A stretch of DNA of 64,000 nucleotides from Octopus sinensis. Lineage: Eukaryota. Under the pieces are notes generated by a model. The model saw only the letters and a list, made by a program, of their open reading frames with translations. It made no database searches and had not been told where the DNA came from. The position numbers and the translations under genes are program-made. This document shows, one piece after another, positions 1-64,000 of this stretch. The number at the start of each line of letters is the position of its first letter. The first letter of the stretch is position 1. Location: assembly GCF_006345805.1 (NCBI RefSeq), contig NC_042997.1:82770001-82834000 (forward strand), given 5' to 3'.

Positions 1-302
1 AACCGTCCAACCCGTGCTAGCGCGGAAAACGGACGTTAAACGATGATGATGATGATGATGATGATAGAACAAGAAATTTAAATAAAGTTAATAATTTCTT
101 ATACTCTATACTCAACTGATGCTTTTGTCTGAAGCATATGTATATTGAGTTTTAACGCCAGGTTATTAGTATCATTATGCCTAAGCAAAATGTTAAAATA
201 TATATATATATGTATACCTTTGACCATAAGTCTCCTTGATCAAAGCTGACTTTGGGTTAAGCAATAATAACACAATATGTGTATGTCTTATTTGCTTGAT
301 AG

Positions 303-488
303 GAGCTTGAAAAAGAGATGAGTGGTACACTGGACTATGGCCTTCTTAATCGTCAAATGAGCAAAACAAGTACTCAATTAGCGACTAGCTCAGTTGACTA
401 TAACACCAAGGACAGCATGAAGCCTCAAGCAACTGGAGGAATAATAAGGAAAAACACATCTGAGACTTCAGCTAAAGTTGAACTTTTG
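303..488 (+). CDS. CEP162: CEP162 exon (ELEKEMSGTLDYGLLNRQMS...KVELL), phase 0-0
   Basis: TAG acceptor 300-302, GTAATT donor at 489; resembles recalled N-terminal CEP162 motif RLEKGLTSSIDYSRLNKELD. Confidence 0.8.
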
Positions 489-1885
489 GTAATTTTCTTT
501 GTATTAAAAGAAAAATTAAATCAACAATATTTGTTTGCTGGTTTAAGCTTCTTTGGTCATATGAATTTTGTGATCTTAAGGACAAATCTGTTATTGCTGA
601 ATATGTTTCACAAATTAGATTATAAATGTCATGAAATGATGTTATGTTTTGAAAAAAGTACTGAAGCTAGTTTTTAACTAACTTTTAAATTTACAGGATG
701 TCCATAAATTATCTTTACAACTTCCACAATTCATTGGTCTATTAAAGTTGCCATCTATCAATCTTTGCCTGTTAAATAAATATCATTAATTATTAAAGTT
801 TTAATGTAACTTTGTTTTAATATTCAAATCACTTTCATTTATCTTTAAAGGTGTTTATTATTTCCTTATTTTTTAATTATTCTGAATTTTTTCAAATTGT
901 AAAGGTAATTTATAGTCATCCTGGATAATTAATTGATTGAATTGTAAAGTGTGTAGAAATATATTGATCTAACCTTGATTCTTTGGTTTCTATGTTTGAA
1001 CTGCATGTTAGCTTAGTGCAAAAACTATGGGCTCAAGCATAGCTGTGTGGTTAAGAAGTTTGATTCTCAACTACATCATTTTGGGTTCAGTACCACTACA
1101 TGACACCTTGGCCAAGTGCTCTTCTACTATAAACTTGAGCTTACTTAGGCCTTCTGAGTGAAATTTGCAAGATGGGAATTGTGCACAAGCATGTTGAAGT
1201 AAGCATTCCTGTTCTTGGCCAGTAGACTTTATCTGTCACCACATTTAGTGCCACTATCTGACTCTTGCATCACTTTAATGGAGTCTTTTGCAAGCATTCA
1301 GATAAGATCTCTGGTCTCTTCTTCCTTTCTTCATAGTCTTGGAACCCTTGAAGAAGGTCTTAGGTGCTTACTTAATTGACTAATGTATCAAGAAAAACAC
1401 AGAAAGAAAAAAAAAAACTTCCAGGCTTCATAGAAATGAGTGTTTATTGTTGGGGTTTGCAGTGCTAAGACAATGAAAAATAAGTTCAAAGATAAATGTT
1501 TCTGACAATAGAATGCTTACCATATTACAGATGACTTAGTCAGTTGTAAAATTATGTCCAATACTGCTAGCAAAGAAAACCATTCTACACTGTTTGCAAT
1601 ACTGATAGTATTGAATTGCATTTTCTCATGGTTTCTATTTACAACTAATTTGATTGAACCATTGAGTGTTTCTTTGCCAAGGGCTTAACATAGTATTAAG
1701 GATAAAACAAAGCCTGTCAATTCTTTGATTTGTAGCTTCATATCATATTACCATGGCTAATTGTGTAATTGTTTCTAATATATATTACTATTTTGGAGAA
1801 ATTAAGTTGTTGACTGTTAGTTTTGTATCATTTAATAGCTTGTTGATAAGTTGAGAAATATAATTTTTTTTTAATGTTTATTTAG

Positions 1886-1925
1886 AAACCCCTTCCACAG
1901 CAACAACCCAGTTTGTTATCAAAAG
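1886..1925 (+). CDS. CEP162: CEP162 small exon (KPLPQQQPSLLSK), phase 0-1
   Basis: T-rich tract plus TAG, GTAAGA donor at 1926; joins the next exon to give SLLSKVMLLDSM, like CEP162 MLANVVLLDSL. An in-frame alternative acceptor exists at 1901. Confidence 0.7.
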
Positions 1926-2584
1926 GTAAGAAATATTTTTCAAATTACAATTTAATGAACATTGACAAAACAATAATAATTACTCTTATAATAAGAACGA
2001 TGAAATTAAAAATCAAAATTTCCATGGTTGTTAGTTAAAACTTAATTAAACCTTAGTTCTTAATACCTAGTTCTTGGATGAATTTAGTAATTATCTTTGC
2101 TGGCATAAAGGTCAGATCTTTAATCTCAGGATAACTTCTTCCCTACTTTCCAGTCTTGGAATCCCTGAAGACAGTCTTGGGCCCTTTGTGCCGCTCTTAA
2201 AGTGTGCATCTCAAAGGGCATCCGAATATGATGCAGATTTTTAAAAGTATCGTTCAAGGTTTTAGAAAGTAATATCTTTTATCACTTTGAGTCATTAGCT
2301 GGAGCACCGCCTAATTTTTTTAGAGCCAGATACTTATTCTAGTATTCTATTGTTACTGAACCACTAAGTTGTGGGGATGTAAACAAACCAACACCAATTG
2401 TCAAGTGGAAGAGGGGGACAAACGCAGACACAAAAACACACACACATAGATATATACATACATCTATACATCTATACATATACTTTGATACTTTGATAGG
2501 TTTCGGCCATTATTGGCCCAGGCCATGTCTAACTTTAATAGCACCATGTCTAACTTTAATAGCACCATATATATATATATCATT

Positions 2585-3240
2585 GTCATCATCATCATCG
2601 TTTAACATCTGTTTTCCATGCTGGCATGGGTTGGACAGTTTGACTGAGGTCTGGAAAGCCAGCGGCTGCACCAGGCTCCAATCTGATCTGGCAATGTTTC
2701 TACACCTGGATGCCCTTCCTAACACCAACCACTCTGAGAGTGTAGTGGGTGCTTTTTATGTGCTACCAGTCTGGGAACCAGTCAGGCGGTCCTGGCATTG
2801 GTCGTGTTCAAATAGTGCTTTTTACATGCCACCAACATAGGAGCCAGTCAGGGGCCACTGGCATCAGTCACATTTGGATGGTGCTTTTTACATGCCACTG
2901 GTACGGGAGCCAGTCAGGTGGCACTGACATCGATCACGTTTGGATAGTACTTTTTAAGTGCCACTGGCACAGGAGCCAGTCAAGGGGCACTAGCGTTGGC
3001 CATGTTTGGATGGTGCTTTTTACATGCCTCCAGTACGGGAGCCAGTCAGGGATCACTGGCATTGACCACATTCGGATGATGCATTTTATGTGCCACCAGA
3101 ATGAGGACCAGTCAGGGGGCACTGGCCACAGCTACGATTTTGGTTTTACTTGACTCAACAGGTCTTCTCAAGCTTATTATATCACCCGATGCATCAAGGG
3201 TACTCTTAAATGGGCTGGACATACAACACTGGCATTGACC
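2585..3240 (-). mobile_element. RTE 3'UTR / RTE-tailed SINE copy with a 6 x 66-bp VNTR
   Basis: (ATC)n tail; units start at 2749, 2815, 2881, 2947, 3013 and 3079. Other copies lie at about 1-63, 5335-5584, 6212-6410, 22105-22365, 35750-36035, 37992-38172 and 56060-56220. Confidence 0.85.
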
Positions 3241-3263
3241 ATATATATATACATAGATATATG

Positions 3264-6200
3264 CAGAGGTGGACACCGTTAATTGAAAAGTTAAATCCGT
3301 TAACCAGAAAGTTAATTTCGTTAATCGTTAATCTGTTAATTCTTTGAAAAAGTAACGGAAGTTAAAGTTAATTCGCTAATGTTAACTTTTATTGAAGAAG
3401 GTATAACTACAGTTTAATACCCCACCGATTTGTTGCCTCATAAATTCCAGAGAAATGGATACTTTTTAACGAAACTTTCACCAAATAATCACTTATATCC
3501 TGTAGGTTGAGTGTATGTAAAGATTTGTTGGAAAAAATTTTCCAAGGGGTTGGGAAGAAGTGTTTTGGAAAATTCTCAGGTCCTGATATTTTCTCCCACA
3601 TAACTTTCTGGAAAATAGGTATTTTTTAATAAAATTTTATACAAATACCTTTGAAACAGTGTAGATTACTGTTACAAAGAAATTTGTAGGCAAGATTTTT
3701 GGAAAGGGTGGGGAGGAGTTTCTGGAAAATAGAGTTTTGGATTGATGGAGATTTTTTCCAATGTTTTTCACCAAAGTCTCCAGCATAATGGGAGGTATCT
3801 TTTCACAGAAAAAATAAAAAACTATTGAAAATTTCTTTTTTCACTCCTGCAGCTGCCTCACCACCTCATTTTTTTTCCACTATGCACTTAAAACCCATGA
3901 GAGAAACATTTTCAGTTAAAAAAAAAAAAATTAATAATTTCATAGGAAAATGTGTGATTAAAGAAGATCTGGCTGTTGTTTCTAGCATATCCCAAAACCT
4001 CCCTTGTTTCTTTCTCACTCACACATCTGTTGATATTTTTCAATATTCTTCTCCCCATAAACAAATTTTATGGAATGATGATATCAAAGCAACGTACATG
4101 AAGTCCTGACTGAGCAAGGCTGTGTTATGTATCATCATCATCATCATCGTCGTTTAACGTCCGTTCTCCATGCTAGCATGGGTTGGACGGTTCGACCGGG
4201 GTTCTGGGAAGCCAGAAGGCTGCACCAGGCTCCAGTCTAATTTGGCAATGTTTCTACAGCTGGATGCCCTTCCTAACGCCAACCACTCCGTGAGTGTAGT
4301 GGGTGCTTTTTACGTGCCACCTGCACAGGTGCCAGGCGGGGCTGGCAACGGCCACGGTCAGATTGGTGTATTTTATGTGCCACCGGCACGGAAGCCAGTC
4401 GAGGCGGTGCTGGCATCGGCCACGAGTCGGATAGTGCTTTTTACGTACCACCAGACCAGGGATCCTGGCTGGTTCAATTCGATTTCGATTTCGCTTGCCC
4501 CAACATGTCTCACAAGCAAAGGGGGTTGGCAAGGGTGCCTGTCGTACGGTCGCATTGGAGTATTTTACGTGCCACGGCCACGAGTCGGATAGTGCTTTTT
4601 ACGTACCACCAGACCAGGGATCCTGGCTGGTTCAATTCGATTTCGATTTCGCTTGCCCCAACATGTCTTCACAAGCAAAGGGGGTTGGCATGGGTGCCTG
4701 TCGTACGGTCGCATTGGAGTATTTTACGTGCCACGGCCCCGAGTCGGATAGTGCTTTTTACGTACCACCAGGCCAGGGATCCTGGCTGGTTCAATTCGGT
4801 TTCGATTTCGATTTCGCTTGCCCCAACATGTCTTCGCAAGCATGGGGGGTTGGGATGGGTGTCTGTCGTCGGATGAGGTTCTATATCGACTTCGCTTGCC
4901 TCAACCGTCTTGTGTCCAAGGGAGGAAAGGCATTCATAAGTGGGCTGGGCTCACTTGTCCTGCCTGGTCTTCTCACGTACAGAATATTTCCAAAGGTCTC
5001 GGTCTAAACACCTAAAAACACCTTTAGTGTTCATATTAATCTGTCAAATGTAATGCTTATTTGTTCACATTATTTTGAATTATTCAGGTTCAAGAAGGGT
5101 ATCCACAATATTTGTTTGTAAATTTCTTACATACAGATTTGAAATTTTGTCAGTGAGTGCTTTATATACCACTGGTTTATAGTTATGTAATTTTAGCTGA
5201 TCTTGCTGAGTAAATTTGACTTTTATCAGCAGGTAAATTTAATTAACAGGTGTAATAGCAATAACATTATGGATTAATGCTGACATTGAATTTTTGAATG
5301 CATTTTACCTGTTTGATTTGTTACTAAAATTATCCCACGGTGGCTCGTAAAAAGCACCATCCGATCGTGGCTGTTTGCCAGCCTCGTCTGGCACCTGTGC
5401 AGGTGGCACGTAAAAAGCACCCACTACACTCACGGAGTGGTTGGCATTAGGAAGGGCATCCAGCTGTAGAAACACTGTCAGATCAGACTGGGCCTGGCGC
5501 AGCCTTCTGGCTTCCCAGACCCCAGTTGAACCGTCCAACCCATGCTAGCATGGAAAACGGACGTTAAACGATGATGATGATGATGGCAACCGACAAAAAT
5601 TTTGCCACTTTTCAAGATGAAGGACATTAATTTGAATTAATTAAAATACAGGTATAATCAGTACAAGATTTTATTCTTTCAGTAGATATTTTGTACCTCG
5701 GTGTGGAATAATTTTTTTCCATAGTTTTACGGGTGCATTTAACATATCAGAACTTGAAACCCACCACAAACCACTTTTTTCCAGAAAGGAAAGTAGTGGT
5801 GGGGACCTTGAAGTTTCCCACCAAGGGACTTTTGTTTCGTGGGTCTTTTTTCTTTTCCAGGTTATTTTGCATGCTTTCAATGAATGTGACATCAAAATCA
5901 CGCATAAACGACTTGTTTTTCCAGAAAAGGAAGTATTTGGCTGCTTTTTCTAGCATGCCCTGCTACCACGTAACAGCTATTTGCTTTCACACCAAAATAT
6001 TTACCAACTTTTTCCTTCACTTATTTTTTCCATTTTATGGAAGTCAATATTTTCTCTGTTGACATCAACCTCAGTTAATTTTGCTTTTCCCCCTGTTGTG
6101 TGCTTTCTAGAAGAAAAGCCCTCACATTATCTCAAAGCTATGAGAATTCACTAATTTTTAAAAGATTTTGTAGAGGAATTAGAATTATGTCTGTGTACAT

Positions 6201-7231
6201 AATTTAGTTTTATGTGCCAGTGGCACATAAAAAGCACTATCCAAATGTGATTGATGCCAGTGCCACCTGACTAGCTCTCGTACCAGTGGCATGTAAAAAG
6301 CACCATCCGAATGTGACTGATGCCAGTGGCCCCTGACTGGCTACCATGTTGGTGGCACGTAAAAAGCACTAACTGAACATGATCAATGCCAGGACCACCT
6401 GACTGGTTCCCATAAAAATTCCACAAGAGACAATCGCAACACTCATCAATTCAATGCTAAAAAGAGTTTCTGAATTAAAAACTGCAATGGGAATGTCAAC
6501 TAAATACTAAAGTATGTAGTCCTACCTATCAATTACATTTCAATTGTTCACTTTGTGTATTAAATAAAAGATTTTGAAAATTAAAGGTGTCTATTTACTT
6601 CCTGCATGTCTGTGTACATAATTTAGTTTTTCCTCTTCTTCTCCTTCATTTTGTTGATAAGATTCCTGTTGCCCTTCATGAACAAGTCCACCAACATTTG
6701 CTCACTCAAGAAGGCAGCATCTGTAGTAGATCTTTGGAGTTGGTCTCCAACTAGATCTTTACTAAATTCTGGGCCTTGTCCTTCAGTAACCTGTGGCTTT
6801 GCTCTCTTTTTGTTAGGTGATGCCACTGAAGAAGTCATCCTCCGCTTTGTTGTTGCTGCCTCCACTGTTGCTCACTTCCTCAGACTGCTGCCTTATGTCC
6901 TCCTTGACCTTATCCTCCATGCTTCTCCTCACCTTGGTGAACTTGGTGCTATCATGCCTATCCAACCAGATGAATCAAAACCTGGGGTGGAAGGTAGCAG
7001 CCGGTTGGCATTCCTCATTGTCCAGGAGGGTTGCAAATCTTTTGTCGATGCTTGCCAAATCTGCATCAACCAAGGGGCTGCAGTAGATGAGTTTTGGGTT
7101 AACAGACTTGAGTTAATAGAAGTTAATTAGTCCAATAATGATTTTCAAAGTTAACTTAGAAGTTAAATTGTTAACGAAAATGTTAACTTTGTTAATTAAT
7201 GATTACTGGATTAACAGACTTATGCCCAGCT
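3264..7231 (-). mobile_element. Old hAT transposon with secondary insertions; transposase relic at about 6630-7095
   Basis: Ends cagaggtggaca / tgcccagct with gttaa-rich subterminal arrays at 3278-3400 and 7095-7215; minus frames CSPLVDADLASIDKRFATLLDNEECQPAATFHPRF*FIWL and LVDLFMKGN. The outer boundaries are inferred. Confidence 0.6.
4131..5003 (-). mobile_element. RTE 3'UTR / SINE copy with a 158-159 bp internal triplication
   Basis: Repeat units start at 4421, 4579 and 4738. Confidence 0.85.
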
Positions 7232-7819
7232 TAATGATGGGCTTCTTTCAGTTTCTGCCTACCAAATCCATTTGCAAGGCTTTGGTCAGCCTGAGGCTAT
7301 AGTAGAAGACACTTGCCCAAGGTGTCATGAAGTGGGACTGAACCCCATCAGAACCATGTAGTTAGGAAACTAACTTCTTACCACATAGCCATATCTGTGC
7401 TAATACTTGAACATCTTGAAAAATATGTTATTTATAATTTTGTTTCACACAAGTATTATTGATAAAAAGCAGTATGCTATAGTCTATTTTATACATTTCT
7501 TTATCTTTACTTTTTATCTTTATCAGGCAATACAATAAGTGACAGAATTATTCTAAGATCAGTTCAGTTAACTCTAGGTCTCCCCATCCCCATAGAAAAA
7601 AAAAATATTGTCTTGTGTCTGATTTAACAAAACCACGTGGCTGTATGGTAGGAAGCTTGCTTCCCAACTATTTGGTTCTGGGTTCAATCCCATTATGTGG
7701 CACCTTCAGCAAGTGTCTTCTACTTTAGCTTTGGGCTAACCAAAGCCTTGTGAATGGATTTGGAAGATGAAAACTGAAAGAAGCTCATTTTATATATATA
7801 TATATATGTGTGTGTGCAT

Positions 7820-7851
<32 letters not shown>

Positions 7852-8014
7852 ATAAAATATTAGGGAATAAATCCAAACTTACAGGGAAAAATTAATTAAT
7901 CTTATGTATTTAAATAATATAAATTAATTAATCTTATGTATTTGCTTAAGTTTTTCATTGTATGATTTGCCTAATAGTGGTTTTATCTCTAATTTAATAT
8001 AATATATATATATA

Positions 8015-8221
8015 TATTCTTTTACTTGTTTAAATCACTTGACTGTGGCCATGCTGGAGCACCACCTTTAGTCGAACAAATTGACCCCAGGACTTATTCT
8101 TTGCAAGCCTGGTACTTATTCTGTTGGTCTCTTCTGTCAAACTGCTAAGTTACGGGGACGTAAACACACCAACATCAGTTGACAAGCAATGGAGAGGGAC
8201 AAACATGCACACACACACATA

Positions 8222-8267
<46 letters not shown>

Positions 8268-8420
8268 ACAGGCTTCTTTCAGTTTTTGTCTACCAAATCA
8301 ACTCAAAAGGTTTTGGTTGGCCTGAGGCTATTGCAGAAGACACTTGCACAAAGTGCCACTCAGTGGAACTGAACCTGGAACCATGTGGTTGGGAAGCAAG
8401 CTTCTTACCACACAGCCACT
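8015..8420 (-). mobile_element. tRNA-headed SINE, full length
   Basis: Reverse complement of the 33-kb family. Confidence 0.85.
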
Positions 8421-8699
8421 CCTGCACCTATATATATGTGTGTATCTTTTGCATTTGTTGTCTTCTCACCACTTGACACCCAGTGTTGTTGTGTTTACAA
8501 CTCCATAACTTAGTGGTCTGGTAAAAAGAGACTGATAGAGGCTTAACAAAAAATAAGTACTGGGTTGATTCATTTGACTAAAAATCTTCCAAGATGGTTC
8601 CCCAGCATGGCCACAGTCTAATGACTGGAACAGGTAAAAGAAAAAAAAAAGAAGATATTGAATTCTTATAATTTCTTTTTTTCTTCTTATTTTTATTAG

Positions 8700-8834
8700 T
8701 TATGTTGCTTGACTCAATGGGATCTTCTTTAAATACAACGGGGACATCTGCTCCTGCTGAAGTTACTTCTCCAGCAGCAACCAAAGAAGGTTTTGCCAAA
8801 ACTGAAAACCAAGCTTCTCAGAAAGACAATCAAG
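8700..8834 (+). CDS. CEP162: CEP162 exon (VMLLDSMGSSLNTTG...KDNQ), phase 1-1
   Basis: Long polypyrimidine tract plus TAG; GTAGTT donor at 8835; 135 nt open. Confidence 0.75.
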
Positions 8835-8994
8835 GTAGTTTTAAATTTTCTTGAAATAATTGTTTTTTTAAATCATAATAGACTTTTTTACTCCTGTCAC
8901 CTCATGTTATCATTGACATGTGAAATTCCATAATCCACAAATCTTTAAAATGTTGCTGTGACTAGCTTTACTTGAAAAATCATTTTTAGAAAAA

Positions 8995-9480
8995 ATTGAT
9001 GTCTACTTATGGCGGGAGCATGTGGAAGGGGTAGCCCCAGGAAGACATAGAATGAAGTAGTGAGGAAGAATCTTCAGATGCTGGACTTCACAGAGGGGAT
9101 GGCAGAGGACTAAGACTCCTGGCAGATTGCTGTGCTTGAGAAGGCATATCAAACTAAGTAAAATCGTGATTGTCCTTGCATACAGGCATGTTGCCTACAT
9201 CCCTCTCCAGCTGAACATTCCTAATCTTGCAGACTTGTGGCTGCTGGTGCCATGTAAACACACCTGTATCAGTGCTGTGTAAAAGCACCCAGTACACTCT
9301 GTAGAATGGTTGGTGTTAGGAAGGGCATCCAGCCATAGAAACCATGCCAAAATAGGCATGGAGTCCAGGCAGCTCTTCAGCTAGTCAGCTCCTGTCAAAC
9401 CATCCAACCCATGCCAGCATGGAAAACATATAATAAGTAAAATATATTATATATCATCATGTTAAATGATGATGATGATG
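8995..9480 (+). mobile_element. RTE 3' end (end of ORF2 plus UTR)
   Basis: GxCGRGxPRKTW-like ORF2 end followed by the shared (GAT)n-tailed UTR. Confidence 0.7.
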
Positions 9481-10309
9481 TAAGGCATTAAGCCAGAAAG
9501 TTAATTTGTTTCAGTTATTGAATTACAGCTAGTTGACAGATAGGTTATTGAAATGCTACATATGATTATGCATTGGCGAAACCCAAAATGCTTAATAGTC
9601 AATAATCAATAGTCAAGTGAACTTTGCTGTCCACAAGTACCCAGGGTGGAGAAAATCAGTGTTGTAAATAGTAGAAACACTGTAAAATTGGTTAGTACTT
9701 CGTTGTCTTGCATTGCCAAGTTTAACTCTCATAGTGAATATAGTTTTGAGAATATCTCTGCAAGGCTGACTTGATCTAAATTCAACTGCATGTAATATGT
9801 CTCAGGACTGTTGACAAGGAACTGAGTACAAGTAATTCACATTTTGTTGTTTATTTTCAGGTTAGCTCTTATTGATCAGATTTACAATAAAAAATATTTC
9901 AGCTGTGACCATCTTGACAGTTTATATATTTAGAACCACAATGTTTAATGTATCTTCTGTTATTTTTTTGAATGGTGGTGTGTGATTTGAGGGAAATTTA
10001 GCTGGCATTCTGAAAATAGACACTCACTTATTAGTCCTTGCTAGGCCTTGTAATGAGTGAAAGAGAACAATGTTTATCTGGATTCTTTATTGTATCACAA
10101 ATACCTTGGCGTGCACTTCTATCAGTAATAGGTGCTGCTGTTATTGAAAACTAATCTAAGTTTCAACATTGCTCATCTCACACACACACACTGTCATCGT
10201 CATCATCATCATCATCGTCATTAATATATATATAATAATATTAGGGAGTATAACTCCAAACTTACAGGGAAAAATTCAATTTAGTATTAAATCAAATTTC
10301 ACAATATAA

Positions 10310-10697
10310 TCTCTCTCTATATAAACGGCAGTTTGTCTGTGCGTGTTTCTGTGTGTCTGTTTGCTTGTACCCTCACTCTGACCACGGCTTTCAACCGATT
10401 CTGATGAAACTTGACACACACATAGCCCAATGTCATAATTGAAAACTAACGCAGCGAAAATTTTGAAAAGTTCCCCCAGTTCAGAAAAAGATCGATAAAT
10501 TCGACATGGGGTCGACAATCAGAAACACAAACCGCAGATGGTGTAGGGGACGCAACTCGGCCTTTTTAACTATCAAAAAAAAAATTTACCATAATTTTTT
10601 TCCCATTTTTTTTTGCTATTTTTTGGCTATAACTCTCTAAAAGTGCTTTATAGTTATTTCCCTTACAAACCCGAGCAACGCCGGGCGATACTGCTAG
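10310..10697 (+). mobile_element. Non-autonomous Helitron (family H1)
   Basis: A|TC start, (TCTG)-like microsatellite, 3' hairpin cccgagc-aac-gccggg, CTAG|T end. Confidence 0.85.
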
Positions 10698-10836
10698 TAT
10701 ATAATATATATAAATTAGAGAAAAACCACTATTATGTAATTCAAACAATGATTGACATAAACCAAATAAATAAAAAAAAAAATATATTATAAAACATATA
10801 ACAGATCACAAAAAGTACAAACAAATGAATAAACAA

Positions 10837-11750
10837 TCTATATATATATAAAACTGAGAATGTGTGTCTGCCTGTCTTTCTGTCTGTGTGTTTCCCTAAA
10901 ACTTGAGAACTACACAACCAATTTCATTCAAATTTTACGCATGCCTTACTTAGGGTCCATGTAGTGTCATGGGCAAAAAAAAAATGTTTAACTTCTTGCC
11001 CACAGCAATATCATATCTTCTCCACTATTTCAGTATTACGTGTTAAAAGTGAAACAAAAACATCTCTCTATTGTATGTATATGGATGTATATATATATAT
11101 ATATATATACATGTATATATATGGATGTATATATATGTATATATATATATATATATACATGTATATATATATAGCTGTATATGTATACATGTATATGTAT
11201 AGATGTATTTCTATAGATATACATGTATGTGTATACATATATGTCTAGATGTATATATATAGATGCACATGTAATATGTACACATATATATACACATATT
11301 TACATGCATACATATATACACACATACACACACACATACATAGGTGCAGGTGTGGCTGTGTGGTACAAACTTGGTTCCAAAACACATGGTCCTCAGTTTA
11401 GTCCCATTGTTTGGTAACTTGGCATGTGTCTTCTGCTATAGCCTCAGACCAACCAAAGCCTTGTCAGTGGATTTTGTAGACAGAAACTGAAAGAAATCAA
11501 TTGTATGTATATGTATGTATATATGTAAGTCTATGTGTGTGTCTTTGTGTTTCTCCCTCATCACTGCTTCACAACTGGTGTTCGTTTATTTACATCCCCC
11601 TAACTTACTGGTTTCACAAGAAGAAACTGATAGAATAAGTACCAGGCTGATCAACATAAAAAAAGCACTAGGCCGTGTCTCATATCTTTGTTTGCCCACT
11701 CAGTTGTATCTATCAATTTATCTTTGTATTTGTGTGTGTGTATATATCTA

Positions 11751-11833
<83 letters not shown>

Positions 11834-13154
11834 ATATAACACCCTAATGGGAGCCTTAACTTCCAAATTTTAGTCATTTCTGTTATGATCCAAAACTAGG
11901 TCAAAAGTACTGAATGGATCTTTATGAAATTGTGAAATTATATTCTATGCATAAGGGCCATATCCCCCATGACAATTCATATATTTTTGCTGTTGATGAA
12001 ATTTTAACCATAGATATTAGACCCAAATTAAGTCATATTTATAAAATTTCATCTTCTTACAAGTTAGAAAGACCCCGCCATGGGGACTTAACGCCCACAA
12101 TTTTGTCATTTTATCTAAGCAAAAACGAATACAGTTGTGCTCTTGGAAGCTGTAGGGTTACTTGAGCATAAAAGTTGAGCATTATTTCTAATTCAATGGT
12201 ACAACAGTGTAACAGTTTGCTTTGACAAACTTACATTGTGATTTCTACAATGTGCTGCATAAATTGTCAAGTAAATGAGAGGCATCTTTGCCTCCACTGA
12301 TTCAGTTGCAAAGTGTTGAGTAAAGTTATTTGATTGCAGACCTCCTTTCAGTCTTTTAATCATCACTGGGTCACACATAGTCCCCAGATGGTAACATTGA
12401 TTTCAAGGCCTTCCCAGATGAGTGACTGGTTATTCAAAGACATTTATAGATTGTAAATTTATTCTGTCCAGTTATGTATCAGTATAGTGGTCATTTGCAA
12501 ACTTCAGAGGTGACACTTTCATTTCTCATTAGCCCTCACGTCACACAGTTGTTAATGTTGATTTCAGTTGGGTCACGCCCTTCCAATTGCTATAGATTCG
12601 TAATGCATCTTACGGCTGTGCCTGTCACCTGGATGGTGAGGAATCCTACACTGGGAGTGCTAATGACTAGGGTAGGGTAGCTGACTGCTTATTGTGATCA
12701 TTCGTCTTTTGGTTTCCTGTAGCTTTGCTCTCTTTTACAAACCCAGTGAACATATATTTCCTATTTCAAGCAAATTCAAACAATAGATATAAGACCCAAG
12801 TTAAAAAGATTCTCAACAATTCAACTTCTCTGATTGACATTAAGATGCCCATCCCCAACAGGGGCCTTAACTCTCACATTTTAGAGCTCCATGACCTTCA
12901 TTTTTCAGGAGCAAAATGTTTTTAACAGGTTCAATAAGACTGGAATTTTGGAATATGCACATAAAAATCAGTAGTATGGGATACATGTGGCACGATTACA
13001 ATTTTTTTAGGGTGTGTAAAGAAGGAAATAACCCTCATCTGCAATTTTGATGAAATTCGAAACATAGATATTCCAGTTCATTACAGAAAATATAACAGAA
13101 AAGTCTAATTCTTCAATTGAATGTAACCAGGCAATGCTTGGGTATCCTTGCTAG
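10837..13154 (+). mobile_element. 2.3-kb Helitron-bounded insertion (possibly composite) containing a SINE and microsatellites
   Basis: A|TCTATATAT start; hairpin ccaggc-aat-gcttgg then CTAG|T; removing it restores a palindrome arm exactly (empty site visible at about 13600-13620). Confidence 0.8.
11342..11665 (+). mobile_element. tRNA-headed SINE inserted in the Helitron
   Basis: Same family. Confidence 0.8.
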
Positions 13155-13171
13155 TATATAATAAGTAAAAA

Positions 13172-13272
13172 GACTACGTATGTTTGTGGCTATAACTTCA
13201 ATTTGAATTACAATTAAATTTAAATTTAATCAAAAAACAATTCAATTTAAAAGTATAGTCACTCCTCAGGTC
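13172..13272 (-). ncRNA. Inverted copy of the 13.5-kb hammerhead, G12 deleted
   Basis: The minus strand reads GAC CTGAGGA GTGACTATA...TATAGCCAC AAAC ATAC GTA GTC. Confidence 0.55.
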
Positions 13273-13493
13273 AACAATAACAATAATAGTCACATAAATA
13301 ATCAAATAGAATTAAACAATATTTCTTAAAGAAATAAAATCATGATTGTTCTTATAGAAGAAACTCCGTTAACTAAATTTGAAACTTAAAAAGTAGGACC
13401 AAGTTCTATAAGAACAATCATGATTTTATTTCTTGAAGAAATATTGTTTAATTCTATTTGATTATTTATTTAACTATTATTGTTATTATTGTT

Positions 13494-13595
13494 GACCTGA
13501 GGAGTGACTATACTTTTAAATTGAATTGTCTTTTGATTAAATTTAAATTTAATTGTAATTTGAATTGAAGTTATAGCCACGAAACACACGTAGTC
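13494..13595 (+). ncRNA. Type I hammerhead ribozyme motif, intact core, short helix I
   Basis: GAC/GTC helix I; CTGAGGA 13497-13503; helix II GTG-a-CTATA/TATAG-c-CAC; GAAAC-ACAC-GTA 13581-13592. Confidence 0.7.
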
Positions 13596-13747
13596 TTTTT
13601 ACTTATTATATATTGTTTATTCATTTGTTTGTACTTTTTGTGATCTAGTTATATGTTTTATAATATATTTTATTTTTTCTTTATGATTTGGTTTATGTCA
13701 ATCATTGTTTGAATTACATAATAGTAGTTTTTCTCTAATTTATATAT

Positions 13748-13783
<36 letters not shown>

Positions 13784-13913
13784 GTTAATCCAAACATGAT
13801 ACATGCATGTATATTTGTTGGAATTGTCATTTTAGTAAATAAATAGATAAATTGACATAATATAATGTCTACACCTATTGATCCCCTTTATTTTCTTATT
13901 GCTCTCTCTTTCA

Positions 13914-13994
<81 letters not shown>

Positions 13995-14010
13995 CTTCAT
14001 ATTTGTTCAG

Positions 14011-14241
14011 TATTTCAGGGAACCGTCACTAATGAAGAAATCAAAGAGCTTCATAATGCTCTACACAACATTAATTTGTCATCAACTCTTCCAGCTAATG
14101 AAATACTTCCATCAAATAATTTGGTTGTTGAGAACACAAAGCAGCCACACTACCTTGTGGATGATTCTGTTCAGTTTTCTAATGATACACATCTTAAAAA
14201 TAATACTAAAGAACATATTCAAAATGCTACTCTCAATACTG
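14011..14241 (+). CDS. CEP162: CEP162 exon (VFQGTVTNEEIKELHNALHN...ATLNT), phase 1-1
   Basis: CAG acceptor ending at 14010 keeps the frame (the CAG at 14018 would not); GTAAGT donor at 14242; overlaps ORF 13878..14252. Confidence 0.7.
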
Positions 14242-15490
14242 GTAAGTATTAGAATTATATTGATTTTATTCTTAGTCATAAGGCCTACAATTTATATGGA
14301 AGAGGATTGAGATTGTAGGACATTCTTGTCTTTATCATGGGGGTAGACTTTACCTTTCATCTTGTGATTTATATAAAACAAAGTACCAGTAAAGTACTTG
14401 GGTAATTTAATGTGCTATACCTCAAACCACAAATTTGTGGTTTTGTACCTCATTTCAAAATTGTCATCATTAATATTGATTTCAAATTTTGGCTTAACGC
14501 CAGCAATTTCAGAGTTGGGGGCAAGTCAATCACATTGACCCCAGTGTTCCACTGAACGTTGGCAGAATTTGAACTCAGAACATAGAGATGGATGAAATGT
14601 CATTAAGCCTTATCAGAATTGATACTTTAAGCATTAAATTAGAATATAGTTTTTTTTGCTAAAAAAACAACAAAAAAAAAACAAAAACAAAAATAACCCA
14701 TATTCTGGCACTCTGTCAGTCATGATGATGAGAATTCCAGTCTATCCTATCAATGAAACAACATGTTTGTGAAATTAACATACAAGTGACTAAGCACTCC
14801 ACAGACATGCATACCTTTAATGTAGTTCTCAAAGAGATTCAATGTGATGCAGGATATGATAAGGCTGGCCCTTTGAAATAAAGGCATTACTCATATTTGC
14901 CAGCTGATTGAAGTGGATCAATGTGAAATAGAATGTCTTGCTCAAGGACACAACATGCTGCTGGTTATCAAACTCACGATCTTACGATTGTAATCCAAAT
15001 ACCCTAACCACTAAGTCATGTACCCTGACACAAACCATATACACAGGTATACCTCAACTTAATGTTGTTTGCCACTTTTGACCTAAGATCAAATAAACCT
15101 CAACTTCAGTTGACTTATCTGACTTTATGATGGGCTCAGTGAACATATTTAAAAGCATAGAAATATAAAAATAAAAAAGCACCTGAAATCAAATAAAATA
15201 CACATGAAAATATGTACAAACCCAAACCATTTATTAAAAAAGTTATAAGCTAATAAAATTCTTAAAATGATTTTTTTGTGTTACACAATTATTGAGATAA
15301 GTCATGTTTTGGAACCAGTTAACAGTGTAAGTTGAGGTATTCCTGTTTTTGCATAATGAATTTAATTTTAGTCTACAAAGTTTTAGTATACGAGTTATTT
15401 TATTTGCACATTTTTATTCTGTAGATAATCTTGTAGCTAATAATTGGGGATGTTATTCTTTAAATTAATAATTTGTGTTTGTTTTATCAG

Positions 15491-15568
15491 AGGCTAAAGA
15501 AAACAACACATATGAAAGTCTAGTGAAAGAATCAGAGAAAACAGAATTAAATCAGAGAATATCAAATG
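15491..15568 (+). CDS. CEP162: CEP162 exon (EAKENNTYESLVKESEKTELNQRISN), phase 1-1
   Basis: TTTTATCAG acceptor, GTAAGT donor at 15569, 78 nt open. Confidence 0.7.
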
Positions 15569-15834
15569 GTAAGTTTCTCTTTCAGCATTTTCATATTCTT
15601 TTAGTGTTTAAAACACATAAAATTCTTTAGAGAACAAGTGTGAAAGTTCATTAGTGTAAGTCTTTGCCTGCAGTGTGGCCCCAGGCAAAACATGGTATTT
15701 GCAATAGTAGGTTTAAATTTTACAATTCAGTGGTTTGACTATTGTTTTGGTCAACAGTTTTACTTCACTTCAATGTTGAAAAAGATCAGAAAGATATAGT
15801 GGATGAATAAAAGAAAAAAAATGTATCAGAATGA

Positions 15835-15982
15835 TTCAGGCTATGTGGAAGAAGTTTCCTGCTGAACCATATGATTTAGTCCCACTGTGTGGTTCCTTAG
15901 ACAAGTGTCTTGTACTATAGCCATGGTCTTACTAAATTCTTATGAGTGGATTTAGTGGATAAGAACAGAAAGAAGCCTGTCG

Positions 15983-16014
<32 letters not shown>

Positions 16015-16210
16015 TGTACATATGTATGTATGTGTGTATGTGCGTGTGTACCTTTATGTTTGTGTCTGTTTCTTTCTCACTGCTTGATAACTGTGTTAGG
16101 TTGTTTACATCTCTGTAACTTAGTAGTTCAGCAAAAGAGACCTGTGAAATAAGTACCAGACTTTAAAAGAAAATATGTACTGGGGTTGAATTATTGAACA
16201 TTTCAAGGTG
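15835..16210 (+). mobile_element. tRNA-headed SINE
   Basis: Same family. Confidence 0.75.
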
Positions 16211-16679
16211 GTACCCCAGCTAAATCTGAATTTCACTAGCAACCACATACTTGGATCAATTTAGCCTCTAATGATATAGAAAAACAATAATTAACAAACC
16301 ACCAGTGTCACAAATAGTTAGTAGACCAGATAAAAATTTATTCTTAGTGACAGAAGCAGTATTATTTCAAAATAGCATTCTGTATGTCTTACTTAACATG
16401 CATACACATTAGAAAAGCATACAACTGTGGTATTTGTCTTGAGAAAGTATCTTATATAGATGTATAAAAAGCACAGAAGAGTATCATTAAAATTTCAGAT
16501 GAAAATTATATAGCAGTGACAGTGAAATTACTAAATCCAGGTTTCTGCTTCTTTGAGCATCATTAGACATTTCAGTTGGTTGCTTGGCTGGGTGCATCTC
16601 TAATATAGAATTTAACAAAAATGCCGTTAAGTCAATAGTTTGGGTTTCAAAGATTATTGGTCTCTGTTGTATACTTTAG

Positions 16680-16768
16680 CAGAGAATTCTGAAGGAAACA
16701 TTTATGGTTTTGACCTCAGTCCTGTTGTCATCGACAATGAACCAGCTTCATCAGTGTCAGCACCATTT
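16680..16768 (+). CDS. CEP162: CEP162 exon (AENSEGNIYGFDLSPVVIDNEPASSVSAPF), phase 1-0
   Basis: TAGCAG tandem acceptor, GTGAGT donor at 16769; supplies the phase 1-to-0 switch required by the next exon. Confidence 0.65.
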
Positions 16769-17289
16769 GTGAGTAACCATTTTTCTCAGCTATTTTAAAC
16801 ATTAATGTATAACAACCCATCTTTTGATTTTCTTTACATATATGCTTTGAGGAGGAAGAAAGGCAATGCCTATGGCCTTTTACAGAACTTCTGATACTGG
16901 AAATTGGGTGGGGTGGAGAAAGAGTGGAAGAAGCTATAACATGTGATTGTGTTAATCCAAATTGTTCAACTTAAACCAGAGTGGAAGATGGACATGGAAA
17001 GATGATGATAATGATGATGAAGATGATCAAACATGCTCACACACACACATGCACAGACACTCTCACACACATACATGCACACACAAACACACGCACACAT
17101 ACACACACACACACACACACGTCAACCTAATTAATAAAAATTATGGAAAGGAGAGGTGATAATATGTATCCCTACTGGAGTCTGACTCCCACATTGAAAA
17201 TTTTAAATTTTCACCATTTACCTGAATACAAACATTTGGGCCATTTGTGTAGAGACTTCATGGCAGCCAGAAGTTATCTATTAATCTCA

Positions 17290-17750
17290 GACTCTTGCAC
17301 AACTGTCCACAGCAGATCCTGTGGCATGCAATGAAATGTCCATTTTGAGGTCTACAAATTTTTATGAACTGGATTGACATGTGCTGCTGTTGTGGAAGTG
17401 CAGTTGGTGGGTGTAGAATCATTCAGCTGATTTTTGCAGATGACGTGATAATACTTGGCTTGTCACAAGGTCATCTCCAGCATGCACTGAATGGATTTGC
17501 TGCTGAGTGCTGCAAGGAAGGCATGAGAATATATATTATGAAAACTGAGACAGGAGTTCTCTCAAGAAAGTCTTCCCAGTGCATTCTGCATGTTGGTGGA
17601 ACATTATTGAAGCAAGTGGAGAAGTTTATGTCTCTTGGGGCTGTATTCACATGTAATGGGAAGCAGGAGGAGGCTGAATTAGATGCTAGGATTGCAGGTG
17701 CTGGTACAGTAATGCACCAGCTCCAGCATTCAATTCTCAGAAGAGGTTGG
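17290..17750 (+). mobile_element. Rex3/Expander-like RTE RT fragment
   Basis: LIFADDVIIL...LQHALNGFAAEC...GMRI..KTE.GVLSRK..C.LHVGG..LKQVEKF.SLG.FT..GKQE.ELDARI.GAG.VM..L. Confidence 0.75.
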
Positions 17751-17856
17751 TAAAAAAGTCAAATGTAATGTTGGGTAAAAAAAAGTTTTACTTAAAATGT
17801 TCTTAAAAATGTTTTAAGATACTTGTAATGTTTTTATTTTCTTCTTTGTATTGAAG

Positions 17857-17926
17857 GAACCCCAGAATATTGAGATTGGTACCTTTGAGCAACCCAGTCT
17901 TCTTGTGACTGATCTTAGTAAAACAA
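17857..17926 (+). CDS. CEP162: CEP162 exon (EPQNIEIGTFEQPSLLVTDLSKT), phase 0-1
   Basis: Pyrimidine tract plus AAG acceptor, GTAAGT donor at 17927. Confidence 0.65.
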
Positions 17927-18586
17927 GTAAGTTATAACTATCAGTTGCTTTTATATACCTAATATGTAACTACATTTACCTCACTTTTCATAAAAATTCA
18001 TCTCACATAATGCTGTTTATTCCTTATTTAAATCCTTATTTAATTCTTTATTTAAATCACATTTCACTAAGATTACATCATCATGATATCACACTTACTT
18101 CACATATCACCTTATTTATCACAGATTGCACTGTGATTATGTAGATGTCATATGGCCGACATGAAATCATGAAAATTTGGATCTTGGGAAAATGTCTTTT
18201 ACTACAACCTTGGGTTTCACTGAAGCCTTGTGGGTAAAATTGGGTAAATAGAAACCATATGGAAGCTATGTGGATGAATTGTATGTGTAATTGAAAGGTG
18301 CAGCCTTGTCACATTCTGTGTTATGCTGGATCTGTTTGATGATTAAGGTTATATGTGTCTATGGAATACCCAACCACTTTCACCCTAATTCAATGAGTTG
18401 ATAACACAATTGATGAAACTATTGCAAATTCATGGCTGCAAATTGTGACAGATCTATTATTAGCAACGAGCTTACCATAAATGCATCTATATTTACTAAA
18501 CATTTCATTAAAAGTACCTTACATTAATCCCTCTGTTGGCCTTACATAACCATTCTCGTTTAAATAACATTTAACAATTGTTTCAG

Positions 18587-18724
18587 CCAATGTGTCAAAG
18601 AAGACCAACAAATACAGCAATGTACCTAGTTCAGGTTATGGATGGAAGACAGTTTCACTTCAGCGATCCAAAACAAAAACTTCAGTTAATTCTAATAAAT
18701 CTGCTGAAGTAAGCAAGACATCTG
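18587..18724 (+). CDS. CEP162: CEP162 exon (TNVSKKTNKYSNVPSSGYGWK...VSKTS), phase 1-1
   Basis: TTTCAG acceptor; GTGAGA donor at 18725 fits the next exon (a second donor lies at 18709); SSGYG resembles a recalled CEP162 motif. Confidence 0.7.
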
Positions 18725-19252
18725 GTGAGATTTGAGTGTTGAATTTGTTCTTTCACGTTTTCTTCTTTATTTCTGTTATTCTTTCATTCATTCATTTATT
18801 TCTTTTCTTTTTCTTGTCTTTTGATTTCTTCAGCATATTTGACAGCATAATTTGTGTGGGTTTAATGAACCTTTTTTGGATATTTGTTTGCATTGACTAG
18901 CTCTTGCATCATTCTCAGATCAGATTTCTTCTGAATGTAACATTATTATGCGTAGAATACCTAACTACCACCATTATATAACCTGATCCAGTGTGCCACA
19001 GACACAAGCATTCAACATTTGTTCAAATAAATCATTTGGGTCAATGCAACACTGATCAGTGTCTTGAACTTGTAGTGAGTAGTTTCTCAGGTTGTTAGAT
19101 GGGGAAAGTAAAAGAGTTAACTGGTTAAACTGTTGTTACTATATCAATATCAAAGATGAGATTACAGATTTAAATTAAGTTCAGTGTATGAAAGCTCTTC
19201 TGAAGCATAAATTAAGACGACAAATTAGACATGAGTTTGTATTTTGTTTCAG

Positions 19253-19344
19253 GAACAAGCCAAGTTGCACTGGTGAAATCAAAGATGGAATTAGCGAAGA
19301 ATACAGAAAAAAGTTTAGAACAACTTTCAAAATATTTTAGTGAT
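19253..19344 (+). CDS. CEP162: CEP162 exon (GTSQVALVKSKMELAKNTEKSLEQLSKYFSD), phase 1-0
   Basis: TTTTGTTTCAG acceptor, GTAAGA donor at 19345; open only in phase 1. Confidence 0.7.
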
Positions 19345-20454
19345 GTAAGAAAAAATATATATCATTTATGAGAAATTTTAAAGATTAATGAATTGAGAAA
19401 GCATCTGTCAATAGATGCTTTTCTTTTAAATGAAGATCATTGTATTAATCTATATTAATATCCACCTGGATATAGGCTTGGAAACATGATATTGATTTAA
19501 TAATACATTGTCTAGATATAAATGTACACGCACACACACATCCATGCACATATATCTACTAGGTTGCTGCTGATTGTTCCCATAGTTGTCCTTCTCTTAT
19601 TGAACCCTTGAGCATTATCCTAGTCAGTAGAGCCTCTGACAGTTGGTATACTTTTCCAGCTGCCATCAATCTAGGATAAATTGTTTTAGTAACACCTCCA
19701 CTATCAACTAATCTCATGGCAACACCATGCCCAGCTGTTTCTTTTAGCTAGCAACAAATAGCGTTTGTACCAAGGCCTTTGTCTTTTCTTGCACAACACA
19801 TGTGGCATGAAGCAGGAGACTTACTGTGTGAGCAACAGCCAGTCTTCAAAAAAAAAAAAAAGATAAAAGAAACCTTACCTGAGACTGGGCTCTGAGGAGA
19901 AACTTTCCAGTTGCACAGTCAATCTTGGGTAACAGAGATCTTAGATTAACTCCTAGATATAGAGATCAGTGAATTCAAAAGATTATGATAAAAAATGTTA
20001 ATGCTTTAATGTAAAACACAATTATAAACTTAATAGTGAATAAACACTGCAATTAATGGATGACTGCCAAAATATATGTGTGCACACACACACACACAAA
20101 CACACACAAACACACACGCATGCTAATCACTTTACAGAGTGTAAGAAAAGCACCTAGTACATTTATGGTAGTTAGCATTAGGAAAGGAATCCAGCCATGG
20201 AAAATCTGCCCAGCAGCATGGAAAAAACATAGAAAAGTGAGTGTTCAAATAGTTGAATAGTTGATAGAGAGGATGATGATGATGATGATGTGTGTGTGTG
20301 AGTGTATGTGTGTGTATATCCATCCATCAATCCATCCACCTATCCATCCCTCCCATCAGGCTTTATTTAAAATTTTTGAACTTGCATTGTTTTGGCTTAA
20401 AAAAGAATTTAAACGCAAAAATCAAATCAAATCAAATCAAAACAAATCAAAATG

Positions 20455-21008
20455 ATGAGCATAAATGGAATTTGTATCTTTGTGGTACCAGTGCCGGTGG
20501 CACACAAGAAAATCATCCGAACGTGGCCGTAGCCAGTACCGCATAGACTGGCCTCGTGCTTGGGGACGTAACAAACCCATCCGATCGTGGCCGTCCGCCA
20601 GCCTCATCTGGCACCTGTGTCGGTGGCACATAAAAACACCATCCGAGCGTGGCCGTCTGCCAGCCTCGTCTGGCACCTGCCAGCCTCATCTGGCACCGTG
20701 TCGGTGGCACATAAAAACACCATCCGAGCGTGCCGTCTGCCAGCCTCGTCTGGCACCTGTGTCGGTGGCACATAAAAACACCATCCGAGCGTGGCCGTTC
20801 GCCAGCCTCGTCTGGCACCTGTCGGTGGCACATAAAATCACCCACTACACTCTCGGAGTGGTTGGCGTTAGGAAGGGCATCCAGCTGTAGAAACACTGCC
20901 AGATCTGACTGGCCTGGTGCAGCCTTCGGGCTCCCCAGACCCAGTTGAACCGTCCAACCCATGCTAGCATGGAAAACGGACGCTAAATGATGATGATGAT
21001 GATGATGA
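20455..21008 (+). mobile_element. Young RTE 3'UTR / SINE copy with a ~60-bp VNTR
   Basis: CpG-rich repeated ggtggcacataaaaacaccatccgagcgtggccg units; (GAT)n tail. Confidence 0.85.
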
Positions 21009-21044
21009 TATATGAGACAATGCTTCATGAAAACAATATATATC

Positions 21045-21460
21045 ATCATCATTTCATGTCCACTTTCCATGCTTGCATGGGTTAGATGGTTTGACTGGAA
21101 CTGGTAAACCAGAGAACTGCACCAATTCAAGTCTGATTTTGGCTTGGTTTCTACAGCCGGATGCCCTTCCCAATGCCAACCACTCTGAGAGTGTAGTGAG
21201 TGCCTTTTACGTGTCACTGGCATGGGTGATTTTATTTGTCACAAACACAGATGCTGTTACATGACACCAGCTTTTGATTTCACTTGGCTTGACTAGTCTT
21301 CTCAAGCAAAGCAAATCTCCAAAGGTCACAATCACTTGTCATTGCCTCTGTGAGACACCACATTTGAAAATCATGCTTCACTACCTCATCCCATGTCTTC
21401 CTGGGTCTACCTCTTCCCCAAGTTCCTTCCACAGTTAGAGATCAGCACTTCTTTATGCAA
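21045..21460 (-). mobile_element. RTE 3' end, tail-to-tail with 20455..21008
   Basis: Same UTR on the minus strand plus the antisense ORF2 end. Confidence 0.7.
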
Positions 21461-22394
21461 TTGTCCTCATCCATACACATCACTTAGAAACCACATTGCT
21501 GCTCTCCATATGGCTTCTGTAAAAAAGAACAAAGATAGAAGTAATCTTCTTCATGATATTGGATCACATCGGCAGGCTCTCTGTGCCGGGAGAGATTTGG
21601 AGATTCGGCGCCAGCTCTGCCAGATTGATAAGGTTTTGTTTTTTTTATGATAATCAATGATCAGCATCAAATTAATATATCTTCTTTCATTGTTTGTTTT
21701 TAAAGGGATTCAAGTAAAACTGTTTCTTTTCCCATATTACTCGACATATCTGCTCATTTAAGCATGGCTGTGTTGTGTTTGAGAACTCTTGCTTCCCAAC
21801 CACATGATTTCAGATTCAGCCCCACTGTGTAGCATGTGCCTTCTGCTATAGCCAAAGGCTCTGTGAGTGGATTTGGTTGGTGGAAACTGAAAAAAGCTCA
21901 TCATGTATATATACATATGTGTTTTCCAAAATGGAGGCAAACACCTTTCTCCATGTGATTGACTTAAAAAATTTTAAGGCACTTGGGTATTTTCCTGCTT
22001 TTCTTAGCACAAAACCAATGTTAGCCTTAATTTACAAATACAAAAACTATATATCCACCAATGCAGTGTTGAGCTCTCATTTTTATCTTTTGACGAACCA
22101 AATTCGATGACTGGCACCCATGCCAGTGGAGTGATAACAGCTCCATCTGAGCAGGATCACTGCCAGAGCAGCTGTCTGGCTTCCATGCTGGTGGCACGTA
22201 AAAGCACTAATTACACTCTCGGAGTGGTTGGCGTTAGGAAGGGCATCCAGCTGTAGAAACTCTGCCAGATCAGATTGGAGCCTGGTGCAGCCATCTGATT
22301 TGCCAGTCCTCAGTCAAATTGTCCAACCCATTCTAGCATGGAAAGCGGACATTAAACGATGATAATAATATAATAATATAATCACATAACCATA

Positions 22395-23060
22395 CTAGCA
22401 CAGTCGTCTCTCTTGCACACCACATCTGATGCCTCTTATGCCCAATTTTTCTCTCAAGATGCATACACTTTGTTATACATGCATGCTGACATTGCACATC
22501 CAGTGGAGCATGCTAGCTTCATTGCTTTCAAGCCTTGGCATGTCCTCTGCAGTCACAGCCCATGTTTCACTCTCATGTAGCATGGCTGTTTGCACACAGG
22601 TATCATACAGTCTGCCTTTCACTCTGAGAGAAAGGCTCTTTGTTGCTAACAAAGTTAGAAACTCTCTGAACTTTGCCCAGCCTATTCTTATTCTTGCAGC
22701 AATGCTCTTGGAACATCCATCTCCACTGCTGACTTGGTCACCTAGATAATGAAAGCTATCAACTACTTCTTGGTATCCTCACTGGCATTTGATGGAGTCT
22801 ATTTCCTGTATATTTCTAGTGTTTATTGTACCTGTGCATCTGCCACACATGAAGACTATTTTCCCTGTTAACCTTCCTCTGATATTGCTGTACCTCTTAT
22901 GTGTCCATAACTTGCACCAGGAATACTTTATGGAGCTTCTACCTCCACCTTTCCTACATGCTGAGCAGGGCCATCTACCTGAAGGGATTTGTGCTTTGTC
23001 TGCTTTCCTACTTAGACTTTAGTTTTTGCTGGTCTTAACAGCAAATACCAAAGTCATACA
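22395..23060 (-). mobile_element. RTE LINE fragment, same family as 40.2-42.4 kb
   Basis: The reverse complement matches 41170-41810, including the PHD-coding part. Confidence 0.85.
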
Positions 23061-23250
23061 ACTGGTAGTTTGCCGGCAAAGCACATTCACTGGCTTAGTG
23101 TTCATTGGGTATATAATTAATGAGAGAGATGGAAGATACAAGAATCTTTATTGATCACTGCAATTGGTTCGATCCATCTGGCATCTTCTGTCTCTCTCAT
23201 TAATTACATATGTATATTTATGTATGTATATATATAAATGTCTGTTGCAG

Positions 23251-23377
23251 TCTAGAGCACTTCAACCAATTGTTAAGAAATCAACAGATGCTGACATAAA
23301 TGACATTGCTCATCCAGAGGTCAATATTTTAAAGAAACAGTTGGAAGAAGAAAGAGAACTGATATTTCAACTGAAAG
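23251..23377 (+). CDS. CEP162: CEP162 exon (SRALQPIVKK...KKQLEEERELIFQLK), phase 0-1
   Basis: TGTTGCAG acceptor, GTAATT donor at 23378; coiled-coil-like peptide. Confidence 0.75.
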
Positions 23378-23659
23378 GTAATTCTTCCTCTTTCCCCTAG
23401 TTTTCCTTCCTTCTTTTACCTTCCCCCTTTTTCTTTCTTTGTTATTGGGTTGGTTTTATATTTTAACACTACAGTGATTCTCAAACTGTTCTGTAAGAGT
23501 TGTCTAGGTGCATCATCGATTTAGGTTTTAGAAAATCTCTATTAGTACTTCAATGTCTTGAAAAATGTGTTGCACAGGCATAGCTGTCAAGTACAGGCAT
23601 GGCTGTGTGGATAACAAGCTCAGATTCTTCAGTAAAGTTATTAACAGGCTGTGTGTTAT

Positions 23660-24000
23660 GTAAGGGAAGACCATGACTGAGCAGTTAGAGCGCTGGGCTC
23701 ACAATTATGAGGTAGTGAGTTCGATTCCCGGACTGGGCTGTGTGTTGTGTTCTTGAGCGACACTGTATTTCACATTGCTCCAGTTCACTTAGCTGTAGAA
23801 ATGAGTTGTGATGTCACTGGTGCCCAGTTGTATTGGTCTTTGACTTTCCCTTGAATAACATCGATGGTGTGGAGAAGGAAGGCTGGTATGCATGGGCAAC
23901 TGCTGGTCTTTCATAAACAACCTTGCCAGAACTTGTGCCTTGGAGAGGAACTTTCTAGGTGCAATTCCATGGTCATTCGTGACTAAAGAGGTTCTTTATA
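23660..24000 (+). mobile_element. Second tRNA-headed SINE family (gtgttcttgagc.agacac core)
   Basis: tRNA-like head agcagttagagcgctgggctcacaatt...gttcgattcccgg. Related minus copies lie at about 14700-15030, 43770-44020, 48770-49085, 49320-49570 and 59810-60000. Confidence 0.7.
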
Positions 24001-24189
24001 TATATGTGTATGTATATATATAAATTAGAAAAATAAACCACCTTTTATCAATTCAACAATGGAAAAATTAAATTATACCATATAGAAAAAATTACATCCT
24101 ATAGAAAAAAATTAAATATAAGATAAAAACATATACCAATAATTAAGTAATGTACAAAGTAATAAATAAAATGTATATATTTGGTAAAA

Positions 24190-24272
24190 TGACTACATGT
24201 GTTTTGTGGGTATATTTAAGAACTGATAACAGTAAAATCAATTCAATTTAAATATAGCCACTCTTCAGGTCA
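24190..24272 (-). ncRNA. Decayed hammerhead of the same family (G12>A)
   Basis: The minus strand reads TGAC CTGAAGA GTGGCTATA...TATACCCAC AAAAC ACAT GTA GTCA. Confidence 0.55.
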
Positions 24273-24484
24273 AAGATAAAAACAATAAAATAATTAAATA
24301 AATAAATATACAAAATATCTTAACAAAATATTCTGGGGTAAATAAAAATAGAATAAATAGGTATAAATATTTATTATATCTATAAAAATTAACTTATATA
24401 AGAAAAGAATAACAAACTATATTATATCATTACTAGAAAATAAAATACAATTAATTAAATTATTTAAAACACAAATATATATAT

Positions 24485-24531
<47 letters not shown>

Positions 24532-25164
24532 CAAAATATACATCAAGTAGAAACTAAAATACTATAATTTAATCTATATACATTAAATTAAATTATTTAT
24601 TAATTTATTTATTTAATAAACATCTTATTCTAATTAAGTAATATATACTAAAAAAACTTCATGTTAAGTTATTTACACAATACTAGTACTTCATGTTAAG
24701 TTATATACACAATATTAGAATTAAAGATAGAGAATGGTTCAAATATATGCACACCTATTATATAAACTTACTATATTATTAATTTAGATATAGTATATAT
24801 AGATTTAATATGACACTCACCAAAATATCAATTAATATTAAGCTTATTTACTTAAATGTAATACTACGTAACAAATAAACCTCATAACTATTAGATAATA
24901 TATTGTCTTACAAAACTATTTCTCAAAGTAAATTATATGTAATATATTAAATCACATAAAAATAATAATAAACATAATAAATTAAATAGATATATGTATC
25001 GTAACTAATAATTATCAAGAAACTATATATGAATTAATATTTTAACAATAATAATAATAATAATAATTAAGCATAATACAATTAAAAAATTAAGCAATAT
25101 TGTTAAATAAAAAACGTTACTTATCTTATTGATGAATATTAATATTCAAAAATTGCTTTCAAAT

Positions 25165-25410
25165 ACCTCCTTCCATTTCTAAAACTTCTGCCACAATCCC
25201 TCCATCATCTCATTCATCAGAACAAGGTCATCTGCATACAGTATCTCCATTAGCACTCTCTGTCACCACATCAACCACTATTGCAAACAACAACGGTGAC
25301 AACGCATATCCCTGATGCAGGCCGACTTTCACTGCAAACTCCTCTGACAGCTCTGATCCAACTCTAGCTCTTGTCTTTACCCCTTCATACAAACTCATCA
25401 CTGGAAGTTG
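25165..25410 (-). mobile_element. RTE-clade RT fragment (different subfamily)
   Basis: SLYEGVKTRARVGSELSEEFAVKVGLHQGYALSPLLFAIVVD followed by LYADDLVL-like sequence. Confidence 0.8.
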
Positions 25411-25627
25411 CTTCTTATTACTGCAAATAATGTTGTGAAACACTTATTGTTATCAAGATTTGTGGATCCCAAACATACTCAGGGTATTGTTGTATCCTCT
25501 GCTTAATGTTATCTGCTGGTTATTGTTATTTAAAAAATTCTGTTCCAAAGTGATCACACGAAACAGCTTCCACTGTAATATCTAAATGCCTTCCTCTGTC
25601 TTACACCCTTTTGTTCTTTCATTTCAG

Positions 25628-25740
25628 TTAAAATAGCTGGCAATGAAAACAAATACCAACAATCCATTAAACAACTGAATCAACAGTTCCTAGGGGAAAT
25701 TGAAGACTTAAGAAAAGCAAATTATATTTTAGTTTCAAAA
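25628..25740 (+). CDS. CEP162: CEP162 exon (VKIAGNENKYQQSIKQLNQQFLGEIEDLRKANYILVSK), phase 1-0
   Basis: Strong pyrimidine tract plus CAG, GTAAGA donor at 25741. Confidence 0.8.
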
Positions 25741-26898
25741 GTAAGAGTTAATGTTTTTATATCTTCTCCCCTGATTTAATATCCAGCTCCCTTTTAATGT
25801 CTGTGTTCTATGTAAATGTGAGTTGGCTGGTTCTGCAAATTTGGATTATTGCACATTGTTGTTAATATTGTTTGATCAGATATATAGATTATATGTACTG
25901 TTGCAGAGTTATTGTAACTGTTGTTGGCTCTTATTAGATTCAACTTTGGCCTGAAGGTAGCCAGTAAAATGACACGGATTAAAATATATCCAATCTGTCA
26001 AATGTGTTGTACTTTAGATATATCATCCAGTCGTGCAGTGGCTTGTGCTGAAATATAATGTAACAGTCAGGTCATGTTATACCCATTTTACAGTCCAGTC
26101 TGTTTATATAAGATCAGAAAACTATAGCCATAGCTTCAGGATATATGTGCAAAGAGATCTCATTAGATGTTCAATGCTTTTTGATTGCTTATAATTTAAC
26201 AACTTTAAAACATAAGGTTTATCTTTGTAGATATTTTGTAATTATTATTTAGGAAATTTAATAACCCTGTCTGTAGAGTATTGGGACTAAATAATTTGCA
26301 GTATTTAATTTTGTTGTTACAATCTGACCTCAAATACTTCTACAGTTAACTTTGTATTTCAGTCAATTCAATCCACTATACTCTTTCCTTCTTACAAATT
26401 TATGGCTGCTGCCTTTGCCATCGTCATTGACATCTTGTGTCTGCTTTTCTATGCTGTCATAAGTTTGGTGGGTTTCACAGTAACATACAACTTGTCTCGG
26501 TCCTTTGTCATCTTGCATACACAACAATAGAAAAAATGTTTTCTTTCATGTTAGTCATGTTTTTTTTGGCATGATTTTTATTTACAGCTGAATATCCTTT
26601 CTATTGCTAACCACTCACTCTACACTATGGGCTGTGCATTATATTATGTCACTGACACTTGACAGATTGTTTGCAGTAAGACTAATGAGTCCCCTATACT
26701 ACTCTCCTAGATGGTTGCCTTCCTTGGCTGTGGTTTGTAGAGGAAGCGTATCTTTTACTCTTCTCTTTTTGGCATGGCTTTTCTAGCTGAATGCCCTCTC
26801 CATCATCAAGCACTTTACATCATGGACTAAATTGCATTGCATGTTAAAGCTGCCTTTTATACTTGAACACCCAAACATCTTATCTCTAAACAATCATT

Positions 26899-27303
26899 CA
26901 TCATCATCATCATCATCGTTTGACATCTGCTTTCCATATTGGCATGGGTTGGACAGTTTGACTGAGGACTGGCAAGCCAGGAGGCTGCACCGGGCTTCAA
27001 TCTGATCTGGCAAGGTTTCTACAGCTGGATGCCTTTCCTAATGCCAATTACTCCAAGAGTGTAGTGGGTACTTTTTACATGCCACTGGTATTGGGGCCAG
27101 TCAAGCAGCACTGGCATTGACCAAATGGTGCTTTTTATGTGCCACCAGCACGGAAGCTAGTCAGGCAGCATTGGCATCAGCCATGACTACAATTTTATTT
27201 GACTCAACAGGTCTTCTGAAGCACAGCATATTGCCCGATGATTGAAGGGTACTTTTAAACGGGCCAGTTATGCAACATTGGTATTGGCCATAGCTATGAT
27301 CTC
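26899..27303 (-). mobile_element. RTE 3'UTR / SINE copy
   Basis: Same tail and VNTR units as 2585..3240. Confidence 0.8.
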
Positions 27304-27720
27304 AGTAAAGTAGAAATGCTATGTGAAGTACTTTTATCTTATAGAAAGAAAAATATTAGTAGTCGCCAAGTTTAGGAACGTTAATCTTATTCAATCCACT
27401 ATTACACTTTAAATCAATAAATCCTTTAACACTCACCATGAACAAGATAGGTTTTTTTTTTTAAATTATAACTTTTTAGTATTGGTGGAGCACGTACTCT
27501 TACTGTTGGATGTACTTCCTACCCTAACCATTTATTTGTGAAGTGGAACCTGAATTTGGCAGAAGCTGTGTTAGGTATTTTTTCTTGAAGATATAAATAC
27601 AATGATTGCTGTAAGTTTTGAACTTATGACAATATAATTATTAAGTTTAATATTTTAAATCCCTTACTACATTTGTAACACTTGTTTAGAATATTTTTAT
27701 GAATTTTATATCCCATACAG

Positions 27721-27929
27721 GTATCTGGAGAAAATGGGAAAAATTTGAATGAGCAGGAAGATCACTTTCAGAAAGAACTAGAAGAACATCAGAAGCTTTT
27801 AGTTGCTTATGATGCTGAGAACAAACGTCTGTATAATGATGCCAAACAGCAAAAAGTTTTGCAGAAAAAAGCTGAAGAGAGAATGTTCTCTGAAAACCAG
27901 AAATTGTTGCGAGAACTTAACAGTCTGCG
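27721..27929 (+). CDS. CEP162: CEP162 exon (VSGENGKN...HQKLLVAYDAENKRLYN...EERMFSENQKLLRELNSLR), phase 0-2
   Basis: CAG acceptor, GTTAGT donor at 27930; clear match to recalled human LLQGYQQENERLYNQ...EERMFKENQSL. Confidence 0.9.
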
Positions 27930-29244
27930 GTTAGTATTTCATTTCTAGTGTATGCAATTGTCTGAACTGATTAGATGGTTGTCTATGGTCTAAAAGGTCA
28001 ACAGTTCATATCCTAATACCAGTATCACAGTATATGTATAACTCACCAGCTGAGTTTATTTGACTATAAATAAGTATTATTGGGAGGAGCAGCTGCTCAC
28101 TGTGAAGGGTAATAGTAGTGTATAATTATAATGATTATTTCATTAGTTTGAATTGATGAATTTCAAGTCCCTCTGTATGGTTCTAGGAATATTATCCAAT
28201 GCCTCTGTTACATTTAAGGCTATCTTCAAGCACACCAAAAAATTCTTACTGTGTTTTATATATTAATACTTGAAAGTGTCTTACTGTTTCCAAATATAAT
28301 ACTAAACAGTATTTGTTTGTTTTACATTTATTTTGTTTTTATAATAATGTGAAAGGCAAAGGATAGATTCACAGAAAATATTGGAATTGGAGAATTTTTA
28401 TGAGCTACAAACGACAAGCCATTTCTGTTTAACAAACATCAGGACAGCACAGTTTACAATGACAGTGTCATTATTGACTGACCTCTATTCTTAGTCACCA
28501 CCAGGTGGTGGCTACTTGTAACTATTGACTTTACTGTTAAGATTAACAGATGCATAGCAGCCAACCCATGCAGCCAATAATTAGAACCAGAGACTGGAAT
28601 CAGTGACAAAGCTAACCAAGACGAAGGATACTGTTTCAAGGTTGAATAATGGGTGATACACTTTATTGGTTCTCTGTTTTAACACCCCCACCTGACTCTT
28701 GGGTACTTTTAGCTGAATCCACTTTGTTGTAAGCATTCAGCTCAGGACTATAGTCTGAAGGCAACTCTTTATCTTGATATACTACTTCTTACAACCCATA
28801 AATTATGGTTTCTTCCACTGTTTTCTTGGAAGGCCTGTGGCACTGCCATTCCTTAACTTCCACCCCATAGTAGACCATTTTCCATTGTCTTTTCTTTTAT
28901 CATAATTCTGATATTATGGTGTAGCTTAGGCAAAGCACTATTCATCTTTTTCTCATTTACCTGGTTGTAGAGCAAATCATTAATTCATACAAAGAGAAAA
29001 CAGATGTAAGATCAATTTCCTCCTCTGTGTATTGCATGTCATTATGTCTAGATAGCCTCATTGTGTCTGTTTACACCACTTTAGTAAAATTAAATATATA
29101 GGATTAAATAAGACACATACACTCCAACAAAAAATAGAGTGCTTGCAATGGACTTAAAATCAAGTCCAATGTATTGATTGTTCAATGCTTTATTCACTTG
29201 GTTATTTCATCCTACATGAGAAATGTGCCAGCTCTTCACTTGTC

Positions 29245-29480
29245 TTCCTTGGCCATAGCATGATAATTGTTCTTTTGCCATAGGCATAACATATATTCCT
29301 CGGTCATATATATGACACATATTCCTTGGTCATAGATACAACATTTTTTCGAAGTCATATTTTACTTGGCCATTGGTATGATGTAGCATTCCTATTCAAA
29401 GGTGTGTCATATCTTCCTTGGCCATAGGTATGACATATCTATCTTGATCATAGGTTGTAACATATCTCTCTTGGCCATGG
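29245..29480. repeat. Degenerate ~26-bp tandem repeat
   Basis: Recurrent cttggccataggtatgacatat variants. Confidence 0.55.
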
Positions 29481-30467
29481 GTCTGAGAACAACAACAGCT
29501 TTTTGTAGGAGCATCCAAAGATGAGTTAGCTCCCACTGGCCTCAGCTAATGATCAGCAGGATTGATAGAAAGTCAAATCAATGGTTTGATGGTCTGAGTA
29601 TAGACGAATGTTGACATAACATAGTGGATTAAATGTTTTTGCACATACCTCTAAGTTAACTGAACTGACCTATTATCAAAGATATTTCAGCTAAGACTAT
29701 CCCATTTTTTTTTTCAGATAATATGCACTACACTGTTTTGTTGACTGTAGCTTTTTTAAAATGGTAGGATGATGTTTCACATCACCTAACTAACAGAGGA
29801 AATAAGTACTTTGTATTTAGTATAAAACTGAGGTCTTCTTTACGGGGAGTTTTATGTCTAATAGGTTTAATGTTAGAGAGATCAAAACCAAATATTGATC
29901 TTTATTGCTTCTTTTACTTCTTGAAATGAATAATCTTTTCTTTAGTCTAACATAAGTTCATTTCCAAAACTCTAAGACCTTTTTGAGAGCTATTGTTTAA
30001 TTTCAATTACATGTTATACAGTGGATAAGGGATAAAATTATTCTTGGACAGATTACCAGTCTGTTACTTATAACATTCTTGGATGACCTGAAAAACCAGT
30101 TCCTTTTCATCTAGGTGATGAGAGAGGGCCTTTATATGGTCACTCAGTGTGTTAAAAATAGCAGCCAAGTCTTCCTCAAGCTAGACTCCTATTGTCTTGA
30201 AAAGAGAAGTTACATTATATAATATAATACGCGATGTACAGTGCCCAAGTGAAAGTTGGGATTGTTATGGCTAAAATACTTTTGATCATAGGTCTATATA
30301 GTCTGGTCTGTCATGGAACTAAACAACAACTAAAGCAACATAGAATAAAGTGTTTAGCTCAGAAACATTGCCTACTGCAGCTTGGTGCTCCTGTATTCCA
30401 GTTCTTATTTGCTGACCTCATTTTACATGTTCTGTCAAATATAATTTTTCATCTATTTTTGATTTAG

Positions 30468-30666
30468 CAATCAGATGAATTTAAAACAAGCACGTAATAT
30501 AAGTGCACCTAACATGATACCACCGCCACCACCATCACCATCACCTGGTGGTGCTCGCAATAAAGACATTATCATCTGTGACAATAACAACAACAACAGA
30601 AATGACATCAGCAAGACTGAAATAATCAATCAGTCTATTGTAGCCTTCTCTGCAGAAAAGAATCAA
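30468..30666 (+). CDS. CEP162: CEP162 exon (RNQMNLKQARN...PPPPSPSP...EKNQ), phase 2-0
   Basis: TTTGATTTAG acceptor, GTGAGT donor at 30667; the only phase-2 junction, and it matches the upstream exon. Confidence 0.8.
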
Positions 30667-30721
30667 GTGAGTTTATATTCATTTTATTCATCCCACCACT
30701 GCCAGAACACAAACTATTCCT

Positions 30722-31045
30722 TAGGTGCAGGCATGGCTATGTGGTAAGAAGCTTGCTTCCCAACCACATGGTTCATGGTTCAGTTCCACTGCATTGCAAC
30801 TTGGGCAAGTGTTTTCTACAACAAGCCTTGGGCCGAACAAATGCTTGTGAGTGAATTTGGTAAACGGAAACTGAAGGAAGCCCATCGTATATGTGTGTGT
30901 ATTTATGTATGTGTGTCTTTGTGCCTGTATTTGTACCCCCACCATCACTTGACAACTGATGTTGGTGTGTATGTCCCTGTAACTTAGCAGTTCAGCAAAA
31001 GAGACTGACAGAATAAGTTCTAGGCTTACAAAGAATAAGTCCTGT
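30722..31045 (+). mobile_element. tRNA-headed SINE
   Basis: Same family; starts 55 nt after the donor at 30667. Confidence 0.8.
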
Positions 31046-31680
31046 GCCTATGATCTCCTTCATCTGTCCTGCAAAACTGGTGAGTTCAAGACCATTAACA
31101 TTTTCCTTGAACAGTTGTGAGTTGATGACTGGAGGGAAACTTGTGTGCAAGGAGGAATTTCAGAGGATCAACATTTCTTACTGAGAAAAAACTGGGAATT
31201 GTATAGGGCTGAGGAGCAGAGTGAGTTTGAGATATATAGAATATCAGTGTTTGGAGAAAGAAAGGAGTGCCCTGAGTGAAGGTGATTCAGACTAATCAAG
31301 CCTGGTGAGTGGAGACTATGTAGTTGTGTTAAAAAAGGCAGGGAAGAGACCGTCTCTCTATAGGTCAGCGTTGTGGGTGTGTTGGTGAGCGACTTCATGC
31401 CAATCAATCAAGAATCCTTTCTTTGGATGTGGTATGGGATATTTGTATGTGTGTCTGCAGTGCTGTCCTGGATGTGGGAGCTGCTATTTTATTTCTTCAT
31501 CTTTTCTTCTTTATCTCTTCCTCATTGTTTTGTGGTAGACTTAATCCATTACTCGGTTTGATACCACCATCTGACTCTTGGATAACTTTAGTGAAGTCCA
31601 ATCTGTTGCAAGTATTCAGTCTGGATTTCCTCTTTTTTGTGGTAATGTCTTCACTTTTCTTCCATTAAGGCTTTGGGGTC
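31030..31680 (-). mobile_element. Possible L1/Tx1-like endonuclease relic
   Basis: Minus-strand frames with stops contain IDWHEVAH and FNTTT*SPLTRLD*SESPSL, loosely like DxWRxxH...SRLD. Confidence 0.35.
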
Positions 31681-31981
31681 TTGAATAGGGTTCATGTGTG
31701 CTGTGCTTGCTCTAATAATTACATCATAAAAACAAAACAGATTTAAAAAAATTTACCATCTTAAATAATAGGTACGAGCATTGCAGCATCATTTAAGAGT
31801 TTGTTTCACAACAATATGGTCTCACTGAGTGACATCTGGTCAAGTGTCTTCTACTTATCACTACTGCACTGCAAACATAAATTCCGTAATTCTATATCTA
31901 GTCTTCATTTGTTTCATTAATGTCTTTATTTCATTCAAACAGTTATTTCTTGGTTTTCAATTACCATTAATTTTCCTACAG

Positions 31982-32131
31982 CTAGAAATCAGTCACTGGA
32001 AGCAGCAGTGCAATCTACTTGAACAGACAAATTTTGAATTGGAGACTCAAATAAGTAAACTGGTTCAGCAGAAAGAAGAAATGCATCAAGTATTAGAGGA
32101 AATAAAGAAGGCAAAAGATGATGAAATGAAG
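31982..32131 (+). CDS. CEP162: CEP162 exon (LEISHWKQQCNLLEQ...KDDEMK), phase 0-0
   Basis: TTTTCCTACAG acceptor, GTAAAG donor at 32132; coiled coil. Confidence 0.85.
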
Positions 32132-32489
32132 GTAAAGCAATTAGAAAAATAACTGTCATTATTAATATAATAATAGGCATTCTGTCTGTGAGTACAAGAT
32201 ATTGGTTTACTGACTGGATGATCAATGGTGCAAACCTGACTGCAGTTTTGTGAATGCATTGTTTGAATTGACTGAATAGATAAGCAGTGGAAAAATAATT
32301 AGCAGTTGATTCTACCACTTTCTTTTTGAACTCAAATCTCATTGATATTGACTTAACTTTACCGTTTATTCTTTTGTGGTTCAGAAAATAAATCTCAGTT
32401 GAGTAATGATGTCCATATTATCAAATGTGACCCTCCACTAAACTTGTGAATTTGTGCCTATGCAAGAAATCAATCTTAAGCTTGTGAAA

Positions 32490-32710
32490 AGGCAGTGAGC
32501 TGGCAGAATTGCTAGCATGTTGGGCAAGATGCTTAGTGGCATTTCACCCATCATTATGTTCTGAGTTCAAATGCTACCGAGGCCAATTTTGCCTTTCAGC
32601 CTTCCATGGATAATAAGATAATTACCAGTTGAGCACTTGGCTTGATGCAATTAATCACCTCACCCCTGAACTTGCTGGCCTTGTGCCTAAATTTGAAACC
32701 AATATTAAGC
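32490..32710 (+). mobile_element. Third SINE-like family (ggcagtgagctggcagaa...ttctgagttcaaat)
   Basis: Related copies lie at about 37445-37660 (+), 14470-14620 (-) and 59095-59310 (-). Confidence 0.7.
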
Positions 32711-33002
32711 TTGTGTTGATGGATACATACATATAACTTCTTAATGAACTGGGCTTGCAATTTCTTTTCTGTTTCATATTGCAACTGTTTCAGTGTGAAG
32801 TTGAAATCCTTGTATGCATTTGGTTTGAAAAGAAAAATATTCTACCATTGTTGTTTCGACATTGATACTCTATAGGAAGACAAAGTATTTTTCATACCCC
32901 CAAAACCGATGTATTATGGGATTTGTCATCTCCAACACTAGTCTAGAAAAACATTTCCAAAATCTCAATTAAAATAAAGATATTTTTATTATGTGAAGTA
33001 TA

Positions 33003-33168
33003 TAGGTGCTGGTGTGGCTGTGTGGTAAGAATCTTGCTTCCCAATCACATGGTTCTGGGTTCAGTCCCACTGCATAGCACCTTGGGCAAGTGTCTTCTAC
33101 TATAGCCTTGTGCCTATAAAAGCCTTCTATATGGATTTGGTAGATGGAAACTGAAAGAAACTGGTTGT

Positions 33169-33256
<88 letters not shown>

Positions 33257-33480
33257 GTATATGAGTGTGTGTCGTTGTGCTTGTGTTTGTCCCCACTACC
33301 ATTTGACAACCAGTGTTAGTTTGCTTACATCTCCATAACATAGCATTTTGGCAAAAAGAGAATAATAAAATAAGTATCAGGTTTAAAAAAAAAAAGTAGT
33401 GGGGTCAATTCATTCAACTAAAAGTTCTTCATAGCCCAGCATGGCCACAGTCTAATGACTGAAACAAAAGATAGAAAATA
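33003..33480 (+). mobile_element. tRNA-headed SINE with an internal (TA/CA)n tract, full length
   Basis: Head ggtgtggctgtgtggtaagaa...ggttcagtcccactg (A/B-box-like), core ccttgggcaagtgtcttctactatagc, tail gactgaaacaaaaga. Partial copies lie at about 1027, 7236, 7636, 18185, 21760, 37160, 37795, 43555, 44518, 46780, 59370 and 60520. Confidence 0.85.
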
Positions 33481-33810
33481 AAAAGAGATATGTCATCTCA
33501 TGTCATCTTTGCCCTCTTTCATAGGTGGCTTATGGAGTGCAAAGACCTTCCATTGGCTCCTGTCAGAAGCAGGTGTCTCCACTTAATTTGGCTGGATTCC
33601 TTAATCTCTTGATACCCACACTCTTATCAGTACTGCTAGATTATGCAGTCTGACTTGATACTCTTTTTATCACACTAAGTAACCCAGCACACACTTTCAG
33701 CCGTTATCTATACTTATACTCTCTGCCTTATCCGTGTACTCTTTTATTAAAGTAATGATAACTTGTTTTGGAAAATAAGAACCTTTCAATAAACCTATAA
33801 TGATGTAATG

Positions 33811-34062
33811 CAGTGGTTTTCAACCACTTTTGGCTTATGGACCCCTTTGATTCTATTTTACTCTACTGGGCCTACATAGCCATTTGATGTATATATATAT
33901 AAAAAATATTTTTATTAATAAATATTATAAGGAATTGCATAAAAAAATAAAAAATATTTTCGTGTATTGTAGAAGTACAAGCAATTCATTTCACATGAAT
34001 TTTAACAACAAAATCTTAAATGGACTTCCAAGGGTCATATGGACCCTGGTTGAGAAATACTG
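33811..34062. mobile_element. hAT (Charlie-type) MITE
   Basis: TIRs cagtggttttcaacc / ggttgagaaatactg; degenerate 8-bp flanks atgtaatg / atgcagag. Confidence 0.65.
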
Positions 34063-34700
34063 ATGCAGAGGGACATCTTCCAGTATTCATGTGAAAGAAG
34101 CTGAAATTTTTATAGCTCTGTGAAATCATCTCACACAAAACAACTACTCTAAAGGTTAAGAGTAGTTGATGCTACCTTTGAAGTACCAATGCTTCAATAA
34201 ATATATCTAATCCCCTCTATTTGTGGTTGGAGACAAGAGGGGGCATCTGGCTATTGAACTGCACTCAAATCGGTTTGTTGAAATGTGCATAAAATTGCTG
34301 CTGCTGCCATCACTACTGTCACTGCTGCTGCCACCGCTACCATCCTAGCCATCACCATTGCCTCCACCACTGCTGCTGCTGCCACAACCTCATCTTCTTC
34401 TTCCCCTCTTCCTCCTGCTCTTTCTCCTCCTCACTTCCCCCACCCTTCTTTTCCCCCACAACCACAAAAGGCCTTGAGGTATTTAGGTGTATCCCTTTCT
34501 GTTTGGAGTTCAAATTTGTTGAGGCTAACTTCACTTAAAATAAACGCCTGTAGAGAACTAGGGATCAATTAAAATTCAAATATATCCTGTTTGAGAAATG
34601 CATGACCTTGTAGCTTACATTAGAAATAAGAGTTAAAAAAAGCATAACTAATTATCGTTTAATATCCATGTTTCATTATTTTGGTATTCTTTAATTGCAG

Positions 34701-34862
34701 GCAGTTGAATCCAAATTTTTTGATGACATTGAAAGTATGAAGAAGAAACTTCACTGGTATACATACAATCAACAACTGTTAGACCAGTCTGTTTTAGTCT
34801 TGCAGCAAAAAGATAAAGAGATTGAACAGCTAAATCTTAGAATTCAGAAACTGAGCTCAGAG
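34701..34862 (+). CDS. CEP162: CEP162 exon (AVESKFFDDIESMKKKLHWYTYNQQLLDQ...KLSSE), phase 0-0
   Basis: TTGCAG acceptor, GTATGT donor at 34863; matches recalled KRLQWYAENQELLDKD. Confidence 0.9.
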
Positions 34863-34924
34863 GTATGTATATTTTTTTAATATATTCAGCTGTTTCTTTT
34901 TTAAATTACAATAAAAATAAATGT

Positions 34925-35290
34925 GGTTTCAGAAGCTCTCTTTGCAACATGTGGTTTCAGGGTCAGTCCTATTGTGTGGCACCTTCAACAAGTGTCTTCT
35001 ATTATAACCCCAGGTTGACCAATGCCTTGTGAGTGAATTTGGTAACTGGAAACTGTGTAGAAACCTGTTGTATATGTATGTGTGTTTGTGTGTCTTTGTG
35101 CCCCTACCATCACTTGACAACTAGTGTTGGTTTGTTTACATCTCCATAACTTAGCAGTTCAGCAAAAGAGACCAATGGAATAAGTACCAAACTTTAAAAA
35201 TAAGCACTGGTGTCAATCTGTTTAGCTAAACTCTTCAAGGCAGTGCTCCAGTATGGCTGCAGTCCAAAGGATGAAACAAAAGATAAAAAA
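34925..35290 (+). mobile_element. tRNA-headed SINE
   Basis: Same family. Confidence 0.75.
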
Positions 35291-35415
35291 AAGATAACAA
35301 CACCCCCTGTCCCTCACTTATTTCTTATTGTTTTCTGATTTAAAAAAAATAAGACTCTCTACAACTTAATAAAGAAATTCATTCTTTTGTTTGTACTTCA
35401 TACTTCTCATTGTAG

Positions 35416-35499
35416 ACTGGGAAACGTTTTGAGGAGAACAAGTTACTTGGAAAAGAAAGAGCTGTTAATCAGAAACGTATTCAAAATCTCGAACATCAG
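35416..35499 (+). CDS. CEP162: CEP162 exon (TGKRFEENKLLGKERAVNQKRIQNLEHQ), phase 0-0
   Basis: TTCTCATTGTAG acceptor, GTGAAT donor at 35500; like recalled RAADAKKIQDLERQ. Confidence 0.85.
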
Positions 35500-36034
35500 G
35501 TGAATAAACTTCTGGGAAATTCTGCTCTGCTGGTTCTGATTGGGAAATTCTGCATTTGTTTCTAAATGCAAAACCATAAATTCTGAGTAATTTCAAAGGA
35601 TTTTTTAATGATTTTCCATTTTGATTCACAAAGCTTTCTATCTGTCTCATTCTATTCTCTTTTTCTGACTATTTATAGATGTGTTTATCTGTGTCTAACT
35701 CTGTTCTGTCTGTATATAGATGTATTTATCTGTGCTCATATCTTTACTCATGGCAGTGCCATATAAAAGCGTCTGTGCAGTGTCAGGTAAAAGCACCTGT
35801 GTGGTGTCAGGTAAAAGTGCCTGTCTGGTGCCATGTACAAACACTCATGTGAAGTCACGTAAAAGCACCCAGCACACTCTGAAAAGTGGTTAGTATTAAG
35901 AAGGGCATCCAGTTGTAGAAACAATTCCAAATCTGACTGGAGCCTGGTGCAGCTCCCCAGCTTACCAGCTTTGATAAAACCATCCAACCCATGCTAGCAT
36001 GGACATCAGACGTTAAATGATGATGGTGATGATG

Positions 36035-36036
<2 letters not shown>

Positions 36037-36095
<59 letters not shown>

Positions 36096-36306
36096 GTATA
36101 TATATATATGTATATATATATGTATATATATATATGTATATATATATATGTATGTATGTATATATATGTATGTATGTTATATATGTATGTATGTATATTA
36201 TATATATATATGTATGTATGTATGTATATATTATATATATGTATGTATGTATGTATTATATATATATGTATGTATGTATGTATATATATATATATGTATG
36301 TATGTA

Positions 36307-36349
<43 letters not shown>

Positions 36350-36388
36350 GTGTATATATATATGTGTATATATATATATATATATATT
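36037..36388. repeat. Compound (TA)n/(TATG)n microsatellite
   Basis: Seen directly; similar tracts at about 11080-11340, 33172-33255, 45075-45220 and 60410-60530. Confidence 0.95.
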
Positions 36389-37933
36389 TGAATGAAATTT
36401 TTCTGTAGCTTGTAATTCATGCCTTTCAACTTCTTATACGGAGGTAAACATTTAGATTTAATTAGTGTGCATAGCTGCTATTTTTTTAAATCTCTGCATC
36501 CTGTGGTAGTATATATATAAAAAAAGAGAAACGATGCAATGCAGTTGTCAGGTTTCGGTAGTGGATTACCAACTGCGTGGTCATAAGTCAAATATAACTA
36601 TAGCTATTTAGTGAGTTTCTGAGCAAGGTACATAACTCTGCAAGCATTGTGTAATGCCTGGAGCAGTAAATATACAGGCATCTCCCTACCTCCATCTGCA
36701 TTATAGAAAAGCTGCATTCTTGAAAATCTTACTGCAGTGTTGAATTCAATTGTCTGAAACCTATTTTCTCCATCACTTCCATGTTACATAGAAGTAAGTC
36801 AACAGGAAAATAAGTTTCATATTTCAGAATAACACATTACAGCAAGTTTTTCCAGAGCATAATGCTTTTATAACATGGAAAATGTTTGTATTAACTAAAA
36901 ATAATGTAATCTGATAAAATGATATTAGTCAGCGGTTGATAATATAATGCTATATATATATATATATATATATAATAAGTCTGTAAACAATTCTTACATA
37001 GTGAATCTGTCATCACTATTTGGCTGGTACAGTTAAAGATATATATTGTTTAGGAGGTTAGAATAAGACCAAAACATGTCTAAAATTGACTCCCATATCT
37101 GCCTGCAAAAATAAAAGAATAATATTAGTTTTAGATTAATGTTTTTTCAACAAACACACACACACGCATGCACGCACGCGCGGCAGGCTTCTTTCAGTTT
37201 TCATCTACCATATCCACTCACAAAGCTTTGGTTAGCCTGAAGCTATTGTAGAAGACACTTGCCCAATATGCCATGCAGTGGGACTGAATCTGGCACCATG
37301 TGGTTGGGAAGCAAACACTTCTTACCACACAGCCACTTCATGAGAGTTGATTTGGTTTGTTTGGTATGACCCAGATACATGGCGAAACATCTATGTTGAA
37401 AATGAACTCATCATTCATGAGTCAGGCAGCAATAATGCTACACCTTAGGGCAGTGAGCTGGTAGAACTGTTAGCATACTGGGCAAAATGGTTAGTAGCAT
37501 TTCATCCACCTTTACATTCTGAGTTCAAATCCCTCTGAGGTTACTTTTCATCCTTTTGGGATCAAAAAATAAGTACCAGTTGAACACTGGGGTTGATGTA
37601 ATCATTTTACTCCCTCTTCTGAAATTACTGGCTTTGTGCCACGATATTGAAATCAATACTACTACACTTTGTCTAAGTTACTAAATTGAAGGACTCCAAA
37701 CTGAAATGAAATTTATATGAATTTATATATAAAATTTCATTAATTGAAAAATTAAATTTCATTTTGACATAAATACTGAAAATTTAGTTTCTTAGAGATA
37801 TGGCTGTGTGGTTAAGAAGCTTGCATTGCAATCGTGTGGTTTCAGGTTCAGTCCCATTGCATGATGCCTTCAGCAAGTGTCTACTTCTATAGCCTTGTGA
37901 GTGAATTTGGTAGATGGAAACTGTGAGGAAGCT

Positions 37934-37988
<55 letters not shown>

Positions 37989-38379
37989 ATATCATCATCA
38001 TCATCATCGTTTAACGTCTGCTTTCCATGCTAGCATGAGTTGGACGATTTTGACTGAGGGCTGGTGAACCAGATGGCTGCACCAGGCTCCAATTTTGATC
38101 TGGCAGAGTTTTTATAGCGGGATGCCCTTCCTAACGCCAACCACTCCGAGAGTGTAGTGGGTGCTTTTTACGTATATATATATATATATATGAGTGATTG
38201 GACAAATGAAAGAAAAGGCACTCAGCACATTTATTGGGAGTTACATGTATTGTTCAAAACTGCTAAGTTACTGGGACATAAACAAACCAACATCAGTTGT
38301 CAAGTGATGGTGTGGACAACCACAGACATATGCACATACATGTATACTTTATATATAATATATATATATATAATAGAAA

Positions 38380-38962
38380 TATTAAAATTACTAAGTCTCT
38401 CTAAAAGAGAACAGCGGCAGCGTTCCCGGAAAATAATAGTTATCGCCATACTAATATGGCATTCTTATAAAAATAAGAATAAAGCTGTCCGCTTATTAGC
38501 TCCATGAGGCCATCGCCTTAAGTTAGCTATTTGATACACAAACTGTATCCATATAACCTTCGAACAAGAAACCAAATCAACTCTCATGAAGTGGCTGTGT
38601 GGTAAGAAGTGTTTGCTTCCCAACCACATGGTGCCAGATTCAGTCCCACTGCATGGCATATTGGGCAAGTGTCTTCTACAATAGCTTCAGGCTAACCAAA
38701 GCTTTGTGAGTGGATATGGTAGATGAAAACTGAAAGAAGCCTGCCGCGCGTGCGTGCATGCGTGTGTGTGTGTTTGTTGAAAAAACATTAATCTAAAACT
38801 AATATTATTCGAACAAGAAGAAACTGACCTCCCTTGTTCGAAGGTTATATGGATACAGTTTGTGTATCAAATAGCTAACTTAAGGCGATGGCCTCATGGA
38901 GCTAATAAGCGGACAGCTTTATTCTTATTTTTATAAGAATGCTATATTAGTATGGCGATAAC

Positions 38963-38965
<3 letters not shown>
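38380..38965. mobile_element. (TA)n-flanked hairpin element, arms 38436-38568 / 38833-38965, with a templated insert
   Basis: 133-bp arms with one mismatch seen. Confidence 0.8.
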
Positions 38966-39036
<71 letters not shown>

Positions 39037-39292
39037 GTTGGTTTGTATCAGTAACTTAGCAGTTTGGCAAAATAGACTGATAGAAAAAGTTCCAGATTTA
39101 AAAATAAATTAAGGTACTGGGATTGATTTGTTTGACTAAATTCCTCAATGCAGTAGCCCCGCATGGGCTCAATGCAGTGACTAAAACAAGTAAACAGTAA
39201 GAGACAAAAAAATAAGAGTTTATTTGTAAAATTCTATTAAACCTATAAAATATTATTTTGTCTGTCATTCCAAAAATTGTTTTTAATATCAG

Positions 39293-39523
39293 ATAAAGGA
39301 AATGGAAAAAATCTACTGTAAGCGCAACCCGAATTCTTTACCTGCATTATTAATGGCAGCTGGCAGTTCTGTTGAAGCAAGCAGTGACTGTCACCAGGCA
39401 CCATCCCCACTAAACCTTCTGCTTGAGCAGAAGGTTCAGAAACTGGAGAATCAACTGAAGAATGCTCAAGAAGAGGGTGATCTCAGAGTGAGGACTGTGG
39501 AACAAAAGTACAACAAGCTGAAG
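39293..39523 (+). CDS. CEP162: CEP162 exon (IKEMEKIYCKRNPNSLPALLMAA...VEQKYNKLK), phase 0-0
   Basis: TTTTAATATCAG acceptor, GTTAGT donor at 39524; carries the conserved KRxPNSLPAL motif. Confidence 0.9.
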
Positions 39524-40220
39524 GTTAGTTCCTATAGTTACTGTACGAAATAGGAGTTATAAGCCAGATTGTGTCTTTGTGAAGCACTTATGGATGTTCA
39601 CATTATTCCAGTGTATGTATATAGATGTTTGTATATAGATGTCAGTATTTTGTTACGGTTATTTCTACAGATATTCTACAGAAATTATAGCCAGCACTGA
39701 TTTTTGCTACAATGTTTCATATATGAGAAGTCAGATGTAAACAAACAATGAGATTGAAGATGAAAAATGGGTAATGGACGTATGTGTCATATTTCAGTGG
39801 TGTTTTACCCCTGCATCAGCACCCATCTAACCCACTAGTCATCCTTGAACACATTGCTTAAATAGCTACCACAAATAGTGGTGTAAAGTTTTTGGAGATA
39901 CCAATTTACATATTAAATGCTTTCCTGGAAGCTGATACGTAAATACTAATGATTTGTAGGTACATGGTATTTCGTTATGCAACCATAATATTCTATAAAG
40001 TATATCAAATATTTTTATAAGTCAGTACCATGTTCTACTGTATTAGCAGTGTTATTTACATTATTTTGTTAAGGTTATTCCTACAGATTCTCAATAGAAA
40101 TTATAGCCAGCACTGATTTTTGCTATATCATTTCATATGCAAGGTGCTAGATGTAAACAAACAATGAGATTGAAGATGAAAAATGGGTAATTGACATACC
40201 TACAAATCATTAGTATTTAC

Positions 40221-42440
40221 TTGTGATGTCATAAGAGAGAAATGTATCCGCATGGATGATGGTGCACTTGCTTTTAGTGAGTCTGCAAAGAAAGAAGCTT
40301 GGAAACGCCATTATGAAAGACTGCTGAATGTAGAGAATGAATGGGAGGAGGAGAGTCTGCCAAATGTTGACCCAGTTGAGGGACCAGCTACCTGAACTGA
40401 CAGTACCCTGGTAGATAAAGCAATTCAGGATATGAAGGCAGGGAAAGCCTCTGGCCCATCAGGAATCACCGCTGAGATGCTTAAAATATCTGGTGGTGTG
40501 GGTTATGGTCTAGTCACCCATATTGTAAATCAGGTGGTTCATGAAGGAGTCATACACAATGACTGGTATAGCAGCATCATAGTCAACTGCTACAAAGGTA
40601 AAGGGGATGTCTTAGACAGAAATAATTACAGAGGTATCAAATTGTTGGATCAGGTGATGTAAGTTGTGGAGAGAGTTAGTCTAGATGAGATGCAGTTTGG
40701 TTTTGTGCCAGGTAGAAGCACTACTGATGCTATATTTTTAGTAAGGCAACTGCATGAGAAATACAGAGCCAAAGATAAACCTCTGTACTTGGCTTTTGTT
40801 GACTTGGAGAAAGCTTTTGACAGAGTCCCCCAATCCCTGATCTGGTGGTCAGTGCGGAAACTAGGGATAGACGAGTGGCTGGTGAGAACTATACAAGCCT
40901 TGTACAGGGATGCTACCAGTAAGGTGAGGGTGGGCAACAAGTACAGCAAAAAATTTAGGATACAAGCAGGGGTTCGCCAAGGATCGGTGCTCAGCTCCTT
41001 ATTCATCATTGTCCTCCGGGCAGTAACAGAGGAATTCAAGACAGGCTACCCCTGGTGGCTCCTCTATGCTGATGACCTTGCTCTTATAGCTGAATCACTA
41101 CCTGAACTAGAGAAGAAGCTCCAGGTATGGAAGCAAGGTCTAGAATCAAAGGGCTTTAGAGTTAGCCTAGTAAAAACCAAAGTCATAGTAAGTAGGAAGG
41201 CAAGCAAATCACAAATCTCTTCAGGTAGATAGCCCTGCTCAATCTGTAGAAAAGGTGTTGGTAGAAACTCCATAAGATGCACCCAGTGTAAGCTTTGGAC
41301 ACATAGAAGGTGCAGCAACATCAGAGGAAGGTTAACAGGGAAACTAACTTTTGTATGTGGAAGATGCATAGGAACAATAAACACTGAATATGCGCAGAAA
41401 ATAGATTTCATCAACTGCCTGGGGGGGCAAGCTAGTGGTAGTAGATAGCTTCCGTTATCTAGGTGACCAAGTTAGTAGTGGAGGTGAATCCTATGAGAGC
41501 ATAGCTGTGAGAATAAGATTAGGCCGAGCAAAGTTCAGAGAGCTCCTACCCCTGCTGGCAACAAAGGACCTCTCTTTCTCTCAGAGTGAAAGGCAGATTG
41601 TTTGATGCCTGTGTGCAAACAGCTATGCTGCATAGCAGTGAAACATGGGCTGTGACAGCTGAGGACATGCGTAGGCTTGAAAGAAATGAAGCCAGTATGC
41701 TCTGCTGGATATGCAATGTCAGTGGGGAGAGCGTAAGCATCTTGAGAGAAAAGTTAGGCTTAAGAGGAATCAGATGTGGTGTGCAAGAGAGATGACTGCA
41801 TTGGTTTGGTCATGTGATGCGTATGGACAAAGACAGCTCTGTAAAGAAGTGCCGATCTCTAATTGTGGAAAGAACCCGTGGTAGAGGTAGACTCAGGAAG
41901 ACATGGGACAAGTTGGTGAAGCATGATCTTCGAATTTTGAGCCTCACAGAGGCAATGACTGGTGACCAAGACCTTTGGTGATGTGCTGTGCTTGAGAGGA
42001 CCTGTCCAGCCAAGTGCACCTGTACTAATGGCATGTAAAGAGCATTTTTTGAATGTTGGACCTCACTAAGGCAAAGTGGCTGAGTTCCTTACGAGTGTTG
42101 AGCCTCACAGAGGCAAAGTGGCTGAGTTCCTTTTGAGCATTGAGCCTCACAAAGGCAATGACCAAGACCATTGCCATTATGTCATGCTTGAGAGGAGGAC
42201 CCACCAAGCCAAGCAGAATCACAGTTGTGGTGGATACCGGTGTCACACAAATTGGCACCCATGCCAGTATCATGAAACCACCCCCAAGCCCTCTTCCCCC
42301 GGGTGTCACACAAATGGAACCCATATCAGTGGTATGTGAAAGCATCCATTACACTCTCAGAGTGCTTGGTGTTAGTAGTTTGGTGCAGCCTTCCAGCATG
42401 CCAGCCCAGTCAAACTGTCCAACCCATTAAATGATGATGA
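40221..42440 (+). mobile_element. 5'-truncated, decayed RTE-clade LINE (RT, internal PHD finger, 3'UTR, (GAT)n tail)
   Basis: EMQFGFVPGRSTTDAIF, FVDLEKAFDRV, GVRQGSVLS, LLYADDL; stops and frameshifts; the tail ends ...aacccattaaatgatgatgat. Confidence 0.92.
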
Positions 42441-42544
42441 TGATTATGATGTACCAGCTTCCAGGAATGCATTTAACATGTAAATTTGTATCTCCAGTAA
42501 CGTTACACTGCTATGTGTGGTGGCTTTTCAAGCAATGTGTTCAA

Positions 42545-42658
42545 GGATAATTAAAGGGTTAGATGGGTGTTGAGGAAGAAGAGGATGATTAATAGGTTAG
42601 ATAGGTGTTGAGGAAGGGGAGGATAATTAATGGGTTAGATAGGTGTTGAGGAAGGGGC
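42545..42658. repeat. 38-bp minisatellite, 3 copies
   Basis: ggataattaa.gggttagat.ggtgttgaggaag at 42545, 42583 and 42621. Confidence 0.85.
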
Positions 42659-43215
42659 AAAAACCCCTTAAATATGGCATATACACCCATTACTCGTGTT
42701 TCATTTTGGATCTCATTGTTTGTTTGCATCTGATATCTTGTATACAAAACATTATAGCAAATATTAGTGCTGGCTAGAATTTCTATAGAATGTCTATAGA
42801 AATAACCTTAATAAAATAATGTAAATTGCACTGCCAATGCAGTAGAACATGGTATTGACTTAGAAAAACATTTAACATAGTATATTATGGTTGCATAACG
42901 AAATACCAGGTACTTACAAATCATTATGATAGATGTCAGTGTCTTTCATTTCTTTGGAATGTATATATATTTTGTGTTTGTTAATTTTCTGAAAACTCAT
43001 CATCATTACCATCAATGAAAAATAAATATGTTATTCACTGCTGAGTACGTCACAAGAGAACAACTTTTCCCTGATATGACAACACACTCAGATCCTTGGC
43101 ACAAGGGATTCTAACAAAGCCATCTCGTTAACATTTTAATTTATTCCATCACTTCAACTTATTCTTCCCTTTATCCTTTTAATAAGATTTTATTATTTAA
43201 TTTGTTTGTCTAAAG

Positions 43216-43447
43216 CTGCAGTATGAAAGTCAGATTGAAACATTGGAAGAAACTGTTAAGAAGTTACAGCATCAAGCTATTTTGGGTCGTTGTACAGTTT
43301 GCAAGAAACCATCATCTGAAGAGATGCCAGAAGAACCAAAAACAAGTGAAAATACAGCGGAAGATAATTCAGAAACTACAATTAAAGAATTACAGCAAAA
43401 TGTTGACCAACTGCAGTCTGAAGTGCAAAAATATAAAGAAGAAGATG
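43216..43447 (+). CDS. CEP162: CEP162 exon (LQYESQIETLEE...QKYKEED), phase 0-1
   Basis: AAG acceptor (an in-frame CAG 6 nt downstream is also possible), GTAAGT donor at 43448. Confidence 0.85.
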
Positions 43448-43707
43448 GTAAGTCATTTTATATTGGTCTTGTGTATTTAAACAACTAACTAGATTTATAG
43501 AAGCATTTATCTCATGATAATATGGAACAGGGCATGTTGTAAAATTCTGTAAAAACAGGCATGGCTGTGTAGTAAGAAGTTTGTTTCTCAATCACATGAT
43601 CCTGGGTTCTATTCCACTTTGCAGCACTTTGGGTAAGTGTCTTCTACTATGAACCTGGGGCTGAGTGGATTTGGAGATGGAAACTGAAAGAACCCCATCA
43701 TATATAT

Positions 43708-43753
<46 letters not shown>

Positions 43754-44217
43754 ATGTATGTTTTCTTCAAGTTGTTTATGGAAGACCAGCAATTGCCAGT
43801 GCATACCAGCTTCCCTGCTCCACACCACTGATGTTATCCAAGGGAAAGGCAAAGGCCGATACAGCTTAGCAGCAGTGACATCACAACTCATTTCTACAGC
43901 TGAATGAACTGGAGCAATGTGAAATAAAGTGTCTTGCTCAAGAACACAATACACAGTCTGGTCTGGGAATCAGACTCACTACCTCATAATTGTGAGCCCA
44001 ACGCTCTAACCACTGAGCCATGTGCCTTCTATTGGTATGTTTTTACATAGGTAGAAGGTAGGGAGAGAAGTGTCTAAATGAATGTGGTATTTAGTTACCA
44101 GCACAAAGATTTTGAGTTCAGTTCTTATGAAGGAATTATATTTTTAGAGAGAAAATTTGGCCTTACATCTTCAGAATTGGTAATATTTCTTGTTTTCTTT
44201 GCCTTTTGTTTTTCCAG

Positions 44218-44415
44218 ATAACTTGCATGCTCTGCTGCAGAAAAGCCAAAACAAAGAGACTCAGTTGCAAAACAAGATGCATGTTTTACAGCAGCAGTTA
44301 GATACCAGTAATAATCAAGTTGCAACACTGCGCTGTATGTTTAGTAAACTTCAAAACGAAAAACAAACTTTGTTGAGACAACAGCTTATTAAAAAGCCAA
44401 CATCAACAAATGAAG
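44218..44415 (+). CDS. CEP162: CEP162 exon (DNLHALLQKSQNKETQLQ...KPTSTNE), phase 1-1
   Basis: Long pyrimidine tract plus CAG; the donor GTCTGT at 44416 is weak but is the one compatible with the next exon. Confidence 0.8.
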
Positions 44416-44660
44416 GTCTGTATGTGTATGTGTGTATATGTGTCTGGTTGTGTGTGTGTGTTTGCATTTTCATTTCATGTTGTACTTTGTTGAATATTTG
44501 AATGTTATTTTTGGTATAGGTATGGTTGTGTAGCAAGAATTTTGCTTCCCATGATTCGTGGTTCAATTCCACTGTATGGCACCTTGAGCAAGTGTCTTAT
44601 GCTATAACCCCAGGCTGACCAAAGTCTTGTTACTGGATTTGTGGATGAAAACTGAAAGAC

Positions 44661-44699
<39 letters not shown>

Positions 44700-44703
<4 letters not shown>

Positions 44704-45060
44704 TGTAGCATAACAGGCGCGCTGTTAGTTGGGGCATTTGAATTATAACGTCGGATGTAATCAATTGAACCACACGTGTATTTATCGTTATGGTAAAATC
44801 TGGCGTGTGATTGAGTGGATTTCATCCAGATAGTTTTGGCTGACGAGCTACAAGTGGATTTTTTTGTAAGTAAAATTACATTTAATTCATTAATAGCGAA
44901 ACAATTGTCCCAAAATAATCTGTATTTTTGTTATTTTTTATTTGCCCTGTCCGTGTGAGCTAACAATCGTACTGACTTTCATGGGAAACATGTATTTTTG
45001 TGGTTGAAACCTTTTGGATTAACTAGTGCTAGAGTGAGCCATATAGTGACCACTCTCTTA
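44700..45060 (+). mobile_element. About 360-bp non-coding element between (TA)n tracts carrying the intact hammerhead (retrozyme / Penelope pseudo-LTR-like)
   Basis: Complex, CpG-retaining sequence bounded by TA repeats on both sides, with no ORF. Confidence 0.6.
44828..44921 (+). ncRNA. Type I hammerhead ribozyme, intact core
   Basis: Helix I AGATAGTTTTGG/CCAAAATAATCT; CTGACGA 44840-44846; helix II GCTA(44847-50)/TAGC(44894-97) with an extendable hairpin; GAAAC-AATT-GTC 44898-44909, predicted cleavage after C44909. Confidence 0.85.
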
Positions 45061-45090
45061 TATTTATTTTATATATATATATATATATTT

Positions 45091-45187
<97 letters not shown>

Positions 45188-46019
45188 AATCCACACACAC
45201 ACACACACACACACACTCACATGTCTATGTATGTGCATGTGTACATGTTTGTATGTATATGTGTGTGTTGCTGTTTCCTTACATTAACATCATGTGATAG
45301 TTGCAAATAAATGTTTCTACCATGTAAATGGTGTCCTTCATTCCCTATTTTCCATGGAAAGCATATTTAGTTGTGGGGGAAATATTTCCTTATTTAGAAA
45401 CAGATAAAAGCTCATGGCAGGAAGGGTATCCAGCTATAGAAAATCCACCTCAACAAATCCCCTCTGAACCATACAAGCATGGAAAAGTGGACAGTAAAAT
45501 GATGATGATGATGTTGTGTATCAAATAGCATAGAATTAATTATGTATGTTGTAATTGCACAAACAGTTAAGTGGGTGATATCTTGGTCCTTGAAATCTAA
45601 AAGCTACAAGATAATGCATAATTAATTCAAAACAATGTGAATAAATTTGACCAAGTAATCCGAATGCAAAAGGGTTAAGGAGTTTCTGAAAGAATTATAG
45701 CAAACTTCTTAAACAATAATTTGTATTTAGTTCCTGTTGTTCTATTTGTCTCATATGACATTTCATCGTATATAACATCCAATTTTGTGCTATATCATTT
45801 ACAAGGAGCCATTGCTGTACATTATAATACACCATGCAAAATAAAATTAAAAAAACAAACACATTTGTTGATAGTATGAGTATCTTATACAGAATTCCAA
45901 GAAGAAAAATAAACAAAGATTAACCACAAAGTTTTATTAAAAGCAAAATGCAAAGTAAAAATTAACACACACTAAATTATGAAAGTTATCATAAATTAAC
46001 TGTTAAATAATTTTAAATA

Positions 46020-46440
46020 TAGTGAGTTGATTGAACTCTGTGAAAACAGTGGATGGAAGGCAGTATGCCTTCTTGTAGAGATAAGTTTTAGAGGATTTGT
46101 TGGAACCAGGCTTCATTCAGTTCTCTGGAGTCTTAGACTAACTGTGAAGGAGACAAAAGATGTTGCCAGAAAATTGCTGGAAGCCACTGAAAAAGTGAAC
46201 TATTATACTTGGCTCAAGAGAGGAGAAGTATGGTGCAGCAAGGACAAGCGTATAGGATGGTAGAAAGATCTGGTCCAGAATTGCAACATTTGACTCAATA
46301 AAACTCATGCTGTTGTATGGGAGTTATGTAGCCTATACCAGTGGGTGAATGTGGACAGCTCTGGTGTTAAGGGGTTGAAATACCTACAGAGCAGCTTCTG
46401 ATGAGGCATCAACTCCTGCATTCGAAGATACAGTACATCA
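46020..46440 (+). mobile_element. 3' end of a HERO-like (R2-group, restriction-like endonuclease) non-LTR element
   Basis: LIELCENSGWKAVCLLVEISFRGFVG...LLEATEKVNYYTWLKRGEVW resembles the recalled HERO C-terminus ECxxxGWxAxCxPVEVGCRGF...EAAEKASxWxWxKR. Confidence 0.7.
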
Positions 46441-47039
46441 ACACCCTCTGTACAACAAATGTTTACCCTAAATCTCATCATCCTTTGCTAACTAATTGCA
46501 AAATGTGCCTACTGTACATCACCATAACTGTCATTTCATGCAGGTGATGAAGTTGAGAAGGTCTTGATAGATTAAGGGATTTAGGAACACCATTCTCCAA
46601 GCTAAACATAAAAGATTGATAAACAAATATGAAAAATCTTTAATAGGAAAGATTAAACTTGAACACAATCAGATCTTCAAAATAACAACCACAAACTCCC
46701 TCACACATTCACACACACATACTCTCTCTCTCTCTTTTAAGAGAGAGAGAAAGAAAGAAAGAGAGAGAGAGAGTGGGGGCAAAGCTGTGTGGTTAAGAAG
46801 TTTGCCTCATGGTTTTGGGTTAAATCTCACTGCATGGAACCTTTGGCTTGGTGGTTAAGAGCCTTGAGTTGACTAAAACCTTGTGAGTGAAATGTGGTAC
46901 ATAGAAACTGAAGAAAGTTATCATCTTGTGTTCAAACAAATATTGTTATATTTAGGCATGGTCATATTTTTGCCAATTGACCACATGCACCATACACTTG
47001 GTTTTCACAAAGGTATTATGACCCAGCTTAAATATAACA

Positions 47040-47091
<52 letters not shown>

Positions 47092-47690
47092 ATATATATA
47101 TGGATATATGTTGTGTGTGAGTCTCTGTGTTAGTGTATACTAATGTAAATCACTGCATTGAATTGTAGTCATTTACATCAAACACTAATTTAGCTGTTTG
47201 ATCCTTAGATATTGGTAAAATAGTACCATAAGTCTTCTTTTTCAAGTGGCAGAATTTGAATAGTGTTGTGAAACACTACTCTAGAAATATTCCTCCTCCC
47301 CCCAGCAACTATTAGCCTTGGCAGGTCTTCAGTTTTATTTTGAGTGTGGTTGATTGATTTTCTTTCTCTATTAGGGTGTGGAAGTCTCCAAAATATAATG
47401 TCTGATATGGCCTGATGTTCAGCATGATAGTGGTGGCCAGTAAGGCCTACTGAAGTTCAACAATTGTAGAGATGGGTGGAATATGAAAATTCTGGTTTTT
47501 AAAAATGCTGTTTCTTTGTATGATTCACACATGATTAGATAATCTAAAAAATATAAAATATGAAACTTGCCCCTCCTCTATATTTCATTGATTGTTGTAA
47601 AGTATTTTGTTAACTGCACTTTAGTGAACCTTGCAGTGTTTGGGTCAGTATTAGTCAGAGTTTTCCTCTATATCCTATATTCATTTACAG

Positions 47691-47845
47691 AATTGAATAA
47701 GAAAGCCTCAAAACTACCTCAAAAGTCTAAGAAATCAGATGTAATTGATGTTGGAAGCATTTTGGCTGGCAAAGAAGAAAAAATTATCAGTGTGATTGAA
47801 GTTCCTGAAGATATATTGAAAGAAAATGAATTGTTAAAAATTAAG
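47691..47845 (+). CDS. CEP162: CEP162 exon (ELNKKASKLPQK...LKENELLKIK), phase 1-0
   Basis: TTTACAG acceptor, GTAAAG donor at 47846. Confidence 0.8.
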
Positions 47846-49666
47846 GTAAAGCATTTTTGGTGAAATAGCTAAAGATGCAGAATTGATTTTTAAAGTTAAC
47901 AGCCCTTCCATAGATCAATAGTTGTTGTTTAGCTTCAAGCCTGTTTTGATTGTGCTGAGGTATTCCAGCTGTAACCATTCCATCTTTCATTTAGTCAGTG
48001 TACATAGAACTATTTTATCCATACATCCTCCTTACCATTTTTAAGCAGGAAGGTGTGGTTGAAGGATATTTGGCTGCTATTTCAAGCAGTGTGAGTGACC
48101 ACAAAGAGACTCCCTTATTGGTTTATTACTTTGTAGTTTTTGAATTAAGATGATGCTGTTAGTTTGTAAAATATGAATTGAAGGAGATTTAGTTCTTATT
48201 TCTACAGGGTGGACAACTATATACAGTGCCCTTCAGCTTGTCTGATATAATGTTGAACTGTACAGTTAAGAGCTGAAACCTTGAAAATTTCACATGGCTC
48301 TTTTGGTTAAAAATATGTTACATCATAACTCAAAAACTTTTGAATTTTTTGAGATTCTTTGAGAAATTTTGAGATTTTGTGAATTATCCTAGAAACATTT
48401 TCTTTGAGGATATTTTGAAGTTTGTGAAGTTTATTAAGCTTTTAAGAAATTTTTCTTTAAGTATTTTTTCCTTTTTCTTTTTCTTTAAGCAATTTTAAAA
48501 ATTTCTTTAAAAAAGAAATTTCATAAAGAAAATATTATTTAAAGAAATTCTCTTAAGAACTTTCACCTTTTCTTGTCCTGTTCTTAATTGCTTTTTAACT
48601 TGTTTTAATTTCCCTTTAATTTATTCAGTTACAGTATTCTCTTCTTTTCTCTTCCTAGCCTCTCCTACTAACAGTATTGCCCTGTTGTCTTACTATACTA
48701 AATATATTATCATACATTGGCTCTATGTGAGGCTCTAATCTATGACATATGTATTTGTACATATATATATATATACAACTGGAACTCCATTGGCTATGAC
48801 AGCTTGCTGATAAAATTAATGTGCAAGTGGCTGAGCACTCCACAGACACATGTGCCCTTCACACTGTTCTCAGGGAAATTCAGTGTGACGCAGAATGTGA
48901 CAAAGCTGGTCTTGGATTACAGGTACAACTTAGAATTACAGGTACAATTCATTTTTGCCAGCTGAGTAGACTGGAACAATGTGAAATAAAGTGTCTTGCT
49001 CAAGGACACAACATACCACCAGGAATTGAATTCACAACCTTATGATTGTGAGTTGAATGCCCTAACCACCAAGCCATGTGCTTTCACAGTTGGGTCCTTA
49101 ACAGTAAAAGAGGGCAGCCGACTATATTGTGTTTGCTCAAAAAATTTGCACAGAAATTTGCACAAGTCACACATCTAGTTTGTGAAAAATTATGTATTTC
49201 TTTTGGTTAGGTACGAGGAAAATTTTGATGTGAGAAGGTTATAATTGAATGACTTTTATTCTGTTACATCCTAGTCGTCGTCGTCGTCGTCGGTGGTGGC
49301 GGCAGCGGCCCTGGGCATTACTGTCTCAAATCCCAGAGCTTATAGGACCAATTACCCAGCTTGCATGGTGTATAAGTGACCGAGATACACAACACTTCCC
49401 CTGAACAGGACACCAGTCTACCGCAGGCTTACTCATTCACAGCTGAGTGAACTGGAGCAATGTAAAGTGAAATGTTTTGCTCAAGAACCTTATGCACATC
49501 CTACTCTGGGAATCGAAACAATGATCTTGCAATTGTCAGTGCAACACACTAATCAATTGGCCATGCATCTTCATAATCTGTTACAGAAATTTATTTTATT
49601 GCTTGCTATGACGTTTATACAAAGGAGTGAAATAGAGTAACGTACTGCAAGAGACCTTAGTCTTAA

Positions 49667-50749
49667 CCCTTTCGTTACTATATTTCTGACCAAATTACAC
49701 CCCTTATGTGTTTCAATTAATTTCTAATGTAATCATAAATTTAGTCTGGTTTCATTAAACAACTATAACTTTTTTATTTATCGATATATTAATCTGATTT
49801 TTGGAAGATAATTTAATGAAATATTCTCAACCAATTCTATACTATAATTTTTGTCACAAAGTGACTCTAATTGCAGGTAGATACAGGTAAATTCAACAAA
49901 ATATAAAATTATTAAAATTTTGTTCAAACATTGCTATAGAAAATGGGTTATTAGCTAATATTCAATTGTGTATACAACAAAATTTTACGATAGAATTTGT
50001 TATTCTGGGTAACTTTCTGATACCCATAATAATATTTATGGCAAAATAGTCTTAATTTCATTTAAGGTTGTGGGAAACCACAAACTATCGTTTCTTTCGC
50101 TTTGTGTACGTTTAGCGTAACGGTTCGTTCCCGCCGTAATGATTTCAAATAGGCTCATTCGAAAAAGTAAATAGAAATAGTCTAAGGCTTTACCCTTCTG
50201 GGAAAATCTGTGGCTTGGTTCAGTTTCTTCAGAAAAATCACCGAAAGAAACAGTTTTAAAATTTTCACTCCATTCGGGTGCCAATTCATTTTCTTTATCG
50301 CTGTCGATCTCGGATTCACAGTTTTCACTTTCGGAAAATGAAACATCAGATTCATTATCAAATACCACATGCTTTTTTTTTTCAGTCATAGAGTTAGATT
50401 TATGAAGGTCTTCAGTAGAAAATCCTTCGAATTCTGACTTGCTGCTTGATATAATGAAATTCGTATCCATTTTTTGTCAGAATTACAAATTTTGAAAACA
50501 CAATAGGAACAAATTTCGGAAAAAAATCTCCCATAATTCACGGAATTAAAATTACACTTCGATTATTGTACAAAACTGTAGTTGAACTCTTTACGAAGTA
50601 TAAAACGTGTTTTCACGAATGTACTAAAGTGATTTGCTCTGATATTCTCATTTAAATATGAATAGGTAAATTCGGGCGGCTTTGGGCGGTTTGGTTTTAT
50701 TAACCAAAATTTTTTTCGGGCGGCTTTGGGCGGTTTGGTAACGAAAGGG
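49667..50749 (-). mobile_element. Internally deleted piggyBac element
   Basis: TTAA at 49663-66 and 50750-53; 12-bp TIR ccctttcgttac/gtaacgaaaggg; ORF 50036..50470 has an acidic N-terminus then ALDYFYLLF..LFEIITAGTNRYA...WFPTTLNEIK. Confidence 0.88.
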
Positions 50750-50789
50750 TTAATGACTTTCTAAAGTATTATAGATTTATTCTTTTTAG

Positions 50790-50897
50790 GTGGAACAGCT
50801 TCAGTTGTCTCTGGAACATCAAAAAGTTGATATGATGAAGTCTTCAGCAGAATTGGAAGCAGATATTCGGAAAACACATGAACATTATCAAGACGAG
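50790..50897 (+). CDS. CEP162: CEP162 exon (VEQLQLSLEHQKVDMMKSSAELEADIRKTHEHYQDE), phase 0-0
   Basis: TTCTTTTTAG acceptor, GTAATT donor at 50898. Confidence 0.85.
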
Positions 50898-51433
50898 GTA
50901 ATTACCAATGTTTATAGTACATCACATACAAGCTCACTCAAACATATATGTACACATGTGTGTGTGTGTGTGTGTTTTAGATGAATACACACATGCATAT
51001 ATGTGTGTTCATTTTTGTTCTGTGTTCATTTCACACTTGTTTTTCCATACCAACACTGGTTAGGTGAATGTTATTGTGGCATTGTTTTACAGCCGGATGC
51101 CCTTCTCATTGCTAACTCTTATCTGTTTCTCAAGTATCCCCTATTCTACATGGCTTCAGAGGTGTGAACTGAGCAGATGATTTGTTGACAAGAGAACAGA
51201 CAAAAACAACACTACTTGCCACACATTTCTTCCAGTTTCATTCAGTTTGGATGTCCTTCTTAGATCCTTTATTCCACACAGCTTCAAAGGTATGAAACAA
51301 GTGCACAGTTTACTGATTGGACAATGATAACAACAATGATACCTGTTGCAACTTTTGTATAGGTGATTGCAGAGTTTAAAAAACACACAGACATGCATGC
51401 TCACACACTGACACATACATACCTGTATATATA

Positions 51434-52486
51434 CAGTATGCAGTGAATAAATTGTTGCCTAAATTACACAGAAATGAAAATAACACTGACATCTCATTTT
51501 AACAAATATATTTACCAAAATTACATAAAAATATATTGAAATACTGAAAAGTAAATTTATTCAATAAAATCGCCATTGGCTTCAACCATGGCCTCCAGAC
51601 GACTTCGGAATCTTCTTCAACTCTTCTGGACAGTCTCCTTGTTTAAGTTGGTGAATACTGCCATAATCCATTTTTCCAGTTTGTCTTTGGTGTTACAAGG
51701 AGTTTTGTTGGTCTCTTGCTCAGCTGCATCCCACACACTCTGTGTTGAGTCTGAAGCTATGTGGAAAGATGAATGGAAGCATAACATCACTCACACTAGT
51801 GATCATTCCAAACACCATGATGTTGACTGGATGTTTGATTAGTATCACTCTCGGTCCATGTTTTGGGGACACAACAAGCCAACGGTTGTTCTGTGTGTTC
51901 ACCATCTGATCCTGGCAGAATTTTTTCTCTTCTGAGAAAAACCAAAACCTGTTCAGTTAGAGGGGATGTTTGAGTTTGTTCAGAAGCTTTGTAGCATTGT
52001 CTTTCCTCTTGTCCTTGATAGCTTGGAATAAAAATTTCTCATCTTATGTTAGGAATACTGAATGTCTTCATGCACTACCAGCCTGATAAGGAACTCAGAC
52101 ACTCCTATGTCCCTGGCAGTGGACCTGATTGACTTGGAAGGATTGTTGTCAATCATGGTCTGGATCTCACTACAATTTCAGGAGTTCTTTTCTTATCAGA
52201 ATGATCAGAGTGTGTTTTCTGAGCTGCTGTACCTTTGTAATTATCATTAGACTTATCCTACTATTTCCAAATCCTCTGCACTGTTTTGGAGCTTCTGGTG
52301 TGAATGCCAAGCAGTACATCACGTCGTTTCCAAATTCCTGGCAGAGTGAATTGCGTCATGGTGCTGTTTTTCTCACAGATGGTGCCCAACTGACTCTACT
52401 ATACTGTGTAATTGACAGAATCAAAAACAATGTGCATGCACGAAATTAAAAAGATAAAATGGTGACAATTTACCCATTATACTCTG
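51434..52486 (-). mobile_element. Internally deleted maT (DD37D, Bmmar1-like) transposon
   Basis: TA flanks and degenerate TIRs; minus frames give FSEEKKFCQDQMVNTQNNRW...KHPVNIMVFGMI and CNTKDKLEKWI...CRRFRSRLEAMVEANGDFIE*. Confidence 0.75.
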
Positions 52487-53167
52487 TATATATATTTAGA
52501 TGTGTGTGTGTGTATATATATATATATGTGTTTGTGTGCATATATATATATATGTTAGTAATGGTAAGACAACGAAAGAATGAATGAGACCTCGGTATTA
52601 TGTAAATAGAGGAATTTATCAGTAATTATATTACAGATATATACACACACACACACCCACATATATATTAATGGAGCATAAGTGCAAAGCAGTGTTTAGG
52701 TATGAGTAGAATTTAGGTTAGTTGAAATCTGTTTGTCACATATTTAAACTGCTAAAGGCAAATACACTGCAGGTATTGTGGAGAAAAAAATCTCTCTTAA
52801 AGTAAAATGGTGTGAAAACGGTAAAAAATCAAACTGTTCAAACCACAAAAAGTCCAATAGCAGTTGTTTCCAACAAAAATTTCTGAATTTTCTGCCCCAC
52901 AGGGCAAAAATGGAAGTTCACAGATTAACAGAAGTTCAAATTTCAACAGGTACAACAAACAGTGCAATAACAAAGAAACATTAGATAATAACAGATAGAA
53001 CTCACAAACAAGCAACAGCCAAAGGGAGATGTAGCTAAGAGGTGATTCTTTATTATGAATATTTACATTCGAACATTGAAAGGACAATACAGGACATTAC
53101 AAAACATTTAAAGATGGCTTGGTGAGCTTATTTGATGACTTTAAAAATATTTTATATATATATATAT

Positions 53168-53660
53168 ATCATCATCATCATCATCATCATTTAACGTCTG
53201 CTTTCCATGCTAGCATGGGTTGGACAATTTGACTGAGGACTGGCAAATCAGATGGCTGCACCAGGCTCCAATCTGATCTAGCAGAGTTTCTACAGCTGGA
53301 TGCCCTTCCTAATGTCAACCACTCCGAAAGTGTAGTGGGTGCTTTTATGTGCCACTGACATGAGGGCCAGTCTGACAGTACTGGCAACAGCTACGCTCAA
53401 ATGGTGTTTTTTATGCCACCTGCACGGGAGTCAGTCCAGCGACACTGACAACGACCTCGCTCGAATGTTTTGTTCACATGCCACCGGCATAGGTGCCAGT
53501 AAGGCGATGCTGTTAATGATCATGCTCAAATGGTGCTTTTTACGTGCCACCAGCACGGAAGCCAGACAGCTGCTCTGGCAGTGATCCTGCTCAGATGGAG
53601 CTGTTAGCGCTCCACTGGCATGGGTGCCAGTCATCGAATTTGGTTCAATTTCAATTTCGA
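53168..53660 (-). mobile_element. RTE 3'UTR / SINE copy with VNTR
   Basis: Same tail; its 5' part matches 22105-22200. Confidence 0.8.
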
Positions 53661-54404
53661 AATCGTATATATACAATTAAAATGACTTATGTTAAATACA
53701 AGTTGAATTTATTGGGTGTTTTTATTATTGATTTCTGTCTGTCATACAGTGAAAATATGAGTCTTTTGAGTCTGCCAATGACTTGATAATTGTTTGTCAC
53801 TGCTGGGATCACAAACTTATGATTTCAAAGTGTCAGGACAATTGCATAGCTAAACATCCAGTTATTCGTATTTTGTTGTTTGATCCTATAGCAGATCTGA
53901 TCAATTAGAGTTATGTTCTGAGCTTTCCAGCCATGGCTATTCTTTCTGTTTTCAGATAATGTATCTAGGTGTACATTAACCAATTTGCCTTTTTTCCATA
54001 GATGGTAAGGTGTGGTTTTAGGGAAACTAGGGTGCTTTTTTTAGCAACTTAAGATACCTTGTAGAGGCTCTTACTGTTGGCTTGTTCGATTAATTTTGTG
54101 TGTTTTTTTGCGGGGGTAATGTGGAGTGACACAAGATCTTAGTAAGCATTTTGATTTCTAGCTGGATCTCCAAGAAGAAAGTTTGAAGTTAGACATGTCT
54201 TCTACTAATGAAATCCAGATGATTAATCATCATGTGGGGAGAATTAGTAACGAAGAAAATGTTGAGTTGTGATGCTATTTATCATATTTGAATGTGACAA
54301 ATATTGATTGTTGATAGCAATGACTGAGAGAGAAAGAGAGAGATAGAGAAGGAGAGGGAGAGAGGGGGTAGAAAGAAGGGAAAGAAAGAGAGAAGTGAGT
54401 GAGA

Positions 54405-54975
54405 GGATATTTTTGTCCTTTACTTGTTTCAGTCATGGAACTGTGGCCATGCTGGGGCACAGCCTTGAAGGGTTTAGTCAAACAAATAACTCATAGTACT
54501 TATTTTTTTAATCCCAGTACTTATTCTGTCAGTATCTTTTGCTGAGCCATTAAGTTATGGCAACACGAACAAACCAACACCATTGTCAAGAGGTGGATGG
54601 GGAACAAACTCAAGCAAAGACACTCACTCACTCACTCATGCACAAATGCATGCACACACACATGCATGCACACACACACACACACACATACATACAACGG
54701 GATTCTTCCAGTTTCCATCTACCAATTTGGTCAGCTTGAGGGCATGGTAAAAAACTCTTGTATGGTAAGAACCTTGCTTCCCAACCACACAGCTCTGCTT
54801 GACAATTGGTGTTGGTGTGCTTACATTGCCATAACTGAGCAGTTCAGCAAAAGAGACTGATAGAATAAGATCTAGGATTGAAAAAAAATTCCTGTGGTTG
54901 ATTTGTTCAACAAAAAACCCTTCAAGGCAGTACCCCAGGATGGCCACAGTCAAATGACTGAAAAAAGTAAAAGAT
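54405..54975. mobile_element. Two tRNA-headed SINE copies in opposite orientation
   Basis: Minus copy about 54405-54800 and a plus-strand 3' half about 54800-54975. Confidence 0.7.
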
Positions 54976-54982
54976 ATATATA

Positions 54983-56023
54983 CATGGGGAAGTCAAAAAT
55001 TATCTGTACTTTCACCATAACATATCTTTATTATTGCCACACTGCCTTCTGCGCATGTTTGCTTATAGTTGGTACTATTGTGGTCATGTGATCGAAGTTT
55101 GAGCCTGGTCATGCCATTTTTCTTTCTGGCTTTACAGTGTAAGCATGGCCACTTCACCAGCAGTGTGCACCAAAGAAAAACAAAGGGGCATGGTTCTGTC
55201 TGTCAAATCATTCACGATCAGCTCAACTTCCATAAAGTCTGTGCAAGATGGGTGCCAAGAGAGCTTACTGTAGAGCATAAGTGCAAATGTCTTGAGGTCT
55301 GTCAACATTTACTTGATCGCTACAACTATGAGGGTGAGGAATTTTTATGCAGAATTGTCACGAGAGATGAAATGTGGGCCCAGCATTAGGAGGCCGAATC
55401 CAAAAGGCAGAGTATGAAGTGGAAACCTCCTGGCTTGCCAGCAATGAAGAAATTCAAGACTCAGTCTTCTGCAGAAAAGGTGATGTTAACCCTGTTTCAG
55501 GACTCAAAAGGGCTTATACTGGAAGTTTAACTGGAAAAGGGGTGTATGATCAACTGTGCAAGATACAGTGCTTTGCTGGCCAACAAACTGAAGCCAGCAA
55601 TTAGCACTGAATGCTGAAGCCTATTGTCGAAGAAAGTTTTGTTGCTGCATGACAATGCACACCCACACATGGCCACTCAGACCATTGAAACCATTAACCA
55701 ATTGGGTTTTGATGTGTTGGAACACTCTGCCTACAGCCCAGATCTCACCCTTTCTGACTGTCTCATATTTGGACTGTTGAAAGATGGTTTATGAGGTTGT
55801 CGATTTCCTACAGATGAAGATGTGAAAGAGGTGGTGCATAAATGGTTGCACAACAAACTGGAAACTTTCTTCTTGGAGGGAATACGCAAGCTTGTGGACC
55901 CCTAGACCAAGTGCATCGAAAAGGAAGGAGACTATATAGAAAAATGACATACTTGTTTATACCCTGCTTTTGTGTATAAACACTGAAAAAGTAAGAGTGC
56001 GTATAATTTTTGACTCTCCCTTG
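54983..56023 (+). mobile_element. Decayed mariner (DD34D) transposon
   Basis: TA on both sides; TIRs catggggaagtcaaaaattat / ataatttttgactctcccttg; KVCARWVPRELT, IVTRDEMW, LLHDNAHPH, HSAYSPDLTLSD. Confidence 0.9.
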
Positions 56024-56264
56024 TATATATGTATGTGTGTGTATATATATTATAATTATCATCATTTAACGTCCATTTTCCAGGCTAGTATGGGTTGAAC
56101 AGTTTGACAGGAGCTGGCAAGTCAGAAAGCTGCACCAGGCTCCAGGTGTCTGTTTTGGTGTGGTTTCTATGGCTGCACTTTACAGAATGTACTTGGTGGT
56201 ACCTTTTTACATCACACAGCTACATTCTGTAACGTGCAGCCATAGAAACCACACCAAAACAGAG

Positions 56265-56650
56265 GAATCAGAAAATTCACATCGTGAATGTTCCGAAAGA
56301 GTTTGACCCGGGCATAAAAACAAAAAAAAAATAGTGTAATAGGTGTAAAACAACTTACTCTATATGAATATGACAAAAAATGCGCGCTCACGAAGGGAGG
56401 TGGGGGAGAGGACTCGGAAAATTCACATTGTGAATGTTCCAAAAGCATTTGACCTGAGCACAAAAAAAAAAAAAATAGTGTAATAGGTGTAAAACAACTT
56501 GCTCTATATGAATATGACAAAAAATGCACGCTCACGAAGGGAGGTGGGGGAGAGGACTCAGAAAATTCACATTGTGAATGTTCCAAAAGCATTTGACCTG
56601 GGCACAAAAAAAAAAAAAAAAAGTGTAATAGGTGTAAAACAACTTGCTCT
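56265..56650. repeat. About 145-bp tandem repeat, 2.7 copies
   Basis: gaaaattcac recurs at 56271, 56417 and 56561. Confidence 0.9.
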
Positions 56651-57204
56651 AAACAAATATGGTGTTTTTTAATCACACCAGTACTGATGCCTTTTATGTG
56701 ACACTAGCACAGGTACTTTTTATGTGGCATCAGCACTAGTGGGTTTGCGAAATAACTTGCATGACAAAGACCTCTTATTTGAGAGAGGGAATGGAACCGA
56801 GAGAATGGTCTGTGTGTTAGGTGAGCAGTTAGAGTATGATAGAGGGACAGGGAGAATTGTGTTACTGTAGAGGAGGTACTTGGCTACTCCAGTAGGACAA
56901 GGAAGGAAAAGGAAGGTGGGAGAGAGTTAGAAAGCTAGAGAGACAGTCAGAGTGAGAGAGAGAGAGAGAGATGGTATTGGAGATGTAATGGGACCTGCTC
57001 ACAGTGAATAGTGGGGGGGGGGTGTTGGTATAAGGTATACAAAAAGAATAGAGGTGCCTGTTTCATAAGAGTGTGAGGAGATATGTTTATGGATGGGGGA
57101 AGATATGACTGTAGCAAGTATCTAACCAGAGGCAGTAAATTTGCCACAATAGAAGCAAGGTTTGAGTCAACGGAGTGTGCAAGAGAGTACTCGACTCGAA
57201 CCTT

Positions 57205-57549
57205 GCAAAGTGGAAATATTTTATTTTTACCTTTATATCTGGGACATAGGATGTCCCAGATAAAAATTAAAAATGTCCCCCCAGGAGTAGAGGTAGGCTG
57301 GATTGTAGCCACACTTCTATACAAGAGGGAGGACAAGATACAATTGATTGAAATTGCAAGACGGGCCTATAATTCCAATCTGTTATATATTTTGAGTATT
57401 GTTATCACTAGCGATATCAAGATATAACTTTGTATTTTATGTGTAGATGTATATATATAGATGTACATGTAATATGTACACATATATATATATACACATA
57501 TATACATGCACTACCACTATGACCCGGCAACGCCGGGTCATAATGCTAG
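57205..57549 (+). mobile_element. Helitron 3' portion
   Basis: Perfect hairpin tatgacccggc-aac-gccgggtcata followed by CTAG|T; the 5' boundary is approximate. Confidence 0.7.
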
Positions 57550-57653
57550 TATATATTAAGAGGGAGAGAAAGAGAGAGAGAGAGAGTGTGTGTGTGTGTG
57601 TGTATGTGTGTGTTGATTTGTTGATCACACCTTTTTGTTTGTCTTTTGTCCAG

Positions 57654-57770
57654 ATCAACACTTTGAGAATTTCTCACCAGAAAGAACTTCACAAAATTCT
57701 AACAGAACAAGCTTTGAAGAATTCCACCAGTTCTTCTGTGCAACTTCAGTGTAAAGTTGATGCCCAGCAG
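57654..57770 (+). CDS. CEP162: CEP162 exon (INTLRISHQKELHKILTEQALKNSTSSSVQLQCKVDAQQ), phase 0-0
   Basis: TTTTGTCCAG acceptor, GTAATT donor at 57771; like recalled HQREIEKLLCQNAVENSSSKVAELNRKIATQE. Confidence 0.9.
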
Positions 57771-58276
57771 GTAATTGTATACAACTTAGAAAGAAAAATT
57801 TTTCATTTGTTGGTTGTTATTCAGATAATTTGTTGCGATTCGAAATGACTGGCTCAAGGAAATCTATTGAACGAATGACATTAATTTACAAGAAAGCTGG
57901 AACACAAGGGTGTTGTGTTGTTATTTAGCCTTAGGTCCACCCTGTATGAGAAGTCATTTGATCAAAGGCATTCCAGCTATGACCATCTTATCCTTCTCTT
58001 GGCCATTGCATGTCTAGGGCTGCATTATCCAATGTGTGCTTTCCTTTTCAATATGATTAGATTTTACTACCTTTTCTAGTAAATTGACTATGTAGAAGCT
58101 TCTTTGCCAGAGGTATTGAAGAGATAGCAATGCTGATATGACTGAACATATGATGTGATTGGACAATATCATCATCATTATCTTCATCTTTTAACATCTG
58201 TCTTCTGTGCTAGCATGGGTTGGACAGTTTGACAGGAACTGGCAAGCTGGAGAGCTTATATATATATATATATATT

Positions 58277-58309
<33 letters not shown>

Positions 58310-58310
<1 letters not shown>

Positions 58311-58633
58311 GGTTATGAGAGATAATGGTGTCAAGAAGACTCAAAGGTGTCAGGTAATGCTGAGTAACTGCTATGGTTCAGTGATTATGTGAATGAGGAG
58401 TCCAACGTAGGTCATATATCAGCATGTGTATGTATAAAAAAATTAACAGAATGAGATAAAAATCCAAGGCTATGAAAGATTTCAGAACATTTATAAATAG
58501 AAAGTCTTACACTGTCTCCGATTAAGGGATATATAAAATATCCCGGAAACAGCAGTAAGACCTTCTATTTATAAATGTTCTGAAAGCTTTCATAGCCTTG
58601 GATTTTTATCTCATTCTGTTAATTTTTTTTTAT
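58310..58633. mobile_element. (TA)n-flanked hairpin element, arms 58433-58510 / 58555-58633
   Basis: About 78-bp arms with two mismatches seen; hammerhead-like centre. Confidence 0.7.
58514..58561 (+). ncRNA. Decayed hammerhead-like motif in the loop of a hairpin element
   Basis: GTCT CCGATTA a GGGATAT-ataaa-ATATCCC g GAAAC AGCA GTA AGAC; the core differs from CTGANGA at two positions. Confidence 0.45.
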
Positions 58634-58887
58634 ATATATATAAATATTAAAGGAAATAGAGAAATACAATTGACATATGAAAAATTTATTTACATTATAA
58701 TATAATTATACTATGAAAAGATATAATATAATATAATATATGATATAATATAATATAACAAATAGTTAAAACTATATATAAACTGTTGCTTTTAATGTCA
58801 TGTGACATCTGTGTACTAACATTTAGCTTTTATTTGTTTATGTTTCATTTTTGTTTTTTTAAGCAATTTACATATCTAAATTTACAG

Positions 58888-59037
58888 GTGTTAATAGACC
58901 ATCTCCAAGAACAACTTAGAAATGCTCAGGTGGATGCTGAAAAGTTGTCTGAACTTAAAGTACGTGAAGTCGTATTAGAGGCTCACATACAGCAGTTGCA
59001 GGATGAATTAGCTGAAGCAAAAAGCACACATTCTCCA
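58888..59037 (+). CDS. CEP162: CEP162 exon (VLIDHLQEQLRN...LAEAKSTHSP), phase 0-0
   Basis: TTTACAG acceptor, GTAAGT donor at 59038; like recalled VLIRHFQ...ELREAKENHTP. Confidence 0.9.
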
Positions 59038-59736
59038 GTAAGTTCGGTTCATTAATGAATTAAAGGTTAAGGTTGCTGAACATGATATAATCTTTTCTAC
59101 CCTAGGCACAAGGCACAAAATTTTTGTGGAGTTGGGGGGCAAATCAATTAGATCGAACTCAGTACACAACTGGTACTTAATTTATCAACCCCAAAAGGAT
59201 GAAAGGCAAAGTCGACCTCGATGGAATTTGACCTCAGAATGTAAAGACAGACGAAATATCGCTAAGCATTTTGCCCAGTGTGCTAACGTTTCTATCAGCT
59301 CAATGCCTTAACATGGAATAAGGACCAAAGGAGTGATAATTTCAAATCTTTTATCTTTTTTGTTTATCTCTTACTTGTTTTAGTCATTGGATTGCGGCCA
59401 TGCTGGGGTACTGTTTTGGAGAATTTTGGTTCAACAAATTGACCTCAATACTTATTTTCAAGTCTTGTACTTATTTAATCAATCTCTGTGGCCAAACTGC
59501 TAAGTTACAGGGATGTAAACAAACCAACACCTGCTGTCAAGTAGTGGGGTGGGGCGCACATACACAGAGACAAAGACACGGATGAACACCATTCCTCCAT
59601 GTGATCAGCTTGAAAAATTGTTAAGATATTAAGATATTTTTCTTAATATGAAATCAATGGTAGCTTTAATACACTAATAAAGAAATTTTATCCACCATTG
59701 TCGTGTTGAGTACTCATTCTCATTGTTCAACATTTA

Positions 59737-59798
<62 letters not shown>

Positions 59799-60016
59799 CC
59801 ATTCATATATATAACTGGCACTCTGTTGGTTCTGACGACGAGGGTTCCAGTTTATTTGATCAATGGAACAGCTTGCTTGTGAAATTAATATGCAAGTGGC
59901 TGAGCACTCCACAGACATGTGTACCCTTAATGTAGTTCTCAGGGAGATTCAGCATGACACAGAGTGTGGTAAGGCTGGCCTTTTAAAATACAGGTACTAC
60001 TCAATTTATCATTATA

Positions 60017-60400
60017 CTAGCAGTATCGCCCGGCGTTGCTCAGGTTTGTAAGGGAAATAACTATAAAGCATTTTTAGAGAGTTATAGCCAAAAAATAGCA
60101 AAAAAATGGAAAAAAAATGATGGTAAATTTTTTTTGAGAGTTAAAAAAGGTGGAGTTGCGTCCCCTAGACGGTCTGTGGTTTGGGTCTCTGATTCTCGAC
60201 CCCATGTCGAATTTATCGATTTTTTTCAGAACTGGGGGAACTTTTCAAAATTTTCGCTGCGTTAGTTTTGAATTATGACATTGGGCTATGTGTGTGTCAA
60301 GTTTCATCAGAATCGGTTGAAAGCCGTGGTCAGAGTGAGGGTACAAGAAAACAGACACACAGAAAACGCACAGACAAACTGCCGTTTATATAGAGAGAGA
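60017..60400 (-). mobile_element. Non-autonomous Helitron (family H1), inverted copy of 10310..10697
   Basis: The reverse complement aligns end to end with 10310..10697 and has the same TC...CTAG termini at an AT site. Confidence 0.85.
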
Positions 60401-60999
60401 TACTTATATATGTATGCATGCATACATACATGCATACATGCATACATACACACACACATACATATATACATACATACATACACACACACACACATGCATA
60501 CATACATACATACATACATACATACATACATCTGTTTTTGTGTGTGTCTTTGTGTCTGTGTTTGTTCTCCATCATCACTTGACATCTAGTCCTGGTGTGT
60601 TTACGTCCCTGTAACTTAGCGGTTCAGTAAAAGAGGCTGATAGAATAGGTAGTAGGCCTAAAAATAATAAGTAAGTCCTGGGGTTGATTTGTTCTATCAA
60701 AACCCTTCAAGGTGGTGCCCCAGCATGGCCACGGTCAAATGGTTGAAACAAATAAAAGATAAATGATATGTGCATTGTTTTAGTGGGTGCCTGCATATAC
60801 TTGAATGTGTATAATTTACTGTGGTCGTATCAGCCATAGCTCTGCGCCCTCATCTTGCTTGCCACTTGAGTAACTGTATTATAAGAAAAACAGTTTGTAT
60901 ATCAAAGAAGGTACAAGTGGAATCAGTGTTTTTATAGCTGGTTGCCATTACTGATGCTAGTTAAAAGATAGTAATTTTTTTTATTTTTTGCTGTCACCC

Positions 61000-61520
61000 A
61001 TCAACTTCATCTCCATCACCACCATCATTATCATTCATCACCAGCAGTGCTCACCACCATCACCACCACCACCACCACCTCCGCCACCACTACCACCACT
61101 CACAGCTGCTGCCATCACTCACTGCTGCCATCACTCACTGCTGCCGACACCACCACCACCACCACTATCACAGCTGTTGCCAACACCACCATTATCATAG
61201 TCATCATGTATTTGTCATCACTGTCAGTAGCAGCATCATGGTAATAAACACCACCACCATTACTACCCTCATTGGATATAGGAGGTGCGTCATATTCACC
61301 ATCATGATCACAAACATTATCCTTATTACTACAGTTGTTATCAGTTTGATAATAATAATAATAATAATAATAATAATCACCATCATCATTACTACTGCCA
61401 CCTCCACCATCACAGCCACCCCTACCACAACCACCACCATCACCACTGCCAACAACAACACCAACACCACCAACATCACCACTAACATCACCACTGTTAT
61501 CATCATTATCATTTTACTGA
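61000..61520. repeat. Mosaic trinucleotide low-complexity tract (CCA/CAT/CAA/AAT)
   Basis: Seen directly; a similar tract lies at 34285-34460. It produces spurious ORFs. Confidence 0.9.
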
Positions 61521-61593
61521 TGATGCATTTTAAAATTGCGATTTTATTAATTTTTGTTTTTCTTCTATTTTACTTCCTTTAACATTCATATAG

Positions 61594-61881
61594 GAAAGGC
61601 AGCATTTCCAGAGTCTTGTTGAGAAAATACAAGAACTAGAAAAGAAACAGGATGCTCGTGAGAAAGAAATGCTGAGTGTGATGAAGAAAGGCAGCTGTTT
61701 ACCATTTTCTGAGTTGGAGAAGGAAGTGGAGAAATGGAAGAAAGTAGCTGAAAGCAAAAATGCAGATATTGAAAAGTATCGCGTTGAATTAGATTCAATG
61801 CTCAGTATGTTGACCTCCCTAAAAGCAAGTGCTGCATTCACATCCCAAAATAAATATATGACAGCAACAATGTATAGATAA
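61594..61881 (+). CDS. CEP162: CEP162 terminal coding exon (ERQHFQSLVEKIQELEKKQDAREKEM...KWKKVAESKNADIEKYRVELDSML...MYR*)
   Basis: Pyrimidine tract plus TAG at 61591-61593; stop TAA 61879-61881; matches recalled C-terminal EVEKWKRLAQLKNRELEKFRTELDSIL. Confidence 0.9.
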   Translation, partial: ERQHFQSLVEKIQELEKKQDAREKEMLSVMKKGSCLPFSELEKEVEKWKKVAESKNADIEKYRVELDSMLSMLTSLKASAAFTSQNKYMTATMYR

Positions 61882-62149
61882 CACTGTGTAATACAATTTT
61901 TGTCCTTGGATAGCAACTGGTATTTCCTATTTTCTTACCCCTATAAAGTGTGAAAACTGGTTAATATTTCCTTCAAACTGTGCTATTGTTACATTTATTC
62001 AAACCTCAAAGAATCTCTCTCAACTAATGGCTATGATGCTCCCCCACAGTCACTAACTGATATGCTCAAGTGGTTATGGTCAAACAACTAACAAGCAGTA
62101 ACTCTATTAAGGGTCGTAGGAATTGTGAGAGAAAATATGATATTTCGAA

Positions 62150-64000
62150 CATGCAACCACATATCAGAGACATGACAGAAACAACAGCACTCGAGTACAT
62201 TGAAACTGAAAAAGTCCTTAATGCTCACATGGGGATGTGAGTATCATTCTCCAGTCTGTGAAACGCACAGCGAACAGTTTCATAACTACCAACAATGAAA
62301 TCCCACCCCTATATGGCCTTCGAAAAGATCATAAGAGCCACATGGATCGTATACTTGGGCCACCTACCCGACCTTTTTGTGGTGCCAACAATGCAAACAA
62401 CCACAAAATATATTTTCTCTCACAATTCCTACGACCCTTAATAGAGTTATCTGCGGATGTGATAGTACTGAAGACCTCCTTAGCAGGATCCGCGAATGCA
62501 ACAACACATGTAACCTCAGTGACTACATCGTAGGTAGCATGGATGTAGTATCACTATATCCTTCCATTGATGTAGACTTTACTGTCGAAAAATGTATAGA
62601 GATAATTAGTGAGAGTAATATGATATTTAAAACTGTGGACGTATATGAACTAGGGCTCTTCCTGGCCCTGACTTATACCGATGAATATCTGTCACACAAT
62701 AATCTTTTATATGTTTGTCCCACCCGTAACAAACGAGGTAGACCACCTACCATTACCTCAGTATACAAAAAGACCCACTGTGAACGCTGGACGAAGCCAG
62801 ACTACCCACCTTCAGATGCACACGACATCAGAACTACTATCGCACATGCTATCGGTATCAGCCTTAGAACTACGCTTAAAACCCATATTTTTAAGTTTAA
62901 CAACAAACTGTATAAACAGACAAAAGGCGGTGCTATTGGAGTAGGGATTGCCGGTGATGTTGCTAACCTCTTCATGGTATGGTGGGACAGACATTTTAAA
63001 CAGTGCCTAGCTACCTGTAACATCCACTTAGCTATGTACTCTCGATACGTTGACGACATTAACCTTGTGAAACGTAATAGTAATACAGACACAGATATAG
63101 ACTCTCTACTACATGAAGAACAGGTGATGACAGCTATACAACACATAGCTGACTCTATCCATAGCAGTATAAAAGTTACTGTAGACTACTCCTCTAAACA
63201 CCCCAGTAATAGATTACCTGTCCTAGATACTGAGCTGTGGATAGAAAATACTATGGTTAACGGTACTGTTAAACCCTGTTTACTCTATTCACATTATTGT
63301 AAACCTATGGCTAATCCACTGGTAATTCGTAGTGACTCAGCGATGTCGAGTACTACCAAGCTCAGCATCCTAGTGGCAGACTTAGAGTAATGAAGAATGT
63401 ATCCCCACTATGCCAACCACAAGGACGACAACAACACATCCAGCACTACATATACCGAATGCAACGTTCTGGATACACACAATACGATAGAATCAGAGTG
63501 TACAAAGGAGCGAAAACAAGATTCGAACGCATTCTAAGAAATGACGAAAACGGTATATGTCCCCCCTATACTGCAACAAGTTCTGGAATAGGTTAGAGAG
63601 GGACACCAATAAAAGAAATAAAACCAATACTTGGTATGATAACAAGAAATTTCACAATGTAATGTTTGTTGACGCCACACCGAAGAACAAATTAAGTAAG
63701 GCATTTAAGAAAATCCTGCGCACAACTGGCCTTAAGATCAAATTTGTAGAAAATACAGGTAGGACTATCAAATCTGTATCATATCTATTTGATAGAATCA
63801 CTTGTCAAAATAATTGTGCAGTATGTTCTACATATCCACATGTGAACTGCAAAACCAAGAGCACTGTATACCAAATTAAGTGCCAAGAAGGAGCTTGCGC
63901 GACCAACCCAGGGTCATACATAGGTGAGTCTTCTATGAGTATCAATGATTGGTTCAAAGAACACCTGGACAACTACATTAAAAAGAAACCAAACTTCATC
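62150..64000 (+). mobile_element. Penelope-like retroelement (RT + GIY-YIG), frameshifted, runs off the window
   Basis: ORF 62377..63390 has GSMDVVSLYPSI, QTKGGAIGVGIAGDVANLFM and YSRYVDDI. Downstream frames give CQNNCAVC and CKTKSTVYQIKC...YIGESSMSINDWFKEH (GIY-YIG; the catalytic Arg reads as Trp). Confidence 0.9.

Follow-up and report, generated by a model that had tools for sequence, protein, structure and literature searches.

The window analysed here, a stretch of 64,000 nucleotides (64 kb) from Octopus sinensis, has a GC content of 30–45% and is rich in (AT)n and (GT)n tracts. Its SINEs and other repeats share 85–94% identity with chromosomes of Octopus vulgaris (GCA_951406725.2). A coiled-coil gene runs along the plus strand, and was mapped by tblastn with a transcript-derived homologue (P0001, 38% identity). 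The exon at 44218–44415 (acceptor ...ttccag/AT, donor AAG/gtctgt) corresponds to P0001 residues ~464–523, and the next exon, 47691–47845 (acceptor tttacag/AATTG, donor AAG/gtaaag), aligns to P0001 as well; the two join in frame, and together they align to residues 464–604 with E = 7e-20. Further exons on the same strand were placed by the same search at 27766–27930, 31820–32134, 34695–34865, 35416–35511, 39290–39526 and 43210–43449, and at 57648–57800, 58885–59037 and 61594–61851. Between the first two exons lies an intron of 3,275 nt (44416–47690) that holds a hammerhead ribozyme motif; because the flanking exons join in frame and align to the homologue, the motif can be placed on the sense strand within this intron. 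The original prediction named the gene CEP162; this name is putative, the homologues carrying no names. A protein search with the concatenated exons returned only two distant Logan transcript homologues, both unnamed (38% and 29% identity), with Pfam accessions PF27821, PF27882 and PF27944. A search with a single exon gave no match, no PDB relatives of the homologues were found, and none of ten ORFs from the window was present in the protein collection on exact look-up.

The intron is a mosaic of SINEs and microsatellites. A tRNA-derived SINE of an octopod family occupies 44518–44662 (+) and is matched by 15 similar copies across 202 kb of octopus DNA, that is, the window together with 138 kb of O. 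vulgaris DNA fetched via transposable element (TE) proteins. The tail of this SINE is an (AT)n tract (44663–44699), and a (TA)n tract follows at 45066–45190. Between the two lies the segment that carries the hammerhead (44700–45065, +), whose boundaries we placed at the flanking microsatellites; it is 366 nt long with a GC content of 0.352. Further repeats are present in the same intron at 46778–47005, and a second, related SINE copy (family D8) is found at ~43600–43713. That copy precedes a different sequence, and the idea that the hammerhead is a part of the adjoining SINE was rejected.

The 366-nt segment is predicted to be highly self-paired, with a folding z-score of −3.65 as a linear and −4.04 as a circular molecule, and of −3.48 when the hammerhead is removed. 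In 30 control windows of equal length the mean z was −0.86 (sd 1.4, minimum −3.44), so that the segment lies beyond all 30. When compared with the window by BLAST, the segment produced low-complexity noise only, and nothing similar to it was found elsewhere in the 202 kb of octopus DNA; nor did the 138 kb of O. vulgaris DNA contain a canonical hammerhead. A pseudo-ORF that crosses the hammerhead had no match among 1.84 billion representative proteins. The segment also contains A-box-like and B-box-like strings about 190 nt apart, which we regard as coincidental.

Anatomy and statistical standing of the motif

Read directly from the sequence, positions 44828–44921 (+) form a full type I hammerhead motif in which all of the invariant nucleotides are present. 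Helix I pairs AGAUAGUUUUGG (44828–44839) with CCAAAAUAAUCU (44910–44921), and 11 of its 12 positions are paired: from the core outward there are seven contiguous pairs, six Watson-Crick and then a G.U (44833/44916), followed by an A.A mismatch (44832/44917) and 4 bp. The catalytic core C3-U4-G5-A6-C7-G8-A9 (CUGACGA) is at 44840–44846 and aligns with high posterior probability to the core of the Rfam family RF00163, while G12-A13-A14, at 44898–44900, is identified both by reading the sequence and by the RF00163 alignment. Helix III consists of a perfect 8-nt palindrome, ACAAUUGU (44901–44908), which as a monomer offers the pairs A15.1-U16.1 (A44901-U44908) and C15.2-G16.2 around an AAUU loop, and as a dimer 8 bp. 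C17 is position 44909, the last nucleotide of a GUC triplet, and the hammerhead consensus places the predicted self-cleavage site between 44909 and 44910, 494 nt into the intron downstream of the GTCTGT donor at 44416.

The region of helix II (44847–44897) is longer than this simple scheme. A closing stem of 4 bp, GCUA (44847–50) with UAGC (44894–97), includes G10.1-C11.1 as G44847-C44897, and leads through a CA/AA internal loop into an imperfect hairpin of 39 nt (44853–44891), which occupies the place of loop 2 in canonical type I hammerheads. The outer stem of the hairpin pairs AGUGGAUU (44853–60) with AAUUCAUU (44884–91) in 8 bp, two of them G.U, and its inner stem pairs UGUAA (44865–69) with UUACA (44876–80), giving helix II a total of 4 bp plus an extension of 13 bp. 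The 6 Watson-Crick bp of helix I ahead of the G.U and A.A, and the 4 bp of helix II ahead of the CA/AA internal loop, are the canonical distances (PMC4209133); loop 2 is interrupted by the hairpin, and a proper loop 1 is absent. Taken as a whole, the motif has one mismatch in ~36 helix positions and no change in the core, and it has the features that define type I hammerheads, namely the invariant core, A15.1-U16.1, a nucleotide other than G at position 17 (here C), three helices and an open helix I. The original prediction had listed the catalytic nucleotides and the helices within 44828–44921, all of which the sequence reproduces exactly, and its cleavage position, after C44909, agrees with the site predicted from the consensus. 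It had also put the motif in a sense-strand intron about 490 nt past the donor, which is borne out by the distance of 494 nt and by the flanking exons, joined in frame and aligned to the homologue.

We estimated how often such a motif would arise by chance in several ways. A home-made descriptor, comprising the core, a helix II of at least 3–4 bp, a helix III that either is palindromic or has at least 2 bp, and a helix I of at least 4 bp, matched 44828–44921 and no other position on either strand of the 64 kb. In 60 Mb of first-order Markov sequence of the window's composition, this loose motif occurred 10 times (0.17 per Mb per strand), and a helix I of the observed quality (six or more contiguous pairs, and 11 or more of the 12 positions paired) occurred in none of them. 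A manual extrapolation that takes 0.386 as the pairing probability suggests that a helix I of this quality would arise about once per Gb per strand; the requirement that helix III be palindromic throughout would contribute a further factor of ~0.02, and the 13 extra pairs of helix II would reduce the expectation again. The chance expectation would thus fall well below one per octopus-sized genome. As an empirical null, a core-only pattern (CTGANGA...GAAACAATTGTC) was run against IMG/VR and gave 46 matches on 45 contigs, none of which combined helix I with helix II, compared with 7 contiguous pairs, 11 of 12 positions and a helix II of 4 for the window copy. The specific hammerhead pattern had no match in IMG/VR, and a first pattern scan for this hammerhead family in the JGI metagenomes likewise gave none. 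A second JGI scan returned four matches, which were discarded: all were one unrelated conserved sequence that lacks helix I. A full-text literature search with strings from the hammerhead and SINE sequences yielded nothing relevant.

Rfam scans depended on the length of the query. No hammerhead was reported for the whole window at gathering thresholds, nor for a 701-nt query at E ≤ 10, and yet a scan of 121 nt matched RF00163 (Hammerhead_1) at 44834–44915 (+) over the full model (positions 1–45), with 30.0 bits and E = 4.2e-6. The discrepancy between the 701-nt and 121-nt scans is most likely due to speed filters, which are laxer on short input. The score lies below the curated gathering score of 34, which is an operational cut-off and not a biochemical definition. 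In the alignment, the 39 nt of 44853–44891 are inserted after the CA and before the AAUA of the loop-2 consensus; this insertion is the biggest deviation from the RF00163 consensus and coincides with the shortfall in score. Rescaled to a single family and to both strands of ~2.7 Gb, the E-value would be ~0.02. By sequence and predicted structure, then, the motif is a genuine hammerhead, with putative catalytic activity.

Folding and expected activity

The minimum free energy fold of the 94-nt motif has −24.7 kcal/mol (z = −4.25) and forms helices I and II, with the core mispaired: GACGA of the core is paired with UUGUC. The hammerhead fold of the same 94 nt has −19.1 kcal/mol. Helix III is marginal: its hairpin costs +2.4 kcal/mol when taken alone, and the 8-bp palindromic duplex has −6.4 kcal/mol. 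The original prediction had stressed dimeric, double-hammerhead cleavage. The palindrome can indeed form an 8-bp intermolecular helix; cleavage by this route is nonetheless improbable for a single-copy intronic RNA, because the 64 kb holds no second copy that could act as a partner and the duplex amounts to only −6.4 kcal/mol, which would imply a Kd in the range of tens of micromolar.

Invertebrate hammerheads typically have a helix III in which a tetraloop closes 2 bp, and those that were assayed, from coral and mussel, self-cleaved within single genomic repeats (PMC7229834). Cleavage of the octopus motif as a monomer is possible by analogy. Such activity would rest on loop-loop contacts, which here would be interrupted by the hairpin in loop 2 and the missing true loop 1. 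Given the marginal helix III, the interrupted loop contacts and the competition of the GACGA/UUGUC pairing for the core, self-cleavage is expected to be slow and partial at most, and as such would probably be tolerated by the host gene. Co-transcriptional splicing reportedly buffers slow intronic ribozyme cleavage, and fast intronic cleavage is said to abort processing (Dye et al. 2006 Mol Cell; Fong et al. 2009 NSMB); for this reason, a constitutive fast cutter at this position would be costly.

Origin of the hammerhead segment

The explanation that we hold to be probable, if by no means secure, is that the locus carries a solitary copy of a small non-autonomous retroelement with a hammerhead, of the retrozyme kind, which is passively transcribed in the host intron. 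The (TA)n tail of the SINE would have been the insertion site of this hammerhead-bearing non-autonomous element, whose candidate unit is 44700–45065. In its native cycle, the ribozyme would cut multimeric transcripts after C17, and the unit-length RNAs would be circularised and then copied by the reverse transcriptase (RT) of an autonomous element (PMC7229834). At the octopus locus, the single copy would be transcribed passively as part of the host pre-mRNA, with helices I and II formed and helix III marginal. What the analysis shows is the motif with its geometry and class, its intron and strand, the flanks and the lack of a partner copy in the window; that it stems from a retroelement, has little activity and serves no host function is inferred.

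In canonical metazoan type I hammerheads, helix I measures 6 bp, helix II 4 bp and helix III 1–2 bp, the last being capped by a small palindromic loop (PMC4209133, PMC7229834). These hammerheads reside in highly self-paired, low-GC repeats of 150–450 bp, the non-LTR retrozymes, which are expressed as circRNAs; in mussels the units measure 350–390 bp (PMC7229834). Four traits of the octopus motif were not demanded by our descriptor, namely G10.1-C11.1, the 6 Watson-Crick bp of helix I up to the G.U/A.A distortion, the 4-bp helix II up to its internal loop and the fully palindromic helix III, a format that metazoan type I hammerheads ordinarily have. These unrequired traits are those on the list of canonical metazoan type I features (PMC4209133). 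The motif is a member of the canonical retrozyme and satellite class represented by RF00163, and the size, GC content and predicted fold of the segment, with its putative unit ends, match those of non-LTR retrozymes. The setting is also consistent with a mobile origin: a unique low-GC block between (TA)n tracts, beside a SINE and within an intron rich in TEs, speaks for a retroelement passenger and against a regulatory device of the host. The (TA)n on both sides also accords with the microsatellite insertion bias reported for Penelope-like elements (PLEs; PMC8557442). Retrozymes and PLEs co-exist in the same species (PMC7229834), and the window itself holds a PLE; the giant squid genome has 235 Hammerhead_1 loci (PMC6962438), so the hammerhead class is already known in cephalopods.

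Against a retroelement stands the copy number, with a single copy in the window, none in the 138 kb from O. vulgaris and no tandem arrangement, the usual state of retrozymes. As no second copy occurs in the 202 kb, repetitiveness, the key property of a mobile element, is putative here; at a squid-like density of hundreds per genome, zero copies would be expected in a sample of this size. No target-site duplication is readable inside the (TA)n tracts, and the putative ends of the segment are those set by the flanking microsatellites. The RF00163 score under the curated threshold counts against this reading too. The intactness of the motif would also fit selection or a very young insertion, which speaks against a neutral relic.

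A related source, the terminal repeat (pLTR) of a truncated PLE, is unlikely. Such repeats carry hammerheads, most genomic copies are isolated and truncated, and lone dispersed hammerheads are usually ascribed to truncated PLEs (PMC4209133). Craig et al. found PLEs to be biased towards insertion into microsatellites, which in the Naiad clade included (TA)n (PMC8557442), and the window itself contains a PLE at ~62.2–64.0 kb on the same strand as the hammerhead, with a GLxKxHK-type N-terminal motif, an RT ORF (62335–63387) and a GIY-YIG-like ORF ('VYQIKC...GSYIGES') that runs past the end of the window. Coding homology to PLEs is, however, confined within the window to this element, at ~62.1–64.0 kb (+). 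Real PLE hammerheads were recovered in the course of the analysis, and their architecture is different. In L051, which carries a relative of the window's PLE, two identical minimal hammerheads (2739–2780 and 6059–6100) flank the ORFs, with the sequence ACTCA CTGAGGA G GTTGCC GGAG GGCAAC GAA AATT C TGAGT, and L050, likewise related, has one after its ORF (5827–5866). These related PLE hammerheads differ from the octopus motif in that a base is bulged after A9, a GGAG loop caps a helix II of 6 bp and the palindrome of helix III has only 4 nt. In O. vulgaris, all seven PLE repeats examined contain a conserved hammerhead-like motif, CTGATGC-G-GTCACA-GGAG-TGTGAC-GAAAG, which is unrelated to the hammerhead at 44.8 kb, and the segment 44700–45065 has no similarity to the pLTRs of the O. 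vulgaris PLEs. RF00163 did not detect the L051 copy on which it was tried. Since Rfam at its default settings missed the motif in the 64 kb and gave no match for the minimal hammerheads of the PLE type, annotation by covariance models alone may under-count hammerheads.

It is more doubtful still that the host has kept the hammerhead for its own use, so that it would cut nascent pre-mRNA 494 nt past a weak donor and modulate the splicing or yield of the CEP162-like transcript. The sense-strand intronic location fits this idea, as do the intact core with almost perfect helices and the lack of further copies in 202 kb, and there is a precedent in the type I hammerheads of amniote introns, which are thought to be derived from retroelements (PMC6155905, PMC3088659). 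It is weakened by the make-up of the intron, a patchwork of SINEs and microsatellites, by the insertion-like (TA)n on both sides of the segment, by a marginal helix III whose dimer partner is absent from the window, and by the cost that a constitutive fast cutter would impose. A splicing role in the host is speculation. A more elaborate version, to which we give very little credence, would see an independent, non-amniote domestication of a retroelement ribozyme: a single-copy hammerhead retained in an invertebrate centrosomal/ciliary coiled-coil gene, with the 39-nt hairpin of loop 2 as a switch that gates cleavage and tunes the amount of full-length transcript. Such a switch would be a platform for protein or RNA binding, or would act by pairing in a different way with the AGUGGAUUU repeat that lies upstream, at 44814–44822. 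Should the element prove to be conserved at the orthologous intron across octopods, it would be the first intronic hammerhead outside the amniotes to be a candidate for domestication.

Least credible of all is a chance match to the consensus in AT-rich intronic DNA, without ribozyme ancestry: the RF00163 score of 30.0 under the gathering score of 34, the empty whole-window scan, the single copy and the matches of loose descriptors to random sequence would allow it, but a helix I with 11 of 12 pairs never arose in the simulated 60 Mb, none of the 46 core-only matches had both helices, and both the extrapolated total, well below one per genome, and the single-family E-value rescaled to the genome argue against it.

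Comparison with known hammerheads

The amniote intronic hammerheads HH9 (RECK) and HH10 (C10orf118/CTCL) resemble the octopus motif in being of type I and in lying, in sense orientation, within an intron of a protein-coding gene (PMC6155905, PMC3088659). They are deeply conserved in mammals, birds and reptiles and their self-cleavage has been demonstrated, that of the octopus motif being a prediction; they also lack the hairpin insertion that the octopus motif has in loop 2. The minimal hammerheads of PLEs described by Cervera & de la Pena in 2014 (PMC4209133) share the type I topology, the palindromic helix III and the link to retroelements, together with the frequent occurrence as isolated copies and (TA)n-rich neighbourhoods; AAUU is found in L051 too. 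In contrast to the octopus motif, they have an extra base after A9, a helix II of 6–8 bp with a small loop, a helix I of 4–5 bp and no real helix III.

The octopus segment resembles the metazoan non-LTR retrozymes (Cervera & de la Pena 2020, PMC7229834), above all the mussel repeats of 350–390 bp, in its type I hammerhead, whose helix III has 2 bp and a tetraloop, in the size (~366 nt), GC content (35%) and strong predicted self-pairing of the candidate unit, and in a mollusc host with PLEs. They differ from the octopus segment in that the latter has putative unit ends, no tandem repeat and no other copy in 202 kb. Finally, the members of RF00163, among them Schistosoma Sm-alpha, newt satellite 2 and cave-cricket pDo500, share the open helix I, an identical core, G10.1-C11.1 and A15.1-U16.1. 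The helix III consensus of this family, ACGcgCGU, is an 8-nt palindrome like that of the octopus motif, and the loop-2 letters CA...AAUA align. Helix I of the octopus motif, unlike that of the family, runs to 12 positions with G.U and A.A at the place of loop 1, and its loop 2 holds the 39-nt hairpin, which is the single unusual detail of the octopus hammerhead. Should the motif cleave, it would be a cephalopod addition to the large set of metazoan type I hammerheads, and would show that a stem-loop inserted in loop 2 can be tolerated.

The duplicated 9-mer beside the hammerhead

Two copies of the 9-mer AGTGGATTT, spaced 39 nt apart, are found at 44814-44822 and 44853-44861. A 74-nt hairpin (44753-44826) immediately 5′ of the hammerhead includes the upstream copy in its 3′ arm; the downstream copy makes up the 5′ strand of the extended helix II. 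The upstream copy could pair alternatively with 44884-91. The twofold occurrence may be coincidental; by a rough estimate, the expected count is ~0.03.

Transposable elements and repeats in the window

A Penelope-like element (PLE) occupies 62061-64000 (+), directly 3′ of the last exon of the host gene, whose stop codon lies upstream at ~61879. Its plus-strand ORFs comprise one with the N-terminal motif “LYGLRKDHK” (62222-62530), a reverse transcriptase (RT) ORF with “YSRYVDD” (62335-63387) and a frameshifted GIY-YIG-like ORF (“VYQIKC...GSYIGES”, 63545-64000) that continues past the window end. The element was matched by neither the Pfam RVT_1 nor the GIY-YIG model; homologous proteins, ~50% identical, come from marine invertebrate assemblies and O. 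vulgaris. A search of its 5′ flank for a hammerhead found none.

Another host-gene intron holds a LINE-type RT (40195-41980, +) with open frames across ~1.8 kb, which matches RVT_1 at 40666-41229 (E = 3e-24) and is bracketed by inverted repeats (40001-40191 and 42689-42879; 191-nt arms, 81% identity). DNA transposons are represented by a mariner/Tc1-like remnant at 55069-55800 (+), with ORF fragments containing “...VCARWVPRELTVEHK...” and “LLHDNAHPH”, and by a piggyBac-like N-terminal fragment at 50036-50470 (−), with a weak DDE_Tnp_1_7 match (E = 0.004). A repeated element family, in whose translations the strings “AFYVPP...” and “LQLDALPNANHSESVVGAFY” recur, is present at 2300-5000, 20465-21260, 26800-27250 and 53150-53660; it shares 86-94% identity with O. 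vulgaris L047 and appears internally tandem-repetitive. Two short minisatellites were also observed, with 3-4 copies of a 42-nt unit (42050-42158) and three copies of a 38-nt unit that are 89-94% identical (42544-42654).

Hammerhead motifs of PLE loci

In two loci from ENA eukaryotic assemblies, PLE ORFs are bracketed or followed by clean minimal hammerheads of the Penelope type: L050 (5827-5866) and L051 (2739-2780 and 6059-6100, identical copies spaced 3,320 nt apart). These loci gave zero Rfam hammerhead matches at E ≤ 1, and a 121-nt Rfam search with an L051 copy returned RAGATH-1, at 14 bits, as the sole hammerhead match.

A hammerhead-like motif, ...GGACCA CTGATGC G GTCACA GGAG TGTGAC GAAAG AACTYTGGCC, is perfectly conserved among O. 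vulgaris copies of the window PLE. It lies on the plus strand of L046 (12376-12397), L047 (12944-12965), L048 (12942-12963) and L049 (12408-12429), with inverted copies also present upstream in L046-L048. In this motif A9 is replaced by C, and a clean helix III and H17 are lacking. The GGAG loop is common to the O. vulgaris motif and the genuine minimal hammerhead in L051. The O. vulgaris motif may represent a PLE hammerhead that is either degenerate or non-canonical. The inverted arms of the O. vulgaris copies are separated by (TA)n, and these copies show both tandem and inverted arrangements of the PLE terminal repeat (pLTR), as described by Craig et al. 2021 (PMC8557442).
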